Source of the DNA: a virus
Virus record (IMG/VR): IMGVR_UViG_3300037313_000197
Location: 1 to 64,000 of that record
DNA: 64,000 nucleotides
Reading direction: 5' to 3' (one strand)
Shown here: positions 1-64,000 of the stretch, piece by piece
Position numbering within the stretch: the first letter of the stretch is position 1
How the letters are laid out: each line of letters starts with the position of its first letter
The notes under the pieces: generated by a model
The model's database searches: none
What the model saw: the letters and a program-made list of their open reading frames with translations, nothing else
What the model was told of the DNA's origin: nothing
Translations under genes and position numbers: made by a program

Positions 1-244
1 CAGCCGTGCAAACAGCCTTCTTGCGGAAATCGTCAGGATTGGAGTGCTCGGTGGCGAAAAAGCCTAGACCGTTATCGGCAACATAACCTGCGCCGCTCTC
101 GTCCAACTCCTGTAGGAAGCGAATCTCATAAGTCTCACCATCGGGAATGTTTAGCCACTCAACCTTGTTTGCGCCTGCTTCCTTACGGCGCTCCTGCTCT
201 TCGTTATATGCCTTGATCGCTGCAAGGCCCTTCTGAATACCCAT
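1..244 (-). CDS. ssDNA-binding protein, actinophage type (5' part, runs off window)
   Basis: Manual translation MGIQKGLAAIKAYNEEQERRKEAGANKVEWLNIPDGETYEIRFLQELD...EHSNPDDFRKKAVCT. AGGAG RBS upstream. Lies next to primase and helicase. Not in the ORF track. Confidence 0.7.
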   Translation of the reverse strand, partial: MGIQKGLAAIKAYNEEQERRKEAGANKVEWLNIPDGETYEIRFLQELDESGAGYVADNGLGFFATEHSNPDDFRKKAVCTA

Positions 245-300
245 TTGTTTTGTATATCTCCTAGTTTATTTGGCCGTTGTTCTTTATGGCCGTACCATCT

Positions 301-329
301 ATTATACCAGTCAGTAGGTGAAGTTTCAA
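301..329 (-). promoter_or_regulatory. sigma70-type promoter for the SSB gene
   Basis: TTGAAA-17 bp-TATAAT on the minus strand. Confidence 0.7.
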
Positions 330-332
330 CCC

Positions 333-1421
333 TTACGAGGCAATTCCCCATGACTGATATTCCATGTTACTTACTGCGTTCTTGATTGCGTGAATGATCT
401 GGTCCATGCTCATGTCGCCAGCATCCTTGCAACCTTCTGGGTACACTAGACCGTAGTCTGTGGCTGCCCATTTAATGCTCTTGCCCTTCATCTTGTCAGC
501 AATTTTCTGACCCAATGCACGCCCCGGATTATGGCCGATACAACGATCCAAACCCTTCTGCATGCACTTGCGGCATGATGCGTAACGATGCTTCTCGCTA
601 TCATCGAAGTCAGTCATGATGACGATATTTGAAAAGTACATGCCTAGTTGCTCTTCATGATAATCACTAAAGTTACCACCGAGACAGGCAACGACATTCG
701 GATACCCGGCCTGCGCAATTCGCATTGCGTCGAATGATGCTTCACACACGATCACTGTATCGCCAGTGCGCTTTGCCTTATGGATATTCCACAGAGACTT
801 TGAGGTCGGCAGGCCGGGTGAGTTCTTAAACTGCTTATCCGTAATGCTAGGCGATCTTCCAATGACACCAAGAGGGATACCCTTGGCTGAATACATTGGT
901 ACACAGATTAGGTCGCGCTTATAGTTGTAACCGATATGGTATTCGCGGAGAATGGATTCGTCAAACCCGCGTGTTTCTACCATGTACTTATATGCTCGTG
1001 GAGAGTCAAAGAGTTTTTGTTCCATACTTGGGATAGTTCTTGCGAAAGCCCACTCTGTAAACTCTACCGGCGTCAATGCCTTTTGGAGCACATCAAGGAA
1101 GGACTCTGTGCTGTCCTCCTTTGCGTTAGCAATGATACGAGCAGTCTGGAATTCATTGGTCTTAAGCATTGCCTTGACCAAATCCTGAATGCTACCCGTT
1201 GTTCCGCACGAAGCGTTGAAGCAGATGAACTTGCCATTTGTCTTCGATACGGACATGGAGGGCGTGTGCCTGTTGCCATGGAAGGGGCAGAAGCAAGTAT
1301 AGTCGTTGAAAGTTTCTCCGTCAACAGTGACGCCACACTTTGTTAGGACTGACTCGATTTGCTTTTCTGTGTACTGATCGGGTAGTACCGACCCGTTCCG
1401 TCCATTCCTAGAAACTGGCAT
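333..1421 (-). CDS. dnaG: DNA primase (Zn finger + TOPRIM)
   Basis: CFCPFH...C..C zinc finger; VCEASFDA and DFDD TOPRIM motifs. Confidence 0.9.
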   Translation of the reverse strand: MPVSRNGRNGSVLPDQYTEKQIESVLTKCGVTVDGETFNDYTCFCPFHGNRHTPSMSVSKTNGKFICFNASCGTTGSIQDLVKAMLKTNEFQTARIIANAKEDSTESFLDVLQKALTPVEFTEWAFARTIPSMEQKLFDSPRAYKYMVETRGFDESILREYHIGYNYKRDLICVPMYSAKGIPLGVIGRSPSITDKQFKNSPGLPTSKSLWNIHKAKRTGDTVIVCEASFDAMRIAQAGYPNVVACLGGNFSDYHEEQLGMYFSNIVIMTDFDDSEKHRYASCRKCMQKGLDRCIGHNPGRALGQKIADKMKGKSIKWAATDYGLVYPEGCKDAGDMSMDQIIHAIKNAVSNMEYQSWGIAS

Positions 1422-1681
1422 GCCTTCCTCTTTCCCACATATGTTCCATACATCGTAAGCGTTGACTCATACTTTACAGTATCATACTGCCCTATATCGT
1501 CAGGCTCTCGCAGCATGGAGGTTGACCAGAATGGTCCCAGATCGAGAATAGGTATATACCCGCCGCCGCGCATCTGTTCCGTCAAGAGTTTTTCTTGCAT
1601 TTCTCTTTGACGGATGAATGACGAATCATCCCCAATCTGGGACTTCATCTGGAACTTCTTTACGCCATCATGTGCACCCAT
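1343..1681 (-). CDS. hypothetical protein between helicase and primase
   Basis: ORF packed in the replication operon. Confidence 0.55.
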   Translation of the reverse strand: MGAHDGVKKFQMKSQIGDDSSFIRQREMQEKLLTEQMRGGGYIPILDLGPFWSTSMLREPDDIGQYDTVKYESTLTMYGTYVGKRKACQFLGMDGTGRYYPISTQKSKSSQS

Positions 1682-2917
1682 TTACTCAAACGCTTCCTCC
1701 CACTTACCGGCGTTGAAGTCAACATCGAAGTAAACACAGAACATATCTCCATGTCGGTTCTTTCTGCAAACTACCTCAACACGGTTCGTGTCATCGTGTC
1801 GGTGCACAGCCATAACTAGGTTAGCATCATACTCGATGGCGCTAGACCATGAAATCTGGCTCAACATCGGAGGACCATCGCGCTTGTCGTTATCCTCATC
1901 GGTAACAGCGGTGATGGAGATAATCGGAATTGCGTTGCTCACGGCCAGCAACTTAATCTCACGAGAGAGATTCATCATTCTCGGAGTCATAGCCTGAGTC
2001 TTGGCGTTGTCCTGCATCAACTGCAAGTAGTCCAAGATTACTAGGTCAGGACGGTGTGTGTCAATCTTGGCCTGAATCAAGTTAGGGGTGATGTTTGCGT
2101 TACCTTCGTTGGAAACAACAATGAAGTCAGATGAATCCGCAAAGCCCTTGGTAGCCCATGAACGGAACTCGTCGTCATCCACATCACCGCGAGCAAGATC
2201 AGAAATCTTGAACTTACCGTTAGACATATCTGCATAGATACGCTCTCGGTACTCTTCCGGCGACATTTCCAGAGAGATAACCATTACCTTGTATCCCTGA
2301 CGCCAAGCATTTACTGCAAGGTGACCAGAGAACATTGACTTACCGCGCCCGGTGTAACCCATCAGAATAATGGAGTTACCAGCAGCCATACCGGTTGTGT
2401 AACATGAGTCGATAGCATCCAGACCAAATGAGATACCGGGAACTCCACCCTTAGCCTCTGCTACCTCGCGCACCCTTAGGAAGTGATTCGCTGCGTCTTC
2501 CATATCCAGAAGGTTGAGGTCGCGTGCGCTTGTAGTATATTGCCCCAGACGTGCTAGAGCAGTCTGCATTTTTCCTAGACGCTCAGCAGCACTCATAGTC
2601 CCCTTGGAAGAAGCAGCCTTCACCATGATTTCTTCCATGCGATTGCTGACGTACTGTTCCTTTAGAGAATCAAGGCAGTACTTCGTAGGAGCATCCGGCT
2701 CGGGTAGTTCAATGTCTGGGAACTCTGAATGGAACAGGTCACGAGAAGGAACCGACTTGTGCCTAACATAATAGTTCTTGGCCCAAGAGAACGCATCTCC
2801 ATAGTTGCCAAATAGGTCAGGGCTCTCGCCTAGAATTACGTGAATATCCCTGTTTTCGATTACGGCACTTAGTACCGCCGCTTCCTTACTCGCCACGTGC
2901 TGCTCTCCATTCCTCAA
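1682..2917 (-). CDS. dnaB: DnaB-like replicative helicase
   Basis: Walker A GYTGRGKS, SLEMS, VILDYLQLM, KNRHG motifs. Confidence 0.93.
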   Translation of the reverse strand: MRNGEQHVASKEAAVLSAVIENRDIHVILGESPDLFGNYGDAFSWAKNYYVRHKSVPSRDLFHSEFPDIELPEPDAPTKYCLDSLKEQYVSNRMEEIMVKAASSKGTMSAAERLGKMQTALARLGQYTTSARDLNLLDMEDAANHFLRVREVAEAKGGVPGISFGLDAIDSCYTTGMAAGNSIILMGYTGRGKSMFSGHLAVNAWRQGYKVMVISLEMSPEEYRERIYADMSNGKFKISDLARGDVDDDEFRSWATKGFADSSDFIVVSNEGNANITPNLIQAKIDTHRPDLVILDYLQLMQDNAKTQAMTPRMMNLSREIKLLAVSNAIPIISITAVTDEDNDKRDGPPMLSQISWSSAIEYDANLVMAVHRHDDTNRVEVVCRKNRHGDMFCVYFDVDFNAGKWEEAFE

Positions 2918-3227
2918 CCCTCTTGCGTGATTCCTCTAGCAACTTCTGACGATCAATCTCGTCTTCCTCGCGCTCACGCATTCTTGTATTGATCTTATCG
3001 TAATTGTTTAGTAGATAGTTCGTTGAGTGCCCTGCGCTGCGGGCCGAGAAGTACCAATCGATAACTTCCTTCGCTCGCTCAACTCCGAGGTCTTCGATCA
3101 TACCCTGAAAACCCCACTTGTCACGATAACGGTTAAAGTTGAGCGGGTCACGCCCATACTTCGACTTATAGTTCTTCAAGTAAAGGCTAATCAGAGCATG
3201 GATTTGCTGCTGTGTAACCTTTGCCAT
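2886..3227 (-). CDS. hypothetical protein (possible helicase partner)
   Basis: ORF directly upstream of and overlapping dnaB; function inferred from position only. Confidence 0.55.
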   Translation of the reverse strand: MAKVTQQQIHALISLYLKNYKSKYGRDPLNFNRYRDKWGFQGMIEDLGVERAKEVIDWYFSARSAGHSTNYLLNNYDKINTRMREREEDEIDRQKLLEESRKRVEEWRAARGE

Positions 3228-3430
3228 TACTTCGCCGCCTTGCGAGCCTCTTCAACTTCCTTGGAAATCTTCTCAGAGACAAAATCATCTACTCGTGCAT
3301 ACGCTTCTTCTGGCGTCTCATTTTCCTTTACGTCACTGGCATAACCAACATGGACCTTGACATTCTCAAAGTTTCCAAGGTTGACAGTGAAATCATAGGC
3401 AATCTCTACGCGATCATTTCTTGTTGGCAT
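3227..3430 (-). CDS. small hypothetical protein
   Basis: Stop/start overlap with the downstream gene; NLGNFENVKV motif. Confidence 0.6.
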   Translation of the reverse strand: MPTRNDRVEIAYDFTVNLGNFENVKVHVGYASDVKENETPEEAYARVDDFVSEKISKEVEEARKAAK

Positions 3431-3743
3431 TATAATCCTTAATATCCTTTGCTGTGACTCCGAAGCCTACCGGCGCTCCTCTTTCGTGACGACTACCGGA
3501 TTCATCATCCTCATCGTCTGACTCCTCAGGCGGATCAAGTACAGTCTTCATAGCAAGTGACATATTCACCCAACTATCTGCAACATCGACCATCGCCTCG
3601 ATGTTCTTCGTAGCAATTGCATTCTGTGCTGCTACGTCTAACATCTGTGCTGCTTGAATGAAGCCTGTGTCCATGCCAATATAATTCTTTGTTGGCTTGT
3701 ACTTTGCTTCCTTTGGCTTGCTCAATATATGGCCTCCTACCAT
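3414..3743 (-). CDS. hypothetical protein with acidic C-terminal tract
   Basis: ORF in the tightly packed operon. Confidence 0.55.
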   Translation of the reverse strand: MVGGHILSKPKEAKYKPTKNYIGMDTGFIQAAQMLDVAAQNAIATKNIEAMVDVADSWVNMSLAMKTVLDPPEESDDEDDESGSRHERGAPVGFGVTAKDIKDYNANKK

Positions 3744-4243
3744 TAATGGTCAAAGACAGGGATCATCGCCCCGTCCTCAGACCTGATATAGAGCGTATTT
3801 TCATTTCTGAAATAGGCTCTTACCTCTGCCCGCGTGGGCAGAGTGCGTCTCGGGGTAATCTTACCATCCTTGCGAGGTCTTCCTCGATGGTGGCTCAACA
3901 ACGCCTCGTGCAACTCTAGCACGTCTTTCTCAGACCACCACATATAGGTGGTCTTCATTCTATCATCCAGAGTATAAGAGAACTCTGGCTTTCTGATTTC
4001 CTCATTGTCGATTGCTCGCTCAATGGTAATAGGATTACATCGGAGCAGTTTTGCTACCGAGCCAGTTCTTAGTGCCAGCCCAGAATTCCTTCTGTAATCT
4101 GTATACAGCATAGATACTGTCTGACATTCACTGAAACACCACGCCTCCACAAGATTCGCAGGATACACAATCCTTAGAACCTTGTGGAGTTTGTTATTCC
4201 AAAAGAAATAACGTGCGCGGCGCTTCTTCTTTTGACCAGCCAC
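3743..4243 (-). CDS. putative HTH DNA-binding protein
   Basis: RTGSVAKLLRCNPITIERAI HTH-like segment and GRPRK AT-hook-like motif. Confidence 0.55.
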   Translation of the reverse strand: MAGQKKKRRARYFFWNNKLHKVLRIVYPANLVEAWCFSECQTVSMLYTDYRRNSGLALRTGSVAKLLRCNPITIERAIDNEEIRKPEFSYTLDDRMKTTYMWWSEKDVLELHEALLSHHRGRPRKDGKITPRRTLPTRAEVRAYFRNENTLYIRSEDGAMIPVFDH

Positions 4244-4245
4244 GA

Positions 4246-4584
4246 TCAGTAACCTTCGCGTGGGGAGTCTGCGGCATCATCTGCCGGGGTGCTTGTAATC
4301 AGAGAGTCTTCCAACTTTGCATCAAGAGCACTGCCCTTTAGCAAGAAGTTGTAAATAACCTGAGAACCACCATAGATAACTAGGGCAGCAGTTAGGATAT
4401 CAACGCCAGCGTACTGTGATACGTCGAAGCCCTTTGCGGCGAGGTCAGTCACGACTCCACCAACTACCGAAAGAATCGTAGCGATAAGGTTCTTTGTCTT
4501 AGCACTCATATTGACGGTCTTGAATAGGGAAGTCACAAGGACAACCGCAACAACTAGACCTAGAATAATTGCACCAGCAACCAT
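4246..4584 (-). CDS. holin-like membrane protein
   Basis: 112 aa, three hydrophobic segments, charged C-terminus. Confidence 0.6.
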   Translation of the reverse strand: MVAGAIILGLVVAVVLVTSLFKTVNMSAKTKNLIATILSVVGGVVTDLAAKGFDVSQYAGVDILTAALVIYGGSQVIYNFLLKGSALDAKLEDSLITSTPADDAADSPREGY

Positions 4585-4624
4585 ATATCTTTACCTCCTT
4601 CGCTCGTAAGATGCTTCTATTATA

Positions 4625-4792
4625 TCATCCGTAGTACTTAAACAAGGGCATGACATTCGTGTATCCGTTCATATGATACACCGGCGTGCACACCCAGATT
4701 TGATTCAGTTTGTCAATGACTAACACTCGTGAATCATGAAGACCCTTGATCTTCCATTCCCGCTCGTTGATAACCTCTACCACTCTGTTCAT
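4625..4792 (-). CDS. small hypothetical protein (55 aa)
   Basis: Manual translation MNRVVEVINEREWKIKG...; ATGA overlap with the phosphoesterase stop. Confidence 0.55.
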   Translation of the reverse strand: MNRVVEVINEREWKIKGLHDSRVLVIDKLNQIWVCTPVYHMNGYTNVMPLFKYYG

Positions 4793-5580
4793 CCGAGGAA
4801 TACCTTCCCGTCAACAACACACGTATATTCTGGCGTAATCGGCACGAACTGCAAGTGTGCGTAATTATCGACTACGTGTGCAATTCCGAATCCCAACTCC
4901 CATGATGGGTTATTGGTATACTGCAAACCGTAAGCGTTTGGATCACATAGGTGTCCTGTACCCATTCCCTGTAGTACCTTCTTGGACATTGGGAAAGTCT
5001 TGTACACTACACCGCCCCTGTGATCGTGCCCGCGAACTAGAGAAATGTTATAGTTCTCAATATCGTTCTTTACGGCTAGACCAGTGGTGGTCGTTGTATC
5101 TCCGTGGTGTGTATGAATACCGGCGAACCTCTCGGTTGGCGGGGTATTGTACATAGTCCACTTAATACCAAGATCATCAAGTCCCCATAGAACGTTAGGT
5201 GTAATAGCGTCATTATATGCTGGTGACTTGCGATCAATATACTTAAAGATACGAATGTCGTGATTCCCTAATCGTGACTCCATGTCACAGTCCGGATGCT
5301 GTCTTCGTGTCTCAGTGTAAAACTGCTTTGCTCCATCGGCGTTCTTCTTGACGAAAGCCAGTGGAGAAGGGTCTTCTTCCTTCTTCAACCGTGCGAAAAA
5401 CTCATCAGTCGTTCCATCAGAAAAAGATGAATACTCCAACTGGTCGTCAATGTCTCCGACAAAATCAATGGCATCGGGCTTCCACGCCTTCATAACTTTG
5501 AACCAGAGTGCTACTGCTCTCTTGTCCTCGTATGGAATTTGCAAGTCACCGACAAATGCCCATTTGAATGTCTTACTCAT
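4789..5580 (-). CDS. calcineurin-like metallophosphoesterase
   Basis: GDLQ, GDIDD, GNHD, HTH and GHDH motifs; start reassigned to MSKTFKW. Confidence 0.85.
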   Translation of the reverse strand: MSKTFKWAFVGDLQIPYEDKRAVALWFKVMKAWKPDAIDFVGDIDDQLEYSSFSDGTTDEFFARLKKEEDPSPLAFVKKNADGAKQFYTETRRQHPDCDMESRLGNHDIRIFKYIDRKSPAYNDAITPNVLWGLDDLGIKWTMYNTPPTERFAGIHTHHGDTTTTTGLAVKNDIENYNISLVRGHDHRGGVVYKTFPMSKKVLQGMGTGHLCDPNAYGLQYTNNPSWELGFGIAHVVDNYAHLQFVPITPEYTCVVDGKVFLG

Positions 5581-5587
5581 TTCGTCC

Positions 5588-6253
5588 TTACTTGTTGTAT
5601 TTGAGGTCGTCCAAGGTATCTTCGATGAACTCTCGATTACCTGCATCGCCTCTAAACCATCCAAGCCTGTACGCTCCCAGAACGAGGATTCCAATAGCCG
5701 CACCCAAGATTGCCAAACCAAAGGCAGACAGAAGCGCTTGGGTACGAGTAATAATCACAGGCTTTTCTTTTTCTACCGTTACCATGGCAGTAGTTGTGAC
5801 TGCTGGTGAAGGTGTGCCTGTGATGTGTGTTGTCTGTGTGACAGGTGGTAGTGTAACAGTGGTCGGCGGTGCCTGTCTAGTCTCGGTCACCACTACCGTC
5901 CGTACTGACGTTCTAGGAGGAGACTTTACCGTTACCGTCCGTGCTGGTAGAGCACGAACTACTGTCCTGACTGTTCCGGGTAGTCTAACAGTCTCCGTCT
6001 GCCTTGGCAAGACTCTTGTCTCCACCACGATGCTCCTGACAGCCTTCGTAACGGTCTTAACAATTGGCGGTAGGGTCACAGTGATGGGTGGCAAAGTTAC
6101 CACGCCTACAGTGGCGGTAGGCAGTAGGGAAGGCTGCGTCTCTGCTGACGCGTGAGTTGAGGACGGGATCATAGATGCAAAAAAGGCAATCGCTGCCAAC
6201 AGGATAGTTCCAATCAGAGCAATTGCCTTTTTGCTGATACGGACAGTCTTCAT
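5588..6253 (-). CDS. Thr/Val/Pro-rich membrane protein
   Basis: N-terminal signal or TM segment, low-complexity TVTLPP repeats, C-terminal TM segment. Confidence 0.7.
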   Translation of the reverse strand: MKTVRISKKAIALIGTILLAAIAFFASMIPSSTHASAETQPSLLPTATVGVVTLPPITVTLPPIVKTVTKAVRSIVVETRVLPRQTETVRLPGTVRTVVRALPARTVTVKSPPRTSVRTVVVTETRQAPPTTVTLPPVTQTTHITGTPSPAVTTTAMVTVEKEKPVIITRTQALLSAFGLAILGAAIGILVLGAYRLGWFRGDAGNREFIEDTLDDLKYNK

Positions 6254-6284
6254 ACACCAAGTTTACAGGACGACTCTTTAAGAG

Positions 6285-6677
6285 TCAACCACTGCCCTTA
6301 CCTTCGTTACAATCGGCATGAGCCGGTGCAACATTTTCCCAAACATGCCGCCCGCCTCGTGAAAGGGGGATCAGGTGGTCTAGCGTAGCGGCACGCTTGT
6401 TGGGAAACTTTAGTGACTTATCAATCTTGCATCCACAGATGTTGCAAATCCATCCATGATGTTCGAATACTTCATAACGATCGATCTTGTCACCGCGTCT
6501 ATATTCTCTTCTTCGTTTCTTTGAGTAGAAGTTCTTTGGGATATCTCCGGTGCAAGGCTTGTTTCTCATAAAAGCCTTTCTACAGAAGTCCGAGCAAAAT
6601 CTCACATTGTCGTAATCAACTGGAACCGCAAAGGTTTCCAAACAACCCTGACAAACTGTGATTAGCCTTGGACTCAT
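6285..6677 (-). CDS. HNH endonuclease
   Basis: CNIC...TLDHLIPLSRGGRHVWENVAPAHADCN; N-terminal FCSDFC zinc motif. Confidence 0.88.
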   Translation of the reverse strand: MSPRLITVCQGCLETFAVPVDYDNVRFCSDFCRKAFMRNKPCTGDIPKNFYSKKRRREYRRGDKIDRYEVFEHHGWICNICGCKIDKSLKFPNKRAATLDHLIPLSRGGRHVWENVAPAHADCNEGKGSG

Positions 6678-6689
6678 GAACCAATTATA

Positions 6690-7694
6690 TCACCAGCCGA
6701 TGGCAACTACTTGAACATAAACGTTGGAAGCCATCTTCATGTTCTTTGGGTTTACCTCAGCAGATGAAACAGTGATTAGGCATCCATTATGATCTGGGAA
6801 AATGTTCTTTCCTAGACCATTGACAACGCAATGGAATCTACGCTGCCAGTTGGTAGGAATAACGGATGCTACTACGATTGGCGTGCAACCGGTAGAGAAC
6901 GTGTTACCGAAGTAAATTCTTGCACCACCAGATGAAGAAGTATTTGGTCCAATTACTGCTCTGGTACCAAGAATCTTAACACCGGAGTCCTTTGACACGT
7001 TACCGGCGTAGCGGGCACGTGGCATGTTCTCAAATAGCCACTGGTCATTGTTTGTCATGGCATTCAACTTGTCAACGTCAAGGTCTTCGTTGTCTGCCCA
7101 CATTAGAGCCTTATATGGCAATGTCACTCTAGAATCTCTCCTTCCGATGTATATTCAAGTTCGAAGTCTGATGCCCAAACAGCATCCTTCGGGTCAAGAC
7201 CTAGAGCGAGTAGAAAGTCTACACTCTTCACAAGTCTGCGCTGGCGCTTTGAGATGAAGTATAGATTTCCGTCTGAAATTCTTCTTACAAGGCTTCCGTC
7301 TCTGAATCCCAAACGCTTACCGCGCCGGTAGTTCTTCAAAGCAGCCTCAGAGGTCTGTACAACAAAAGGGAATGCCCAAGACTCAAAGATTCTCTTAGAC
7401 CCTAGTCGATGCCTAAAGTTTCCATTGATGTAGTAGTGTCCAATTTCAGTTCTTACACAAACACCGCTTGGAAATGTCTTCGGTGGTTCTAGATCAGTCT
7501 TTCGACGCTTCCTCAGGAGCACTTTCCCTCGCTTCATAGTCTGCGATTCTCCGATTTGCCTCTTCAAGTTGGTTAACAGCAATTGTCAATTCAACCCTAA
7601 GATCAGCAATTTGGCTTTCATACTGAACTGCTTTATTACTAAAAGATTCTCCAAGTGCTTGAATCTTTAACTGCAACTTCTGAACATCTTCCAC
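6690..7694 (-). CDS. three small tail-associated or hypothetical genes (6690-7127, 7124-7582, 7494-7694)
   Basis: Overlapping ORFs downstream of the tail fiber gene; 7494-7694 is coiled-coil-like. Confidence 0.5.
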
Positions 7695-7752
7695 TACTTA
7701 CAATCCTCTCTTGTTGATAAAATTCTACAGGTCGTCTGTCAAGTTGTCAAGA

Positions 7753-10700
7753 TCAGTCTGCGAAGAACTTAACTTGTGCTAGGCTGACGAAGCCTGCGTT
7801 GCCTGATGCGATGTATGAGTTAAGGCTCATGACACCAGTATTCAAAACGTCAATTCTTGCTACCCCGGCGTTTGCGTTGGCAAGGAACATTTCTGTTTCT
7901 GTTGGGCGGAAGCCCGTAGGAAGAGTTGCAAACGTACCGGTCGTTGTGGTAGTTGCGTGCTTGATCAAACCACGGCACTGAACCTCGTTGAAAGAGGTCT
8001 TTCGATATTGTGGGTTACGGTGTCCAGAGCCGATGGTGTCAAACGCTGCCCATGAACCAGACAAAGGAATGTCCGTCCATGGAGTGTAGCCGATACCGTT
8101 TCCGAAGTAAACCATGCCAAGGTCGGTGTTCCTAAGAGCAATAGGAATCCAGTGTGCAGGCACAGTAAATGTGGACGTGTAACTGACCATTCTAAATGCT
8201 GAGTCGTCTGAGGTTGCCCCAGAGCCTCCGAAGGTTGGTTCGTAGTACAGGACACACCATGAAGCGAGAGCAATTCCAGAGGAGGTAACAGTAGTGCTTG
8301 CAGGTGCTCCACCATACCCCGGAATTGTTGCACCAACTGCTGGCATTGTAATAGCAAGATATCCATTGGTGAATGTGTTGGTGTGATTTCCAAGAGCAAC
8401 TGCCATGAATCGCTGAGTCCACTTGATATTGTATGAGGCATCAACACTGATTACACCGCCACCACTAAGCATGTCAACAGATCGAGAAACCCATGTCATC
8501 TGATCTGCAACGTTACCCTTTAGGTTTGCCAATGCACTGTTAGGTGTCCAGTCATTCTGTAGGGTTAGTGCTTCTGCATTCAGAGTAACACCATTGGTAT
8601 CAAGGACTACCTTATTCTGTACCGCCGAGGTTGCTGTCTCTGTAAATAGCAGAGTCATTGTCTGGTTATCCTGAGTGATCTTCATTGGACCAGCAGAGGT
8701 ACCCTGTAGCAACGTACCGGCGCTAGAAACGTCAGAACTTGCATATGCCACATTAGAGATATAGAAGATACCGTCATAACCGCTCATGTAAGCGGTGTTA
8801 TCTGCATCCACCATGAATGCCTTTGTCTGTGCAAACTGGAATCCATAGTAAGTGGTATTGTTAGGAATCTTACCAATGGTCATAGTACCCATTGAGTATG
8901 AAGAACCAATACCACCAGCACCACCAGCGCCAGAGCCGGTAGGAGTAGCAGGAACGGTGTTTCCAATGTATCCAGCATATAGAGTAATACTTGCATCATC
9001 TGCAACATTAAGGAAGCCATTAGACCACTCGTAGGCATTTCCAGAGTACATGTAGATACCACCGGTATCGAACTTGTCTCCAAGAACTAGACGCTTACCT
9101 GCGCTACCGGTTCCGATAATACCTCGGATAGTAATATCATTAAAATCACCAACACCAGAGGAGTTTAGTCTCCATCCGGCACCGTTCTGGATGTAGTTAC
9201 CAGAGGAAATCGATGATGCTCCAAGATCAGCAGAAGCATTAATGCTAATGTCATCAAAGATGAATCGGTGGGTACCAGCGATACGAGGCATTGCAACAAT
9301 ACGCATCTTTGCAGCAGTGTATCCGATAGGAACGGTAATAGCCTGTGAAGCAGTCTTTGTATTGCCCTGAACGATGAAGTTAGTGTTATCTGTGAATACA
9401 ACAGGCTTGCTCTTGATGACAATACCGCCGCTGTCAATCAACTGGACGAGGGCATAGCACTGCTCGTCAACAGTGGTTGTTGATAGGTAGCGCAACTTGA
9501 ATGTGAAGTTGATTGAGTTGCTGTCTGGAATACCTGATCCAAGCGCTACCTCAAATCCCATAGAACTGAATGAGTCAGCGGTGTCGGTTCCGGTAAACTT
9601 TAGCGATCCAGTTCCGTTGATTACTTCACCAGCGGTTGTAGTCCGAACCATAGAGGTTGTGCTCATGTATGGATTTGCATATAGAGTAAATGCTGAAAGG
9701 CTAGTTGACTCCATATTTCCATTCGTGGCATATTCTGTTGGAGTTGTTGGACCGACAACTAGAGAACCACGAATAGCAGCATCACCAAACTGCGCACCAC
9801 CGGCCATGTTGATTGACCATGCAGGCTGAGAGACACCGTTAACAGTTACGGTGGCATTTGAGACCATCTGACCGGTACGAACAATTGCTCCGTCAACACT
9901 TGTCATACCCGGCATTACATAGGTAGAAGGAGTGGTTAGTCCACCGACCTGCTGCTCGACCATTACACCGTCAATGTCGATGCCAACACCGGCTGTTGCT
10001 GTGTTATTGTCAACCTCGACCAATGCATTAGTAATTCCAGCAGGAACAGTAATTGCCCATGAGTAACGAGTAAATGATCCACCTGAGGTGAGAGTCACTG
10101 GCGTTGGTACAGCAGATGACGTACCGTCATTGTACTTGAATCTAAGTGCTGCGCTTACAGCAGTTGCCGTTGAAGCCTTCATCCATGCTGAAACAATGTA
10201 GGTCTTTCCAGCCTCAACAGAGATGTGATAGTCAGTTGCAGAATCACCTAGATAGAATGTTGAGGCGGCAGCAGTTGTAGTTGAAAGCCTTAGGAACTGT
10301 GAGCCCTGAACTCCACCGACTGTCTGAATAGACGTAGTTCCGTTTGATGGACCAAACTTTCCATTGTAGAAGGTTGATGTGAACTCAAATGCCGAGTACT
10401 CTGGACGCTCTAGGTTCGAAGCACCAGACTGAATCTGCAACGCAGGAGCCTTGATGACACCTTGGTTAACTTCAAATAGACCCTTACCGATCTTCCATCC
10501 TGTTGTACCGGCCACATAGTCAAATGATCTAACAGTACCCAGAGAGTCAGCAGATCGACCAATTACAAGATCACCGATGACTGCCGAGCCGGTCTTTAGA
10601 GTCTTTGCATCAATGGTTCCGTCATTAACTTCAAGACCAGAGGAGTCCATTCGGTACCCCGTCGATCCAATTGCATAGTTGTTAGAACGAATAGCAGCGG

Positions 10701-13509
10701 TTGAATCTACGACCAATAGACCACCGGCCCCGATGGTAAGCGTAGTTGCAGTTACAGTTCCACCCTTTAGGACAGAAGCGCTAACCGTGTTTCCAGAGCC
10801 TTCAATGACAAGACCAGAGGTTGACAACTTGAATCCAGATGTACCAGCAGTATAACCAGCAGACTGAATTGCACCGCCAGTACCAATGTTTAGAGTGTTG
10901 ATGAAACCTGTTCCAGCAGTGATCTTGTTTGCATCAACATTAGCAAACACACCGCTAGCCAACTGCTCGGATACCCATGCGGTTCCACTGTACTTCCATT
11001 GAGCAATAGCGTTTCCGCTACCGTCGATCTGCCACCATAGGTCACCGGCAACATATCCAGTTGTACCAGAAGCAGCAGAGGTAGAACGGATAATCTTGTT
11101 CTTTCCATTTGCTGTTGCATATGCTGTGTCTGCGGTATCCTGAGCGGCACCGGCTGTAGAGAATGAAACTGCTGCAATGGCATGCTTTCCGGTACCACCG
11201 GCAGGGTAGTTGAGAAGCCATCCCACACGCACCTTTGCCGTGCCGGGAGGAACACCCAATGCCCACGTTGCTCCACCACCAGCAGAAGTAGCCTGAGAAG
11301 CAGAGGACATTGTTCCCGCAGTAAATACATCGGAATAAGTTGTCCAAGTTTCAGGAACCACTACGCTTGTTGCGGAAGGCATATACATGTACGATCCACC
11401 AGAAGTAGCATTAGAAACTGATGTTCCAGCAGGCTTAGCAGGACCGGAGTATGGGGAAGTAAGGGTAATAACATTTCCAGAAATTCCACCATCTGCCCAC
11501 GCAGGAGTTCCGGGGTTAAGGACATTTCGAGAATATGATCCTACCGGCCATGCTCTACCAGCGGCATCAACATAATCCCAGAAAATCATGTTTCTTAGAT
11601 ATGTGTTTCCACCGGCAGGCTTAGAAGCAGAACCATACCAGTTTGCCGATGAAGTCAGCGTGATGGTTGTATCGCCGGGATTAAGCGGTGCCGCAAGCGT
11701 TGTCGTGGTACCGGTAATGTACATGTAGTTGTATGGCTGGATAGCAAGGTTGAATGCATCGTAAGGAGCAATGAATCCATACATTGTGTTAGTCTGACCA
11801 GATACCGTTTGACGCGCTTGGAAGGAGAACTTGTACTTCTTTGCGGGATCAAATGATAGGTTCTCATCGATCTGTGCAGACTGCTGCGTTGTTGTCTTGA
11901 TAACAAACGATCCGTTAGCACCGGTAGGAGCATCGGTAGCGCTAAAGTTGAATGATGAGAAGTTATAGTTGTTCTTCATCAATGCAGTACCATTGGTAAT
12001 AAGGTCTGACCCCTGAGCAGAGATGTATGAAAGAGAGACATTTCCCGTTGTTGCCCACGCGCTACCGGTCCAGTACTTCTCAAATCCAGAAGTGGTATCC
12101 ATCCATACGTCGTTGGTGTTCGGAGAAGATGGAGCAGTAGTAGAAACCGTGTACTTGTTGTAAACGGTGAATGCGCCGGTTGCAGCGTTAACAGATGCGG
12201 AGTAGGCTGAGGTAGCGCCCTGTGAGTCAACAGCGCGCACGCGTGCATAGTAGGTCGTATTCTCTGCTAGGCCATTGATAGAAATGGAGGTAGCGCCAGT
12301 GCGGTACTGCAATACTCCGGTGGTGAAACCTGAGTTGGTAGCCACTGTTACGTCATACGTACCGGCGTTGTTTGCCACGTCGGTTTCTGTGTTCTCATTC
12401 CATGACAGGCGGATATTGTCCTTACCGGTGGTAATAGCCAGACCGGTAGGAGTAGCAGGAGCGGTATTTGCCTGAGCAGTTACATTGACAATGGTTGTCC
12501 AGTTTGAGTAGTTAGCCGAGAAGTCCTTCGAACGAATACGAATGTCATAAGCCTTGTAAGGAACAAGACCTTGAATGGTTGTACTTGTAAGAGACTTATC
12601 AACGTAGACATACTGCCAGTCATTTACCGGGCTTGCAGTCTGACGGAATGCAAGAACATAGGAGTCTAGGTCAGTGTCGCTAACTGCTGTCCAAGATACT
12701 GCCATAGAAGCACTAAGACCATCGGCAGCATTGGTCAACGTACCGGCCAATCCAGTTGGGACAGCGGGTGCAGTGGTATCAACACTTACCGGCGAGGTAG
12801 GCTTAATTGGACCGAAGACATTTGACGACGCCGACTCAGTGTTAAATACGTCAACAGCGACAACCTTGTACCAGCGATCTGTCGTGGTGTCAGTGATCTG
12901 AATGTTTGCCGTAAGGGCAGTTCCAGTCCACACCAAGGTGCTCTGGGTGGTACTGTTCAATCCAGAGTATAGGTGGTATTCCTTCAAGTCTAGGTCTGCA
13001 ACGGCATTCCAAGAGAAGGTCAGAAGGTTGACACCGGATGCCCCTGTAAGGCCCGTAGGAGCCGCAGGAGCGGCGTTAGTTTGAGAGACAGTAGAAGTAT
13101 AGGCAGAGGCATTTCCGGCCGTGTCAACGGCGCGTACGGCCATCTGGACGTTAGCCTGAGGCGTTCCGAAGAGTGCAACGTTCTGGCTGAAAGGAAACTC
13201 AAATCTTACGTCTCTGGTAGCAAAGGTAGTAGTCTGAATAGAGCCAGAAGATGTAATCTTAATCTCGTATCGGTCAAGGTCAGAGGCAGGGCTGTTGTCA
13301 GAAGATTGGGTAACAGGATCCCACTTAAGAATGAATGACGATCCAGCCATGCTACCCACAGGGTTTGCAGGCGTCTTTGGAGCAATCGTGTCACCAGAGG
13401 TAGTTACCGCATAGTTTCTCGACCATTCAGAATAATCGGCACCACTCTTAGAGCGTGCCTTGATGATAAGGTTTGTGCCCGCAGGCTGATTAGGAATTAC
13501 AATTCTCAT
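7753..13509 (-). CDS. large tail fiber / receptor-binding protein with FN3 and carbohydrate-binding-like domains
   Basis: 1918 aa. Repeated APA.PTGL...L.W FN3 units and beta-rich S/T/G/A domains. C-terminal PQYRK...CRGLI...TLPTGFRP tail-fiber domain. Confidence 0.85.
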   Translation of the reverse strand: MRIVIPNQPAGTNLIIKARSKSGADYSEWSRNYAVTTSGDTIAPKTPANPVGSMAGSSFILKWDPVTQSSDNSPASDLDRYEIKITSSGSIQTTTFATRDVRFEFPFSQNVALFGTPQANVQMAVRAVDTAGNASAYTSTVSQTNAAPAAPTGLTGASGVNLLTFSWNAVADLDLKEYHLYSGLNSTTQSTLVWTGTALTANIQITDTTTDRWYKVVAVDVFNTESASSNVFGPIKPTSPVSVDTTAPAVPTGLAGTLTNAADGLSASMAVSWTAVSDTDLDSYVLAFRQTASPVNDWQYVYVDKSLTSTTIQGLVPYKAYDIRIRSKDFSANYSNWTTIVNVTAQANTAPATPTGLAITTGKDNIRLSWNENTETDVANNAGTYDVTVATNSGFTTGVLQYRTGATSISINGLAENTTYYARVRAVDSQGATSAYSASVNAATGAFTVYNKYTVSTTAPSSPNTNDVWMDTTSGFEKYWTGSAWATTGNVSLSYISAQGSDLITNGTALMKNNYNFSSFNFSATDAPTGANGSFVIKTTTQQSAQIDENLSFDPAKKYKFSFQARQTVSGQTNTMYGFIAPYDAFNLAIQPYNYMYITGTTTTLAAPLNPGDTTITLTSSANWYGSASKPAGGNTYLRNMIFWDYVDAAGRAWPVGSYSRNVLNPGTPAWADGGISGNVITLTSPYSGPAKPAGTSVSNATSGGSYMYMPSATSVVVPETWTTYSDVFTAGTMSSASQATSAGGGATWALGVPPGTAKVRVGWLLNYPAGGTGKHAIAAVSFSTAGAAQDTADTAYATANGKNKIIRSTSAASGTTGYVAGDLWWQIDGSGNAIAQWKYSGTAWVSEQLASGVFANVDANKITAGTGFINTLNIGTGGAIQSAGYTAGTSGFKLSTSGLVIEGSGNTVSASVLKGGTVTATTLTIGAGGLLVVDSTAAIRSNNYAIGSTGYRMDSSGLEVNDGTIDAKTLKTGSAVIGDLVIGRSADSLGTVRSFDYVAGTTGWKIGKGLFEVNQGVIKAPALQIQSGASNLERPEYSAFEFTSTFYNGKFGPSNGTTSIQTVGGVQGSQFLRLSTTTAAASTFYLGDSATDYHISVEAGKTYIVSAWMKASTATAVSAALRFKYNDGTSSAVPTPVTLTSGGSFTRYSWAITVPAGITNALVEVDNNTATAGVGIDIDGVMVEQQVGGLTTPSTYVMPGMTSVDGAIVRTGQMVSNATVTVNGVSQPAWSINMAGGAQFGDAAIRGSLVVGPTTPTEYATNGNMESTSLSAFTLYANPYMSTTSMVRTTTAGEVINGTGSLKFTGTDTADSFSSMGFEVALGSGIPDSNSINFTFKLRYLSTTTVDEQCYALVQLIDSGGIVIKSKPVVFTDNTNFIVQGNTKTASQAITVPIGYTAAKMRIVAMPRIAGTHRFIFDDISINASADLGASSISSGNYIQNGAGWRLNSSGVGDFNDITIRGIIGTGSAGKRLVLGDKFDTGGIYMYSGNAYEWSNGFLNVADDASITLYAGYIGNTVPATPTGSGAGGAGGIGSSYSMGTMTIGKIPNNTTYYGFQFAQTKAFMVDADNTAYMSGYDGIFYISNVAYASSDVSSAGTLLQGTSAGPMKITQDNQTMTLLFTETATSAVQNKVVLDTNGVTLNAEALTLQNDWTPNSALANLKGNVADQMTWVSRSVDMLSGGGVISVDASYNIKWTQRFMAVALGNHTNTFTNGYLAITMPAVGATIPGYGGAPASTTVTSSGIALASWCVLYYEPTFGGSGATSDDSAFRMVSYTSTFTVPAHWIPIALRNTDLGMVYFGNGIGYTPWTDIPLSGSWAAFDTIGSGHRNPQYRKTSFNEVQCRGLIKHATTTTTGTFATLPTGFRPTETEMFLANANAGVARIDVLNTGVMSLNSYIASGNAGFVSLAQVKFFAD

Positions 13510-14390
13510 AGTGTTAGGTCCAAGGTGTATTCGACGTCAAGAGGAACACCGACTGCCTTGGTCACCGGCGTTCCCAATACTGTTCTACTTACCAGAGTTT
13601 CTACTTGGTTGTAGGTGTCTTTGTCATCAATTCTGAATCCATCAAAATCAACCTGTGCTGCACCACCGGCCCCGGCAGTTGCAGAAACACCAACCTGAGT
13701 AATGTTTCCCCATGATGGGCTTCCAGTAGCAACGAAGTTATTCTTGTTGAATGTTGCGATGTTGTAGGAAACCGCTGGCGAGTTGATCGTGTATGTAAAG
13801 TAGTTTGATGCATCTGTATAGAATCTCAGGAAGACACTCGATGCATTGGAGTTGTTGTTTCTGTAAGCCAACTTGAAATCATCGCTGGATGAGTAACCAG
13901 AAAGATCAATCAAGGTGTCCAGAGTAACAGTAGTGGTTGAGGAAGTGGCCGGTGCAAGTCTCAAATTAGCAGCGCCAGTTCTAGCATTCGTGGTGTTGTA
14001 TGTACCACCGCTCCAATTCTCTACGGTATTGTCAAAGGTAAGAATCAATGCTGAGGCATACATCGGTACCTGCTCATTGTAGGAATTCGACAGACCAACC
14101 TCATAGAATGATCCAGCCAAGTTCTCTGCCAAACGAGCCTTGAAAACTAGCCACGTGTTTGTGTAATCTGGGGAAATCAAAGTGACAGGTGCCTGTACGT
14201 TCTCAAAGTTAAGCGTAACATCGGCAGCGTTAGCAGCAGTCGATCCAACTCCTAGTCTAATCGACTTTCCGAAGTGTCCTGAATAGCCCGCTAGGTAACG
14301 AAGAATAGCGACCTTACCCAAGTTAGTAATGAGGTTTTCCTCTTCATGGATAAGGACGCCTTCTTGATAAAACCTGTAAATACCCTTCAA
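13506..14390 (-). CDS. minor tail / baseplate protein
   Basis: ENLITN.G...ILRYLAG...GVGST motif; position in the tail module. Confidence 0.7.
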   Translation of the reverse strand: MKGIYRFYQEGVLIHEEENLITNLGKVAILRYLAGYSGHFGKSIRLGVGSTAANAADVTLNFENVQAPVTLISPDYTNTWLVFKARLAENLAGSFYEVGLSNSYNEQVPMYASALILTFDNTVENWSGGTYNTTNARTGAANLRLAPATSSTTTVTLDTLIDLSGYSSSDDFKLAYRNNNSNASSVFLRFYTDASNYFTYTINSPAVSYNIATFNKNNFVATGSPSWGNITQVGVSATAGAGGAAQVDFDGFRIDDKDTYNQVETLVSRTVLGTPVTKAVGVPLDVEYTLDLTL

Positions 14391-14776
14391 GCCTTAGTCA
14401 CCGCCACATCAAAGTTTTCTACACCGGGCAAATCTGGGATATCAATTACGATATCAACCAGATAGCCTCCACCGGCTGCTGCCTTTACTGTCTGAGAAAC
14501 TACAACAAGTCCGTCAGGAATAGGCAGTTCGTTGTGAGATTCTGGGGTTGCAGGAGACCACGTTTCATCCTCACTTGCATCCTCCACCGGGTCTGGGTTA
14601 ACAGATTCAGAATCTACAAACTCAGTCGCAGTGTCTTCGTCTTCTGAAACATTATCGTTTTCTACATATCTAATGTCATAAACGTTTGGGGGAAGGAAGA
14701 ATTGAGGGTCAATATACGTCTCGTCTCTTTTTTCAACCATTACTACATTATATTGGACCGCAACATCAACCGTCAA
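14387..14776 (-). CDS. minor tail protein (acidic)
   Basis: Position and overlapping start/stop codons. Confidence 0.55.
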   Translation of the reverse strand: MTVDVAVQYNVVMVEKRDETYIDPQFFLPPNVYDIRYVENDNVSEDEDTATEFVDSESVNPDPVEDASEDETWSPATPESHNELPIPDGLVVVSQTVKAAAGGGYLVDIVIDIPDLPGVENFDVAVTKA

Positions 14777-17700
14777 ATTTTTGCACGGCGCAACGTCATT
14801 GTTGTTTCCAATCCACCCTCACCGTAAGAGTGATTCAGTCCGACAATGAAATACTTGTGAGTATTAGCGGTCATATTGGCTGGCGAGTAGTTAATGGCAA
14901 CCACATCACCCAATTGAACCAGAGGGTTCATGAATGACTCGATTTCTAGTTCATCCATACCTCCGGACCAATGCAAGGTAATCCAGTCACCCAGAGCCTT
15001 TGCAGATGCTTCGTTCTGAATATAAGGAGAGTCGATTTCTAGTGCTACTTCTCCACGTCGTCTAATTGCTGCATCGTCCTTTACCTCTACCCGCTTCGCT
15101 GCATCGGCTACATTAATGGTACGTCCATAAATAAGCATCTTCTGCTCTACAGGGTTGTCGGTTCCAAAGGTGACAGCATCAGTACCATTGAGAATGGCAT
15201 TGTAACGATGTGTGTTTGCAACAAGGAACTTTGCTCCAAATGCCGTGCCGGTGTAGTCAGGGCAAATAGCCTGAGAGTCATTGGACATGTACAGACGAGA
15301 GTGAAGAACTGGCTGTTCGAACTTAACGTCCATTTCACGTACCTCATGCACCCCCGCGCCGAACTCATCAACAAACAACTGATTGTATCGCTGGTTGTAG
15401 TAAGTCTTCTTCTTTCCAGATAGCCTGTAGGTCTGACGAGTGTTGTAGGTCCATTCCTTTGTCAACTGTGTCGAAACGTAACCCTTCTTAATTCTGTCAT
15501 ACAGTGTTGAGTTGTCGAATACAACCGCCTCATTTGACGATGTTCCGTATAGGTACTCAAAGTCAGCGTTGGTGAACCCTCTCGTGAAGACTCCCCAGCG
15601 CCCGGTGTTGCCTGTAGCGGGCATGTTAGCGGTAGGAACATTTACTGACATACGTAGGATACCGTTGACAAAGATATTGAACGTAGGGCTTCCTCCTGTG
15701 CCATATGAAACCTGCACATCAAGGTCGTACCAAGCGTTGGTTGAAACAGCAATTGGCACACCCTTACCGTTGTCATTACCAATCCTCTTAATCGTTCCGT
15801 TTGCATAGCGAACGTAGAAGTTCAATTCATTAGCCGAGTTGCGGGCAGCAGGGTTTCTTGCATAGTTTGCTGTTTGGAATAGTTCAACATAGTATCCTGC
15901 CTCGTTACCGGCAGAACCTAGAGACATTGCCATTCCCGCTCCGTATCCGCCACTGTTGGTAATCATGAGACGAGTTCCGTAGTAATACAGCGGAGAGTCT
16001 AGTTCACTGCCGCGAGAAACTACATACCAAGAATTAGTCTTGAAGGTTGAGTTTGTGGTAATGCGGGCACGACCAAGATCGGGAATCTGTCTCCATCCAT
16101 TGTTCCATACAAATCCAGTTCCAGCACCGGTCTTTACTCTTCCCGTGTATCCGGTAGCATCGATATTGTGAGCCTTTGCTACGCTGCTCCACAGACCTCT
16201 GTTTGCCGACCCGATCCATAGATATCCATTGAAGTAGTTCATGAATGACTTTGTTGGGTTCAACTTATCCAAGGCAACCTTTTCATCGTTGCTTGAAATG
16301 TACTTTGACTGCAACACCCCGGCAGCATTGTAGTATTGATATCCCTTAGCGGTCCAACGCATGAACTCACCTTCGATTTCAATAACACCAGAGTAAGGCC
16401 ATACAGGTGCATCCGTTGGTCGAATTCTAATACTCTGACTGGTTGTGGTAAGCGAAGAGGTCAACTGAGTTGAGCGTAGCACAAAGTCACCGTCAGGTGT
16501 CCAGACCTGAGTCATTGGAATAACACCCTGCGTATCCTTGGAGATATCAGTTTCGTACCAATTGACCGTCACGTGGTTCGCCTCAAAGTCATTTGAGTGC
16601 TTTAGGCTGACAAGGTTAGCCAGAGTAGTTCCATTTAGAGAACGCTCCATTGTCCATACCGGCGTGTTTGCTAGGTTGTATGCAGTGGTGCGTGTCTTGA
16701 TCTGCATTACACCGTATTCATCAAACCAAGCAGCAGTTTGAGTCGCCTCGGTAATCTCAGTAATAATATCCCATACTGTCTTAGTTCCATCTGTCCAGTA
16801 GTAGGGGATTACAGTTGCAGGGTCAGCATCTACCGGCTCAACGTAGTATGAAGTGAACCCAACGCTGTCCAGAATTCGCCAGATGATTTCGGCAACAGTA
16901 AGTCCCTGAAACACTCTTGCAGTGGGCTTCAACTGCTGTAGGATTTGGGAACTATCCTGCAATGGCACGGTAATGGTATCGAGTTCCTGAACGTCCCATA
17001 CATCAGTAATCATCGTGAACTGACGAATGTACTCATACGTCTTTGGAATGGTGGTGTAAGAATCCAGCGAGATTCCAACGTCCATTCTCATTTCTACGTT
17101 CTTGTCAATAAGACCGTAGTAAAGTGTTGCCGGGTTTGTGTTCGTGAACCTGTTATCGAAGTTAGCCAAGGTCACCGAAGCAGTGTTGGCATTTGCCTTT
17201 CCCAATGGGGAAATAAACGAGTAATCTGACATTTCAAACTGGCAAGAGTAGTCAGCCACATATGGAGATAGATCAGATTCTAGACGTGCTCCTAGTTCAA
17301 TCAGTGAGAAATAAACCTTGGCAGCACTCATTTGCGTAACGTTGATACGTACGCCGCGAATCTGAATTGGGTTGTCATAGTCTGCTGTGGTCGTCCAGTT
17401 ACCGGTGCTGTTGCGATAAAGTACCACCCTTCCATTAGTAGGAATGGTTGGGTTAGTAGCAATCGTGGTCCAGTTGGTGCCATCGGTAGTAATCTCTACT
17501 GTCCATGCTGTAGGCCATGCATACGTGTTTTCAATCCCAACAACAATCTTGTTTGACCATGTTGGATTGGTGTAGATGATGGTTGGCTGAACATTGGCAA
17601 TAGACTGGCTGCCGGGAGCGTATACCACGCCGGAAGACTCTGCCGGTGACTGCCAATACTTGTACTTGGAGTCCGCAGAAGAGGTCACATAGCGAGGAGC

Positions 17701-18000
17701 ATTTGGGTTCGCCATGTAGGCTGCTGTTGTTTTTCCATCGGTCTTGATGGCCTTTCTAGCAGCAGCAGAAGCACGAGCCTTGACGATGCCAGAAGATGAT
17801 GGACGAATAGGGTCAGCAATAGACTCGATTGGAAACACGTCAGGATCGGCGTCTGCCGTAGGAGACGCCGCAGGACCATTGGTGATACTCGTAATAGGTG
17901 AGTACCTGTTCATGTTCCATTCAGCAATAAGTCGAAGTGTTGTTTGCACTTCGACAGACTGCTTTAACTTATTTACAACTGCTGTTGATGCTGACTTCAA
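14773..18000 (-). CDS. tail tip / baseplate hub (Tal-like) protein
   Basis: 1075 aa; second gene after the tape measure gene; WFDEYG.MQIK and C-terminal IDSPYIQ...QLGDVV motifs. Confidence 0.75.
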   Translation of the reverse strand: MKSASTAVVNKLKQSVEVQTTLRLIAEWNMNRYSPITSITNGPAASPTADADPDVFPIESIADPIRPSSSGIVKARASAAARKAIKTDGKTTAAYMANPNAPRYVTSSADSKYKYWQSPAESSGVVYAPGSQSIANVQPTIIYTNPTWSNKIVVGIENTYAWPTAWTVEITTDGTNWTTIATNPTIPTNGRVVLYRNSTGNWTTTADYDNPIQIRGVRINVTQMSAAKVYFSLIELGARLESDLSPYVADYSCQFEMSDYSFISPLGKANANTASVTLANFDNRFTNTNPATLYYGLIDKNVEMRMDVGISLDSYTTIPKTYEYIRQFTMITDVWDVQELDTITVPLQDSSQILQQLKPTARVFQGLTVAEIIWRILDSVGFTSYYVEPVDADPATVIPYYWTDGTKTVWDIITEITEATQTAAWFDEYGVMQIKTRTTAYNLANTPVWTMERSLNGTTLANLVSLKHSNDFEANHVTVNWYETDISKDTQGVIPMTQVWTPDGDFVLRSTQLTSSLTTTSQSIRIRPTDAPVWPYSGVIEIEGEFMRWTAKGYQYYNAAGVLQSKYISSNDEKVALDKLNPTKSFMNYFNGYLWIGSANRGLWSSVAKAHNIDATGYTGRVKTGAGTGFVWNNGWRQIPDLGRARITTNSTFKTNSWYVVSRGSELDSPLYYYGTRLMITNSGGYGAGMAMSLGSAGNEAGYYVELFQTANYARNPAARNSANELNFYVRYANGTIKRIGNDNGKGVPIAVSTNAWYDLDVQVSYGTGGSPTFNIFVNGILRMSVNVPTANMPATGNTGRWGVFTRGFTNADFEYLYGTSSNEAVVFDNSTLYDRIKKGYVSTQLTKEWTYNTRQTYRLSGKKKTYYNQRYNQLFVDEFGAGVHEVREMDVKFEQPVLHSRLYMSNDSQAICPDYTGTAFGAKFLVANTHRYNAILNGTDAVTFGTDNPVEQKMLIYGRTINVADAAKRVEVKDDAAIRRRGEVALEIDSPYIQNEASAKALGDWITLHWSGGMDELEIESFMNPLVQLGDVVAINYSPANMTANTHKYFIVGLNHSYGEGGLETTMTLRRAKI

Positions 18001-18405
18001 TTAGACTTCCTCGATTGTAAGACTTACGTCCCAAAGTTCCGCGCCGTTACCACGCTTCTTAATTGTTTTGTTGAACGATGTGATGACCGCATTGTAATTG
18101 GTAGAGACACCTGAGTTCTTTACATTGAAGGTAAATACTCCCGGCGTGGTCTTATAGAATGTCTCAATAGACTGACCGCCCCACTTACCATCAACGCACT
18201 TGGCGTCGGTATCGGGAACATCGCTCCATGATACCGACCACTTCAACTTGTCAGCAATAACTACCTTACGCAACGTGCCATCATGCATTCGCTTTGAATT
18301 CTCAATGCGGTTAATATCTAAGTCTACCTCGCCCCTATTGTGCTCGGTTAGACCATTGCCATTGATGCTCAAAAGCGAGCCCTTAGGCAAAGTCATTGCT
18401 GCCAT
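18001..18405 (-). CDS. distal tail (Dit-like) protein
   Basis: Immediately downstream of the tape measure gene; 134 aa beta-rich. Confidence 0.6.
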   Translation of the reverse strand: MAAMTLPKGSLLSINGNGLTEHNRGEVDLDINRIENSKRMHDGTLRKVVIADKLKWSVSWSDVPDTDAKCVDGKWGGQSIETFYKTTPGVFTFNVKNSGVSTNYNAVITSFNKTIKKRGNGAELWDVSLTIEEV

Positions 18406-21400
18406 TATCTCTTCCCTCCAATTGTTCTAGTTCCGCCACTCTTGCGTTCCATGTTTCTAAGTACGGTTTCAACTTCATGCTGGAAATCAATTCCTCTGTT
18501 GAATGATGCTCCATTAAAGTCTAGAGTTACATTATACTGAACTGTTCCACCATCTGCCAAGTTTTGTACACCTTCCTTTAGGTCGCGGGTAAGTGGCTTA
18601 GTCAATACCGCCTCTTCCTTGTGCAACTTAGCAATTCCATCGCTCATCATTAGACCGCCAGTATTCAACTGAGGCATAACCGTACGAGGGTCAAACCAAA
18701 CGCCGTTACGACCAATCTGGAAGTGAAGGTGGGAACCTGTGGACTTACCGGTCGAACCCATACGACCAATCAACTGTCCAGTATTAACCTTCTGTCCAGC
18801 ACGAACACCAATCTGGCTCTGGTGACCATATCCATACATGGTTCCATCAGCAGACTGAATCTCGGTGTAGTTACCATAACCGGTGTTGTCCCAGCCGGTG
18901 TAAATAACTCGTCCACCCTGAGCAGCCTTAATTGGTGTGCCAGTGGCATTAGCAATGTCAAGACCATTGTGGAAAGACATACCAAGAAGATTACGAGGAC
19001 CGAACAAAGAGGTTGTAACACCCGCTGCTGGTCGTACGTTTTCAGCGAAGTTTCCACCGCCCGGATATGCTCCGTGACCTAGGTAGACAACCTTTCCAGA
19101 CTTGTATGCAACAGATGCACCAGCGTTGAAGATATCTGAGAATGCATTTGCTGCGTCTGGCTTGTAGGCCAACTTGGAACCGATCTGGCCCTTCATGTCA
19201 TTACCTAGGCGCTTGTTGTAAGCAGAGTTGATTGCACTCTGAATTAGAACACGACCCATTGTTCCGACAACAGTTCCCGGTACACCGGCACCAAGACCCA
19301 TGACGCCACCGCCACCCTTGCCACCGCCCGAGTTGATGTAATCAAGTCCTGACTTTCCTAGGAATGACATTCCTCTACGGTTGACCATACCTTCACCGAC
19401 AAGAGCATTAACCCACTTCTCACCCGGCTTCTGGGTACCAGAATATCCAGTACGTGCACCGCCGCCAGCGCCAATAACTCCACCGCTGTGACGAGACTCA
19501 GGATCATTCAACTGAGTACGATACTTTGCCTTTGGAGTCTGCTTACCAAAGATGGTGTTGTCAGGAGCCTTACCACCGTTTAGCCATGCAGCGAATGTCT
19601 TTGGGTCCATGCCAAATGCACCCTTAATCATTGCACCGGCAATTTCCTGACCAATGTTAGCCCAATTGACTGTAGTCTTTAGAGCGTTTCCTTCCTTGGC
19701 AACCTCAGTGCCAAGAGCGCCAGAAACGGTGGTTGCCCACTTCTTACCGTTACCCTCCAACTTGATACCGAATCCATCGTATACCTTGTAAAGAGCACTG
19801 GCCTGATCTAGCAACTGCTGCTTGTTCTTCGGCAGGAAGGCGCGCATAATCGCCAACTGACCCTCTAGGTTACGCTTATCGCGAGCCTGATCGTCACGAA
19901 GTTGCTTTTCGTTAGCAGCATTCTCATTCTGAATACGCTTCTTCTCAGCATCTTCCTTCTTCTTAGCAAGGTCTTGTGCATCCTTTAGTTCCTGCTTCTG
20001 GCGGTCCTGTCGCTTCTGGAATGCTTCCTTTTCGGCGTCTTCAATTGCTTGAAGAGCCTCCATGTGAGCATCCTTAGCCTTGGAAACTGTATCCTTCTGC
20101 TTGTTTAGATCTTCAATTCTCTTGTCAGAAGCACTCGCTGATGCATCGGCAGCGTCAGAAGTTGCCCACTGAGCAATCTGAGCGTCAGCATTTGCCGACA
20201 ACTTTGCTGCTTCGTCCATGGCACCAGAGTTGATAGCCATGTTGATATCAATGTTGGTAGAGTACATCTGAGCAAGACGCTGAATACGTGTCTGCTCTGC
20301 TTCGAAAATCTTCTGACGGACCTTCTCGGCATCCTGTTCAGCCTTAATTGCATCTTCGATCTTCTGAATTCTGGCATCATAAACTGCGGCCTCTCGCTTC
20401 TTGCGATCATCCCATGCCTTGTCAAAAGCCTTCTTGTCCTTGTCCAGACGGTCATCCAGAGCCTTGGAAGCCTTTTCGCGCTTCTTGTCTGCTGCCTCGC
20501 CCTTCTTGTCAAGTTCATCTAGGGCGTCCTGACCCTTCTTCTGTAGAGCATCCATTTGAGCCTGCTGGTATTCGTCATACTGGCGTCCAGCCTCTTCGAA
20601 CATTCTGTCCTGTGCACCAGAGTAGACATTCTTCCAAGAATTACTAATGGAGTCTAGGGTTACGGTTGCATTGAATCCTAGTTCTGACAACTTAGCGTTG
20701 AAGGTATCCGCGTCAATTCCTGCACCGCGAGTAACATCTCCGAAGTACTGCACGGCGCTACCCAACTTGTAGGTACCGTCAGCAACGCGTAGATCGGTCT
20801 GAATCTGTGCAATCTTTGCTGCCGTCAACTTCTGGCCGGACTGCAAAACTTCGTTGATCTTCTCGTCGTACAGATCGGTAGGTCCAAGAGCCTTCTCGGC
20901 AGCAGTTGTAGTTTGTCCTAGATAGGTAGCAACGATAGGCTGCTGGAACAAATCCCAAAGGGTATGAATCTTGCCGCGAGCCTCTTTCGAGACATTAGCA
21001 GCAGAAGCAATGTTCTGGGCGAGTTGGATTAGACCATCGTTACGGGCTCTTAGAGCCTTGTAATCGTCATCGCTCATTCCTAGAGTTGTTGCTGAGAAGG
21101 TGTTCTGGTTTAGAGCCTTTGAGAAGTCATGGGCGTTGTTGATTCCAAGATACTTGGCTGCATCTGGGCTCCTCTTCTGGTAAGCCTTGTAAGCATCATT
21201 GATGAACTTGTCCTGCTCGTTTGCAAAGTCCATTAGAACCTTCTTACGATCACTCTTAGGCAATGTTGTAAGTTGGGTCCAGAAGTCCTTACCGATCTTT
21301 TGTACTACAACACCGGCATCCTGAGAAAGTTGTCCACCATTCCACACACCTTCCCACCAGTTGACAGGCTTGTCCTTGAATGCACCGTCCAACTGAGTTC

Positions 21401-24380
21401 TCCAAGCGCTGATCTGCTGGTTAAGTAGTTCGTTGGCGTCGTCAAAGTTGAATGTTACCTTTGCTTCCCATTCCTGATCGGTGAACGTCTTGTTCATCAA
21501 CTGTAGGGCGGTACGCATTGTGTCCTTTGCCTGCTCAGAGGTTGCACCATGCAACTTAGCATCTGCACCAGCCTGTAGAGCGGCAGCCCACTTTTCACCG
21601 TCGCTCCTACCCTGCATTTCAGAGTATCCCGCTGCGGCCGCTGGGTTGGATGACTTGACCTTTTCTGCAAGTACCTCGGTAGCGCGTGCGCCATCCTTAA
21701 TAGTGTTAGGGTCTAGACCGGCAGCATCAGTATATGAATATCCGAAGATATCAGCAGAGTTCTTAGCAAAGTTAACGAAGTCTTCTGTCTTCTGGCGAGA
21801 CTTATCAATCTCATCATTCCACTTCTGAATCAGAATAAATGCTGCAACTCCAATGGCAGCAATAATTGGACCGGCTACCTTTAGGTATCCGATCATTGAC
21901 ATTGCCGTATTCTTAATTCCATTGAATGCGCCCTTACCAATGGCTCCAAGAGTCTTGCCACCAACCTGTAGGCTGGCAATACCCTTACCAACCTTAGCCA
22001 GTGCACCCGGCGCGACCATACCAAGAGTAGCAATTGCGTTGGTAAGATTTAGGATGAAACCGCCAATCCCATCCTTTGGACCGACCATCGACCCAACGAT
22101 ACCTACGCCTAGAGATGCAGTCGAGACCAATCTAGTGATCTTAAGCATTCTTTCTTCGGCTGCTGTAGCGGCGGCTGCTGCTTCCTCGGCAGCGATCTTA
22201 TCCGCTTCTCTTTGTGCAGTGCGTTCCCTTAATGCGCGCTCAGTCTTGGCAATTGCCAGCGCCTCTTCCTTCTCCTTAGCAATAATGCTGTCGTAGGAGC
22301 GCTTTAGCATTTCGTTAGCGGCAATTGCTTCCTGAGTCTTTACCTTGCGTCCACTTGTAGGGTCATAGTATCGACCATTCTTGTCTTGATTGAAAATAGG
22401 CTGATATGCAGGAATGTTCTTTGAAGCAAAGATTTCGTCTGCACGTCGTCTGTCTGCCTTGTTGTTCTGCTTCTTGGTCGCTGTAACAGCGGTAAAGTCC
22501 TCTACAGAGCGAGCCTCAACGAGAGCAGCAGTCAACTGCTTAATTTCCAAGGTTAGGCGGGCAGCAGAAGCGGTCTCGGCATCCCATAGAGCAACAGACT
22601 GCTTTGAAATAAGTTGCTGTAGTTTTTCCTCTTCGCTTAGTTGCTTCCAGCGGGTAGCAAGAAGGCCCAACCGAGAAGCGAACTTTAGACCTGTACCCAA
22701 CAGGTTAGCGAACAAACCTGTAAGCATGACGATAGGTCCAGCGATGCCTAGGGCAATTGCAAATCCGGCAGCGAACTGCTTAATAATTGGGTTAAGATCG
22801 TTGAATCCCTTGATCAACTTTGTAACCCAATCTAGGATACCTGCGGCTGGTCCTAGGAATGCTTCACCCATTGTGCCTAGTTCAATCTTGATAGACTGAA
22901 TAGCCATGTCCAACTTACGGAATGGACGCTCGCTCTGTCGGTCCAACTCCTGCTGGGCAATAGCAGCGTTTTCAATGTTCGTGTTATTTGCAACGTCAAG
23001 TGCCTGCTGCCACTGCTCGGTCTTCTGAGTCATCTGGTCAATAAGCATCAAAGCCTTAGAACCCTGATAGATGCCGAATACGTCACGGGTAACAGCAACC
23101 TTGTCTGCTGCTGAAAGATTCTTGATTGCGTCAGCAAACTTCATCAAGGTAGGAATGGTCTTACCATTCGTTTCGTCAATGATGGCGCGCAAATCCTTGC
23201 CGGTCTTGGCGTTGAAGGTTTCTAGGCCCTTACCATAGGTTGCTACAAGACGGAAGTTAATTGTCTTTAGGGCGTTAGCGCCTTCTGCTGCATCGATACC
23301 GGCAGCCTTAAATGCGGTAAGAAGTGACCCGGTGTCCTTTAGGGTTCCACCAAGTTCGTTCATAACACCAGAAACCTTTGGAATTGCTGTCACAAAGTCC
23401 TGAGCGCTTAGAACGGTCTGGTTCTCCATTGCGTTAATGTAGTTCCAGTTATTTGCTAGGTCTACCTGCTTAGCCTGATAGACTTCCTGCATGGAGATGG
23501 TAGCCTTAACTGCGTCCTGCCAGTCAAGTTCACCAAGAATGGCAGCACGAGTTGTAGCCATCGTGGCCTGCTGCAACTCCATACCGGACTTACCAGATGC
23601 AGCCAGATCGGCCATGATGCCTAGAGTTGTCTCTGCACTTTGTCCATAAATACGAGCAGCGGCCTGCGCTGTTTGGATAGCGGTAGAACGAATGTCGTCC
23701 GCGTTAGCATTGATAGACTCAGAAGCATCACCATAAACCTTGACAACCTGAGTAACCTGCTTGTCAAGGTCATAAGCCATCTTGCCCATAGCGGCAGCGG
23801 CAATACCTAGGGGTACAGTGAAACCGACCATCAACTGACGACCGGCCCACTGTGTATTCTTACCCCAATTGACCATGTTCTCAGATGCGACATTCGTAAT
23901 CTGAGAGAATAGGCCCATCTTGGCCCTTGCTGTTTCTAGGTCTGTAGATAGAGTCTTGGGGATAAACATATCCACCGAAAACTTACCAGTCTTGGTACTT
24001 TGAGTCCATCCTAGACCCATAGCCTTCTGTAGCGCAATCTGTTCCTGTAGAACCGTATTGAACATCTTACGGTTCTTGTACATATCGCCAAAGGTGGCCT
24101 TACCTTCACGAATCTTCTTCTGCCAAGCATCTTCGGCACTTAGCACCTGACCTTGACGTAGACGGTATTGTTCTAGAGTAGCGATATTACCCTGCATGGC
24201 TTCGCGAACCTTGTTGAGACTCGCCATCTGGTCTTGGTACTTGTTAGTCTTACCAAGTTGGTTAGAGTGATCAATGATGCTCTTCTGCAAGCCATCCAGA
24301 GATGCTTTAAATGCACGGACCTCAGCGGTAGCGCCCTTAAAGTTGGCGTTACCGTTGATCCTAATATCAATTTGCTCTAT
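18405..24380 (-). CDS. tape measure protein with C-terminal M23 peptidase
   Basis: About 1990 aa, helical TMP repeats; HNGLDIA...YGH...STGSHLHF M23 motifs. Start probably ATA at 24380 (first standard start is TTG at 24290). Confidence 0.92.
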   Translation of the reverse strand: MEQIDIRINGNANFKGATAEVRAFKASLDGLQKSIIDHSNQLGKTNKYQDQMASLNKVREAMQGNIATLEQYRLRQGQVLSAEDAWQKKIREGKATFGDMYKNRKMFNTVLQEQIALQKAMGLGWTQSTKTGKFSVDMFIPKTLSTDLETARAKMGLFSQITNVASENMVNWGKNTQWAGRQLMVGFTVPLGIAAAAMGKMAYDLDKQVTQVVKVYGDASESINANADDIRSTAIQTAQAAARIYGQSAETTLGIMADLAASGKSGMELQQATMATTRAAILGELDWQDAVKATISMQEVYQAKQVDLANNWNYINAMENQTVLSAQDFVTAIPKVSGVMNELGGTLKDTGSLLTAFKAAGIDAAEGANALKTINFRLVATYGKGLETFNAKTGKDLRAIIDETNGKTIPTLMKFADAIKNLSAADKVAVTRDVFGIYQGSKALMLIDQMTQKTEQWQQALDVANNTNIENAAIAQQELDRQSERPFRKLDMAIQSIKIELGTMGEAFLGPAAGILDWVTKLIKGFNDLNPIIKQFAAGFAIALGIAGPIVMLTGLFANLLGTGLKFASRLGLLATRWKQLSEEEKLQQLISKQSVALWDAETASAARLTLEIKQLTAALVEARSVEDFTAVTATKKQNNKADRRRADEIFASKNIPAYQPIFNQDKNGRYYDPTSGRKVKTQEAIAANEMLKRSYDSIIAKEKEEALAIAKTERALRERTAQREADKIAAEEAAAAATAAEERMLKITRLVSTASLGVGIVGSMVGPKDGIGGFILNLTNAIATLGMVAPGALAKVGKGIASLQVGGKTLGAIGKGAFNGIKNTAMSMIGYLKVAGPIIAAIGVAAFILIQKWNDEIDKSRQKTEDFVNFAKNSADIFGYSYTDAAGLDPNTIKDGARATEVLAEKVKSSNPAAAAGYSEMQGRSDGEKWAAALQAGADAKLHGATSEQAKDTMRTALQLMNKTFTDQEWEAKVTFNFDDANELLNQQISAWRTQLDGAFKDKPVNWWEGVWNGGQLSQDAGVVVQKIGKDFWTQLTTLPKSDRKKVLMDFANEQDKFINDAYKAYQKRSPDAAKYLGINNAHDFSKALNQNTFSATTLGMSDDDYKALRARNDGLIQLAQNIASAANVSKEARGKIHTLWDLFQQPIVATYLGQTTTAAEKALGPTDLYDEKINEVLQSGQKLTAAKIAQIQTDLRVADGTYKLGSAVQYFGDVTRGAGIDADTFNAKLSELGFNATVTLDSISNSWKNVYSGAQDRMFEEAGRQYDEYQQAQMDALQKKGQDALDELDKKGEAADKKREKASKALDDRLDKDKKAFDKAWDDRKKREAAVYDARIQKIEDAIKAEQDAEKVRQKIFEAEQTRIQRLAQMYSTNIDINMAINSGAMDEAAKLSANADAQIAQWATSDAADASASASDKRIEDLNKQKDTVSKAKDAHMEALQAIEDAEKEAFQKRQDRQKQELKDAQDLAKKKEDAEKKRIQNENAANEKQLRDDQARDKRNLEGQLAIMRAFLPKNKQQLLDQASALYKVYDGFGIKLEGNGKKWATTVSGALGTEVAKEGNALKTTVNWANIGQEIAGAMIKGAFGMDPKTFAAWLNGGKAPDNTIFGKQTPKAKYRTQLNDPESRHSGGVIGAGGGARTGYSGTQKPGEKWVNALVGEGMVNRRGMSFLGKSGLDYINSGGGKGGGGVMGLGAGVPGTVVGTMGRVLIQSAINSAYNKRLGNDMKGQIGSKLAYKPDAANAFSDIFNAGASVAYKSGKVVYLGHGAYPGGGNFAENVRPAAGVTTSLFGPRNLLGMSFHNGLDIANATGTPIKAAQGGRVIYTGWDNTGYGNYTEIQSADGTMYGYGHQSQIGVRAGQKVNTGQLIGRMGSTGKSTGSHLHFQIGRNGVWFDPRTVMPQLNTGGLMMSDGIAKLHKEEAVLTKPLTRDLKEGVQNLADGGTVQYNVTLDFNGASFNRGIDFQHEVETVLRNMERKSGGTRTIGGKR

Positions 24381-24392
24381 TTTATCTCAGTC

Positions 24393-24746
24393 CTATTCCG
24401 TTTCAAATCCTAGTCCGGTACCGAGGAATTCTGCTTCCGCTTCATTCATACCGTTTAGCACGGCTTCTGCCTTTCTCTGGACTGCTTCGAATCTTTCCTT
24501 CGCTGATTGTTCATCTGCATCATCAAGGTTAATTCCCTTCAACGCCGCCGCGAACTTCTGTCTCGTTCTCTCTGCGTCTCTTGCTGCTGAAACAATCGCT
24601 GTGAGTTCTGGAAGAGATAGATTCTCTTCCAGTTCCTCAAAGTTTTTCCACTGTCCTATGAGAAAGGCTTCCGCCTCTAGTTCTGCTAATTTTAGTTCTG
24701 ACCAGCCAACTCCGTCGCCGTCGTCGCTAGTTCCATCAGTTTTGGG
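24393..24746 (-). CDS. tail assembly chaperone, -1 frameshift extension
   Basis: ORF in the -1 frame overlapping the end of the chaperone gene; slippery heptamer C CCA AAA at 24740-24746. Confidence 0.75.
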   Translation of the reverse strand, partial: PKTDGTSDDGDGVGWSELKLAELEAEAFLIGQWKNFEELEENLSLPELTAIVSAARDAERTRQKFAAALKGINLDDADEQSAKERFEAVQRKAEAVLNGMNEAEAEFLGTGLGFETE

Positions 24747-25039
24747 TCTGCTAGATTCACACCCGTGCAAACTTCGATGATCTTGTAGGCCGTTGGAAGG
24801 TCTAGAACGTCCTCATAATCCTTGATCTTGGAAGCGCCCTTATTCTTCTCTAGACAAATCTTGGTTAGATCAACAATCTGATCCATACCGTCTACCTCGC
24901 TACCATCCTCAGGCGTCTCGCCAAGAGTTTCCAACTTCTTCATAAACGTACGCATCTGCTTAATTGGTAGAGGTCGAAGTTCCAAAGTAGTTCCGTCCTG
25001 TAGTTCAACGGATACTACGTCATATACTGCTGTTGCCAT
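24692..25039 (-). CDS. tail assembly chaperone
   Basis: Lies between the major tail and tape measure genes; LELRPL motif. Confidence 0.8.
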   Translation of the reverse strand: MATAVYDVVSVELQDGTTLELRPLPIKQMRTFMKKLETLGETPEDGSEVDGMDQIVDLTKICLEKNKGASKIKDYEDVLDLPTAYKIIEVCTGVNLADPKLMELATTATELAGQN

Positions 25040-25110
25040 TTTTCTCCTATTCGGGTTTAATGACTAAAGTATATCAGGATACATTGGTTTCTGACAAATT
25101 ATTGGGTACA

Positions 25111-25141
25111 AGAAAGGGCCGGTGCAATACCGGCCCTTTCT
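25111..25141 (-). terminator. intrinsic terminator after the major tail gene
   Basis: 13-bp inverted repeat agaaagggccggt/accggccctttct. Confidence 0.8.
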
Positions 25142-25156
25142 ATAGTGAAGTTATTA

Positions 25157-25825
25157 TCAGGCTTCAACCTGACGGTCACGGACGATACCGTATTCCTTAC
25201 CGGTGTAGTAAGGGTCTGGTAGTAGACGTAGTGACACTGGAATCGTAGTTGCGTCAGCCTTTGATAGACTGTGTGCAGAAGATTCTACGTTTAGCGCACG
25301 ACGAACGTGGTATAGACGCTCCTGCTTCTTGTTAGTAGCGCTACGTGGAGCAGGACCAACAAAAACAAGAGAGCGCTCGACTGGCTCGTCTAGAAGTGCA
25401 CCAGATGCGATGCCCAATTCCTGACCGCCAGTAGCGTCGGGAGCGGGAGCAGCCGCAAGTGATGAACTGTTCTGACCCCAAGCAATCATCAAGTTCTGTA
25501 GAGTTGCCTCTGCAAGAGTAGTGTTAACTGTTGCAGTCATACCCTGCTTGAATACCTTAGCGGCGTCTAGCAACTGGTCTACGCTAACGTCACCGAAGTC
25601 AGGCTCGTAAGAGAACTCAACTCCATCCGTGGTGAATCCTAGGTGACGCCAGTTAGTTGTGTCAGCCTCTAGAACTGGTCCCGCAGGTGCGTTAGCAGCA
25701 AGTCCAGATGGCAGTGCAACAGCGACGTTACCGTTCGCACCATAGAATGTTGAATCGGTTGAATCCTTTACTGATACGTAGATTGCCGCAGCACCTACGA
25801 TAATGTTTCGTACTGAATAAGCCAT
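25157..25825 (-). CDS. major tail protein
   Basis: NIIVGAA, LGFTTDGVEFSYEPDF..V.VDQL and AEATL.NL motifs typical of siphovirus tail tube proteins. Confidence 0.88.
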   Translation of the reverse strand: MAYSVRNIIVGAAAIYVSVKDSTDSTFYGANGNVAVALPSGLAANAPAGPVLEADTTNWRHLGFTTDGVEFSYEPDFGDVSVDQLLDAAKVFKQGMTATVNTTLAEATLQNLMIAWGQNSSSLAAAPAPDATGGQELGIASGALLDEPVERSLVFVGPAPRSATNKKQERLYHVRRALNVESSAHSLSKADATTIPVSLRLLPDPYYTGKEYGIVRDRQVEA

Positions 25826-25923
25826 TCCTTATTTTCACTCCTTTCGTGATTTGTTTTTGCTGGCTAGGCATGAATACTTCCTCAATATGTATATTACAGT
25901 AGTACCTTTAGAAAGCAAAATGC

Positions 25924-26451
25924 TTAGCCGGTAATTCTTCTATTCGACTCTTCGTCAAATTCTTGCTGGGTATAGTTCATGTTAATTGTCATATACCCGT
26001 CACGCCTACCGCCCTCTTCTGTGGCAGGCTGCGGACCTTGGACCATCGATACCCACAGGGTTTTGTAGTCAAAGGTCTTGAACTTATCGGCTAGGTTATT
26101 CTGCACATATTCGTTTAGATCATATGCAGAGTCGTCACGTCGATTAAACTTTGTCTGAAACATGTTTAGAACCTGTCTAATATCATCAGCATTTGATGAA
26201 TAAACGGTAAATGCTCCCATTTCATTCTCGATGAACCATGCATTGCTTGTTGCTCCACGAGAGAATGAATAAACAATGTATGGCTTGTCGATAGCATTGA
26301 AAATCTTGTCCTGCTCAGGAGTGATGATAGGAACGTACTTTGTTCCATTCGTGTCTGCGTAGTCGTCCAGAGTCCAACCCAATTCATCCTGTAGCAAGCG
26401 CCACATGTAACTTCTTAGGCCATGAACTGCTGATAGTTTATAGTCTCTCAT
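25924..26451 (-). CDS. tail terminator protein
   Basis: Position upstream of the major tail gene; PYIVYSF motif. Confidence 0.65.
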   Translation of the reverse strand: MRDYKLSAVHGLRSYMWRLLQDELGWTLDDYADTNGTKYVPIITPEQDKIFNAIDKPYIVYSFSRGATSNAWFIENEMGAFTVYSSNADDIRQVLNMFQTKFNRRDDSAYDLNEYVQNNLADKFKTFDYKTLWVSMVQGPQPATEEGGRRDGYMTINMNYTQQEFDEESNRRITG

Positions 26452-27332
26452 GATGGATAGTTAACGTCCCCTCCAAATCTTCCATTCTTGTCAATGTATC
26501 TTGCCGCCTGCTTGTAGTTCTTTGCTCTACCTAGGATATAGGCTTCTGCATAGTTTCTACCGGCCTCAAATGCTGCATCGTTTGAACCAACTGTAGAGAT
26601 GGAGAAAGTCTTTCTGCGCTTCTTTGCCTTTCCTAGTTCCTTCTCTGCACGGCCAATGTCCTTCTCGATGACTGTCCTGATGTGGGAGTCCCATGTCGAT
26701 GCTGCTCCACCACCGGTCCACCATGCAGTCCAAAAGCCGGTAAAGCGTCCAGCGTTGTTGTTTGGCATCTGATTAAAACTACTCTTTGAGAAGTAGTATC
26801 CCTTTTCAGCGCTGAACGATGGAATGAACAATGCCTTTGCATACTTGGCTGTAATGTTCACACGAAGACCATACTCCATTACCGGGGCCTTCCATGTGAA
26901 GAAGTAGTCTCTACTGCTCAATCTCGCAATATCCTCATCTGATACATTGTTGATCGGATCGTTAGGGTTGTTACGAGCCTTTCTTTCTTCCGGTGTAAGA
27001 ATAGGAGCCTTAGATGGTTCCCATTGCCAAGAAGCCTGACGATTTACACCGCGCCCTGTTAGAGTGTGGTGCCATAGTCGTCCCTGAGGAATACCTGTCA
27101 TTCGCCACTCATATACGTGCGCAAAAGCATTCTGATTTGACAAGGCCACCTGATCGATTTCCCTGTCAAAGTCCTGAGCCATTCTGTCGTGCGCCAACTC
27201 GATTACCGAAGAAATGAATCTATTGGTAGAAACGGTAGTAGAAAGACCTTGGACAAAACCGAGAGCCTTATATCCTTCTGTAAGGTCTGCTTCAATGTTA
27301 AGGGCTGGTCTCTTAGGTGCCTTACGAGCCAT
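26448..27332 (-). CDS. neck / tail completion protein
   Basis: Position in the head-tail module; HVYEW motif. Confidence 0.55.
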   Translation of the reverse strand: MARKAPKRPALNIEADLTEGYKALGFVQGLSTTVSTNRFISSVIELAHDRMAQDFDREIDQVALSNQNAFAHVYEWRMTGIPQGRLWHHTLTGRGVNRQASWQWEPSKAPILTPEERKARNNPNDPINNVSDEDIARLSSRDYFFTWKAPVMEYGLRVNITAKYAKALFIPSFSAEKGYYFSKSSFNQMPNNNAGRFTGFWTAWWTGGGAASTWDSHIRTVIEKDIGRAEKELGKAKKRRKTFSISTVGSNDAAFEAGRNYAEAYILGRAKNYKQAARYIDKNGRFGGDVNYPS

Positions 27333-27834
27333 TCTGCACCCCTGTGCGCTTTAGATATGCTAGGTTCTCTACATGCGTACCGAACGGGTCGATGATTGGG
27401 GCTACACCGACAACATCGAAAACAGTGCCCTTGAACGTTGCAGGGTTACCGTTGGAGATTTCCTCTGCCCACAGCAGAACACCGTCCTGATTACGGATTT
27501 CAGTAATTCTGTCAGAATCGGTCAATACTTCGCTCGATGGGAACTTCATGTGAATGAACTCCATGACCTCGTGGATACCGTCCTTGGTGAAGTGCTCCAT
27601 AGAGCCTCCTCCGGTCACACCATTTGTCACTACAGGTCTGACCATGCATCTAATTAAACGGCTCTGCTCACCGGCCTCTACAGCATCCTGATCGGCAACC
27701 CAGACCTGCTTAATCTCTCCGGTATCATCGTCCTGAATATTGACGTAGTGTCCGGTGGCATCTTGGATGGTTGACAAAGGAGATAGCACCTTGGCTGTCA
27801 TGTTGAACTTAGCGTCTACTAGGCAAACAAACAT
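27322..27834 (-). CDS. head closure / stopper protein
   Basis: Position after the adaptor gene. Confidence 0.55.
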   Translation of the reverse strand: MFVCLVDAKFNMTAKVLSPLSTIQDATGHYVNIQDDDTGEIKQVWVADQDAVEAGEQSRLIRCMVRPVVTNGVTGGGSMEHFTKDGIHEVMEFIHMKFPSSEVLTDSDRITEIRNQDGVLLWAEEISNGNPATFKGTVFDVVGVAPIIDPFGTHVENLAYLKRTGVQNGS

Positions 27835-28673
27835 CAGATAATTGCAATGGTGCCGACAGCGTATGGTTCTAGCAATCTGTCAACCGTAACGCTTCCCGTA
27901 CCGGCGAAAGCCTGTGGGTCAAACTGGAAGCGCCAGTCGGAAGCACTGATTGCGATTAGATACCTGTCTCTCCATGCAGCCTCCTTGCACGAGAATTCTT
28001 CTGCAAGCAATAGGGCAGCCTGCTTAACATCATTTGGAACGCTAAGCCATCCGAACTCTCCGCTAATGACATATGGCATGTTTCTTCCGAAAATGTCCGT
28101 GCGGCGTCCAAATCGTGCGTCACGAATAGGGCCAGCAATGGAAATGGTATCTCCATTCCATGTCCACCCGGCTCGGGTAACACCAAAGCCGTTATTAATG
28201 ATACGCAAGTCTCCATAACCGTCTAGAGGGTCAACTGAGATAACGCGCTCACCTACGCGTAGGGCAGGCTTGTCACTTCCATAGATGGTCTTAGTTCCCT
28301 TACGGTAACCGAATCGCTGACCTACCGCGCCCTCAATGATCTTTCGAACAATAGACTCTAGTTCTACAATCTTTGCGTCGGTAAGCGTTTCAAAGGAGGC
28401 ATTGAATGCTCTCAACTCTGCTGCTGAGAATAGAGGCGTAACAACATCGTGCTCTTCTTCTCTGGTGTATGTGGTAGCACCAACTGAATAGGTCCACTTC
28501 ACACGAAAAGGTCCATCAGAATATGTCACTGCATACGGAACTAGGGCCGGTGTGGCTGAGCCAGTTGAACCCAGCACAACACCGTCCCTCGTAAATTCAA
28601 CTTCCGTCACCGCAGCGCCGGTAATGTTGAGTGAAACTTCTGCGTCTGTCGCGTCTCTATAGATTTCAGACAT
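27834..28673 (-). CDS. head-tail adaptor
   Basis: GEFGW.SVPNDVKQAALLL and VDRLL.PY motifs. Confidence 0.7.
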   Translation of the reverse strand: MSEIYRDATDAEVSLNITGAAVTEVEFTRDGVVLGSTGSATPALVPYAVTYSDGPFRVKWTYSVGATTYTREEEHDVVTPLFSAAELRAFNASFETLTDAKIVELESIVRKIIEGAVGQRFGYRKGTKTIYGSDKPALRVGERVISVDPLDGYGDLRIINNGFGVTRAGWTWNGDTISIAGPIRDARFGRRTDIFGRNMPYVISGEFGWLSVPNDVKQAALLLAEEFSCKEAAWRDRYLIAISASDWRFQFDPQAFAGTGSVTVDRLLEPYAVGTIAII

Positions 28674-28702
28674 AAGTTAATTATATCAGACCGATTGCTC
28701 GA

Positions 28703-29131
28703 TCATGAATAGAATTCCTCCGCTTCCGATGGAAGTGCTACGCGGAATCCCTCATAGTTAGCAATGATGTATTCTGCATCGCTCTGGGCAACTGCATTGA
28801 ATGGGTGATCCTTGGAGAACTTGTAGCCTCGTACCTCAAAGAGCGGGTTGCTACGCAACATACGAAGAAGCACCTTGGGCTCTTCGCGTACCGGCGACTT
28901 CTCTTCTGTCTTCTCATTGGTTGCTACCGGCTTCTCAACCTCTGGCAAATCCTCAATGTCAGGGAAAGCCTGCTTGTACATTTCCCACGTAATACCACTG
29001 TTGGTAATGGCCTTGATTAGAGGCTGACGCTTTAGTTCGCCCTTGTCGGTCTTCTCAACATCGTCAATGTCTACACCGAAGTGGTCAGCGACCTGTGTCA
29101 ATACGTCCGTGTTCAACTTAATAAAACTCAT
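28703..29131 (-). CDS. hypothetical head-associated protein
   Basis: Directly downstream of the capsid gene. Confidence 0.55.
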   Translation of the reverse strand: MSFIKLNTDVLTQVADHFGVDIDDVEKTDKGELKRQPLIKAITNSGITWEMYKQAFPDIEDLPEVEKPVATNEKTEEKSPVREEPKVLLRMLRSNPLFEVRGYKFSKDHPFNAVAQSDAEYIIANYEGFRVALPSEAEEFYS

Positions 29132-29187
29132 GATAATCCTTTCTAGGTTGATTCGATTATACAGTCAGTGTCGATATATAGCAAAGA

Positions 29188-29207
29188 ACCGGCCCCGAAG
29201 GGCCGGT
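29188..29207 (-). terminator. terminator after the major capsid gene
   Basis: accggccc-ttcg-gggccggt hairpin (UUCG loop on the minus strand). Confidence 0.75.
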
Positions 29208-29227
29208 CCTAATGCTTTGGTTAACTA

Positions 29228-30214
29228 TCAGACAGTTGCTGCCTTGACGTTCTTAACAACGACGAATGCGTCACCGTTCTCAATCGCGGTTCCTACACGA
29301 GTGTATAGGGTGTACTCGATTGCGTCCTTCTTTGGCTTGAACTCACGGTAAACCACAATCTCACGCTTGATTGCCCAAATTAGGTTCTTTGGGAATGTTA
29401 GCCAAACGTCCGAGTGGTCGCCGGTTGCGCCAGAGTAGTCACCTACCTTGGCCTCGTCAAATAGTGGAACAACCTGAGTATCGATACCGAAGATACGACC
29501 CATGCTGTCGAAGTTAGAGAAGTTCGCTGCTGCTGTTGCATCAGGAACGATAAAGTCGTTAGACTTCATCTGTAGTCCGTAGACGTAGTCCTGAATTGCG
29601 TTAGCACCAAGGAAGAACTTCAAGTCTCCACGACGCTGTAGGTACTTCTGAGGCATCGTCTTTAGTGCGCGGTGGAAAATCTCACGATCAATTACCGCAC
29701 CACCAGCGTCGATTACTCGACCCTGTAGACGTGCATAACGGTCCCAACCGTCGTTACCTCCTAGGAATGGGTCGTCGTTCTTGGTAGAATCGCCGTTAAT
29801 ACCCATATCCTCTAGGTCAGTACCAACCTGCGTAGCAAACATGCGCGCAATGTGGTCTTCTAGCGCTGCACCCTCCTTACCATCTTCTAGGCTTTCCGAA
29901 GAAAGTTCCCAATCTAGACGGTACTTCGTGGTCGTTAGCGAAATCTTGCCGAATGCGACGCCGACGTTACGTCCATCGTCAACAGCCTGAGTTGCACGAC
30001 GTAGAAGACGGGTACCAACACCAATCTTGTCTAGTTCTGCGCTGTCCGAACGTAGTCTTTCAACGCGAACCTGACCACCTAGCGTAGTTTCGTCCATCGT
30101 GTAATCGATGAAACGCTCCGCAAGTTCAGGAGCAAGCAGGCCGGAACGGTGTCCGTCTGGGGCTGCACCCAAAGTGGTAGTCGTAATTACCTTTTCAAGT
30201 AGTTCTGTGCTCAT
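29228..30214 (-). CDS. major capsid protein (HK97 fold)
   Basis: GLLAPE...FID, ESLED, LED..INGD motifs; follows the protease/scaffold gene. Confidence 0.9.
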   Translation of the reverse strand: MSTELLEKVITTTTLGAAPDGHRSGLLAPELAERFIDYTMDETTLGGQVRVERLRSDSAELDKIGVGTRLLRRATQAVDDGRNVGVAFGKISLTTTKYRLDWELSSESLEDGKEGAALEDHIARMFATQVGTDLEDMGINGDSTKNDDPFLGGNDGWDRYARLQGRVIDAGGAVIDREIFHRALKTMPQKYLQRRGDLKFFLGANAIQDYVYGLQMKSNDFIVPDATAAANFSNFDSMGRIFGIDTQVVPLFDEAKVGDYSGATGDHSDVWLTFPKNLIWAIKREIVVYREFKPKKDAIEYTLYTRVGTAIENGDAFVVVKNVKAATV

Positions 30215-30244
30215 TGTTATCCTTTCACCTTCTCTCTCTTAAAA

Positions 30245-31576
30245 TTAGTCCCTAAGGGAATTTACACCGAGGAAGTGTCCACCCCATGTACTCGTAGCGG
30301 CCTTTTCCACTACTGTTTCTGGTTCCCCGCCAAGGTCACCAGACTTCTTTACAGCACTTGCCGACTGTAGGGAAGAAATGGACTTCTCCATCTTGCCTAG
30401 TTCGTCCTTAATGCTGTTAAACTTTTCGCTTAGAACTGAGTGCTTTTCGTTCAGTTCCTTTACCTTGTCATCAAGTTCGGATACTACCTTCTCAACCTTC
30501 TCATTGACCGTTGCTAGAGCATCGTCAAGAGCCGCACGGTTCTTGGTTAGGCTATCCTCAATCTTGCCAGATAGTTCATCAAACATCTTTGCAAGGTCGT
30601 CTTCTGCATCATCAACTTCGGAAACTTCGTCCTCCGTAGCCTCAGCGTCTTCCTCTGCACCGGCCTCAGTAACCTCTTCTGCGTCAGCGACTTCCTCTAC
30701 GGAAGCCTCAACCTCAGTTTCAGCCTTACCTTCCTCAGCAACTTCAACATCTGCTGCCTCGTCAGGACGTGCATCCTTTTCTACTGTATCTTCTGCCACG
30801 TCAACACCTCCTTCGTTAATTGCAGGCTCTCCCTGCGCTTCGTTGATTGAAGAAAGATACTTCTGTACAACGGCGGTCATCTTCTCTGTACGGTCAGAAT
30901 CGCTGCTGTACTCAAACCACCCAACATTCACCATTGCCGTTTCGCAGAATGGGCATTCTAGTGAATCCTCGGTGGAAGTCTTTGCAATTTCGTCCGTCTT
31001 GCAGTAGAAGGTGTATTCGCTCTTTGTATCAGCGATCATTCCCTTAACAGTCAAGCCATTGGCAGTCTTCTCAAACGAGAAGATGTTTGCCAACTGATTT
31101 GCTGGGTTATCAACAAGTGAAAGTTCTACAAGTTCATAGTCCTTAATAAAGCGGACGGACTTACCGGCTGACTTGTCAAATTCGGTATCAGCGTCAAGAA
31201 CGTTTCCACCGATTGAGAAACCAGTTAGGGTACCGTCCAACACCTTCTCCCATGTTGACTGAGCGCCCTTGGAAACATAAACGGTTACGTAGATACCCTT
31301 GTGCATCTGTCCGGTCTTTGGATCAGTGAAGGATTCCTCTCGGAAGTCAACCATCTTTCCAACGGCTACCGGCTGGTGCATTTCACGGATATTTCCACGG
31401 AAGCGGGCAAATGCTCGTGCAGACGCATCGGCAAGTACAATGTCAGACTGAGAGTCTGCATTGTCTAGCGAAGCAAATCCAGAAACAAGGCGCTTCTCTT
31501 CGTTTACCTTAGTAAGCGGCATGGATAGTCGGACATTGCTGCCCTCTGCTACCCAATGTGCCTTAGTGATTTCCAT
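30245..31576 (-). CDS. prohead protease fused to an acidic scaffold region
   Basis: VSGFAS...IREMH...GFSIGG...ELSLVDNPAN; E/D/A-rich C-terminal half. Confidence 0.88.
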   Translation of the reverse strand: MEITKAHWVAEGSNVRLSMPLTKVNEEKRLVSGFASLDNADSQSDIVLADASARAFARFRGNIREMHQPVAVGKMVDFREESFTDPKTGQMHKGIYVTVYVSKGAQSTWEKVLDGTLTGFSIGGNVLDADTEFDKSAGKSVRFIKDYELVELSLVDNPANQLANIFSFEKTANGLTVKGMIADTKSEYTFYCKTDEIAKTSTEDSLECPFCETAMVNVGWFEYSSDSDRTEKMTAVVQKYLSSINEAQGEPAINEGGVDVAEDTVEKDARPDEAADVEVAEEGKAETEVEASVEEVADAEEVTEAGAEEDAEATEDEVSEVDDAEDDLAKMFDELSGKIEDSLTKNRAALDDALATVNEKVEKVVSELDDKVKELNEKHSVLSEKFNSIKDELGKMEKSISSLQSASAVKKSGDLGGEPETVVEKAATSTWGGHFLGVNSLRD

Positions 31577-31598
31577 ATAACAGATAGTATCAGATAGG

Positions 31599-32009
31599 TT
31601 ATTTCAAAGCAAAATAATTTCTGTTTACGCGTAAATTCAACCAAACGAATGCTGAGTAGACTGCGATCATTAGATAAGTTAGGCCACCGGTATTGTGCCA
31701 GTCGCCTGCGAAAAAGAATACCGAGATTACCAACCAGTGAGAAAATCCGATAAGCGCTCCAATGGTTAATGAGTGATATGAAAGCCTCATGACACCATTG
31801 ATGATTGCCAGTCCTGCTAACACTGCTACCCCGCCCCATACGAACTCTGGAAAAATCTCAAAGTGCTGATAGGCGGGTGCAGACGTGAAAACCTCCCAAA
31901 ATGGCGAAGCAACCCATAATCCCCAGAGTGTGGTGAATACTCCAAGGATTAGGATTGCAGCCGGGTTGATAGGCTGCAAGATACTACGCAGCAGCCTTTT
32001 TAATGACAT
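31599..32009 (-). CDS. 4-TM membrane protein
   Basis: Four hydrophobic segments; lies between portal and protease. Confidence 0.65.
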   Translation of the reverse strand: MSLKRLLRSILQPINPAAILILGVFTTLWGLWVASPFWEVFTSAPAYQHFEIFPEFVWGGVAVLAGLAIINGVMRLSYHSLTIGALIGFSHWLVISVFFFAGDWHNTGGLTYLMIAVYSAFVWLNLRVNRNYFALK

Positions 32010-33649
32010 TACGAGGTAGTTCTCCCGTCACCCTTAGCATTTCTGCCTTCGCCCTTACTATCTGTAGCACCGGCAGTACGCTGTTGGTCACGCGTCTTGT
32101 TTCCAGTAGACTTAGCCTTTTGGTCCGCCTGCTGCTGTGGCTTTAGGTCAACAACCTTATCTCCACCCTTTAGACCCGGCATACCGGCGCGAGCGCGAAC
32201 CTCGTTAGGCGTTAGAACCTGCATGCGCAAGTAACGCTCATCGATCTGACTCTGAGTGTCCTCATCGGAAAGAGCAAGTTCATTCAACTTGAACTTGAAT
32301 GCATCGGTCTTTGTCTTGACAACACGGTTGAACTTCTTCTCAAAAATCTTCTGTTCTGGACGGCAGACGCTTTCCTTGAAGGTCTTGTCTGCATCACGAG
32401 CAGCAGCCAGAGAAACGCCATCTACCAAAGATGCCTTTGACATGGGAGTTCTGTGAGCCATGAAAATAGATGACCAGTTGATCTTGTGATAGTTACCGAA
32501 TGAAGAGTCCTGCGTACCGGCCTCGACTGGCTTCATTTCGAATGACACCTTTTCGTCTTGACGATCTGGTGGCAGCGGAACGAACAGGGTACGGTGGTTG
32601 TTTCCACGTAGACCTGTTTCGAAGAATTCAACGATCTGCTCCTGAGCCTGAGCACCCAACTTTCCACCCTTAACAACAACTACATAGCGAGGCACAGCCT
32701 TGTTTTCGAAGTAGTCTAGGTTGAAGCGTGCAGCAAACTCGTTACCGGCCACCGCCTGAGCAGCAGCAATAACGTCAGGAATTCCATAGTATGAGTTAGT
32801 TGGACTGTACTTCTTGAAGTGGATTACCTCATTTGGAGCGCTGTCATCGCCAACAGGGTCGCTGGTGTCAGTACCAAAATGCTTGAAGAAACGAACCTTG
32901 TTGGTTCCGGTAATCTGAACAAATCCATCACGCAGTCTGCGAACACGCATAGAGGTTGAAGGAATGTGACCTATATAGCCTACCTCTCCATTGGCCTTGC
33001 GCCCAATCTCCATGTAAGCGTTACCTGTTGATTCGTAATCAATGTAGATATTACGTAGCGTCTCTAGGAAATCGTCTTCTTGGTGGCAGTCATCCAGCCA
33101 ATCAAACATCTGCTGGCGCATCTTGCGCAACTTCTTGTTCAACTTCTGACGCTTATCATCAGTTGTCGCCTGCTCTAGCAAGTCCTGAGTGTCTGGGGAA
33201 TCAAGGAAGTCATAGCCAAGACCTACGATGTTGGCTACCTTTACGTTGATAGCAGCAAAGTTAGCATCGTTGGCGGTGTAAAGCATTGCAAGATAGTCTA
33301 GGTTCTCGGGTGGCTGCATTACATCTAGCAACTTATAGCCAGTAAAATAGTTTGATTCTGGATCGATCTTCTTACTACCGGCCCCGTCTGCTCCCTCGTG
33401 AACCTTCTGGAAAGCACGGTATGCACGCTTCTTTGCGGTAGCAGAAAGTCCATCCATTGTCTTAAAGACTTCTGCATCCTGTGCAAATGGATCGGTGACC
33501 TTGCCCTTTACAGTGCCGCCACTGCTATAGCCGACTCTTACTCTGCTATCTACATAGTCATCGTCAATTACTCTGCCGCGAGGGTCTTCCTCTGCTACTT
33601 GACTAAAGCGCTGACCTGCAACTCTTCTCGTTCTCTTGGTATCAGCCAT
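32009..33649 (-). CDS. portal protein
   Basis: EVIHFKKYSPTNSYYGIP, NLDYFEN.AVP and LTPNEVR motifs; start reassigned to MADTKR after a GAAGG RBS. Confidence 0.9.
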   Translation of the reverse strand: MADTKRTRRVAGQRFSQVAEEDPRGRVIDDDYVDSRVRVGYSSGGTVKGKVTDPFAQDAEVFKTMDGLSATAKKRAYRAFQKVHEGADGAGSKKIDPESNYFTGYKLLDVMQPPENLDYLAMLYTANDANFAAINVKVANIVGLGYDFLDSPDTQDLLEQATTDDKRQKLNKKLRKMRQQMFDWLDDCHQEDDFLETLRNIYIDYESTGNAYMEIGRKANGEVGYIGHIPSTSMRVRRLRDGFVQITGTNKVRFFKHFGTDTSDPVGDDSAPNEVIHFKKYSPTNSYYGIPDVIAAAQAVAGNEFAARFNLDYFENKAVPRYVVVVKGGKLGAQAQEQIVEFFETGLRGNNHRTLFVPLPPDRQDEKVSFEMKPVEAGTQDSSFGNYHKINWSSIFMAHRTPMSKASLVDGVSLAAARDADKTFKESVCRPEQKIFEKKFNRVVKTKTDAFKFKLNELALSDEDTQSQIDERYLRMQVLTPNEVRARAGMPGLKGGDKVVDLKPQQQADQKAKSTGNKTRDQQRTAGATDSKGEGRNAKGDGRTTS

Positions 33650-33998
33650 TTTCCTTCTTCTTTGCCTCCTTGTAATCGTCAATCAAGGAGCCCAAATCGT
33701 ACTTGTCTGGGACTAGGCCATCGCGCATGCGAGCGTTCTGCTCTTCCCATTCTGAGTCCGTAACAGGACGTGCGCCATCGATATAACGAGGACGACCGCC
33801 AACAGGCATCCCATTGTCTCTTAGAATCTGGTGGGCTACCTCACGCAAAGCAAGAATCTTTCGTGCGTCACCCTTCTTAGCGAATACACGTAGATATTCG
33901 TATTCATCATTAACGATGGCGTTACCGTTGGTGTCCTCCCAGATGTAGGCACCATAACCAATCTCATCTACAACCTGTGATCTAACCTTGTTTTCCAT
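33642..33998 (-). CDS. hypothetical protein upstream of portal
   Basis: Own extended -10 promoter; overlaps the portal start. Confidence 0.6.
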   Translation of the reverse strand: MENKVRSQVVDEIGYGAYIWEDTNGNAIVNDEYEYLRVFAKKGDARKILALREVAHQILRDNGMPVGGRPRYIDGARPVTDSEWEEQNARMRDGLVPDKYDLGSLIDDYKEAKKKENG

Positions 33999-34055
33999 AG
34001 TTAGAATTGTATCATCGATTCAACTTATTGGAAAATATTAGACACGGGATGGACA

Positions 34056-35810
34056 TTATTGCTGTGGAAGTGTTGCCCAATCGGCCACAGTGAATACATA
34101 TGGGTTCACTGGTTCGGCAAATGTAACTGTGCCAACTTCTGTCACTGGCATAGTTGGGACTGTTGAATAGTTGGCGAACAACTGAGCAGCCTGAGAAGCA
34201 GTTAGAACAGTCGGGTAGTTGGCAATTAGAGCATAATCCGCTAGTTGACTTGCAGTAGCCAAGTTGATAGCGGTGTTGAATGCAGAAGCAAAGACGAATA
34301 CGATGTGCTGATCTTCGAACTTGTTTGCAGTTACCGGGGAAGTTGCTATCTGTCCATTGATATATACTGCCGATGCACCGGCCCATGCCCACTGTCCCGT
34401 TGATTCATTTAGCCATAGAAACGCTGTTCCGCCATAAGGACGAGTATCAAAAATAATACCTCCACCAGAGCCAGAGCCAGAAACAACACCCTTTGGGTTA
34501 ACCCAGAATTCAAGAGTCTGGATGCTGACAGGTGATGGGTCGGTATCCTGTGGCATGGTGATTGTTCCTCCGTATGCATGAATACCGGCCCTTAGGTTCC
34601 TTTCAATTGGTTGATTCTCTGCCAGCGATGTTGTGATATTGCCACTGATAGTAAACTTCCTAGAATCATTTCCCATTGTGTAGATGTAGTTATCTGCATA
34701 GGTTGTGATGGTCATGTTCTTTACTTCGGAGATATCATTTACTACCCCGCCAGTGAATGTAATCTTAACAAGAAGAATCTTGCCAGATGGATTAAGCCCT
34801 TGACTGGTTGGTACCAATTCGCCGTTCGAAACGGAAGCCCATGTCGTTCCACCGTCAAGGGACGTTTGTACAGTGTATGACCCATTGCCATTCCACTCGA
34901 TCTTAATGCCAGACATAGATGTAACGTCTGGGTTGTCAATAGGGTACTGACCGATCCATACACCGGCCTTAGATGCGCCTGTGTCCTGCGCTGCGAGAGG
35001 AATCAATTCTCCCGAGGTATATGACACGTCCGTAAAAGATACGCCTGCCCATGAGTCGGATGAGTTGAATACCTTCTGTTGGGAAATTCGTCTGTCTGTT
35101 CCGTCCCTAAGTACTCCACCGTATGAGCCCACATTGACTGACATGGGGACAACATCTACCATGGCCCCGTACTGTCGCTGGATTTGCTCTTCTCTTAGAG
35201 CCCAAGGATACGATGCTGGAACATCGATAATTACCTTGTCACTTGCTCCTGTTCCCTTACCGGCGTACAGTGTGCCGTCACCAGAAGAGGTATTGAATCC
35301 AGATTCCGGGTAGCCAGAAGGAACATCTGTGGTAACCACAAGTTCACCGTTAACGAACAACTTGATAGAAGTTGGCATGTAAACAGCGTGAATCAGGAAT
35401 GCATCTGGAAAGTCATCGTATTCCCACTTTGCTTCTACCGTGCCCGCACCATATATAACTCTAAAGATTACATAATCCTTTGAAATTACGATTCCATCTA
35501 GAGGCGATGATCCGAGATGCGAAAGGAGCCCAACTTCCTGAACCACAGAGGAAGATAAGGCTGCAATTGCCAAGGTGAAAGGTCTGAACTCGTTTCCAGT
35601 GACAAAGTTCTTGTCACTGAATCCATATGACAAAGTGCCAGCAGAGCCGACTACCGCCGACTTACTTGATCCTGCAACAATAGGTGCAGAGAATTTGCTA
35701 ACGGTGCCAGTGCTCGTTCCACTTGGCAAAGCAATGTCCGTGTATGCCGTTCCGACATTCTTGTACAGATTGGAAGGAATGTCTCTTAGGGCATAGTCAA
35801 TAAAGTTCAT
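34056..35810 (-). CDS. LamG/concanavalin-like domain virion protein
   Basis: Beta-sandwich motifs (TLEFWVNP, KLFVNGEL, IYINGQ); start reassigned to MNFIDYAL. Confidence 0.65.
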   Translation of the reverse strand: MNFIDYALRDIPSNLYKNVGTAYTDIALPSGTSTGTVSKFSAPIVAGSSKSAVVGSAGTLSYGFSDKNFVTGNEFRPFTLAIAALSSSVVQEVGLLSHLGSSPLDGIVISKDYVIFRVIYGAGTVEAKWEYDDFPDAFLIHAVYMPTSIKLFVNGELVVTTDVPSGYPESGFNTSSGDGTLYAGKGTGASDKVIIDVPASYPWALREEQIQRQYGAMVDVVPMSVNVGSYGGVLRDGTDRRISQQKVFNSSDSWAGVSFTDVSYTSGELIPLAAQDTGASKAGVWIGQYPIDNPDVTSMSGIKIEWNGNGSYTVQTSLDGGTTWASVSNGELVPTSQGLNPSGKILLVKITFTGGVVNDISEVKNMTITTYADNYIYTMGNDSRKFTISGNITTSLAENQPIERNLRAGIHAYGGTITMPQDTDPSPVSIQTLEFWVNPKGVVSGSGSGGGIIFDTRPYGGTAFLWLNESTGQWAWAGASAVYINGQIATSPVTANKFEDQHIVFVFASAFNTAINLATASQLADYALIANYPTVLTASQAAQLFANYSTVPTMPVTEVGTVTFAEPVNPYVFTVADWATLPQQ

Positions 35811-35830
35811 GCTGAAAGTATAGCAGATAT

Positions 35831-35860
35831 GACAAAGCCCCGGCGAACCGGGGCTTTGTC
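35831..35860 (-). terminator. intrinsic terminator
   Basis: 13-bp stem gacaaagccccgg with UUCG loop. Confidence 0.8.
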
Positions 35861-35997
35861 TGTAACCAATAAACCAACCTAAGGATAGCGAATCCATTCT
35901 GCACTAAAAGGCGTAATCTGGACTTCGCCACTGCCAATGAAGTTCTACCACGAACTCCGACTCTCTTAGTTTAGTCCTATTGAGTTTTGTTGTCAAG

Positions 35998-37173
35998 TCA
36001 GCGGATTGACTTAAATCCAAGGTACTTTAGAAGGCCCGGACCCGGCTCAGTGGCATCCTTTGTCCATCCACCCTTAGGCTGACTTCTTACAAGCCAATTG
36101 TAATGAATCTTGGTCAAGTCCGCTGTTGCCTTTCCGTATACCCCGTCCGCTACCTGAGAACGGTTAATGCCCCACTTCTTTGCCCATGCTTCACGAGTTG
36201 TGGCGGCTGCCTTGTTCCATAGCGCTGCCTGATAACGTGCAACATCGTTTGATCTTTCAGAGCCAACCTTTAGACGTGATCTATAGATAGCATCTGATAG
36301 ATTAACAGTGATTAGGCCAGTATCAATTCTTACCGGCGCTGGTGCAGGCTTAGGAGCAGGAACCTTAATAACCTTCGCTCTGAAAGTCAGATACGCCTTG
36401 TCAGTAACCGGTCCCCAAACTCCATCTGCTGTAACGCCAAGGATTCTCTGAATGTCTACAACCTTGTTCTTCACACATGCAGCGGTTGCCGGACCCCAGA
36501 TACCATCCTGATATGCTCCAACATACTTTTGAACCAACTTTTTGTCAGTTACAGAAACAGAATTGAACCATGTAGCACCGCGCTGACTTGCCGCCTTGAT
36601 CCTCCACATTGCACCATCTGTCCATGATCCCCAAACTCCATCGGCAGTCAATCCAACTTCCTTCTGGATCAACTGAACCTTTACGTAGTCAGAAACCGCA
36701 GCACCGATGTTTAGGATGGACTGCTTCCACTTCTCAAACGTAGTGTTGATGACTCCACTGATTCTTAGGTTAGAAACTAGACCATCTCTACCGGCGAGGT
36801 ATGAGTTAATCTGGTTTGCAGCAATCCTTGGAAGACCCTGTGTACCGATAACAATAATGTGAACATGGTAGTTGTTTGCCCATGGACGGAACCACGCTGC
36901 TCCACCGCGCTCACGACAAATCTTTTCCAGCAACTTATATCCATCGGTATTTCTACGTGCTGGATCGGCTGGCTTAAGGTCTAGAGCACCCGGACCATCG
37001 TGGGTACCCGCAGAAGCGCTCACAGTCTTATTGTAAGAGCCCTGAATAATAACCACGCCTCCCGGCATAGCCTTGTTTACTTCATCGAAGTAGAGAGCCG
37101 TACGAACGTCTAGCGTCCAGCCCTGTCGCTTGGTGACCTCTAGTGTCACTCCATTGAATGTGATTGTTGCCAT
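35998..37173 (-). CDS. endolysin (Zn peptidase-like domain + repeated peptidoglycan-binding domains)
   Basis: QGSYN...SAGTHDGPGALD...HVH catalytic motifs; three to four copies of ADG.WG..T. Confidence 0.85.
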   Translation of the reverse strand: MATITFNGVTLEVTKRQGWTLDVRTALYFDEVNKAMPGGVVIIQGSYNKTVSASAGTHDGPGALDLKPADPARRNTDGYKLLEKICRERGGAAWFRPWANNYHVHIIVIGTQGLPRIAANQINSYLAGRDGLVSNLRISGVINTTFEKWKQSILNIGAAVSDYVKVQLIQKEVGLTADGVWGSWTDGAMWRIKAASQRGATWFNSVSVTDKKLVQKYVGAYQDGIWGPATAACVKNKVVDIQRILGVTADGVWGPVTDKAYLTFRAKVIKVPAPKPAPAPVRIDTGLITVNLSDAIYRSRLKVGSERSNDVARYQAALWNKAAATTREAWAKKWGINRSQVADGVYGKATADLTKIHYNWLVRSQPKGGWTKDATEPGPGLLKYLGFKSIR

Positions 37174-37223
37174 AACTTTAGTATAACACCCTCCTTTGTT
37201 AAATTATTGCATATTTAGAGGGT

Positions 37224-37257
37224 AAAGCAAAAGCGCCCCCGAAGGAGCGCTTTGCTT
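37224..37257 (-). terminator. terminator after the RNR gene
   Basis: aagcaaa-gcgc..ttcg..gcgc-tttgctt hairpin. Confidence 0.7.
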
Positions 37258-39175
37258 ACTTAATTAGATCAACTACGTCGCACACCCCTGCTGTGCACGC
37301 AAGAGTTTGTGATCCGGTTGTGGTGTCCTCAGCCTCATAAACAGGAAGCCATTCCCATTCTAGAACCTCTGGCATTTCTGCCTTTGCTGCTAGATATGTT
37401 GCTTCATCTACAGTCTGGAATGGGGCCTGCTTGTAAACGTGATCCGTGTGAGGAAGGAAGGAAATTCCAGTAATAAGATCAAAGTGTTCGAACACCCAAT
37501 TTCCTACCTCTTCCCACTCCTCTTCCTTCACTGAAACAGTAACCGATGGAGAGTGCTCTGTCCAATACATCTTGAAGTCAAGCCAGTTCTCCAACTGCTC
37601 AATTGCATTCTGGTCGTTTCTCGTGATAGCACCCTCGGGAGCCTTGAATGGGAACGAGAAGACAACTGCCTTTGGATTCATAACGTCTTGCTCCATTGGA
37701 ACACCGGCGTCCTCCATGAATCGAGCAATAGGATCGTTCTTGTCACAACGAACGGTACGAATGTAGAAATCGTCATGCCATGCGTGCATTCCAGAGGAGG
37801 TATTCGTTAGGGTGGAAACGGTACCTGACGGCTTTACTGTAGTAATTGCCGCTGCTGGGTTAATGCCTAGTCGGCGTGCTTCCTTCTTATTCGTAGCAAC
37901 TGCAACCTTCTTAAGTTCAGTAAGCCACTTCTTACGCTCGTCACGACCAGAACGACCATTCAGAACGGGATGGCCCATCTGACCAGTCATCGAAACACCA
38001 AGTAGGCGCTCCTCTTCTGCGTTCTTCTTCCACTCATCACGAAGATATGGGAAGTTGACTAGCGTTGACTGCCATGTTCCGATAAGAGTTGCCCAGCGAA
38101 CCTTTTCCTTCAAATCCTCTAGGGTATCTGTGTCACGAACGATAATCTCTGTTAGGTTACAGAATCCCATAGAACGGAGAAGAATCTCTGCACAAGGGTT
38201 TGTTCCCATAATCTGAGAGGCATCACGGCGCTCTGGAACGTGTGCACGTGCACCGGCCAGATTGAAGATTCCACGCTCGCCCGAACCAGAAGCAACTAGC
38301 GCTGCCCACTCACGGTCAAACTCAGAACGGCTAGGCTTTGAGTTATAAACTGCTGAGTTGTTGGAAAGTGCGCGGTGCGGATAGTCATTCCACCATTCAC
38401 CGGACTTTGCATCACGGATATCTTCATCAGTTAGAGAAGAAAGAGAAATCAAAGCGGAGCGACGAACACCACCTACAACAACTACCGAGCCGATCTTGCA
38501 CATAGTATCGTGAACTTCAATAGGCTTTAGTTTACGCCCACGTGCACCCGCGACCATAGCCACTGTGAACTCAAACAGTTCATTCAAAGGCTCGGGTCCA
38601 GACGAACGTCCACCGAATGTCTTTAGTCGTGCACCCTCTGGACGAAGTTGGCGCAAGTCCCACTTTGGTAGTTCGCCACGGAATAGGCTTTCGATCAACT
38701 CACGATATGCTCGTGCCCAACCTTCCTTGGAGTCCTCAACAACAATTACCTTGTCTACCGGCGTAATCTCGGCGGGTACTTCTGGTAGATAACGTACGTG
38801 CTTCTTCTCAGCGCTAAAGCCTAGGCCGGTACCGCACATAAGAATGTACAAAGCCTCATCAAAAGCACGAAGGTCATCTACAGCGATGAAGGAGCAGTTA
38901 TAACCTGCAACGTTGCTACGCTCTAGCGCCTCCCCCGAGGTCATAATCGCACGCATTGACGGCATTATCTCGTGGTTCAAAATCTTGTTTACTAGTTCGC
39001 CCTTCATCTCGGGGGCCAGTCCTACCTTTGGCGCGAAGAAGTCCGCGTATCGGTTAACTGTCTCTTCCCATGTCTCTCGACGGTTGTACTCTGGAATCCA
39101 GCGGGCGTATCTGGACTTTGAGATAAATGACCTGAACGGGTCTGTCAGATCACCATTGTGAATAAATCCCTGCAT
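37256..39175 (-). CDS. nrdJ: class II (B12-dependent) ribonucleotide reductase
   Basis: YNCSF, GTNPCAEI, TTVKPSGTVS and C-terminal CTAGVC; no beta subunit nearby. Confidence 0.9.
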   Translation of the reverse strand: MQGFIHNGDLTDPFRSFISKSRYARWIPEYNRRETWEETVNRYADFFAPKVGLAPEMKGELVNKILNHEIMPSMRAIMTSGEALERSNVAGYNCSFIAVDDLRAFDEALYILMCGTGLGFSAEKKHVRYLPEVPAEITPVDKVIVVEDSKEGWARAYRELIESLFRGELPKWDLRQLRPEGARLKTFGGRSSGPEPLNELFEFTVAMVAGARGRKLKPIEVHDTMCKIGSVVVVGGVRRSALISLSSLTDEDIRDAKSGEWWNDYPHRALSNNSAVYNSKPSRSEFDREWAALVASGSGERGIFNLAGARAHVPERRDASQIMGTNPCAEILLRSMGFCNLTEIIVRDTDTLEDLKEKVRWATLIGTWQSTLVNFPYLRDEWKKNAEEERLLGVSMTGQMGHPVLNGRSGRDERKKWLTELKKVAVATNKKEARRLGINPAAAITTVKPSGTVSTLTNTSSGMHAWHDDFYIRTVRCDKNDPIARFMEDAGVPMEQDVMNPKAVVFSFPFKAPEGAITRNDQNAIEQLENWLDFKMYWTEHSPSVTVSVKEEEWEEVGNWVFEHFDLITGISFLPHTDHVYKQAPFQTVDEATYLAAKAEMPEVLEWEWLPVYEAEDTTTGSQTLACTAGVCDVVDLIK

Positions 39176-39249
39176 AGGTTTGTCATGTCTCCTTCTTAAA
39201 AATTTGGTTCTTCAATCGTACACCCCGCCCCGTTCTAGGCCAGAAAGTT

Positions 39250-40269
39250 TTAACTAAATTTCTTCACGATATGGTCGAATGCCTCGGCGGTCAACTTGTC
39301 CCAATCGTACTCGTTGTGGATGAAAAAAGCGTTTCTATACGCTACACCGGCGAGCCTGTGATAGTCCTCGTCCAGACGCTTGAAACTCTCCACAAGAGAG
39401 TCGTAGTCTGGCTTGAACATCTTGCCGGGATGCTCCGCTCCGAAGGGTGAGTCTACAAGACTACTCTCCATCCTGAGTTCTGGCAAGATGAACCTTTCAT
39501 ACGGTGCCCACGCACCGGGGACGATGGTGGGAAGGCCGGTAGCCATAGCCTCTAGAGGAATAAATCCAAATCCTTCTCCCCAAGATGGATAAACAAGAGC
39601 ATGGTGACGATGCATTAGAAATACCATCTCCGCGGTGTTGTAATCGTTATAAACAGTAGTTACATTCTTGTTCAATTCATGAGGAAGACCAACAATCTGA
39701 CTATCCTTGTAAACACGAATATTAGAACGATTCCATGCCTTGATGGTCAAATGAACATCTGTTCTATCTCCAAATACGTCCTTGAAAGCATCAAAGGCCA
39801 TCTGACCACCTTTTCTAGATGCAGGTTCTCCGATATGAAGAATGCGCAAGACTTCACCACGAGTACGTCTTTGTGGAGACCATACTTTATCAATACCGTG
39901 TTCGTAGGTACACAAAGGCTTTTCTACACCGGCCTGCTTATACCAATACTTAATCAAAGGAGAGGTAGTCCATACCTCATCACAGTTATTGTTAAAGGCT
40001 TCTAACCAACCATCTCTTAGTTCTGTAGATTCCCAAGGGGTGTACTGAATATGATAAGCAAGAGGATTAGACCATTCACTAAAGTCAGGCATACACATAG
40101 CGATTTCTACAGGAGCATCCCTGTCCTTGAAATAAACCTCGTGACCTAATCTCTGCAAAGAGGTAACGATGTTATATCCAGCAACTCCATAACCTGTGTT
40201 TAGGTTAAGATTACCTGGGTTTGTACTAAAACTAATTCTCATATTTCTTTGTCTCTTCCTTTTGGGCAT
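39250..40269 (-). CDS. GT-B (GT4-like) glycosyltransferase
   Basis: RKGG and YPSWGEGFGFIPLEAMATGLP motifs; alternative start at 40242. Confidence 0.85.
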   Translation of the reverse strand: MPKRKRQRNMRISFSTNPGNLNLNTGYGVAGYNIVTSLQRLGHEVYFKDRDAPVEIAMCMPDFSEWSNPLAYHIQYTPWESTELRDGWLEAFNNNCDEVWTTSPLIKYWYKQAGVEKPLCTYEHGIDKVWSPQRRTRGEVLRILHIGEPASRKGGQMAFDAFKDVFGDRTDVHLTIKAWNRSNIRVYKDSQIVGLPHELNKNVTTVYNDYNTAEMVFLMHRHHALVYPSWGEGFGFIPLEAMATGLPTIVPGAWAPYERFILPELRMESSLVDSPFGAEHPGKMFKPDYDSLVESFKRLDEDYHRLAGVAYRNAFFIHNEYDWDKLTAEAFDHIVKKFS

Positions 40270-40524
40270 AGGCGTACCCTATAAGTAAATAGCCTAGAGG
40301 TCGCTAACGCTTTTGTGCGCTTAGGAGCAGGAATAGCCATTATGTGCTCCGGTTTCCACCACGCCGGTTGTTCGAATTACCGGCCCGCCTATGATCGAGG
40401 ATATAGGAAAACCCCGACCAGAGCGGCATCTCTATATGGTCGGGGTTTTCCTGTTTCGCTTCACCTTGTCGGGTGTAAATTTGTGGAGTCCCAAGAAGTG
40501 ATGCCGCACTTCGAACTACCTACA

Positions 40525-40553
40525 AGTATAACAGTAAGTCATGGGGAGGTCAA
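40525..40553 (-). promoter_or_regulatory. leftward promoter
   Basis: TTGACC-17-TATACT preceded by TG. Confidence 0.7.
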
Positions 40554-40652
40554 GTCTTGACTCTCAAAACCCTGTCCTGTAGTCTCTCGGTGTTCGCCCA
40601 GATGGGCCGGTGAGCACGAGGTTACCGCATAAAATCTCCTAGGTCAACACTC

Positions 40653-40681
40653 TTGACACCGTATTTTTGAACAGATATTAT
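40653..40681 (+). promoter_or_regulatory. rightward promoter, divergent from the leftward one
   Basis: TTGACA-17-TATTAT. Confidence 0.8.
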
Positions 40682-40737
40682 AGGAGTGTGCCCGAGCATG
40701 CACTCAGAACTGCTCGTTAACCTAAGGAGTTAAATAT

Positions 40738-40917
40738 ATGTCGAAGGCTACCCTTCTTAACGTGCGCGAGGCTGCACAGTACCGTGGAATTACCGAGCGT
40801 CAGGTCCAGCGTCTTGCTTCTGCTGGTCTCTTCCCCGTTGCAGACGTGGGTGCTCGCAATGCTCTATTCTTCAAGAAGAGCGAGATTCGTTACGCCCCTG
40901 TTTCCCTAAAGGGCTGA
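40738..40917 (+). CDS. excisionase-like (HTH_17/MerR-type) DNA-binding protein, 59 aa
   Basis: Manual translation MSKATLLNVREAAQYRGITERQVQRLASAGLFP...; AAGGAG RBS; not in the ORF track. Confidence 0.75.
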   Translation: MSKATLLNVREAAQYRGITERQVQRLASAGLFPVADVGARNALFFKKSEIRYAPVSLKG

Positions 40918-40973
40918 GTTTTGAGTGCTGGGTATCACTTCTAAAAACTGCCCATCCATCACAAGGAGGAATC

Positions 40974-41141
40974 ATGGACAGTTATGACAGAGCAGTAGTA
41001 ATTATAGCGGTGACCTTTCTTTGGCTCATTGCTCTCATTGCCGCGCCCGGTGTCACATTCTTTTTTACCGTCCTTGTCATCATTGTTGGTGGAGCACTAA
41101 TGACTAGTGGAGGCGGTGATGGAAGAAATGGCAGAAGATAA
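40974..41141 (+). CDS. small 2-TM membrane protein
   Basis: Manual translation MDSYDRAVVIIAVTFLWLIAL...; AGGAGG RBS. Confidence 0.65.
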   Translation: MDSYDRAVVIIAVTFLWLIALIAAPGVTFFFTVLVIIVGGALMTSGGGDGRNGRR

Positions 41142-41349
41142 TCTGTTCATAACATTCCATAGATACAAGAGACTTGTAGAGGATGGAAAGGCCAGAGCCA
41201 TTCGGTGTCCAAATGATAATAGCGTTGTAATTATTGGACATGATGACGGAGAACTGAGACTAGTTTGCTACGTTTGCAATATTCGCGTAACACCCGGCCT
41301 TTCTCTTATTCAGCAGGTTCAGGCGGTAGTTAAGGAGCACTATCTCTAA
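41107..41349 (+). CDS. small Zn-ribbon protein
   Basis: RCPND...CYVC motif. Confidence 0.6.
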   Translation: MEAVMEEMAEDNLFITFHRYKRLVEDGKARAIRCPNDNSVVIIGHDDGELRLVCYVCNIRVTPGLSLIQQVQAVVKEHYL

Positions 41350-41605
41350 TGTTCTATTGGATTTCACGATTCTTTGACCATGTTTCCAATATTTTATATC
41401 CAAACGATATTACAGATGAGTTCTGGGATAAGGACGAAAATGATGCTGAATGAACTGCTAGAGCGTCTAGAAAAGGCTCGTTTTGCCCTAATCAAGTTGA
41501 AGAGCGAGGCTGCTCTTTATAACGAGTCAGAGGAAACAAGATTGGCCGGTAAGTTAGAGGGAGTCTCCCTTGCCATTTCATACTTAAGAGAGTACGAAAG
41601 ATTTA

Positions 41606-42280
41606 ATGACGGAAATTGAATTTGTAACTAAGCCTAGCGCCACACTTGTTCAAACAAATGCAAGTGACGAAATGGTTGCTATGGCAGCATGGGTTTCTTT
41701 TGACAGGGACTCAGAAGAAAGACTGGAAGACAAGGACCGAATGAATGGCCTTATTAACTTCCTAATGCGTGAGAAGCATATGAGTCCATTTGAGCATGGC
41801 TCATTTACTTTTAAGATTGATTGTCCAATCTTTGTGGCTCGTGAATTCCACCGCCACCGCACTATGGCATATAACGAGGTATCCGGCAGATATACGGAAA
41901 TGAAGCCTCGTTTCTATAGTCCATCACTAGATAGGCCGATGGTGCAGAAGGGCAAGGCTGGACAGTATTACTTTGAGCCTGAGGCAGACCTAGCATGGAA
42001 GGCTCAAACGGCTATTGGAAATGCGACACTTACAGCATGGCGTGAATACCAAAATATGCTAAAGGCCGGTGTTGCCAAGGAAGTTGCCCGCATGGCTCTT
42101 CCCAATAACCTCATGACTCAGTTCTATGCTACGGTAAATCCTCGTAATCTAATGCACTTCCTTGGGTTGCGTACCTCTGAGCAGGCCTTGTATGAGATTA
42201 GACTTGTTGCAGAGTACATGGAGAAGCATCTTGAAGAGGCTATGCCATTGACCTATAATGCTTGGAAGGTAAACTCATGA
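41606..42280 (+). CDS. thyX: flavin-dependent thymidylate synthase
   Basis: HMSPFEH and RHRTMAYNEVSGRY signature motifs. Confidence 0.95.
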   Translation: MTEIEFVTKPSATLVQTNASDEMVAMAAWVSFDRDSEERLEDKDRMNGLINFLMREKHMSPFEHGSFTFKIDCPIFVAREFHRHRTMAYNEVSGRYTEMKPRFYSPSLDRPMVQKGKAGQYYFEPEADLAWKAQTAIGNATLTAWREYQNMLKAGVAKEVARMALPNNLMTQFYATVNPRNLMHFLGLRTSEQALYEIRLVAEYMEKHLEEAMPLTYNAWKVNS

Positions 42281-44620
42281 GTGTCAGAGTAACAATGGAT
42301 AAGCGTGCGGTTACCAATAATGTAACGTATTGGGAAGACACTGAGCACTTTACGTATTCCTTCCAGTTCGACAAGCAGACCGGTACCGGCCAGATTCTAA
42401 AGTTTGACAAAGAAGGTAGACGCTACCTAGTCGCTCTTTACCCGCCCCATCTGCTAGCAGAGATTGTAGCAATTGATGAGAATTGAAGAAGGCGAACTGA
42501 ACTGGATTCAGAGAAACTTTAGGTATGCAGCAGTAAATGAACTAATGCCCAACCTAATTACCGCACATATCACTGATGTGTGGCGAAAGGAATCCTATGA
42601 GATTACTGCGTTTTTTGTTATTGACGGAGTATCCTACAGGGCCGATGCAGAAATAGCGTATGAAGGTATCGACAGCGCGGAGGGTCTGCAAAAGGCGATC
42701 CTAATTCTGCTCGGTACAATGATGAACGATTTTAAGGAGAATAAGAAGTGAGTGAAGAAAAGGTTGAGCCTCTAGACAGGCTTGTAGGCTCGGTACAGAG
42801 CGTTCTACAGCAGATCGTTGAGGATATTACCGAGGAAGATGCCAAGACGCGTGCAGAGCAGGCAGTTGCGGCAGTTCTACAGAGTGGTTACAAGATCACA
42901 GAGCCAGAGGCTCAGTTGGAGTTTGGTTTTACACCTGACGAAGAGTGATCGCGATAGGTGGTGGGTGTAGAAATATGCCCACCACCTTAGGCAATTGGAG
43001 GACAAATGGTTTTACTAATTATCATACTCGCCTGTTTTGCCGGAGGATTACTCGCCTGTGCTTCATGGCTGGCTATCTCTGAGGGTGAATATATGGGTGC
43101 AATTGTCGTCTCTGTAATGGCCGGTATATTCATATGGATTACATTGTCTGTTGCAGAGGCATACCATGCAGACATTCCCGGCAAGTGTGACAAGGCTGGT
43201 GGAGTGTATGTAGACACTACTTGTATCAATAAGAACGCGGTAATTACAATTCGGCGCTAACGCGCTATAACAGACAAGGGCCGCACCACCTACCGGCCCG
43301 GTATAGGATGAATATGTCTCTAAGTAATGATATAAATAGACTGTCAATTGCATGGCGTAGTTTTAAGGCATCACTGCTTACCGGCGAAGAGTTTGTTGTA
43401 GAAAAGCGCTATGTTTGTGACATATGTAGTATGGAATCGTTTGGATTTCATAAAGGCTGCCCCGGTATTTATATGAGACAGGAGCGCCTAGTTAGTAAAT
43501 GGAGCGACACAGGAGTTTCATATATTGAAGACATATTTGCGAAATCTCGTGCTTGACCTGCTGGATATTGTCTATGCCTATCTGGGGAGAGGGTCTTGAC
43601 AACACCCCCGGCCCGGTATAGGGTGGAGGAGAAGGAGGCATCATGAACAAAGACGACTACCCCCGTTCCTACGGATCAGACCACAACTATACCTGCCCGG
43701 TGTGCGGAGCAATTACCACCCAACGACAGAAACACACAGAATGGCATGAGTCCATTCAAATCATCATTGACAGCCTACAAGACACTCAGGCCGGTGTTAA
43801 CAAGATCAAACGTGCTGTTCAAGCACTAATGAATAGAGCGTAATGGAGATAATCATGGTAAATGATGGAAGTCTATTCTATGACAAGCAACTAAGCACAC
43901 AATACCCGCACTCTATCTTTCAAGTCTTTAGAGAGGCAAGGGCGGCCGGTGTTGAATATACACTCATCATTAGAAATCTACAGCCGGGTGTAGTAACACA
44001 TCGTTCAGATGTTACTTTGCCCTATGGTACCACCGAAGATGATGTTCGTACTGCTCTAATTAATAACATCAAGGCTCGATGATGGGACACTATGCAAGCG
44101 AAATGGGCTATTCCTCACGCCGCGATGTGTCATGGCTAAAGTGGGGATTTAAGGGAATCAATTTTACTGACAACCTATGCTGCCCTCTGTGCTTTGCCTC
44201 AATCCCAGAGAGCGTTATCAACATGGGAGGCACGACAGATGACTACCGCCTTCCTTGGATGGAACATATCTTCTGGCATGAGGAAAGCAACAAGGACAGA
44301 AAGTTTGCCTTTTATTGGAACTTTCCTTTGAGCAAGAGTGTCACTGACAGACGAGAAGCATATATGCTTGGTGAAATGAAGCGAGCATATAAGCAGCATA
44401 AGACGCTACCGGCGCAGTTCTTGGAAGAGTGGAGACAAAAGTGAAATGTAAGCACTGTGGCGTTGAGTTAAAGAACCCCGAAAATACAAACGGTTGGCTG
44501 CACATTACCGGATTGGGTCGTTGTCAGAGTCCCGACGTAGAATATGGACATTTAGCAGAGCCAGAGGGTTCACCCTGTCGCGCTGATGGACCAAATCCGT
44601 GTTTAGGCGCGTTTCGCTGA
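42277..44620 (+). CDS. run of about 9 small hypothetical genes (e.g. 42473-42751, 42748-42948, 43006-43260, 43308-43556, 43643-43843, 43843-44082, 44079-44444)
   Basis: Packed plus-strand ORFs; internal promoter TTGACA-17-TAGGGT at 43596-43624. Confidence 0.55.
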
Positions 44621-44902
44621 TCTTAGTCGACCATAAAGTTCAGATTTCAAAATGTTAAAATTTATTTTTCTGTAATGATACAGCACTTCTGAGGGCCGTA
44701 GGCGCGTTAATAGTGCGCCCATAAGTCTGCGGTAGGATCGGTCCTAGAAGTCGCTTAGAATGGCGTCTAGGTACCTTAAACGGGACGCTAGCGGGAGGGT
44801 CACCCTCCCAACGTGCGAGACATACGCGAGACTAAACGCAAAGCGATAATGCATTTCATTTAGCTAATTGAATTCGTCTTTTGAATTGCAATTGCAAAAG
44901 GA

Positions 44903-44944
44903 CAAAAGAAAAGGCTCGACCCTTTTGGGGTCGAGCCTTTTCTA
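44903..44944. terminator. bidirectional terminator between convergent blocks
   Basis: aaaagaaaaggctcgaccc-tttt-ggggtcgagccttttct. Confidence 0.8.
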
Positions 44945-44952
44945 TGTTGGAT

Positions 44953-45549
44953 TTAGAATCCAACCTGTGCGATTCGAATTGCGCGACGCTTTGCAATTCG
45001 GGCCGACTCGTGATTGATTGCGCCCTTCTTCACACCCTTGGGGAATGAAAGGAGAATCTTTGCAATCTGGTTAGGGTGGAGTGAGTCGATACCGACACAA
45101 ACGGGCTCGCCGTTGGCCTCGGTTGCGCGGTCCCTGTCGTTCGTGCAAAGCGTGCACGCGGCCACCATGTTACCGGGCACGTATGCGGACTCGTGAGCGG
45201 AGTACCCGCTAACCTCTACGTCCGCCCACAGTTGCGACGGAACGAGCAGAAAAGCGTTCGGGACCGTTCCGTTAGCCTCGGGCGTGGCCTCGTCACCGAT
45301 TGCCCAAAAGGTCTCGGTGCAAAAGAAACAACGTCCGTTCTGCGCTTCGATCATCGCGTCTAGGATGACGCCCATGCGCCGACCACCGAAAGCGTCACGC
45401 GTGCAGGCTGCCACTGCGAATTCGTTAGCGTCATCCGTGATGATTGCCTGAACCTGAGCCGGGGTCGCACCCTGAGCCTGCGCAATGTCAATCTTTGCGA
45501 GCAGGTCGGCGCGAGCGATTCCAGCCTCGGTGCGAGCGATGCGAGCCAT
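44953..45549 (-). CDS. degenerate HNH-fold / Zn-binding protein
   Basis: GRCFFC...LLVP...GNMVAACTLC; the catalytic DH position reads FL. Confidence 0.55.
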   Translation of the reverse strand: MARIARTEAGIARADLLAKIDIAQAQGATPAQVQAIITDDANEFAVAACTRDAFGGRRMGVILDAMIEAQNGRCFFCTETFWAIGDEATPEANGTVPNAFLLVPSQLWADVEVSGYSAHESAYVPGNMVAACTLCTNDRDRATEANGEPVCVGIDSLHPNQIAKILLSFPKGVKKGAINHESARIAKRRAIRIAQVGF

Positions 45550-45667
45550 GGTAGTTACCTTCCGTGTCGGTTCGGCCGTTCCGAACCTTGCAAGACATAC
45601 ATTACCCGTACGGGTAACTCTCGCAAGCCAAAACGGGCCAAAAACTCAAAAAAGTTTCCTGTGAAAT

Positions 45668-45710
45668 CTGTCCACAGGTTATCCCCATTGTGGATAACTT
45701 CTGTGGAAAA
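45668..45710. promoter_or_regulatory. cluster of four DnaA-box-like 9-mers
   Basis: CTGTCCACA (45668), TTATCCCCA (45679), TGTGGATAA (45689, perfect) and TGTGGAAAA (45702). Confidence 0.65.
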
Positions 45711-45920
45711 CTCGTTGAGTTTTCAACTACCCTCAGGGTAATCGGGTAGTGCAACTTTCAACTACTACCGAAGGTAGTAGTGAATTGCCCTCAGGGTATA
45801 CCCCCATGCGCAATTACGATGGGCCTTCCACATCACCGATTTTTTACCCTGAGGGTTTAGGTAAAAAGCCTTTTACGATGGAAAGCAAAAAGACCCGAAT
45901 TTCTTCGGGCCTTTCGCTTT

Positions 45921-46205
45921 TCAGTGATGACGAGAGCAACAACCAAAGTTGTTTGCGAGTGCGAATTCTCCGCACCTACCCGAGACTGGACCATCTTCCG
46001 TTTCGATCCGAACCAATTCGGAACACAGAACCGGGAAAGCCTTTCGGTCAATCACAGCCCATCCGACGTGAGTGTTTGCGGGACGGAACTCTCCACCAGC
46101 CTCCACAAACAGGCTCAGGTGCTCCGAGAGCAATCCTGCTCGCCAGTTCTGGCCGTACATTCCGATGAACTCCTGCGGGTTCGTTTCCGTGGAAAGCATC
46201 TTCAT
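45921..46205 (-). CDS. cassette gene, hypothetical (C-terminal Cys/His cluster)
   Basis: MKMLSTETNP...; promoter TTGACA(46269-74)-17-TAGGCT. Confidence 0.65.
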   Translation of the reverse strand: MKMLSTETNPQEFIGMYGQNWRAGLLSEHLSLFVEAGGEFRPANTHVGWAVIDRKAFPVLCSELVRIETEDGPVSGRCGEFALANNFGCCSRHH

Positions 46206-46317
46206 GGTTTCTTTCCTTCTCTGTTCTGTTTGGCTTGCTACGCTAAGCCTATTTCTACCGGCCTCCTTTGTCAATCCTTTGGATACCCTCAGGGTTATCC
46301 ATGAAAGCCCGAAGGCT

Positions 46318-46521
46318 TCACCCCTTTCCGAAGTGGCGGGTACCGTTCATGAAAACCCATGGACGCTTGTCCCACGTGTTGTTGCACGTGTAGCCGAGGA
46401 CGATGTGACCATCTCGGATCATGACCCGAGCGACCTCGTTGAGACGCTTGGCACGGTGAATGCCAATGTCGTGACGCTGGCCGCTCTTCTTGAGCCTGAT
46501 GTGTAGCGTGTAGTTGTCCAT
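46318..46521 (-). CDS. cassette gene family A, copy 1 (leaderless)
   Basis: NYTLHIR.K..G...GTRHFGK; paralog at 49663. Confidence 0.75.
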   Translation of the reverse strand: MDNYTLHIRLKKSGQRHDIGIHRAKRLNEVARVMIRDGHIVLGYTCNNTWDKRPWVFMNGTRHFGKG

Positions 46522-46601
46522 AACTGAACTCTATCAAATCCTCTTGTTTTGTCAATTCAGGATTTCCCTCAGGGTAATGAGCCTGACCCCGAAGGGCCAA
46601 A

Positions 46602-46704
46602 CTTATCAGGCACCATGCACCTGCCCATCGTCTCCGACGTAGAGGTAAAACTCTCCGTAGGGCTTTGCAAGGTTCGTGAGGTCTTCCCCAACCTGACCCT
46701 GACA
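46602..46704 (-). pseudogene. cassette retaining only a 3' gene fragment
   Basis: Reads GQVGEDLTNLAKPYGEFYLYVGDDGQVHGA* with no start codon after the promoter TTGACA-17-TAGTGT. Confidence 0.55.
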
Positions 46705-46800
46705 AAAAGAACACTACTTGTTTTCGCTCATGTTGTCAACGATAAAATCCCCTCAGGGTAATCGATACCCTCAGGGGAATTCGCCGGTAGGCCCGAAGGC

Positions 46801-47016
46801 CTATCTAATGATTACCTGTGTAGGAGACACTATCTCAACGCTCCTGTAGTCAACGTGATGTTGCTTCAACCACTTGACCAACAATGGATCAAGCGCCTGA
46901 GAGGTCACCACTCGGCTGCTCTTTGCAGATTGCCTGCGCCTTCTGGGCTTCTTGAAATCACCCTTTGCTGCTCTCTGCACTGTCTTTTCATGGATGGAGA
47001 CTACCTTTCTCACCAT
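46801..47016 (-). CDS. cassette gene, basic hypothetical protein
   Basis: ORF bounded by cassette promoter and hairpin. Confidence 0.65.
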   Translation of the reverse strand: MVRKVVSIHEKTVQRAAKGDFKKPRRRRQSAKSSRVVTSQALDPLLVKWLKQHHVDYRSVEIVSPTQVIIR

Positions 47017-47093
47017 GGCTCATGATTACATGCCTACCGGCCCGTGTCAAGATAAATTACCCTCAGGGCAATTCCGGCTGACCCCGTAGGGCC

Positions 47094-47341
47094 TTACTTG
47101 TTGGATCGGTGATTCTTGATCTGCTCATATGTCCAATACAGGAGCACGAGCACGATTCCCCAGAAAATACCGGTCACTCGCCACCGCCCGGTAGTTGATC
47201 AAAGGACCGGTAGCCGACGTGAGCATACAGCACGTCAAGCAAGGTCTGCTTGGAGTAGCCATTGATGCTCGTGACGATTTGGAGCGTTTGCTCGGAGACA
47301 CCCAGCCGAAGGAGTTTGTCCCACATCTCGTTTTCGTTCAT
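47094..47341 (-). CDS. two-gene cassette: 55-aa protein (47174-47341) and 27-aa TM peptide (47094-47177)
   Basis: Manual translations MNENEMWDKLLRLGVSEQTLQIVTSINGYS...GYRSFDQL and MTGIFWGIVLVLLYW...; GTGA overlap; leaderless start. Confidence 0.7.
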
Positions 47342-47438
47342 GAGTAAAGACTATGGTATTTCAGCCAATGCGTCAAGGCATTAATTACCCTCAGGGGAAT
47401 GGGCCGGTAAGCGAAAAGACTACCCGAAGGTAGTCTAA

Positions 47439-47633
47439 TCACTGTGCGTCATCGATTGTAAGAGTAGCCTTGGGACGCTCATCCTTGACATTGTGCCAAT
47501 TGAGAGCGAGCACCAGTGCATACCCTGCCAGAATCACAAAGGCAAAGGCAACAGCGAGTGTGAGCCATGCAAGCGCAATGTTGCTCACAGAACCACCAGC
47601 CATGGTGAGGATGAGTTCTGAAATCTTGTTCAT
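47439..47633 (-). CDS. cassette gene, single-TM membrane protein
   Basis: MNKISELILT...hydrophobic stretch; leaderless start. Confidence 0.65.
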   Translation of the reverse strand: MNKISELILTMAGGSVSNIALAWLTLAVAFAFVILAGYALVLALNWHNVKDERPKATLTIDDAQ

Positions 47634-47787
47634 GTATCCATGGTGACTGATAACTAATGTGTTGTCAAGCATTTGATACCCTCAGGGTAATAGGTACGTG
47701 CGAGAAAGCAAAACCCTCAGGGTAACAATCACATATGGGTAATCCCTCGCCACCTTTTACGATGGGAGGGATTAGACCCAGAATTCC

Positions 47788-48027
47788 TCAGACTCTCTTG
47801 TAAGCCATTTGGATGAAACGTGGTTCGGAACCACCCTCGGGCCATGAATAGACGTTGTACTGCCCTGCTGGGAAGTTTTCGTGCGCCAGCCCGAACCGGA
47901 TGACGTTTTGGACATTGGCGTAGTAGTGGAAACACTGACAGTCCGCTCCTGTGCCCAAACGCTCTCTGCCCGTTCGTGGGTCGATATAGGCTGTCAGGTA
48001 CCGACGCTTAATCGTTTTCTTTGTCAT
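47788..48027 (-). CDS. cassette gene, hypothetical (leaderless)
   Basis: TTGACA-16-TAGACT, ATG 6 nt downstream. Confidence 0.7.
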   Translation of the reverse strand: MTKKTIKRRYLTAYIDPRTGRERLGTGADCQCFHYYANVQNVIRFGLAHENFPAGQYNVYSWPEGGSEPRFIQMAYKRV

Positions 48028-48115
48028 GTCCTTAGTCTAGTTGTTTTGGCCGGTATGTCAATAGGATAATTTCCCTCAGGGTAAAACAAAAGACCCCGAA
48101 GGGCCTTCCGAATGT

Positions 48116-48364
48116 TCACTTTCTGTCCTTAGGCTCAAACTTGAAGTGACCCCAATCGTTGTAGTTGTCATCGTTCGTCACGGTGATGTTCACCGTGTAG
48201 ACCTCAAACGGGTCCACCACGTCACGCGCGATACCGGCCGCGTGTCCCGCAGTCACGATGCCTTGAATGTGCGAGTCGAGAATGAACGTAGGAGCATTCC
48301 GCGAACGCTGCCACCCATCCTCGTCCGGCATGTGAACGCTTGCCACAACCTTGTACGTAGCCAC
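48116..48364 (-). CDS. cassette gene, hypothetical
   Basis: GTG start after GAAGG RBS; MATYKVVASVH... Confidence 0.65.
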   Translation of the reverse strand: MATYKVVASVHMPDEDGWQRSRNAPTFILDSHIQGIVTAGHAAGIARDVVDPFEVYTVNITVTNDDNYNDWGHFKFEPKDRK

Positions 48365-48604
48365 TTGTCCTTCACCCTTCGTCAGTGAGTTTCTTATTTG
48401 TATCTTTGCATCTACCGGCCATGTTGTCAAGCATAAAATACCCTCAGGGTTATACATAAACAACAGTAAGGACACCATTCGCAGGTGCCCTTACCTCTGT
48501 GCTATCTGTTCCATCTATGAACTTGACTAAAATCTACTCTTCTACCGGCCAAATGTCAAGCGACTAATAACCCTCAGGGAATAAACATAAAACCCCGAAG
48601 GGCT

Positions 48605-48805
48605 TTAGTCGTTGCTGTGCCATGGACAGGGCTCGGTAGGCTCTAGGACATTGTTACCGTCAAGATCAAAGGCAATCTCAGCGTGCTTCCATGCACGCCC
48701 GCCCTCCTGCACGTAGTCACCGCACTCCATGAAGCGGTCACCGACCTTGACGTAGCACTCTCCTGTGTCTTCGTTTGTGAAGTGCCTAACCGGACGCTGT
48801 GCCAT
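48605..48805 (-). CDS. cassette gene, hypothetical
   Basis: AGGAGG RBS; MAQRPVRHF... Confidence 0.7.
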   Translation of the reverse strand: MAQRPVRHFTNEDTGECYVKVGDRFMECGDYVQEGGRAWKHAEIAFDLDGNNVLEPTEPCPWHSND

Positions 48806-48909
48806 GATTTCCTCCTGAGAACGAGTGATGGTTAAATCTAACTTCATACCGGCAAAATTGTCAACTCATAAAATACCCTCAGGGTAATTGCGTGACCCCG
48901 TAGGGCCAT

Positions 48910-49194
48910 TCAGTCCACCTTCCTCATCAGGCCAACGTAGCCTAGGCCCAGATTCCACGTGAGTACGTAGTCGCCTTCCTCCACCACCTCATCATTGACA
49001 CCCGCGCCAATGTCCTCACGTGCGTAGTGGTCGGACTCATCACCGTAGTCCCACTGAGACAGATACTCGATTGTCTCGGTGATGCTCTCAGCGGTGGCAC
49101 CGTGCGCGAGGATGCCCTCAACGTTGCAGAGTCGGTCTACTACCTCACGGCCTTCCTCATCCTGCATGAAGACAATGTTTGCGTAACGGGACAT
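48910..49194 (-). CDS. cassette gene, acidic hypothetical protein
   Basis: MSRYANIVFMQ...YLSQWDYG. Confidence 0.7.
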   Translation of the reverse strand: MSRYANIVFMQDEEGREVVDRLCNVEGILAHGATAESITETIEYLSQWDYGDESDHYAREDIGAGVNDEVVEEGDYVLTWNLGLGYVGLMRKVD

Positions 49195-49306
49195 TTTCCG
49201 TTCCTTTCTCGGTGGCTGATAAGGCAAATCTATAGGACAACAGTAAGGCGTGTCAACTCATTGTTACCCTCAGGGTATTTGGCTCGACCCCGAGGGGCCT
49301 AGCGGT

Positions 49307-49558
49307 TCACTCCTTGTTCACCAGCCAGATACCTTCTGCCATGTGCAACAGTGCCTCACGTGCCTCACGCTTGGTCGTCCCGAGGTTCCGACCCTTCTTG
49401 AAACCAGACTTGGAGGAAATGAACCACTGATAGCCGTATGAACTGTTACCGGCGTGTAGGGTCCAGTCCTCAGAGCCCTTGATACCGGCGCTCTCTGCTG
49501 CCTTCTTCAAGTAGGCGAAAGCGGCTGCAACATCACGCTTGCTGATACGCTCGGACAT
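49307..49558 (-). CDS. cassette gene family B, copy 1
   Basis: MSERISKRDV.AAF..LK.AA...GNS..GY...LG.TKREA; paralog at 50633. Confidence 0.75.
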   Translation of the reverse strand: MSERISKRDVAAAFAYLKKAAESAGIKGSEDWTLHAGNSSYGYQWFISSKSGFKKGRNLGTTKREAREALLHMAEGIWLVNKE

Positions 49559-49662
49559 TTCTTCATCTCCTTGGTCTCTGCTGTTGATGAAAGCATATCA
49601 GTTAACAAGAGCGAGTCAAGCGAGTGATTTCCCTCAGGGTAATGTCACAAACCCCGAAGGGC

Positions 49663-49914
49663 CTACTTCTCCTTGCCGAAGTGCCTAGTACCGACGCGGG
49701 GGAAGTGAGAGGCTGGGGTTACGTTCCCGCTCACTGGCGCTATCGTCTCGTTGATGCTGTACCCGGTGACGATGCGACCCTGCCTGATGTGATGCTGAGA
49801 CGCGGTGTTGAGGTCACGGACACGGTCCACTTGCTCATGGATCACCGTGCCATCCTTGTCGCGGACGTGCAGCGTGTAGTTGAGGTTTGGGTAAAGGAGG
49901 CTGTTGTTCGTCAT
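49663..49914 (-). CDS. cassette gene family A, copy 2 (leaderless)
   Basis: NYTLHVRDKDG...GTRHFGK. Confidence 0.75.
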   Translation of the reverse strand: MTNNSLLYPNLNYTLHVRDKDGTVIHEQVDRVRDLNTASQHHIRQGRIVTGYSINETIAPVSGNVTPASHFPRVGTRHFGKEK

Positions 49915-50090
49915 GGCAAAGAGCCTATCGGTTCCTTGCTTGGTGTCAAATCATGATTACCCTCAGGGTTTTGGATACCCTCAGGGTAACTTTCCATAAC
50001 GGGGATTTCCCTGAGGGCTTTTACGAAGGACATACGCCATCACCGAATTTCCCTGAGGGTTTACGAGTTGACCCCGAAGGGCCGGTAAGT

Positions 50091-50489
50091 TTACCGATTC
50101 TGTCGAGCCGAGCACAGAGCACAACGAGTGGTCTTCGCCTCCCAATCGTAAATCCACCTGTGCTGAGGGTGCGTGTCTTCTGGGATGACGCCCTCTCGGA
50201 ACCGGCCACACGTGAGCCTATGGAATTCCTTGGCGTCTTCGTAGTAGGACATGGACGCATTCGGGTCGAGTTTGAACAGGAGACCGATCAAGGCTCCCCA
50301 CTCGTCCCACGTAGCAGCCTTCCACTCACCCGACTGAGCCATGCGCGTAGAGGAACCGCTGAGTTGCAGTTCAAAGGCGTGGTCACGCTTCCGTGAGCCG
50401 TGCTCGGTCAGAATCTCCGGGTAGAGGTCGAGCCCTCGTGCAGCCTCCCACACGTCAGCGTACCTCAGGGTGTCGGTATGAATCCTCAT
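50091..50489 (-). CDS. cassette gene, hypothetical (C-terminal CxxC)
   Basis: MRIHTDTL...HGSRKRDHAFEL.L.G...ATWDEWG. Confidence 0.7.
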   Translation of the reverse strand: MRIHTDTLRYADVWEAARGLDLYPEILTEHGSRKRDHAFELQLSGSSTRMAQSGEWKAATWDEWGALIGLLFKLDPNASMSYYEDAKEFHRLTCGRFREGVIPEDTHPQHRWIYDWEAKTTRCALCSARQNR

Positions 50490-50632
50490 TGGGGTTTCCT
50501 TCCCTTGGTTGGTAGTGCTAACACTATCAGGTTTAATAAGTTCGATCAACACCGGCCTACCCTCAGGGTAATATTCCTAGGTATGAAAGAAACCCGTTAC
50601 TCTGTGGTGAGTAACGGGTTTCTCTCGTCGTG

Positions 50633-50935
50633 CTACTTGCCTGTCGTGATCTGTCGACGGCTCCGACGCACCGGCTCCGGTGCCGGGTGAAGAGCCATGT
50701 CGATGCCCTTCGCCATGTGGAGCATGGCAGCCGTGGCCTCTCGCTTGGACCGGCCGAGGTTCTCGGTCAGGTAGCGGGTACCCTTGCGGTCGGTGATGCG
50801 GCACGTGTACCCCTCGGTGCTGTTGCCGAAGTAGAGGTTCCAGTTCTCTGCGTCCCTGACCCCCGCCTCGTCCGCAGCCTCCTTCAGCGTCTCGAAAGCC
50901 GACTTGACATCTTCGTTTGTGATGCGCTCGGACAT
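50633..50935 (-). CDS. cassette gene family B, copy 2
   Basis: MSERITNEDVKSAFETLKEAA...GNSTEGY...LGRSKREA. Confidence 0.75.
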   Translation of the reverse strand: MSERITNEDVKSAFETLKEAADEAGVRDAENWNLYFGNSTEGYTCRITDRKGTRYLTENLGRSKREATAAMLHMAKGIDMALHPAPEPVRRSRRQITTGK

Positions 50936-51066
50936 GTATTCTCCTTTGCTCGTCTCCCCCGGTTCGGGTCTTGCTGTTCTTGGTGACATTCCAAGAGTCC
51001 CATATATCGGCGGTATGTCAAGCGGAACACAACCCTCAGGGTAATGACTTCCCCCGGAGGGGAGGC

Positions 51067-51234
51067 TTAGAGCCTGACCGTCACCGGTCTTCCTGTGTCC
51101 CTATACACAGTGACAGTGTGTTCCTTCGTGGTGACCGTAGAGACCCCGAGCCACACGTCAAGCGCCGTGAGCGCGCTGATAGCGACCCACAGAACAGCCT
51201 TCTTGATGGAGCGTGTACCCTCGTTGTCCTGCAT
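51067..51234 (-). CDS. cassette gene, small TM protein
   Basis: MQDNEG...AVLWVAISALTALDVWLGV. Confidence 0.55.
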   Translation of the reverse strand: MQDNEGTRSIKKAVLWVAISALTALDVWLGVSTVTTKEHTVTVYRDTGRPVTVRL

Positions 51235-51360
51235 GGCCGACTCACCTATACCCCTGTCTCGGAAAAACCTCACATAGAGGATCTAACTCTCATTTCGCCC
51301 ATATGTCAATAGATGAAATACCCTCAGGGTTGTGAGACTTGACCCCGAAGGGCCAGATGG

Positions 51361-51576
51361 TTAACGCTTGTTGTAGTCCTCGTGGGCACGGTCCAGACTG
51401 TTGAAGTAGTGACCCCACGACCAGTCCTTGTCCTCTACCGCCGACACTACAGCCGTCACGTATTCGAAACCAGAGTCACTAAACTGCGACTTCTTGACCC
51501 CGAAGATGACCAGACCATCATTCTTCGAACCGTAGGGACGGTGAGCGATGATCGTAAAGCCGTTGACCTTGTCCAT
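51361..51576 (-). CDS. cassette gene, hypothetical
   Basis: GGAGG RBS; MDKVNGF...WSWGHYF. Confidence 0.7.
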   Translation of the reverse strand: MDKVNGFTIIAHRPYGSKNDGLVIFGVKKSQFSDSGFEYVTAVVSAVEDKDWSWGHYFNSLDRAHEDYNKR

Positions 51577-51727
51577 GGTTTCCTCCATGTTGTTCCGGTT
51601 GATATAGCCAATATTACCGGACATAAAACAGGTGTCAAGCCAAAACATAACCCTGAGGGTAACTTATACCCTAAGGGTTTATCAATTTGCAAGAAAAGCC
51701 CACCATCAGGTAGGCTCCCCTGCTTCA

Positions 51728-52228
51728 CTAGTGAGTGTAATCAACAATGACAATCTCAGCGTTAGTGTTGAAATACACATTTCCTTCATGGATATCGGTG
51801 ATATCGGTAACCTTGGAAATGCCAGCCATCATTTCTTTAACGGAAGGATCACACCAGAATTCATCCCAGCCAAATCCATACCAAAGAACATTTCCAGCAC
51901 ACGGCTCGTATTCCATAACGAGAACGTTGGAATCTGTAAAGAATTCAACGCACTTAGCAAGGCGCACCATTCCATTTGAAAGAGCAACAACTTCTGCTCC
52001 CCAAAGATGGAACTGCTCCCATTCTGTGGTGTTCTCCTGCCATAGTCCCTCAGTGTTGTGCTGCACCTTGTACACGTATCCATCAGGAGCAAGAATTGCC
52101 GTCCTATATGCACCCGCGCCCAAAAACTTCCAGCCGTCAGGGAGCGCGTAGGTGTCCGTATCCTCATCGTAGTTGCAAGGCTGGATCAGTTCCCTTGCAA
52201 GTTCTGCTGTGTTTTCGCTCGGTTTCAT
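51728..52228 (-). CDS. minimal protein-kinase-like protein
   Basis: LGAGAYR Gly loop, VYKV lysine, VLVMEY hinge, DIHEGN catalytic loop, terminal IVDY. Confidence 0.75.
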   Translation of the reverse strand: MKPSENTAELARELIQPCNYDEDTDTYALPDGWKFLGAGAYRTAILAPDGYVYKVQHNTEGLWQENTTEWEQFHLWGAEVVALSNGMVRLAKCVEFFTDSNVLVMEYEPCAGNVLWYGFGWDEFWCDPSVKEMMAGISKVTDITDIHEGNVYFNTNAEIVIVDYTH

Positions 52229-52372
52229 GAGGGAATCTTGTCACATGTCCGATTTGTCTTGCAAGTCCGACACGCCCGATATTTACCCTGAGGGTAAATA
52301 AGTTTAGAAATACCCTGAGGGTATAGGAGGGTATGCCAAAATTACCCTTTCGGGTAACCTTGGGCTTGACTT

Positions 52373-52672
52373 CTACTTGCTGGTGGGGTCCAACTTCGAC
52401 CTCTCGATACCGGCCGCGTCACCGATCTTGTTCAGTTCAGCGAGCAACTTCGGACCGTTGAAGCGCTTGGCCTTGGACCAACCGTAGTTGCAGGCCATGG
52501 TTGCCTCCTGATTGCGGAGCATGCTACGACCGTGCTTCATGCGGAAGATCACGGCGTTGCGAAGCATGAGGAAGGCGTAGGTGTTGACCGACTCACGCCC
52601 GGTAATCATGAACCCTCCGTCACCCGTGGACTCGATGCCCTCGGTGGAAAGACGCTGCGGCTCGTTCGACAT
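52373..52672 (-). CDS. cassette gene, hypothetical
   Basis: Promoter TTGACG-17-TAGATT; RBS. Confidence 0.7.
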   Translation of the reverse strand: MSNEPQRLSTEGIESTGDGGFMITGRESVNTYAFLMLRNAVIFRMKHGRSMLRNQEATMACNYGWSKAKRFNGPKLLAELNKIGDAAGIERSKLDPTSK

Positions 52673-52885
52673 TTTTCTTGCTCCTTGCTCGGTGGTTGAT
52701 ATGGATAAATCTACGCCTGTTTTGAAGAGTCGTCAAGCCCTAATTACCCGTGTGGGTAATGGCCGTTTCGGTGTTTTCCCTGAGGGTAATAATCCCCTGA
52801 GGGTAAGTGTTTACCCTTTACGATGAGATGCAAAAGAGCCAGAATTTGATAAAGGAAAAGGGCACCCTTTCGGATGCCCTTTCCT

Positions 52886-53595
52886 TTAATCCTCGTCTAT
52901 GCTTCTCTCCTGCTGATTCATCAAATCAACAATCTGAGCAGCAAAGATGGTCTGACGCAGGTAAGTCTTATTCCCCTTGTCATCGCCCTTTTCCAAATCC
53001 ATCTGCCAGAATTCCATCATGTGTTTGATTACCTTCCACATGATTGCCTGATATACATAACCACCACGCGTCATGTAATAGGCGAACTCTGCTGGCTTGA
53101 AATCGAGCCTATTGAAAACTTCAAGGAACCGACCTGCCGTGCGCTCTTCGTATGACTTTGCCATGGAGCCTCCCTTTAGTTGGCTACCGGCGTGACCTTC
53201 TGAGCACCGTGGTAGGTCAAGACTACAGCATCGTTGCAGGTGTGTCCAACGAGTGAGTAGCCACAGTTCATGCAGGCACCCTTACCGTTGATCTTGTACG
53301 TCTTTCCATTGTGAGTATAGGAAAACATCTGGTCACGGTCATAGCGGTAGAAAGCGTCCGCGTACTGATTGACCTCGACCTCTTCGGTGACCGTCTTCTC
53401 AGTGTCCTTGGAAGGCTTCTTAGCGACCATCACGGTAGCCGTAGGCGCTCCCTTCGTCCGGAAGACCATACCGCCCTTCTTAGCCTCCTGAACAGCCTTC
53501 TTGGCTTCCAGAGACATGCGTCCACGTCCAGCCTTAGCAAGACCAAGGCTGATAGCGTAGTCCTTCTCAGTTCCATTGAACGGCTTCGTACTCAT
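52886..53595 (-). CDS. two-gene cassette (53176-53595 with GRGR motif and CxxC...H...C; 52886-53164)
   Basis: ORFs between promoter TGGACA-18-TAAACT and the hairpin at 52851-52887. Confidence 0.7.
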
Positions 53596-53776
53596 GTGAG
53601 TTAATGCTCCTTGCTTGGGTGGGTGATATAGCAGAGTTTATCCGGGTTCGTTGGGGAATGTCCAGATAGAATTACCCTCAGGGTTTTAATTACCCTGAGG
53701 GTTGAGGAAGGTAGTGCAAAATTTCCCTTTCGGGAAAAGTTGCTAGGCAGTTTTTTGACTTGCCTAGGTCAGTGAC

Positions 53777-54175
53777 TCACTCAGCCGACTCAGTGGCCGG
53801 AACGAGCGAGGCGAGGTCACCACGAGCGAACGCTTCCAGCACGGAGCGCTGCGGCATCCCACGCTCACCCACGCGGACACCAGCCTCACGAGCGGCCTCG
53901 CGAACCTCGCTGATGACGACGGTCTTGGAGAGCGGCGTCTTGCCACCCTTCGCGTTCGTCTTGAACGTCTTGACCTTGACCGTCTTGGGCTCGGCATAGC
54001 CGACCTCGTAACGGACGCCCCGGTTCGACTTCTCGAACTCTGCACGGATGGCCGGGTGCAGACGACCACGCTCGCCCACGCTGTAGTCCTTGGGAAGACC
54101 CTCGATCTTGGAGAGGTCAACACCCTTCGCCCAAGCACGGACGACGGACGCGGTGACGTTCTTCTTCGAAGCCAT
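53777..54175 (-). CDS. Lsr2-like protein with tandem DNA-binding domains
   Basis: VRAWA...VGERGRL...F and VREAAREAGVRVGERG...VLEAF resemble the Lsr2 C-terminal domain (IREWAR..G..VS.RGRIP..V..AY). Confidence 0.75.
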   Translation of the reverse strand: MASKKNVTASVVRAWAKGVDLSKIEGLPKDYSVGERGRLHPAIRAEFEKSNRGVRYEVGYAEPKTVKVKTFKTNAKGGKTPLSKTVVISEVREAAREAGVRVGERGMPQRSVLEAFARGDLASLVPATESAE

Positions 54176-54452
54176 GATGTTTCTCCTTCTGTCGTGGGGA
54201 AACCTTTCCCCTTGTTGGTTGTCTCTATCTTGCCTGACTTTGGAGAGACTGTCAAGACCCTTTTACCCTTCTGGGTATTTGTTTGTCGGTCTTGATTGCT
54301 CTTCTCTGTCGCTTACAAGTACAAAGTTACGCCTCATAACAACTACTGTCAACCGTTTCTTTTCCCTGAGGGTTATATCACTACATCTAGTACCCTGAGG
54401 GTAATTTACTACTACATATACCCTGAGGGTAATCTGCCAAACCCCGAAGGGC

Positions 54453-54892
54453 TCAACCCTCATCAGGTTCGAAAGGATTGACTTTTCCGTCCTTGGAAGC
54501 CTTGCGGAAGAATTCGTTTTCACGCTCTAGGCTCTTCTCGACCTCTTCTGACTCAGTTGGGATATACCCAACCCAAGCGATAAGATCGGACATGGCGTCG
54601 GCCGGAACGATGATGGTGATTGCTGGTGAAGTGAAAGACCTTGCTTCCACGTAGAAATCTCCATCTTCACGCTTGCGGAAGAACAGAGAATTTCCATTGT
54701 TCGACTCTATCCAGAAGTCATTCATCATGCCTCCCAGATACCGGTCCGGAGCATCATGCGCTCTCCTGCTCGGTTGTCACGGGTACGTGGTCCACGCATA
54801 CCGAGGCCGGTACGCTCACGATTGCTCATGATCTTGGACTCGTGACGGTTGAAACGCTTTGGGCTCTGAGCCCTCTTCATGTTCTTGTTCAT
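54453..54892 (-). CDS. two-gene cassette (54725-54892 basic 55 aa, leaderless; 54453-54728)
   Basis: Manual translation MNKNMKRAQSPKRFNRH...; ATGA overlap. Confidence 0.65.
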
Positions 54893-54976
54893 AAGAGGAT
54901 CATTTCATTCGTTCTTATGTCTGTCAAGAGATTTATTTCCCTGAGGGTATACCGGCTCCCCCGAAGGGGAGAACGA

Positions 54977-55288
54977 TCAGTCCTCGTTCCACTTGTAGAA
55001 TTCACGCTGCTGAGCCTTGAACCACTGCTCTGCTGCGTGCTGACTCGTTGCCTTCTGGTAATAGAGAAAACCTTGGTCGTTCTCCATGGTCGTGTACCAT
55101 GCAGGCTCGATTTGGTCGAGAGTGTCAGCCAGACCGGCATCATCCAGAACGTCAAGAAGAATGTCTCGGTCTGTGGACATGTCGATGATGGAGAAGAATC
55201 CCGTAGGAGATTCCACATTACCGTCCGACTGGTTCGCCCAGCCAGCGGAGATGATCGCCTTGAACGCGTTGTCAATGTCTCTGCTCAT
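54977..55288 (-). CDS. cassette gene, acidic hypothetical (leaderless)
   Basis: MSRDIDNAF...DGNVESPTGFF; TTGACA-17-TAGATT. Confidence 0.7.
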   Translation of the reverse strand: MSRDIDNAFKAIISAGWANQSDGNVESPTGFFSIIDMSTDRDILLDVLDDAGLADTLDQIEPAWYTTMENDQGFLYYQKATSQHAAEQWFKAQQREFYKWNED

Positions 55289-55385
55289 AACGATGAATCT
55301 ACTCCTACTAATAACGAGTGTCAAGAGGAGGTTACCCTGAGGGTATTGCCTCTGGCCTACCGGCCCATGATGGGGCGGTAGGTAT

Positions 55386-55628
55386 TCAGTTGTCTTGGCC
55401 GGTGTCGTAGGTATGAGCAGAAACCATACGTCCATGTCTGTTGACACCGTATCGAATCCACTGACCTTCCTTGAAATTCTCGATGAAGTGGTTCACCTGA
55501 GAATCACCCTCGGTACGTACCGGAGCACGTCCGTCAATGAAGTAGACCCAGAAGGTAGGATTCCCACTTGCAGAAACCCGACCTCTTTCTACTTTCTCGA
55601 TCCGTCCTGCATGGTATGTGATCTTCAT
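55386..55628 (-). CDS. cassette gene, possible OB-fold-like protein (leaderless)
   Basis: MKITYHAGRIEKVER...GNP.F.V.F; TTGACA-17-TAAATT. Confidence 0.65.
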   Translation of the reverse strand: MKITYHAGRIEKVERGRVSASGNPTFWVYFIDGRAPVRTEGDSQVNHFIENFKEGQWIRYGVNRHGRMVSAHTYDTGQDN

Positions 55629-55725
55629 AAGACAGAATTTACAGTGATAACCGATCCGTGTCAAGAGTAAATAACCCTGAGGGTAAAGTGCTCCTGAGCC
55701 TACCGGCCCGAAGGCCGGTAGTGTG

Positions 55726-56226
55726 TCAGGCGTCTTGGAAAGACTTCCCATTGTAGAGAACCCAAGCACTGTGACACTTGCACTGGTGTCCCTTGTACTT
55801 GATAATTCCACGCTTCGTCGTACGCTGCTTGACAAGCCTGTCCATGTGAGCCACAACATTGCCCGTGACAGAACAGGTAACAACGTAGTTGGCAGTTGCC
55901 TTCTTCGCTTCCACCTGAGCGGAGTTGCTTCGCTTGGTTCGGTTGGGAGACTGACCGAGTTCGATCATCTTCCTACGCCAGACGATTCCGTGACCGTGAC
56001 CGGCACCAACAAGAGCGTGTGCAATCTCGTGCATGACCGTAGCCATGAATTCGTCCTCTTCCGAGTTCTCCGTGAGAAACTTGGAGAAAGAGAGAGTCTT
56101 GTATCGGTACTGACAAAGACCGAAACGGTGTCGTGCGTTGTCCCACTGGAACACCCATCCCTGAGAGATGAGTCCGTGGTTCCTCATGGCTGTCTCTGCG
56201 AGGCGTCGTGCCTGTGTCGTGTTCAT
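55726..56226 (-). CDS. SprT-like Zn metalloprotease (leaderless)
   Basis: RFGLC.Y, TVMHEIAHA, HG.VW motifs. Confidence 0.85.
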   Translation of the reverse strand: MNTTQARRLAETAMRNHGLISQGWVFQWDNARHRFGLCQYRYKTLSFSKFLTENSEEDEFMATVMHEIAHALVGAGHGHGIVWRRKMIELGQSPNRTKRSNSAQVEAKKATANYVVTCSVTGNVVAHMDRLVKQRTTKRGIIKYKGHQCKCHSAWVLYNGKSFQDA

Positions 56227-56344
56227 GTAGACAAAGGTAGTTATTAACGGCCATGTTGTCAACGATAAATTACCCTGAGGGTAGAGGCCGGGTAAAGTGA
56301 AAGGGTCACAGGTAGCGACCCTGTAACCCTTGGAAAGAATACGT

Positions 56345-56547
56345 CTATCCTCTCCCTATAGAAACCTCATCCGGCTACGGACCAGACAGGGGTAGCCATG
56401 GCATCCCTTTGGGAGTTGCACCCGTTTGGCTCCTATATTCACCCTGTTGAAAGTGTCTGGTTAAAGGTGTCTTACTCTGTATTCCCTGTAAGGCTCATCC
56501 TTTGGACTGGTTACCATTGGGCCAAGTTCCTCGTCTCACTTCCAACA
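56345..56547 (-). ncRNA. candidate structured non-coding RNA occupying a whole cassette
   Basis: Promoter TTGACA-17-TAGTGT; 11-bp stem starting at the predicted +1; T-loop-like GGG-TGCAACT-CCC; no ORF above about 28 codons. Confidence 0.6.
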
Positions 56548-56637
56548 ACACAAACACTAGTACTGAACATATGGTGTGTCAAACTCCCATTACCCTCAGG
56601 GTCGCCGGTAGAGAAATACCCTTGCGGGTATCCCCTC

Positions 56638-56742
56638 TCATACAGTACATATCAAGTATGCAATCAGTATGATAGGTGAAAGTATCACAAGGATGACCAT
56701 GGTATATACCACAATCACCATTCCAACAATGAAGTTGTTCAC
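56638..56742 (-). CDS. 34-aa hydrophobic peptide
   Basis: GGAGG RBS, GTG start, MNNFIVGMVIVVYTMVILVILSPIILIAYLICTV. Confidence 0.6.
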   Translation of the reverse strand: MNNFIVGMVIVVYTMVILVILSPIILIAYLICTV

Positions 56743-57216
56743 TGTGTCCTCCCATAGAGTCGGTATCTCACCCTACCACTCTACCGGCCCAACTCTTTAC
56801 CCTCAGGGTATCTTCTACTAGTAGGGAAAACCCTCAGGGTATCTTCGCCGGTGTAGAAACAACAAACCAAACATGATAATCGTTTCTACTAGTAGAAAAC
56901 ACCCTATTACGATGGAGACCCTACATCACCGAATTTGTCTCTATTACGATGGCGAGGCTAGATCACCGATTTTTAGCATTTTTGCGGCATTTTTGGCTGT
57001 TTTGAGCCTCATTTGCGTAAAAATCAGCATATTTTAGCCGTATTTAAGCCTTTTATATACTGTCGCCATATCACTTCATATTAGTGTTATCTTGACAGGC
57101 CACATTTATTTCCTTTGTCATCGACATTTAGTGAAGCATATACCTTCATTTGGGCTCAATGAAGGCTATACCTTCATCATCCTATCTGTCTACATGGACA
57201 TAAGGTACTAGGGTCT

Positions 57217-57348
57217 TTACTCTTTGTTTTCTACTAGTTGTTCTTCTAGGAGATTTTGGGAGTTTACATACCGGGCCTCTACATACCGGCGAATTTCTCT
57301 TACTTCTTCCAGTAGTTCTTGGAGAAGTTCTTCCTGAGTCTTCATCAT
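57217..57348 (-). CDS. 43-aa coiled-coil peptide
   Basis: Manual translation MMKTQEELLQELLEEVREIRRYVEARY...; more protein-like than the overlapping track ORF 57182-57421. Confidence 0.55.
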   Translation of the reverse strand: MMKTQEELLQELLEEVREIRRYVEARYVNSQNLLEEQLVENKE

Positions 57349-57505
57349 CGTATTCTACTTCTTCGTATTCTACGTATAGGGGGATTCCATACCAAAGATT
57401 ATTGTGGCTAAGTAGTTCCATACCTACCGGCCCCTTTCTTGAAATCCCCCTAGGAGTTTAATCTCCTACTACCAGTTTACACCCGGCAGTATACGTAGGC
57501 AACTA

Positions 57506-59454
57506 TTACGAGTAGATGGATAGCACTTTAACAAGGCAGACGTAGGTGTCTCTTGTTTCATCCTGCCATACTTCTGACTCTATTACTCTTGCTGTCACTA
57601 TACCGGCCCGTGCTTCCCATGTGATGGTGTCACTGACCTGTACGAGCGCGTCAGAGAGGCAGGAGAGGACGAAAATTTCTCCCCCGTGTCTGTATGGCAG
57701 GATATTAATTACGCGCTTCTCAGGGCTGTGTGCGGTCAAATCATGATTCATACTGGCGCTCTCCGTGCTCATCGATATAGAAGGTCACCTTGGGCTTCTT
57801 TACCCTTGGTTGACTTGACCTCTGCTGTCTTTCCCACTTCCTTTGAAGTTGCATCCTGACTACTGAATCAGCCTTCCTACCGGCCGATTCGAATGCAGTT
57901 TTCTCATCAGGTTCCAGCACCGTATCATTGAACGTCCAGAAGGGCCAAAATAGCCATGGGCGATAAACTTTCACCCTGACCCAATAGTAGTTGGAAGGGA
58001 TGGAAGGGTTGAACTTCTTAATAGAGACTCGGTAATTTCTACTCATCACTTCTCCTTGAAATCATAGGACTCGCCGGTCTCCCTGCTGACCTTGAAGGCA
58101 AACTTCTTCATCTTTTCCTGCTTGATCAGTTTGGCAATTTTAGCCTCTGCCCTCAGTCTCAACTCCCGGCGCAGTTGGAGAACTTCATTCTCTGTCATGT
58201 TGGTGAAATTAACACGATCTACTCGATGCCAAGTTGAGGGACGGAAAATAAGACCCATCGGCTCCTTGTAGTCTGCACTTAGGAATGAATACCCTTCTTG
58301 GGTGGTGAATTCCTCAATCTCGATGAGGTAGTCCTTGCCACCGCGCTTTCTATTTACGATGGAGATAGTAGCGAGAATGATTAGAATAAGGACCGCTGTC
58401 CCAATAAAGCCTACAGCAAAGGCCATGTCACTGCTCCTTACGCTTACGAATATCTGCCTTACGACCAAACTGATACCAGCGCACCGGCCTCCACTTGTAG
58501 ACATACTGAGGGTCGTAACTGGAAATGTGGTACGGAACCTTCTGAACACGAACATACCAATTCTTACCACACATGCAGGTATAAATCGATCCGTCAGGCT
58601 CGACAACCTCATCACGATTGTTCTTAGATTCCCACTTGTCAGTGTGAGTCTTTACAGCATTGGGAAGTTCGCACTCATGCTTGGGCAGTGGTGGCATGAC
58701 AACTCCTGTCTCAGTCTCGTGGGGAACCTTAATCTCCATGTGTGGCGAAGCCAGAGGACGCTTGTAGTTTACGAATGGAGTAGGAACAACATCGGAAGGG
58801 ATGGCGATTTCCCTACCGGCCTTACCCACATCATCAGGGCCGGTAGCCTGAGGAAGACCGACAGCCTTACGAGCCTTGGCAAGTCGCTCCTTTGCCTCAC
58901 TTTCGGTGAACTTCTGCATGTAAGCCATTGTCTTCTCCACTTCAAGAGTCTTCATTTCGATTTCATCGGTGTACTTGGCAATAAGGTCTTGCTGTTTCTT
59001 TATCTCAGCGTAGTAAACTTCCTGCCTACCGGGCCGGTTGTTACGGTAGACTCTACCCTTTTCCGTCTCACCGATCAAGTCATCACATGAGTCACAGTTG
59101 TCAGTGAACTCAAAATCAAACCGACTACCGTACTCGTCCCGGTATTCGATTAGGCAGTCGTCACAGTATCCGTACTCACTCGTTGAAGAATTCATAGCCC
59201 TTGTCCCTCAGTGTGGAGAAAATATCGTATTCAGCATCACGGTACCCCTCAATAGTATTGAAGTTCATCACGTGCTCGTCCTGATATTGAGGACCACGAG
59301 AAAGAAGAATCTCAATGCGCAGGGCGGTATCGTCTGTAAGAACAAAGACCTTCTGATGAATATACTTTGGATGACGGTACTTGCGCATCATGATTACTCC
59401 TAGTATGGTGGTAGTTCTACGTCTTTTGTCATTACCGGCCACTTCTGATTGCAC
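57506..59454 (-). CDS. run of hypothetical genes (57506-57772, 57741-58049, 58046-58426 TM protein, 58428-59195 Cys-rich, 59176-59454)
   Basis: Packed minus-strand ORFs. Confidence 0.55.
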
Positions 59455-59939
59455 AGCCTGAGGTAACCTCTAATCTCCATGAGCAGTACGCCAAGAATGT
59501 TATAACCCTTCTTGTCGCATCTCCCCCAGAACTGATCGCCCCATGTGTTGCCTTCAACCAACATAGCATCGCCGGTACCTAGAAGTCTAGCCTCTAGGTC
59601 CGGATCAGTAAACTTGTTCAGAAGAATCTCACGCATAACATCGATCTTCATAGCATCCCACATTTCTACGTCCAATCCCTTGACCTTCTTACCCTCTCTA
59701 CGGGCCTCAGAAGGCGTTTTAAGCGAGGCAATTTTAACGACGTAGGAAACCTTAGCATCCTCGCTCAAAGTCGGCATAGCCTTGTATTTAGCCGCTTGGA
59801 AGACGTGTTCAGCGGTGGGCATGGACAGTGGCTTGTCGGCGGTAGTGAAGTGCTGTGTGTGATAGTGAAAATTCGACAAGAAATAGTGTTCTCCCTTGAA
59901 CTCGGGGATTACCAAATCACTCATTGTCCCACCAATCAA
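59400..59939 (-). CDS. NADAR/YbiA-family hydrolase
   Basis: FLSNF, TAEHVFQAAK, LVEGNTWGDQFWG and GYNILGVLLMEIR motifs. Confidence 0.88.
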   Translation of the reverse strand: MIGGTMSDLVIPEFKGEHYFLSNFHYHTQHFTTADKPLSMPTAEHVFQAAKYKAMPTLSEDAKVSYVVKIASLKTPSEARREGKKVKGLDVEMWDAMKIDVMREILLNKFTDPDLEARLLGTGDAMLVEGNTWGDQFWGRCDKKGYNILGVLLMEIRGYLRLCNQKWPVMTKDVELPPY

Positions 59940-60391
59940 GATCAGGCCACTTCTCCTTTAGCCACTCGTGGTCAAGGTGCTGGACACAGACGACGTGAGC
60001 AGGGTTGTAGTAAACATCTTTGATCTTGATGTTTGTAAGTCTGCCGAAGTTTTTGAACAGGTTCAGCAGTTCTCCAAGGCCCTTGCGCATTGGAAACTCG
60101 CCAACTTCGTCAATGAGTTCCTGAGTAATAGGATCGGTCGTCACTACCTCGCCGGTAGAAAGATTAAATTGGAAATACATCAGTGCGAACCTCCGTTAGT
60201 TCATGCTTCTCAAATGGAAAGACAGCGCCGGTATCAAGGCGAACCATCTTGTACGTCTCATGTGATCCTACAACAACACCCTCCCTGCCGACAAGATCAG
60301 ATAGCGAACCATCATTATCATTACCGGCAGCGAGGATGCTGCGATTAACTCTAACCTTCTTCACGGGGAAATCCTTCCACATTTCATGCAT
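59917..60391 (-). CDS. two small hypothetical genes (59917-60180, 60164-60391)
   Basis: Overlapping ORFs in the operon. Confidence 0.55.
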
Positions 60392-60551
60392 TGCATCTGA
60401 GGCACGAGGGGTCCACCACGAGTGTAATCGAAACCCTCTTCAACCATCTGTCCTGTCCATCGTAGCCTATGAGTGATGCCGGGTCTACGTGGACAACGAT
60501 TAGACTCAATGATGCTTCTCAGTCTCCGTGCCTTACCTGTGGAAATGCGTT

Positions 60552-61316
60552 TCATCGAATACGTTCCTTCATTGTAGGCTGGAAGTTGATTCCCATGTTG
60601 AAGATGATGGGAAGCATATCAAACATTTGCAAGAAGTCAATAGTCTTCGACGGGTCGACATTGAACATCTTTGTCAGTTCCTCACGCACGCGCTCTGCCG
60701 ACACACCGGCCACCTTGTAGGTCATGCCGACCATGGCATTACCAGTTTCCGTCTCAATATCGAAACCTTTGGTAACAGCAAAACGCATGGCTCGGAGGAT
60801 ACGCAGAGCATCCTCTTCAAAGCGCTCACGAGGGTCACCAACGGCACGAATAATTCGGTCCTTGATATCCTGCACACCATTGAAAGGATCGATCAGGTTG
60901 CCGTACTTGTCCTTTGCAATAGCATTCATACAAAAGTCTCTGCGGGCAAGATCATCCATCAGCGTACCCGGCTCAACATGGTCAGGACGACGGCCATCTG
61001 TGTAGTCGCTTTCCTTACGAGCAAGCACAAAGTCAGCAGTGAGATTCTTCGTAAGAGGACTAGCGGTTCCGCCAATAATAGCGCTCTGTGTCTGTGGAAA
61101 TTGAGCACGAACAGTCAGGAACTCGGGAGTTTCCAAGAAAACCTTGAAACCCTGACCTTCTAGGTATAAAACCATGTATTCAAACGGAGTAAACTGATTG
61201 TGCGCGGTGTAGGCATCGATATCTGCCTGCTCTAGAACGCAAGTAAAATCAACGTCCTTTGACCTGACACCGAGCAGTTCATCGCGAACCGCACCGCCTA
61301 CCATGTAGAATTCCAT
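60552..61316 (-). CDS. tRNA nucleotidyltransferase (CCA-adding / poly(A) polymerase family)
   Basis: VGGAVRD.LLG..SKDVD, DLARRDF.MNAIA, RFEEDALRILRA.RF motifs. Confidence 0.9.
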   Translation of the reverse strand: MEFYMVGGAVRDELLGVRSKDVDFTCVLEQADIDAYTAHNQFTPFEYMVLYLEGQGFKVFLETPEFLTVRAQFPQTQSAIIGGTASPLTKNLTADFVLARKESDYTDGRRPDHVEPGTLMDDLARRDFCMNAIAKDKYGNLIDPFNGVQDIKDRIIRAVGDPRERFEEDALRILRAMRFAVTKGFDIETETGNAMVGMTYKVAGVSAERVREELTKMFNVDPSKTIDFLQMFDMLPIIFNMGINFQPTMKERIR

Positions 61317-61379
61317 GGTGCTCTCCTAACTCTTGTCTGTTAAGAGCAGCCTACAGAACTGCCCGGTGCCTGTCAAGAC

Positions 61380-61553
61380 TTATTCGTCTACAGATGCCTT
61401 GGCATCCTTTAGCGTGCGATGTAGGTCACCAACACGCGTATTATTTAGGGTGAATACTCCCCACAGTGTCTTACCTGTTTCTGTGTCTTCAACCTTCATA
61501 ATACGAAGACCATTTTCATTCCAATAGTCTCCACCTTCGCGCTTCCATGCCAT
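61380..61553 (-). CDS. 57-aa protein, paralog of 62040-62252
   Basis: MAWKREGGDYWNENGLRI...LKDAK versus MAWVREGKDYYNDNGIRV...LKDAK. Confidence 0.65.
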   Translation of the reverse strand: MAWKREGGDYWNENGLRIMKVEDTETGKTLWGVFTLNNTRVGDLHRTLKDAKASVDE

Positions 61554-62039
61554 TCTTGATACCTCCCCTCAGAGTGGTTTATTCAAGAATAGCACGATAT
61601 TAGTTTAGTCTCCTAGAACCTCAGTAAGTTGGTCACGAAGCGAACGAGCAGCCTCGTTGGTCATTTGCCACACAGGCATTCCCTCATGACGAGTGGATCG
61701 CATGGCAATTCGAACATTGTCCATGTCCACTGTGTAATCCTCATTCCTAGGCCGGGTGGCGACGATGAGAAGTCCATCAACAATACGCATTATTTCTCCT
61801 AAGCGGTCAGAATTGCCAGTTTCTTGCACGTCTCGCAGTTCATTTCAAGTGCTCGGATTTCCTCAATAGTAAGCAGAGGATGATCAGGCTCTTCCTCCCA
61901 TGACTCCACGGTCCACGATGATGTTCCCATACAAAGGGTGAAGTGTCTACCCTTCATGTTGTATGTGGAAGGCCATGTTGGATTGTGGGCCAGATGCTTT
62001 GATCCATACCGCGTCACAACTTCAATATATTTCATGTCA

Positions 62040-62252
62040 TCACATCCAGTGGTCAGAGGACCAGCCGGTGTTGTCAGCGTCGTTCTTGGCATCTTTGAGA
62101 TACTTACGATATGGGCTGATTCGCTTACCGTCAAGGTCAAACGCTGCCCAATACTCATTGCTAGCACGACGAATACCGAAAGTCGTCGGTACCTTGGAGA
62201 CACGAATGCCATTGTCGTTGTAGTAATCCTTACCTTCACGAACCCATGCCAT
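62040..62252 (-). CDS. small protein, paralog of 61380-61553
   Basis: GGAG RBS; shared N- and C-terminal motifs. Confidence 0.65.
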   Translation of the reverse strand: MAWVREGKDYYNDNGIRVSKVPTTFGIRRASNEYWAAFDLDGKRISPYRKYLKDAKNDADNTGWSSDHWM

Positions 62253-62347
62253 GATTACTCCTTGCTCGTTCATCTATGTCGTGAACAGTCTACACCACAC
62301 CGGGCCGGTAGGCAAGAGCATTACCTCTGCGGGTATGCCAGCACTAC

Positions 62348-62671
62348 CTACTCCTTTGTCCAGATCATGTCATTGACCCAACTGTCTACTTCTTCAATCT
62401 TGGCATCTGGGATAAACCCAACTGCCAAACGAGCAGCGTGAAGGATAGTTTTTGCAATGTCCTCTGGAATAGTTATGGATTTCTCTGCACCGCCGCCGAT
62501 CTTTAGCGTTTCTTTCGGATAGCGTTTCCAAGAAATGTAACTTCCATCCTTCTTTACGGTAATCATTTTCTTACCGATGCTGCCAATCTTTCCGATTTCA
62601 GTAGTGCGAGCGCCAGTTGCGACAATAACCTCATCACCAATTGCTAGATCTTGTCCTAGTTTGTCCTTCAT
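62348..62671 (-). CDS. KOW/SH3-like hypothetical protein
   Basis: MKDKLGQDLAIGDEVIV motif. Confidence 0.6.
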   Translation of the reverse strand: MKDKLGQDLAIGDEVIVATGARTTEIGKIGSIGKKMITVKKDGSYISWKRYPKETLKIGGGAEKSITIPEDIAKTILHAARLAVGFIPDAKIEEVDSWVNDMIWTKE

Positions 62672-62723
62672 GTAGTCTCCTAAAATGAGTGTGCCCCTAG
62701 CGTAGTTACTAGGGGCAACACTG

Positions 62724-63869
62724 TCAAGCCTTAATTTCCAGACGAACTGCCTCAGAATCTCCCAGATTCATCTTGAACACGTTCGTAAGATCAGCCATGG
62801 AGTCAAACTTTCGTGGCTCTACCCCAAGTTCCTCGTCAAAAACGTAGCGGTACATGGAGCGAATCTGGTAGTCATCAGGAGCAGTGAGTTCCAACTTATA
62901 GTCAATACGTCCGGGGCGAATAAGAGCCGGGTCAAGAGAATCAACGTGGTTGGTAGTAATGAAGGTGATTAGACCACGTGGAGTAGCCACACCATCTAGA
63001 GCATTCAGCAGACCAGCCAGCGTAGGCGTTTCCTTTTCGGTATTACGAGACACCGTGCTGGTGAAGATATCGATATCTTCAATCAAAAGGATGGAGTCGT
63101 TCGTAACATCACCGATAAGAGCGGACAGAGACTTGTCATTAGTTACCGCGCTCAGGTTCAGGGTATACAGGTCCATACTCAACTCATTAGCCAGAGCAAG
63201 TGTCATGCTGCTCTTTCCATTACCCGGCTCGCCATAGAGCATATAGCCACGGTGCCATGGAATACCGACCCTATCGTAATCGTCAGGGCTGTTTCGGAAG
63301 TTATCGATATCGGTAAGCAGAGCCTCCTTGACACCCTCAGGAAGAAAGACCGAACCCATGGTGCGCTTGGGAAGGTAAATGCATTCCCATCCATAGTTAC
63401 CAACGCTAAAGAGACATGTCTTATTCTCGGTCTTAGCGGCCTTCTTACGAAGATCATCGAGAAGACGCTCTAGAGCACGGATTCCCTCTTCACCACTGGA
63501 AGAGAAAGTAAGAACTTCGCGGCGGTTGATAAGACGTGCACCACCCATGGCCTCCATTGGGCTATCAGGAGAGTCCTGACCCATCGAAACAGTCAACTTG
63601 TGACCATCGATGTAAACAGGAATACCCTCCTTGGCATCGAGGTATCGAGCAATGCCATCACGATCCACGAGAAACTTATAGTTCTTTCCGGTAACTCGCT
63701 CGTTGAGCCAAGCCATCAGTTCTCCGTAACCGAAAGCATCGTCTTCCACCGTGGCGAAGTACCTGTTTCGGTTGGTGTACCAATTGTGCAGGTTTTTGCC
63801 GTGGTTATAGATTGTCATTCCAAGAGCAACACCCTTGGCGACCTTTTCGATCTTTGACTTGGCGTCCAT
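62724..63869 (-). CDS. BCS1-like AAA+ ATPase
   Basis: GIPWHRGYMLYGEPGNGKSS, LLIEDID, LLNALDG, TTNH..LDPALIRPGRID motifs. Confidence 0.88.
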   Translation of the reverse strand: MDAKSKIEKVAKGVALGMTIYNHGKNLHNWYTNRNRYFATVEDDAFGYGELMAWLNERVTGKNYKFLVDRDGIARYLDAKEGIPVYIDGHKLTVSMGQDSPDSPMEAMGGARLINRREVLTFSSSGEEGIRALERLLDDLRKKAAKTENKTCLFSVGNYGWECIYLPKRTMGSVFLPEGVKEALLTDIDNFRNSPDDYDRVGIPWHRGYMLYGEPGNGKSSMTLALANELSMDLYTLNLSAVTNDKSLSALIGDVTNDSILLIEDIDIFTSTVSRNTEKETPTLAGLLNALDGVATPRGLITFITTNHVDSLDPALIRPGRIDYKLELTAPDDYQIRSMYRYVFDEELGVEPRKFDSMADLTNVFKMNLGDSEAVRLEIKA

Positions 63870-64000
63870 TAATTACCTTTCAGGGAGTATCGACGGATGG
63901 AACACAACCATACCCGCCAGAAGCCTTAACTACAAGCACACCATGCTTATTGTCACATGTGCGCTTCTCATTGCCGTAGTAGATGATTCCTCCGATAATC

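Follow-up and report, generated by a model that had tools for sequence, protein, structure and literature searches.

An early-type gene cassette block in an uncultured actinophage shares a palindrome that may be a phage operator

Streptomyces BE phages carry a direct terminal repeat of 10.7–11.5 kb with 20–25 ORFs, including an lsr2-like gene (PMC5764925), and this repeat is GC-richer than the remainder of the genome (PMC8612146). Early host-takeover regions (SPO1, T5) and PeSL cassette regions have also been described in phages. Here we analysed the first 64 kb (the window) of IMGVR_UViG_3300037313_000197, a 126.9-kb genome (126,890 bp) assembled as a circle with a 127-bp overlap. Judging from its portal (57–61% amino acid identity) and RNR (57%), it is an uncultured actinophage, as the initial annotation had proposed, with the large Streptomyces BE/BK phages (Stanwilliamsviridae) as nearest cultured relatives; WhiB, Lsr2-like genes and leaderless starts point the same way. 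The window holds an array of small gene cassettes (Table 1) that is a variant of the known early host-takeover/PeSL regions and no integron. In size (11.1 kb), Lsr2-like gene, raised GC and neighbouring genes (ThyX, a glycosyltransferase and RNR), the array resembles the BE terminal repeat. Together with its ORFs, the similarity of one product (C8a) to Jay2Jay gp9 and the circular assembly, this suggests that it is the counterpart of the ~11-kb repeat, whose two copies were probably merged into one by the assembler; the orientation of the array relative to ThyX/RNR is the reverse of that in Jay2Jay. The terminal repeats of cultured BE phages have the same grammar but other palindromes, GTCCG-N3-CGGAC (5-N3-5) in BE1 and GCCG-CCC-CGGC in BE2. 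Both this shared grammar and the terminal-repeat correspondence had been overlooked in the initial annotation.

The fixed grammar claimed for 45728–56840 is real. The minus strand carries about 27 units (some 25 had been counted) that read GC hairpin, palindrome, 8–9 bp, TTGACA, 16–18 bp, TAGNNT, and one or two small ORFs. One small ORF per unit, as originally described, holds for most of them, but three units are bicistronic (C6, C8, C23), C2 and C19 contain no ORF between promoter and terminator, and C25 lacks a canonical start codon. A TTGACA-like hexamer follows the palindrome by 7–10 bp (mostly 8 or 9) at 26 sites and is exactly TTGACA at 21, with a TAGNNT/TANNNT-type −10 element 16–18 bp beyond. 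A scan with a generic sigma-70 model returned 19 promoter-like sites where 8.2 were expected; 18 of the 19 lie on the minus strand. Translation starts 5–7 nt past the −10 element in the 12 leaderless units, while the remaining units have leaders of 25–60 nt with GGAGG-like ribosome sites. Each of the 24 coding-unit ends examined has a stem-loop immediately after the stop codon; its loop is most frequently UUCG (10), then GAAA (4), and the majority of hairpins lack a U-run. These junctions do recur between unrelated ORFs, with a motif-level similarity of 60–85% over 30–50 bp. The array is closed by five palindromes without a TTGACA promoter at its two ends and by copies of a second motif, whose layout (two, internal, two) is likewise found in G001, the other complete genome, where the spot homologous to the DnaA-box-like cluster holds nine boxes in 110 bp.

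Table 1. Coordinates of the cassette array and associated features in the window (pal., palindrome).
Feature	Coordinates	Strand	Content
HTH gene	40738..40917	+	59-aa HTH_17 (MerR/Xis-type) protein; own TTGACA-17-TATTAT promoter, pal. absent
198-aa gene	44953..45616	-	N4 palindrome TACCCGTACGGGTA; weak CTTGCA promoter; CxxC...CxxCN motifs
Entire early-type cassette block	45603..56975	-	head to tail motifs, with every pal., promoter and hairpin; GC 50–54% (flanks 46–49%)
DnaA-box-like cluster	45679..45710	.	TTATCCACA, TTTTCCACA, third box TTATCCCCA (+ strand)
Tail	45728..45880	-	pal. 45857, 45798, 45740 without TTGACA promoter; second-motif copies 45880, 45821
C27	45886..46296	-	pal., TTGACA-17-TAGGCT; 94-aa Cys-rich ORFan; T-run terminator
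C26	46304..46576	-	pal., TTGACA-16-TAGAGT; leaderless 67-aa ORFan; UUCG hairpin
C25	46584..46778	-	two pal., TTGACA-17-TAGTGT; ~35-codon open frame; UUCG hairpin
C24	46787..47070	-	pal., TTGACA-17-AATCAT; leaderless 71-aa basic protein; UUCG hairpin
C23	47079..47398	-	pal., TTGACG-17-TAGTCT; leaderless 55-aa ORF, overlapping small membrane ORF; UACG hairpin
C22	47417..47724	-	two pal., TTGACA-17-CACCAT; leaderless 64-aa membrane protein; UUCG hairpin
C21	47741..48083	-	pal., TTGACA-16-TAGACT; leaderless 79-aa ORFan; second-motif copy (47764) inside hairpin
C20	48087..48451	-	pal., TTGACA-17-AAAGAT; 82-aa ORFan; UUCG hairpin
C19	48455..48581	-	pal., TTGACA-17-TAGATT; ~70-nt transcript, candidate sRNA; 12-bp T-run terminator
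C18	48588..48886	-	pal., TTGACA-18-TAGATT; 66-aa ORFan; UUCG hairpin
C17	48893..49277	-	pal., TTGACA-18-TAGATT; 94-aa protein (phrog_23219); UACG hairpin
C16	49286..49641	-	pal., TTGACT-16-TATGCT; 83-aa ORFan; hairpin
C15	49647..50061	-	four pal., second-motif variant; TTGACA-16-TAGGCT; leaderless 83-aa ORFan; UUCG hairpin
C14	50070..50570	-	pal., TTGATC-17-TAGTGT; 132-aa protein (phrog_18547); UUCG hairpin
C13	50586..51043	-	pal., TTGACA, weak −10; 100-aa ORFan; 18-bp terminator stem
C12	51050..51331	-	pal., TTGACA-18-TAGATC; leaderless GTG start, 68-aa membrane protein; hairpin
C11	51340..51679	-	two pal., TTGACA-16-TAATAT; 71–75-aa ORFan; UUCG hairpin
C10	51692..52323	-	two pal., CTTGCA-type promoter; leaderless 166-aa kinase-like protein; terminator
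C9	52336..52847	-	second-motif copy 52825; pal. 52805, 52788; N4 variant 52758; TTGACG-17-TAGATT; 99-aa ORFan; hairpin TACCC-GAAA-GGGTA
C8	52851..53703	-	two pal., TGGACA-18-TAAACT; 139 aa (C8a) + 92 aa; canonical T-run terminator
C7	53722..54431	-	three pal., N4 variant; two tandem promoters; 132-aa protein; GAAA hairpin
C6	54436..54949	-	pal., TTGACA-17-AATGAT; leaderless, 55 aa (very basic) + 91 aa; UUCG hairpin
C5	54955..55345	-	pal., TTGACA-17-TAGATT; leaderless 103-aa protein (phrog_1587; BillNye gp5 homolog); hairpin
C4	55356..55685	-	pal., TTGACA-17-TAAATT; leaderless 80-aa ORFan; hairpin
C3	55700..56283	-	pal., TTGACA-17-TACCTT; leaderless 166-aa SprT-like metalloprotease (56226–55726); UUCG hairpin
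C2	56302..56603	-	pal., TTGACA-17-TAGTGT; ~264-nt transcript, candidate sRNA; hairpin 56322–56302
C1	56611..56841	-	pal. 56841, 56810; weak TTGGGC promoter; 34-aa membrane peptide (GTG 56742 to 56638); GCAA hairpin
Head	56904..56975	-	second motif AAATTCGGTGAT-N11-CCATCGTAATAG, two tandem copies (ATTCGG-17-CGTAAT, promoter-like)

The palindrome is the most distinctive element of this grammar. Allowing one mismatch, TACCCTSAGGGTA is matched 37 times in the window, where shuffled sequence predicts 0.03, and every match falls within 45728–56841; 41 of the 42 copies of the core CCCTSAGGG in the genome lie inside the array region. With up to two mismatches there are 41 sites, in which the 9-bp core is invariant. 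Its dyad symmetry spans 17 bp, ATTACCCTSAGGGTAAT; the dyad site ends 8–9 bp upstream of the −35 box and is centred near −50. Some junctions hold two to four palindromes. Because the gap to the −35 box is near-constant (7–10 bp to TTGAC at 22 sites) and anywhere from 3 to 30 bp separate the site from the preceding hairpin, the palindrome is coupled to the promoter rather than to the hairpin or terminator, a placement that points to operator function and had gone unremarked. Palindrome and promoter queried together, rather than the bare site, gave 26 isolated single matches, no more than chance predicts, in 596 Gb (185,579 prokaryote genomes); one match was actinobacterial, and no host regulon with this module was found in these genomes. 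In IMG/VR only G001 carries an array of such modules, which by this distribution are phage-specific.

The anatomy is conserved in relatives. G001 has 28 TACCC-N3-GGGTA sites with identical grammar, half-sites fixed and the central 3 bp free, while of 27 crude array ORFs just 2 find a homolog in G001 at E ≤ 1e-5, against 27–100% in other genome bins. About nine array ORFs are common to the two at E ≤ 1e-3; the C11 ORFan is shared, C25 has a weak homolog, and the promoter and leader of C27 are 87% identical to those of G001's last cassette. By these comparisons, the regulatory scaffold is conserved and the cargo replaced between our genome and this distant relative. Relatives also differ by gain, loss and movement of entire cassettes. 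A single 287-bp cassette distinguishes L183 from G001, and the crossover between them falls at their common palindrome or inside it; in L168 and L186 cassettes have been inserted or deleted and reordered, the C20 homolog adjoining the C24 homolog in L186; and order differs among G000, G001, L168 and L186. In BE1 gene order is mostly kept, and Jay2Jay and Samisti12 differ by two cassette indels whose breakpoints lie inside junctions, the junction sequence being repeated at both ends (one ~55 bp), although breakpoints in intergenic junctions are partly expected by selection alone. Cassette-level indels at junctions and unconserved order are thus what the modular-shuffling claim had foreseen.

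The cargo comprises SprT-like, kinase-like and two Lsr2-like proteins and small membrane proteins, the remainder being ORFans. The SprT-like protein matches PF10263 (3.7e-10). The C7 product has Lsr2 DNA-binding domains (PF23359, 2.8e-7; phrog_1223), and C8a is Lsr2-like with a Cys motif (phrog_6269, 5e-12; 49% identity to Jay2Jay gp9). The C10 product weakly matches phrog_15752 (T7 0.7-type kinase, 2e-4). Consensus host-type promoters and this mostly ORFan cargo make the block look like an early host-takeover region, as first suggested, and promoter type and the analogy with SPO1, T5 and BE phages suggest early timing. Paralogous ORFans occur in C13 and C16 (50% over 80 aa) and in C15 and C26. 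Fold z-scores of the ORF-less transcripts are −2.9 (C2) and −3.7 (C19); no conservation of C2 was found past its 5′ end.

We favour, with a probability of about 0.6, an early host-takeover block, counterpart of the terminal repeat, whose promoters would be under a shared palindromic operator of a phage-encoded regulator. The palindrome is most likely the operator of a dimeric protein, since it is tied to the promoter, the module is absent from prokaryote genomes, and half-sites are kept in G001 despite few shared ORFs. In related fragments a single palindrome is flanked by divergent promoters on both sides, which fits a symmetric dimer site. A 59-aa HTH_17 protein is one candidate for binding it (PF12728, 7.6e-7; G001 ortholog 76% identical; no homologs found in cultured phages), a candidacy resting on lineage specificity and conservation in G001, features common to many ORFans. 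Elsewhere, the 198-aa protein next to the array looks HNH-like by eye only; Pfam and PHROG searches gave no match, and its AF2 model (pLDDT 37.6) is unusable.

Simple repressors seldom act at a site centred near −50, which leaves room for activation or anti-silencing: the block could be switched on by a phage or an injected protein that recruits RNA polymerase or shields incoming DNA from host nucleoid proteins, Lsr2 for example. The position on the upstream face, as for class I-type activators, the rigid spacing, the extra tandem palindromes upstream of some promoters and the Lsr2-like proteins encoded in the block would suit this. We nevertheless consider it rather unlikely, as 21 of 26 scored units have exact TTGACA and a good TAGNNT and should be strong unaided, an activator would be needed before any phage gene expression, and no candidate protein for this role was found. 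That the palindrome is sensed by a host transcription factor, reporting host state to the phage, is very unlikely; palindromes that differ by phage lineage could mirror different hosts, but BE1 and BE2 phages share S. griseus hosts and differ in palindrome, and the prokaryote scan for palindrome plus promoter stayed at chance level.

The junctions might instead be primarily recombination sites of an integron- or PeSL-like gene-capture platform, with the palindrome as crossover site and regulation secondary. The L183/G001 crossover, the repeated junctions at BE1 indels, the reordering among relatives and the paralogous cassettes all speak for this, and whole-cassette exchange is shared with PeSL regions. 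Constant palindrome-to-−35 spacing is not required for recombination, however; junctions are alike at motif level without long identity, fixed half-sites around a free centre are typical of a protein operator, and neither complete genome yielded a tyrosine or serine recombinase (the phage would be strictly lytic), which makes this unlikely. The integron-like architecture initially claimed falls on the same recombinase search, on the promoter in each cassette and on the lack of an attC-type site. A role in RNA, whether as an additional terminator or as a signal for processing or stability in read-through transcripts, is very unlikely. The palindrome can fold as a small hairpin, some copies were detected by a terminator scan, most GC hairpins lack U-runs, the C1 and C9 terminators are TACCC-loop-GGGTA with GCAA or GAAA loops, and N4 variants with GNRA-like loops serve as terminators and also lie upstream of promoters. 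A stem of 5 bp closing a 3-nt loop makes a weak hairpin, though, the spacing is fixed to the −35 box and not to the preceding hairpin, the site is identical on either strand and is shared by divergent promoters, and exact half-site sequence rather than mere pairing is conserved, as for DNA recognition.

Under the operator reading, about 27 independent transcription units would each be driven by a consensus actinobacterial housekeeping-sigma promoter (TTGACA-16/18-TAGNNT), expressing one or two small genes, frequently from leaderless mRNA, with a GC-rich UUCG or GAAA hairpin that would terminate, insulate or stabilise each transcript. A dimeric phage protein on the palindrome would co-control all early promoters, most likely as a shut-off once the early phase ends, since these promoters are consensus already. 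As a by-product of this regulation, the conserved junctions would supply short homology for cassette deletion, duplication and movement, so that cargo may turn over while the regulatory scaffold stays.

The minus-strand block is a chain of ~27 units (cassettes C1–C27) through which one palindrome recurs. With up to one mismatch, TACCCTSAGGGTA occurs 37 times in the window against 0.03 expected, every copy lying inside the block, and 41 of the 42 copies of its core CCCTSAGGG in the whole genome of this record (G000) are found there. Across 41 sites the 9-bp core is invariant and the symmetry reaches 17 bp (ATTACCCTSAGGGTAAT). In 26 cases a TTGACA-like hexamer (exactly TTGACA in 21) follows the palindrome after 7–10 bp (mode 8–9), and TAGNNT or TANNNT comes after a further 16–18 bp; a generic promoter scan returned 19 promoter-like sites where 8.2 were expected, all but one on the minus strand. 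Translation starts 5–7 nt past the −10 box in 12 leaderless units, and in the other units it follows a short leader with a ribosome site of the GGAGG type. Each of the 24 coding-unit ends examined has a stem-loop 3′ of the stop codon, most commonly with a UUCG loop (10) and next with GAAA (4), and a U-run is missing from most array hairpins. Three units are bicistronic, and two (C2 and C19) have a promoter and terminator without an ORF. The predicted RNA folds of the ORF-less units beat shuffled sequences, and conservation of the C2 transcript in G001, a distant 131-kb IMG/VR relative, and in the metagenome fragment L161 stops after the first ~30 nt. C25 has an open frame without a canonical start (no ATG, GTG or TTG), and this frame is conserved. 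A shared TCTT(S)TTGTCAG motif opens several transcripts right after the −10 box, that of C25 among them.

Positions of the array, its motifs and neighbouring features (window coordinates unless another sequence is named)
Feature	Sequence	Position	Strand	Remark
Cassette array	window	45603-56975	minus	C1–C27
Palindrome copies	window	45728-56841		TACCCTSAGGGTA, up to one mismatch
ORF-less unit	window	56290-56553	minus	predicted fold, z = -2.9
ORF-less unit	window	48455-48527	minus	predicted fold, z = -3.7
TCTT(S)TTGTCAG transcript starts	window	46584-46739	minus
TCTT(S)TTGTCAG transcript start	G001	36555
TCTT(S)TTGTCAG transcript starts	L186	about 920 and 1360
Second conserved motif	window	56951, 56914, 52825, 50028 (variant), 47764, 45880, 45821	minus
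Second conserved motif	G001	26293, 26334 ... 37530, 37586
Small-gene operon	window	40315-44620	plus	~15 genes
Promoters of that operon	window	40557, 40653		consensus, no palindrome
HTH_17 gene	window	40738-40917	plus	59 aa
Bidirectional terminator	window	44905-44943
Boundary gene	window	44953-45549	minus	198 aa
DnaA-box-like cluster	window	45679-45710
DnaA-box-like cluster	G001 (L010)	37620-37728
Hairpin-palindrome-promoter grammar	Jay2Jay (L005)	1-11000		BE1/BE2
Hairpin-palindrome-promoter grammar	Karimac (L227)	1-11600		BE1/BE2
Hairpin-palindrome-promoter grammar	L193			BE1/BE2
Hairpin-palindrome-promoter grammar	L194			BE1/BE2

Four observations point to the palindrome as a putative DNA operator of a phage-encoded dimer. 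It is placed relative to the promoter and not to the terminator, with 7–10 bp between it and TTGAC in 22 sites and 3–30 bp between it and the preceding hairpin. In related fragments, a single palindrome sits between divergent promoters, at equal distance to each side. In G001, the only other IMG/VR genome with the TACCC-N3-GGGTA palindrome grammar, 28 sites keep the half-sites TACCC/GGGTA and the central 3 bp are free; fixed half-sites with a free centre are dimer-operator behavior, not expected of a hairpin or a recombination core. Lastly, the palindrome-plus-promoter module gave 26 scattered single matches (one actinobacterial) in 596 Gb from 185,579 prokaryote genomes, a chance level which argues that it was not taken from a host regulon.

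A protein bound to the palindrome would shut off early transcription at all block promoters in co-ordination, and such co-ordinated shut-off is the role we favour, since the promoter sequences match the consensus as they stand; with its centre near −50, the site might just as well act in activation or anti-silencing. The palindrome was also considered as part of a hairpin-plus-roadblock terminator, which we set aside because a block 3–9 bp behind the hairpin would stall the polymerase before the hairpin was complete. For the operator reading, the candidate binder, by co-occurrence only, is a 59-aa HTH_17 protein whose gene has its own consensus promoter without a palindrome. It is 76% conserved in G001, and no homolog was found among cultured phages. 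Its homologs in IMG/VR share 73–90% identity, among them one of 90% on a 107-kb contig and one of 76% on a 64-kb contig, and show that closer relatives exist; the contigs carrying these homologs stop short of the array. A search for regulators in G000 and G001 found no Sigma70_r2, no ParB_N and no convincing HTH_3. The HTH_17 gene comes first in an operon of ~15 small genes of unknown function, ThyX included, which is driven by two consensus promoters without palindromes and runs towards the array, meeting it at a bidirectional terminator.

Other motifs occur in and near the array. The octamer GCCGGTAG is present 32 times in the window against 1.07 expected (~30-fold), 58 times in G000 and 29 times in G001. 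It lies on both strands with a transcribed-strand bias, in genes, promoter spacers and terminator stems, and its flanks are not conserved; being over-represented genome-wide with no fixed context, it was ruled out as a second operator in promoter spacers. A second conserved motif, AAATTCGG(TGAT)-N-CCATCGTAA(T/A)AG, that is, ATTCGG-17-CGTAAT, is promoter-like with an ECF-style CGT −10 element. Its 8-nt core CATCGTAA has 11 matches in the genome, six of these being minus-strand sites in the array, and the full motif occurs in those six only. The copies are laid out with two at the head, three internal and two at the tail, and G001 is alike; a Sigma70_r2 protein is encoded by neither genome. Directly downstream of the array is a DnaA-box-like cluster, with three boxes in G000 (TTATCCACA, TTTTCCACA and, on the plus strand, TTATCCCCA). 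At the homologous place in G001, nine boxes fall within ~110 bp, and five of the 11 strict matches of that genome lie there. Situated at the edge of the block, the cluster may serve as a DnaA-dependent origin or as a sink for DnaA.

The G000 record is 126,890 bp long, and a 127-bp overlap between its ends indicates a circular assembly. Its portal and ribonucleotide reductase are 57–61% identical to those of Streptomyces cluster BE/BK phages (Stanwilliamsviridae), a WhiB gene and Lsr2-like genes are present, and searches for tyrosine and serine recombinases (PF00589, PF00239) gave no match in the whole genomes of G000 and G001. Together, these features mark G000 as a predicted lytic actinophage, new at about the genus or subfamily level. 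The structural and nucleotide-metabolism gene set is the usual one. Near and distant DNA searches with the array region against 50,697 phage records gave no match, Rfam on 44–58 kb returned terminator-like noise only, and no tRNAs were found in the 64-kb window.

To characterize the cargo, 25 cassette proteins, the 198-aa boundary protein and four upstream ORFs were searched against Pfam. Only two of the 25 cassette proteins matched, C3 (SprT-like metalloprotease) and C7 (Lsr2 DNA-binding domain). In PHROGs, C8a has an Lsr2-like N-terminus, C10 weakly matches T7 0.7-type kinases, and C3, C5, C14 and C17 belong to families without an assigned function. C8a and Jay2Jay gp9 share 49% identity, a search of IMG/VR gave no close relative for C3, several array products are small membrane peptides, and C13/C16 and C15/C26 are paralog pairs within the array. 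Such cargo would fit a host-takeover set, and the SprT-like, Lsr2-like, kinase-like and small membrane products are hints only of early shut-off or redirection of host functions. At the array border, the 198-aa gene shows CxxC ... N-x4-CxxCN motifs, HNH-nuclease-like by eye only; profile searches with its product gave no match, and the AF2 model (pLDDT 37.6) was unusable. In BE phages, the inner border of the terminal repeat is occupied by a gene annotated as HNH.

Conservation in G001 is lower for the array than for any other part of the genome: at 1e-5, homologs were found for 2 of 27 crude array ORFs (7%) and for 27–100% in the other 10-kb bins. The core proteins of these distant genomes are 55–70% identical, and the grammar is kept in both. 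At 1e-3, about nine array ORFs are common to the two, in differing order, C3 and C25 having moved. C6a, C8b, C11 and C27 are small proteins that G000 has in common with G001. Metagenome fragments of two to six units each were also compared. L183 equals G001 minus a single 287-bp cassette; upstream identity runs to and through a shared TACCCTGAGGGTA and downstream identity resumes from there, placing the crossover at or within the palindrome. In L168 one G001 cassette is absent and a second sits in a transposed position, and in L186 homologs of C24 and C20 adjoin. The BE1 Streptomyces phages Jay2Jay and Samisti12 differ by two clean single-cassette indels, with junction sequence repeated at both ends (~55 bp in one) and breakpoints inside the junctions. 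Samisti12 has two adjacent 441-bp ORFs at the position of one in Jay2Jay, which may be a cassette duplication. The initial annotation had proposed that cassettes are gained, lost and reordered at the junctions, an account that stands for the breakpoints in L183/G001 and Jay2Jay/Samisti12, few as these cases are, and for the gene order in G001; within the cultured BE1 phages, cassette order is mostly conserved.

At the sequence level, indels and moves at junctions are the signature of PeSL, the promoter-early stem-loop cassettes of T4-type phages (Arbiol et al. 2010, PMC2839356; Comeau et al. 2014, PMC4122927). Selection alone would also place many breakpoints between genes, the cases are few, and junction similarity within the array is motif-level (60–85% over 30–50 bp). 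Given this low similarity and the expected effect of selection, we treat seam recombination as a real but secondary property. An integron-like architecture, which had also been suggested, fails on all three defining features, and the array is therefore not an integron: no IntI-type tyrosine recombinase lies by it (no PF00589 or PF00239 in G000 or G001), every unit has its own promoter instead of being a promoterless cassette behind a common Pc, and the junctions consist of a 13–17 bp dyad and a short GC hairpin, not of 57–141 bp attC imperfect palindromes.

The stoperators of the cluster A mycobacteriophages L5 and Bxb1 are asymmetric 13-bp sites, found genome-wide, at which the immunity repressor of a temperate phage binds and elongation is blocked, and cluster O mycobacteriophages have dyad repeats. 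Like both, the array offers dozens of 13–17 bp motifs of protein-binding type, lying in the short gaps between actinophage genes. Unlike stoperators, its palindrome is symmetric, confined to one block and phased to the −35 box, in a phage with no integrase.

In BE1 phages, the direct terminal repeats are 10.7–11.5 kb long with 20–25 ORFs, one lsr2-like and the others of unknown function (PMC5764925); in Coruscant, GC is 54.4% in the repeat and 47.0% elsewhere (PMC8612146). The G000 block is comparable in length (~11 kb), in its ~27 small ORFs, two of them Lsr2-like, and in GC (50–54% vs. 46–49% in the flanks), and its genome context is homologous, with ThyX, glycosyltransferase and RNR next to it as in Jay2Jay. 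Junctions in the Jay2Jay terminal repeat run from a GC hairpin through GTCCG-N3-CGGAC to TTGnnn-17-TAGACT, and those of Karimac (BE2) from a hairpin through GCCG-CCC-CGGC and AAAAGATCTTGA to the same promoter pattern. We found no description of this grammar in PMC5764925, PMC8612146 or by full-text literature search. The palindromes differ (TACCC-N3-GGGTA in G000, GTCCG-N3-CGGAC in BE1, GCCG-CCC-CGGC plus AAAAGATCTT in BE2), the palindrome is closer to the −35 box in G000, and almost no cargo is in common. The ends of the Jay2Jay repeat gave no alignment with the array borders. A metagenome assembler would collapse a direct terminal repeat into a circle. From the circular assembly, and with the block inverted relative to ThyX/RNR when set against Jay2Jay, we infer, at even to slightly better than even odds, that the array lies in a direct terminal repeat of G000.

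In kind, then, the array resembles known systems, namely SPO1/T5-type terminal host-takeover modules (PMC6873191) and T4-type PeSL regions. With PeSL it shares composite terminator/promoter junctions, consensus host-sigma early promoters and stable stem-loops (of predicted function in the array), a place as the most plastic genome region, upstream of ORFans, and indels or replacements between relatives with breakpoints in junctions. However, PeSL belong to the T4-like myovirus lineage, and the array to a siphoviral actinophage of another host phylum; it is a single contiguous, one-directional 11-kb block, whereas PeSL are dispersed hyperplastic regions; a 17-bp dyad stands at a fixed −35 distance where PeSL have an AT-rich upstream region; and many array mRNAs are predicted to be leaderless. 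The array would thus work like a PeSL region without being homologous to one. SPO1 has a terminal block of 10–13 kb with ~25 small, early, strongly expressed genes behind host-type promoters, most of them without known function and aimed at host processes (PMC6873191). Early timing in the array is suggested by promoter type and by analogy with SPO1, T5 and BE phages. Against the 10–13 kb, 20–26 small genes and strong host-type promoters of the SPO1/T5/BE type, the array has 11.1–11.4 kb and about 27 small ORFs in ~27 units. SPO1 genes are grouped in operons, whereas nearly every array gene has its own promoter and hairpin, and no common upstream operator is described in the SPO1 texts consulted. 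What is new is a sequence-specific dyad phased to every early promoter, kept across near-complete cargo turnover, with lineage-specific versions in cultured relatives.

[quoted passage not shown] Our broadest reading, to which we give a probability of about 0.3, is that the dyad and its putative binder form a family-wide master switch co-evolving by lineage, and that the junction is also a recombination seam, making a self-standardizing platform for gene capture through ordinary homologous recombination, with no integrase. If this is true, an ORF captured between two seams would be wired at once into the early regulon of the phage. Because cultured BE1 and BE2 phages share the grammar, one regulator switching ~25 promoters is directly testable in S. 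lividans and S. griseus. For actinobacterial synthetic biology, the units offer promoter, leaderless-start and terminator parts that are compact and apparently strong, and their cargo is a pool of ~25 small proteins of unknown function, likely aimed at host processes.

Follow-up and report, generated by a model that had tools for sequence, protein, structure and literature searches.

An ORF-less cassette in the gene array of a large actinophage probably encodes an early structured non-coding RNA

One unit in the early-gene cassette array of an actinophage has its own promoter, a terminator-like hairpin and no conserved ORF, and a cassette of the same architecture stands at the same place in one related phage (G001). 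We conclude that this unit is probably a stand-alone gene for an early, structured and nuclease-protected non-coding RNA of ~250 nt, analogous to the Pleft RNAs of mycobacteriophages, and we class it as a member of the early actinophage non-coding RNAs, a kind already known. The non-coding reading is strengthened by the orthologue in G001, which is syntenic and structurally similar. A first-pass annotation had already proposed an early non-coding RNA at this site. Its description of a promoter, a palindrome, an ORF-less segment, a 5' stem and a 3' hairpin holds, while the inner helices and the T-loop that it added find no support; likewise, its interpretation as an early non-coding RNA is supported, but the further reading as a tRNA mimic or Y-RNA-like decoy is not.

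The stretch of DNA analyzed here (the window) makes up the initial 64 kb of a phage genome of 126,890 bp with terminal repeats. The capsid protease has 50-57% identity to its counterparts in Streptomyces phages of the BE cluster (Stanwilliamsviridae), and by its sequence the source is an uncultivated soil actinophage distantly related to that cluster (~50% amino acid identity). The cassette array comprises ~25 units on the minus strand at 45.7-56.8 kb, each laid out as the palindrome TACCCTSAGGGTA, 7-9 nt, TTGACA, ~17 nt and a -10 element of the form TANNNT. A pattern search found 37 sites with this palindrome-promoter arrangement against 0.03 expected, and all exact copies of the palindrome in the genome (26/26) fall within 45.7-56.8 kb; the BE-cluster phage TunaTartare has zero copies. 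The palindrome is probably the binding site of a dimeric regulator. Nearly all array units other than the one studied here have an ORF of 58-166 aa. In about 11 cassettes an ATG or GTG lies no more than 2 nt from the position 30 nt past the -35 element, and these leaderless units thus provide an internal ruler for the start of transcription in the array. RNA-fold stability across the array averages z = -1.1, with terminators reaching down to -7. In the other half of the phage genome (G000:C1:66643-106300), the minus strand encodes all of the phage's 35 tRNAs and its tmRNA (tag ADYALAA). Two of the called tRNAs flank a T-arm-like sequence at 105045-105058 of the phage genome, outside the window.

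Some further features of the array region were noted in their own right. The spacer between -35 and -10 contains a motif, GCCGGTAG, that is conserved in many array promoters of both phages (window 45.7-56.8 kb; L011:7000-17300 in G001). A second odd cassette is found at 46575-46703 on the minus strand, with a -10 element TAGTGT, the transcript start GUCAGGGUCAGG and a unit length of only 128 nt; its most protein-like frame, QGQVGEDLTNLAKPYGEFYLYVGDDGQVHGA, is without an ATG, GTG or TTG start. Genes for a NADAR-domain protein (59400-59939, minus strand) and an AAA ATPase (62724-63869, minus strand) lie just upstream of the array region.

The cassette under study, its predicted RNA and the elements on either side are as follows, in window coordinates.

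56283-56603, minus strand: the whole cassette, with palindrome, promoter and terminator hairpin and no ORF of more than 28 codons
56591-56603, minus strand: palindrome GACCCTGAGGGTA, one mismatch to the consensus TACCCTSAGGGTA, its centre at about -50 from the start
56554-56582, minus strand: promoter, with -35 TTGACA at 56577-56582, a 17-nt spacer, -10 TAGTGT at 56554-56559 and then the 7-nt T-rich stretch ttgtgtt
56293-56546, minus strand: predicted transcript of ~250 nt, with +1 at G 56546 and its 3' end just past the terminator tail
56446-56546, minus strand: 5' domain closed by helix P1, in which strand 56546-56537 (GUUGGAAGUG) pairs with 56455-56446 (CACUUUCAAC), flush at +1
56428-56443, minus strand: 5' strands of the long-range helix, P5 at 56443-56439, a single A, and P2 at 56437-56428
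56357-56366, minus strand: 3' strand of P2
56332-56355, minus strand: P3 hairpin, 10 bp including two G-U pairs, with a GACG loop (p = 0.99)
56301-56331, minus strand: P4, a terminator-like hairpin with a 12-bp stem and a 7-nt loop, followed by the tail UCACUUUAC
56296-56300, minus strand: 3' tail UCACU, the 3' strand of P5, which pairs with GGUGA
56271-56283: palindrome of the next cassette
56638-56742, minus strand: upstream neighbour, a gene for a very hydrophobic 34-aa peptide with a GGAGG ribosome-binding site, outside the RNA

The palindrome, TTGACA and TAGTGT can be read directly in the sequence where the first-pass annotation had put them. When the 30-nt ruler of the array is applied, +1 falls on G 56546, the first base of GUUGGAAGUG; the 5' stem is therefore flush with the start, as had been suggested, although the starting base is this G and not the one at about 56547. 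The unit measures 264 nt up to the next palindrome, and the predicted transcript, from 56546 to ~56293, is ~250 nt long instead of the ~200 nt first estimated. The hairpin noted near the 3' end (56301-56331) is real and resembles a terminator. An E. coli-style sigma-70 promoter scan lists no promoter at this cassette because TAGTGT matches TATAAT at only 3/6 positions; TAGTGT does fit the TANNNT of the array itself, so that the promoter call rests on array grammar. With its own promoter, a non-coding segment and a terminator-like hairpin, the cassette has the layout of an independent sRNA gene. The SprT-like gene downstream is leaderless and has its own promoter, which means that the cassette is not its leader. 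A search of one DNA run for sequence variants of the cassette found none and matched only the source contig.

Thermodynamic folding of the whole transcript (261 nt) gives a minimum free energy (MFE) of -92 kcal/mol with z = -3.0, and the last 150 nt alone reach z = -3.8. Taken alone, the 5' domain has an unremarkable stability (z = -1.3), and for the middle part (56340-56444) z is +0.4. All of the named helices have pairing probabilities of at least 0.95. P1 closes the 5' domain with 10/10 pairs (P = 0.02 by shuffling), which bears out the 11-bp 5' stem of the earlier description as one of 10 bp, or 11 if U56547-A56445 is counted. The 3' part forms a four-way junction in which a 15-bp P5+P2 helix has its 3' strand interrupted by P3 and P4, so that the 3' tail is base-paired too. 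In this fold, nt 92-101 are the partner of the 5' end and nt 104-108 that of the 3' tail. Stable non-coding RNAs typically have their two ends held in helices in this way. The G-U pairs of P1, P2 and P3 agree with the minus strand being the RNA strand, and those of P3 would be mismatches if the plus strand were transcribed. Two inner helices proposed earlier, AAAGG/CCUUU and CUUAC/GUAAG, do belong to the MFE fold, yet neither conservation nor thermodynamics sets them apart, and a proposed GGCUAC/GUAGCC stem, which like the proposed T-loop sits in the middle part with its z of +0.4, finds no support.

The related array is that of G001 (IMGVR_UViG_3300013105_000002, 131 kb), which has degenerate palindromes of the form ACCC-NNN-GGGT. 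Its array has cassette genes in common with that of the source phage (G000) in a different order, and the SprT-like proteins of the two phages are ~45% identical. At each of the 51 cassette starts of the two arrays, we looked for a sequence complementary to nt +1 to +10. A 5'-closing complement of 9/10 to 10/10 was found at three of the 51, all of which begin with GUUGGA; five others reach 9/10 at scattered sites. Besides the cassette in the window, these elements are the following two in G001.

L011:7313-7686: G001a, ~370 nt, with no ORF of more than 34 aa and a strong terminator hairpin
L011:8455-8530: G001b, a stem-loop domain of 76 nt, with a second promoter and then an Lsr2-like gene behind it

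G001a lies directly after a gene for a 33-aa hydrophobic peptide (L011:7099-7200, plus strand), just as the G000 cassette follows the gene for the 34-aa peptide. The two peptides align and are encoded at the same position, so both phages have kept the peptide gene next to the RNA cassette. All three elements have TTGAC(A/G), 17 nt, TA(G/A)TGT, a 7-nt T-rich stretch and a G at +1. The transcript starts are GUUGGAAGAGACCGAGG in G001a and GUUGGAAGUGAGACGAGG in G000, with the first ~17 nt in common (GUUGGAAG-GA-CGAGG); past the first ~20 nt and the flanks of the junction, the two RNAs do not align. To judge from its wider occurrence, the GUUGGA start is partly promoter or leader grammar: TA(A/G)TGT, 7 nt and GTTGGAGG form a start-plus-ribosome-site arrangement that is common in other actinophage-like contigs, where a start codon follows. 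We saw this arrangement in the unrelated IMG/VR contigs L147, L153, L155, L158, L162, L163, L151, L157 and L169 and in one Streptosporangium genome, and some of the contigs that have it also show a 5' mini-hairpin, GUUGGAAAACCAAC. A second promoter, without a palindrome and followed by a leader hairpin, precedes the Lsr2-like gene of either phage (L011:8556-8640; window 54175-54262); the upstream one of these tandem promoters in G001 is the GUUGGA element G001b.

Conservation between the elements is mainly one of pairing. RNAalifold applied to the three 5' domains retains the closing stem P1 alone. Its first six pairs are conserved in sequence, and further in the pairs differ yet stay paired, with both-side compensatory changes of G000 numbering four relative to G001b and one relative to G001a. 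The enclosed sequences, of 81, 34 and 54 nt, are not alignable. A miniature transposon (MITE) with terminal inverted repeats was considered and rejected, as the interiors of the three elements differ in length and are not homologous. P1 of G001a taken by itself is not significant (P = 0.47). The 3' junction has the same order in G000 and G001a, namely P5, A, P2 ... P2, G, P3, P4, P5, with 0-nt linkers. The 5-bp P5 reads GGUGA/UCACU in G000 versus UGUGA/UCAUA in G001a, and P2 has 9-10 bp with an interior of 61 or 154 nt, respectively. Every position of the composite P5+P2 strand is paired (15/15 in G000, 14/14 in G001a). In neither RNA does any of 2000 shuffles score as high, and ~75 other anchor positions in both arrays, used as a control, give 13/15 at most. 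Both-side changes that preserve pairing number three in P2 and one in P5, in addition to several one-sided changes from G-U to A-U. A second predicted fold of G001a is nearly isoenergetic: it pairs the 5' end with the 3' strand of P2, and P1, P2 and P5 then stand at p = 0.05. With a covariance model made from one sequence, the G000 3' domain, the G001a site ranked only 13th, at 8.4 bits and E = 1.7. As only one other genome has the cassette, this covariation rests on two to three sequences; within that scope, the check suggested by the first-pass annotation yields compensatory pairs in P1, P2 and P5, while the inner helices are not conserved.

Relatives were sought by several routes. A BLASTN search with the cassette had no match among GenBank phages, and in G001 and G002 BLAST matched the palindromes alone. 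The neighbouring SprT-like protein retrieved no related loci as a single query and 21 when an alignment served as query, of which G001 alone has a palindrome array; closer SprT-like homologues (P0002-P0007) have 58-79% identity. A scan of IMG/VR for the palindrome-promoter pattern identified G001 as the one phage with a similar array. Further pattern scans of viral contigs left it the sole real relative, a loose 16-mer giving 108 chance matches, and a metagenome scan returned G001's own contig plus one chance match (L125). A scan over genome contigs gave five matches, which is the chance level, and an RNA BLAST against 301 sampled genomes of the class containing Streptosporangium had no match. 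Apparently ORF-poor units in L130 proved to be an artefact, because a 191-aa ORF is present. For spotting relatives of the cassette in metagenomes, the start pattern is TA(A/G)TGT, 7 nt and GTTGGAAG.

The limited sequence conservation raises the question of an empty or decayed cassette, one that has lost its gene and retains promoter and terminator, so that the transcript would be a functionless by-product. We regard this as unlikely. It would account for the low similarity to G001a beyond the start, the unremarkable stability of the 5' and middle parts and the failure of the covariance model to find G001a, and the shuffled and duplicated units of the array indicate a high turnover. Against it, the ORF-less state has been kept at the same place and beside the same peptide neighbour in phages whose proteins are ~45% identical, the long-range helices occur in the same register with compensatory changes and far above the shuffle and in-array controls, and no protein remnant is found in any frame.

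Little in the unit points to a coding gene. Its longest minus-strand ORF has 28 aa. Eight candidate ORFs (56359-56818) were looked up in the protein collection and all were absent, so that apparently no gene had been predicted at the cassette. Pfam searches of the cassette frames had no match, and a six-frame comparison between the elements showed no conserved peptide, in agreement with the earlier statement that there is no credible ORF. A micro-peptide gene for which the folded RNA is the untranslated region is an improbable alternative. The candidates are a 21-aa frame from GUG 56421, inside the 28-aa ORF 56442-56356, and a 14-aa frame from GUG 56539. An AGGAG lies 8 nt upstream of GUG 56421, a workable spacing, and the array does include genes for very small peptides, the 34-aa one just upstream being an example. 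However, this AGGAG is the 5' strand of P2 (p = 0.98), so that the ribosome-binding site would be sequestered, and GUG 56539 is only 7 nt from the 5' end, without usable spacing for a ribosome site. Neither G001a nor G001b has a similar peptide in any frame, and the ORFs tried are those absent from the protein collection.

Less probable still is a DNA or cis-only element, i.e. a decoy promoter, a regulator-binding unit or an insulator against read-through, with the inverted repeats as features of the DNA. The position of the unit near the upstream edge of the array, by clustered palindromes and other repeats, would suit such a role. In G001b, moreover, the inverted repeat reaches 7 bp upstream of the predicted +1, and a second promoter follows with no terminator of the element's own in between. 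The P1 arms are spaced 81, 34 and 54 nt apart, though, which is a poor fit to a protein site of fixed geometry; the G-U pairs are asymmetric between the strands, an insulator needs no cargo of 250-370 nt, and a paired 3' tail is sensible for RNA only. An RNA antitoxin, forming a pair like those of type I toxin-antitoxin systems with the upstream 34-aa hydrophobic peptide, is very improbable. A gene for a 33-34-aa membrane peptide does adjoin the ORF-less cassette in both phages, but the two genes are co-directional without overlap, and the best complementarity to the peptide mRNA, found by eye, is 8 bp in G000 and absent from G001.

Least credible of all is the tRNA mimic or Y-RNA-like decoy of the first-pass annotation, an RNA that would be a substrate of the phage's CCA-type nucleotidyltransferase. 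In its favour, GGGUGCAACUCCC (56423-56411) equals the T-arm consensus of tymovirus tRNA-like structures over 13 nt, this region is identical at 13/14 positions to a T-arm-like sequence elsewhere in the phage, and a PF01743 enzyme is encoded at 60552-61316. The tymovirus match in Rfam has an E-value of only 8.4, however, and is the sole database echo of the claimed T-loop hairpin GGG-UGCAACU-CCC, which has a 3-bp stem and lies outside the MFE fold; the motif is not in G001a or G001b. The RNA has no acceptor-like pairing of its 5' and 3' ends and terminates in UCACUUU, not CCA, and by reading we found no sequence complementary to the would-be acceptor strand. Rfam 15 at gathering thresholds gave nothing in the whole window, nor did ARAGORN. 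The Rfam check that had been proposed, run at E <= 10, gave two chance-level matches in the region 56200-56700, with no family of the tRNA clan or of Y RNAs, and none in L011:7200-8650 of G001. As to a Y-RNA-like decoy, the partner of the 5' end is nt 92-101 rather than the 3' end, and no TROVE/Ro domain (PF05731) turned up anywhere in the 126.9-kb phage genome, in contrast to control genomes, which gave matches. The CCA-adding enzyme noted 4 kb away is real (PF01743 and PF12627), but it lends no support to a tRNA-like substrate, as the 35 tRNAs and the tmRNA explain it without the cassette RNA. Neither the tRNA-mimic idea nor the link to this enzyme need be pursued.

For the preferred reading, a stand-alone structured RNA, we can outline how the cassette would work, with transcription, stability and mode of action all being predictions of the model. 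By array grammar, host RNA polymerase would start at G 56546 from an actinobacterial-type promoter that bears the site of the array regulator, and transcription would stop at the hairpin 56331-56301. The transcript would fold into the P1-closed 5' domain and then the 3' four-way junction. With both termini in helices, it should resist RNases that depend on a 5' end as well as 3' exonucleases, and such resistance would allow the RNA to accumulate early in infection. A search for antisense targets within the phage genome gave only chance matches of 12-15 nt; the RNA therefore most likely acts in trans through protein binding, as a sponge or decoy, and not by base-pairing. A more specific version, which we offer as speculation with a small chance of being right, is that of a dedicated early decoy, a nuclease-proof scaffold that would be produced in the first minutes of infection and would titrate a host protein, for instance an RNase, RNA polymerase or a defence protein that senses RNA. 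Together with the conserved 33-34-aa membrane peptide, the decoy may form a two-gene module. If true, the decoy would be a new RNA family in large actinophages. Within the window, a 107-aa protein (62348-62671, minus strand) has a sub-threshold match to a phage ProQ C-terminal-like family (PF24203, 21 bits versus a cut-off of 27). ProQ-type proteins are binders of structured RNAs, and the 107-aa protein is a possible partner of the cassette RNA.

Three kinds of known RNA invite comparison. Y RNAs, YrlA and tRNA-like RNAs are likewise structured, a few hundred nucleotides long and paired at their termini, with a T-loop-like 7-nt loop; the cassette RNA differs in having no Rfam match, no pairing of its 5' end with its 3' end, no Ro partner in the phage and no conserved tRNA-like domain. 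The 5'-terminal stem-loop stabilizers, as in the ompA 5' UTR and the leader of the phage SP82 early RNA, protect a downstream coding region. They resemble our elements in having a helix at or beside the first transcribed base, a feature that recurs in short form as the mini-hairpin GUUGGAAAACCAAC of other contigs with this promoter style, but no coding region follows in G000 or G001a, and G001b alone, which leads into the Lsr2-like gene, could act in this way.

To our knowledge, phage non-coding RNAs made from the very start of infection have been found before, but almost none comes with a mechanism. The closest counterparts are the RNAs of mycobacteriophages L5, D29 and StarStuff, in which the early promoter Pleft produces a very abundant and stable RNA (PMC5712189). 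The region transcribed has no ORF of more than ~30 codons, and none that is conserved; abundance, stability and toxicity have been measured for the L5 and D29 RNA (PMC5712189). Like the G000 cassette, the Pleft RNAs belong to actinobacteriophages, come from one of the first units downstream of an early sigma-70-type promoter, lack an ORF of more than ~30 codons and follow the same promoter style, with TAGTGC or TAGTGT, a T-rich stretch and then a G. There is no sequence similarity between them and the G000 cassette, as judged from BLASTN against GenBank phages and from reading the L5 region. The L5 Pleft region also contains a canonical T-arm sequence, GGGTTCGATTCCC (L165:234-329, minus strand, ~51133-51228), with a sub-threshold tRNA-Sec match of 22 bits (E = 0.16) and no tRNA called by ARAGORN. 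That region spans ~500 bp with several RNA species at the genome end of a 52-kb temperate phage, whereas the G000 cassette is a discrete unit of 250 nt with its own terminator in a ~25-cassette array of a 127-kb phage. The Pleft RNA of L5 and D29 is still unexplained, and the G000 candidate could be a tractable second actinophage example, since it is compact and has predicted ends, a testable four-way junction and an orthologue for the design of compensatory mutations.
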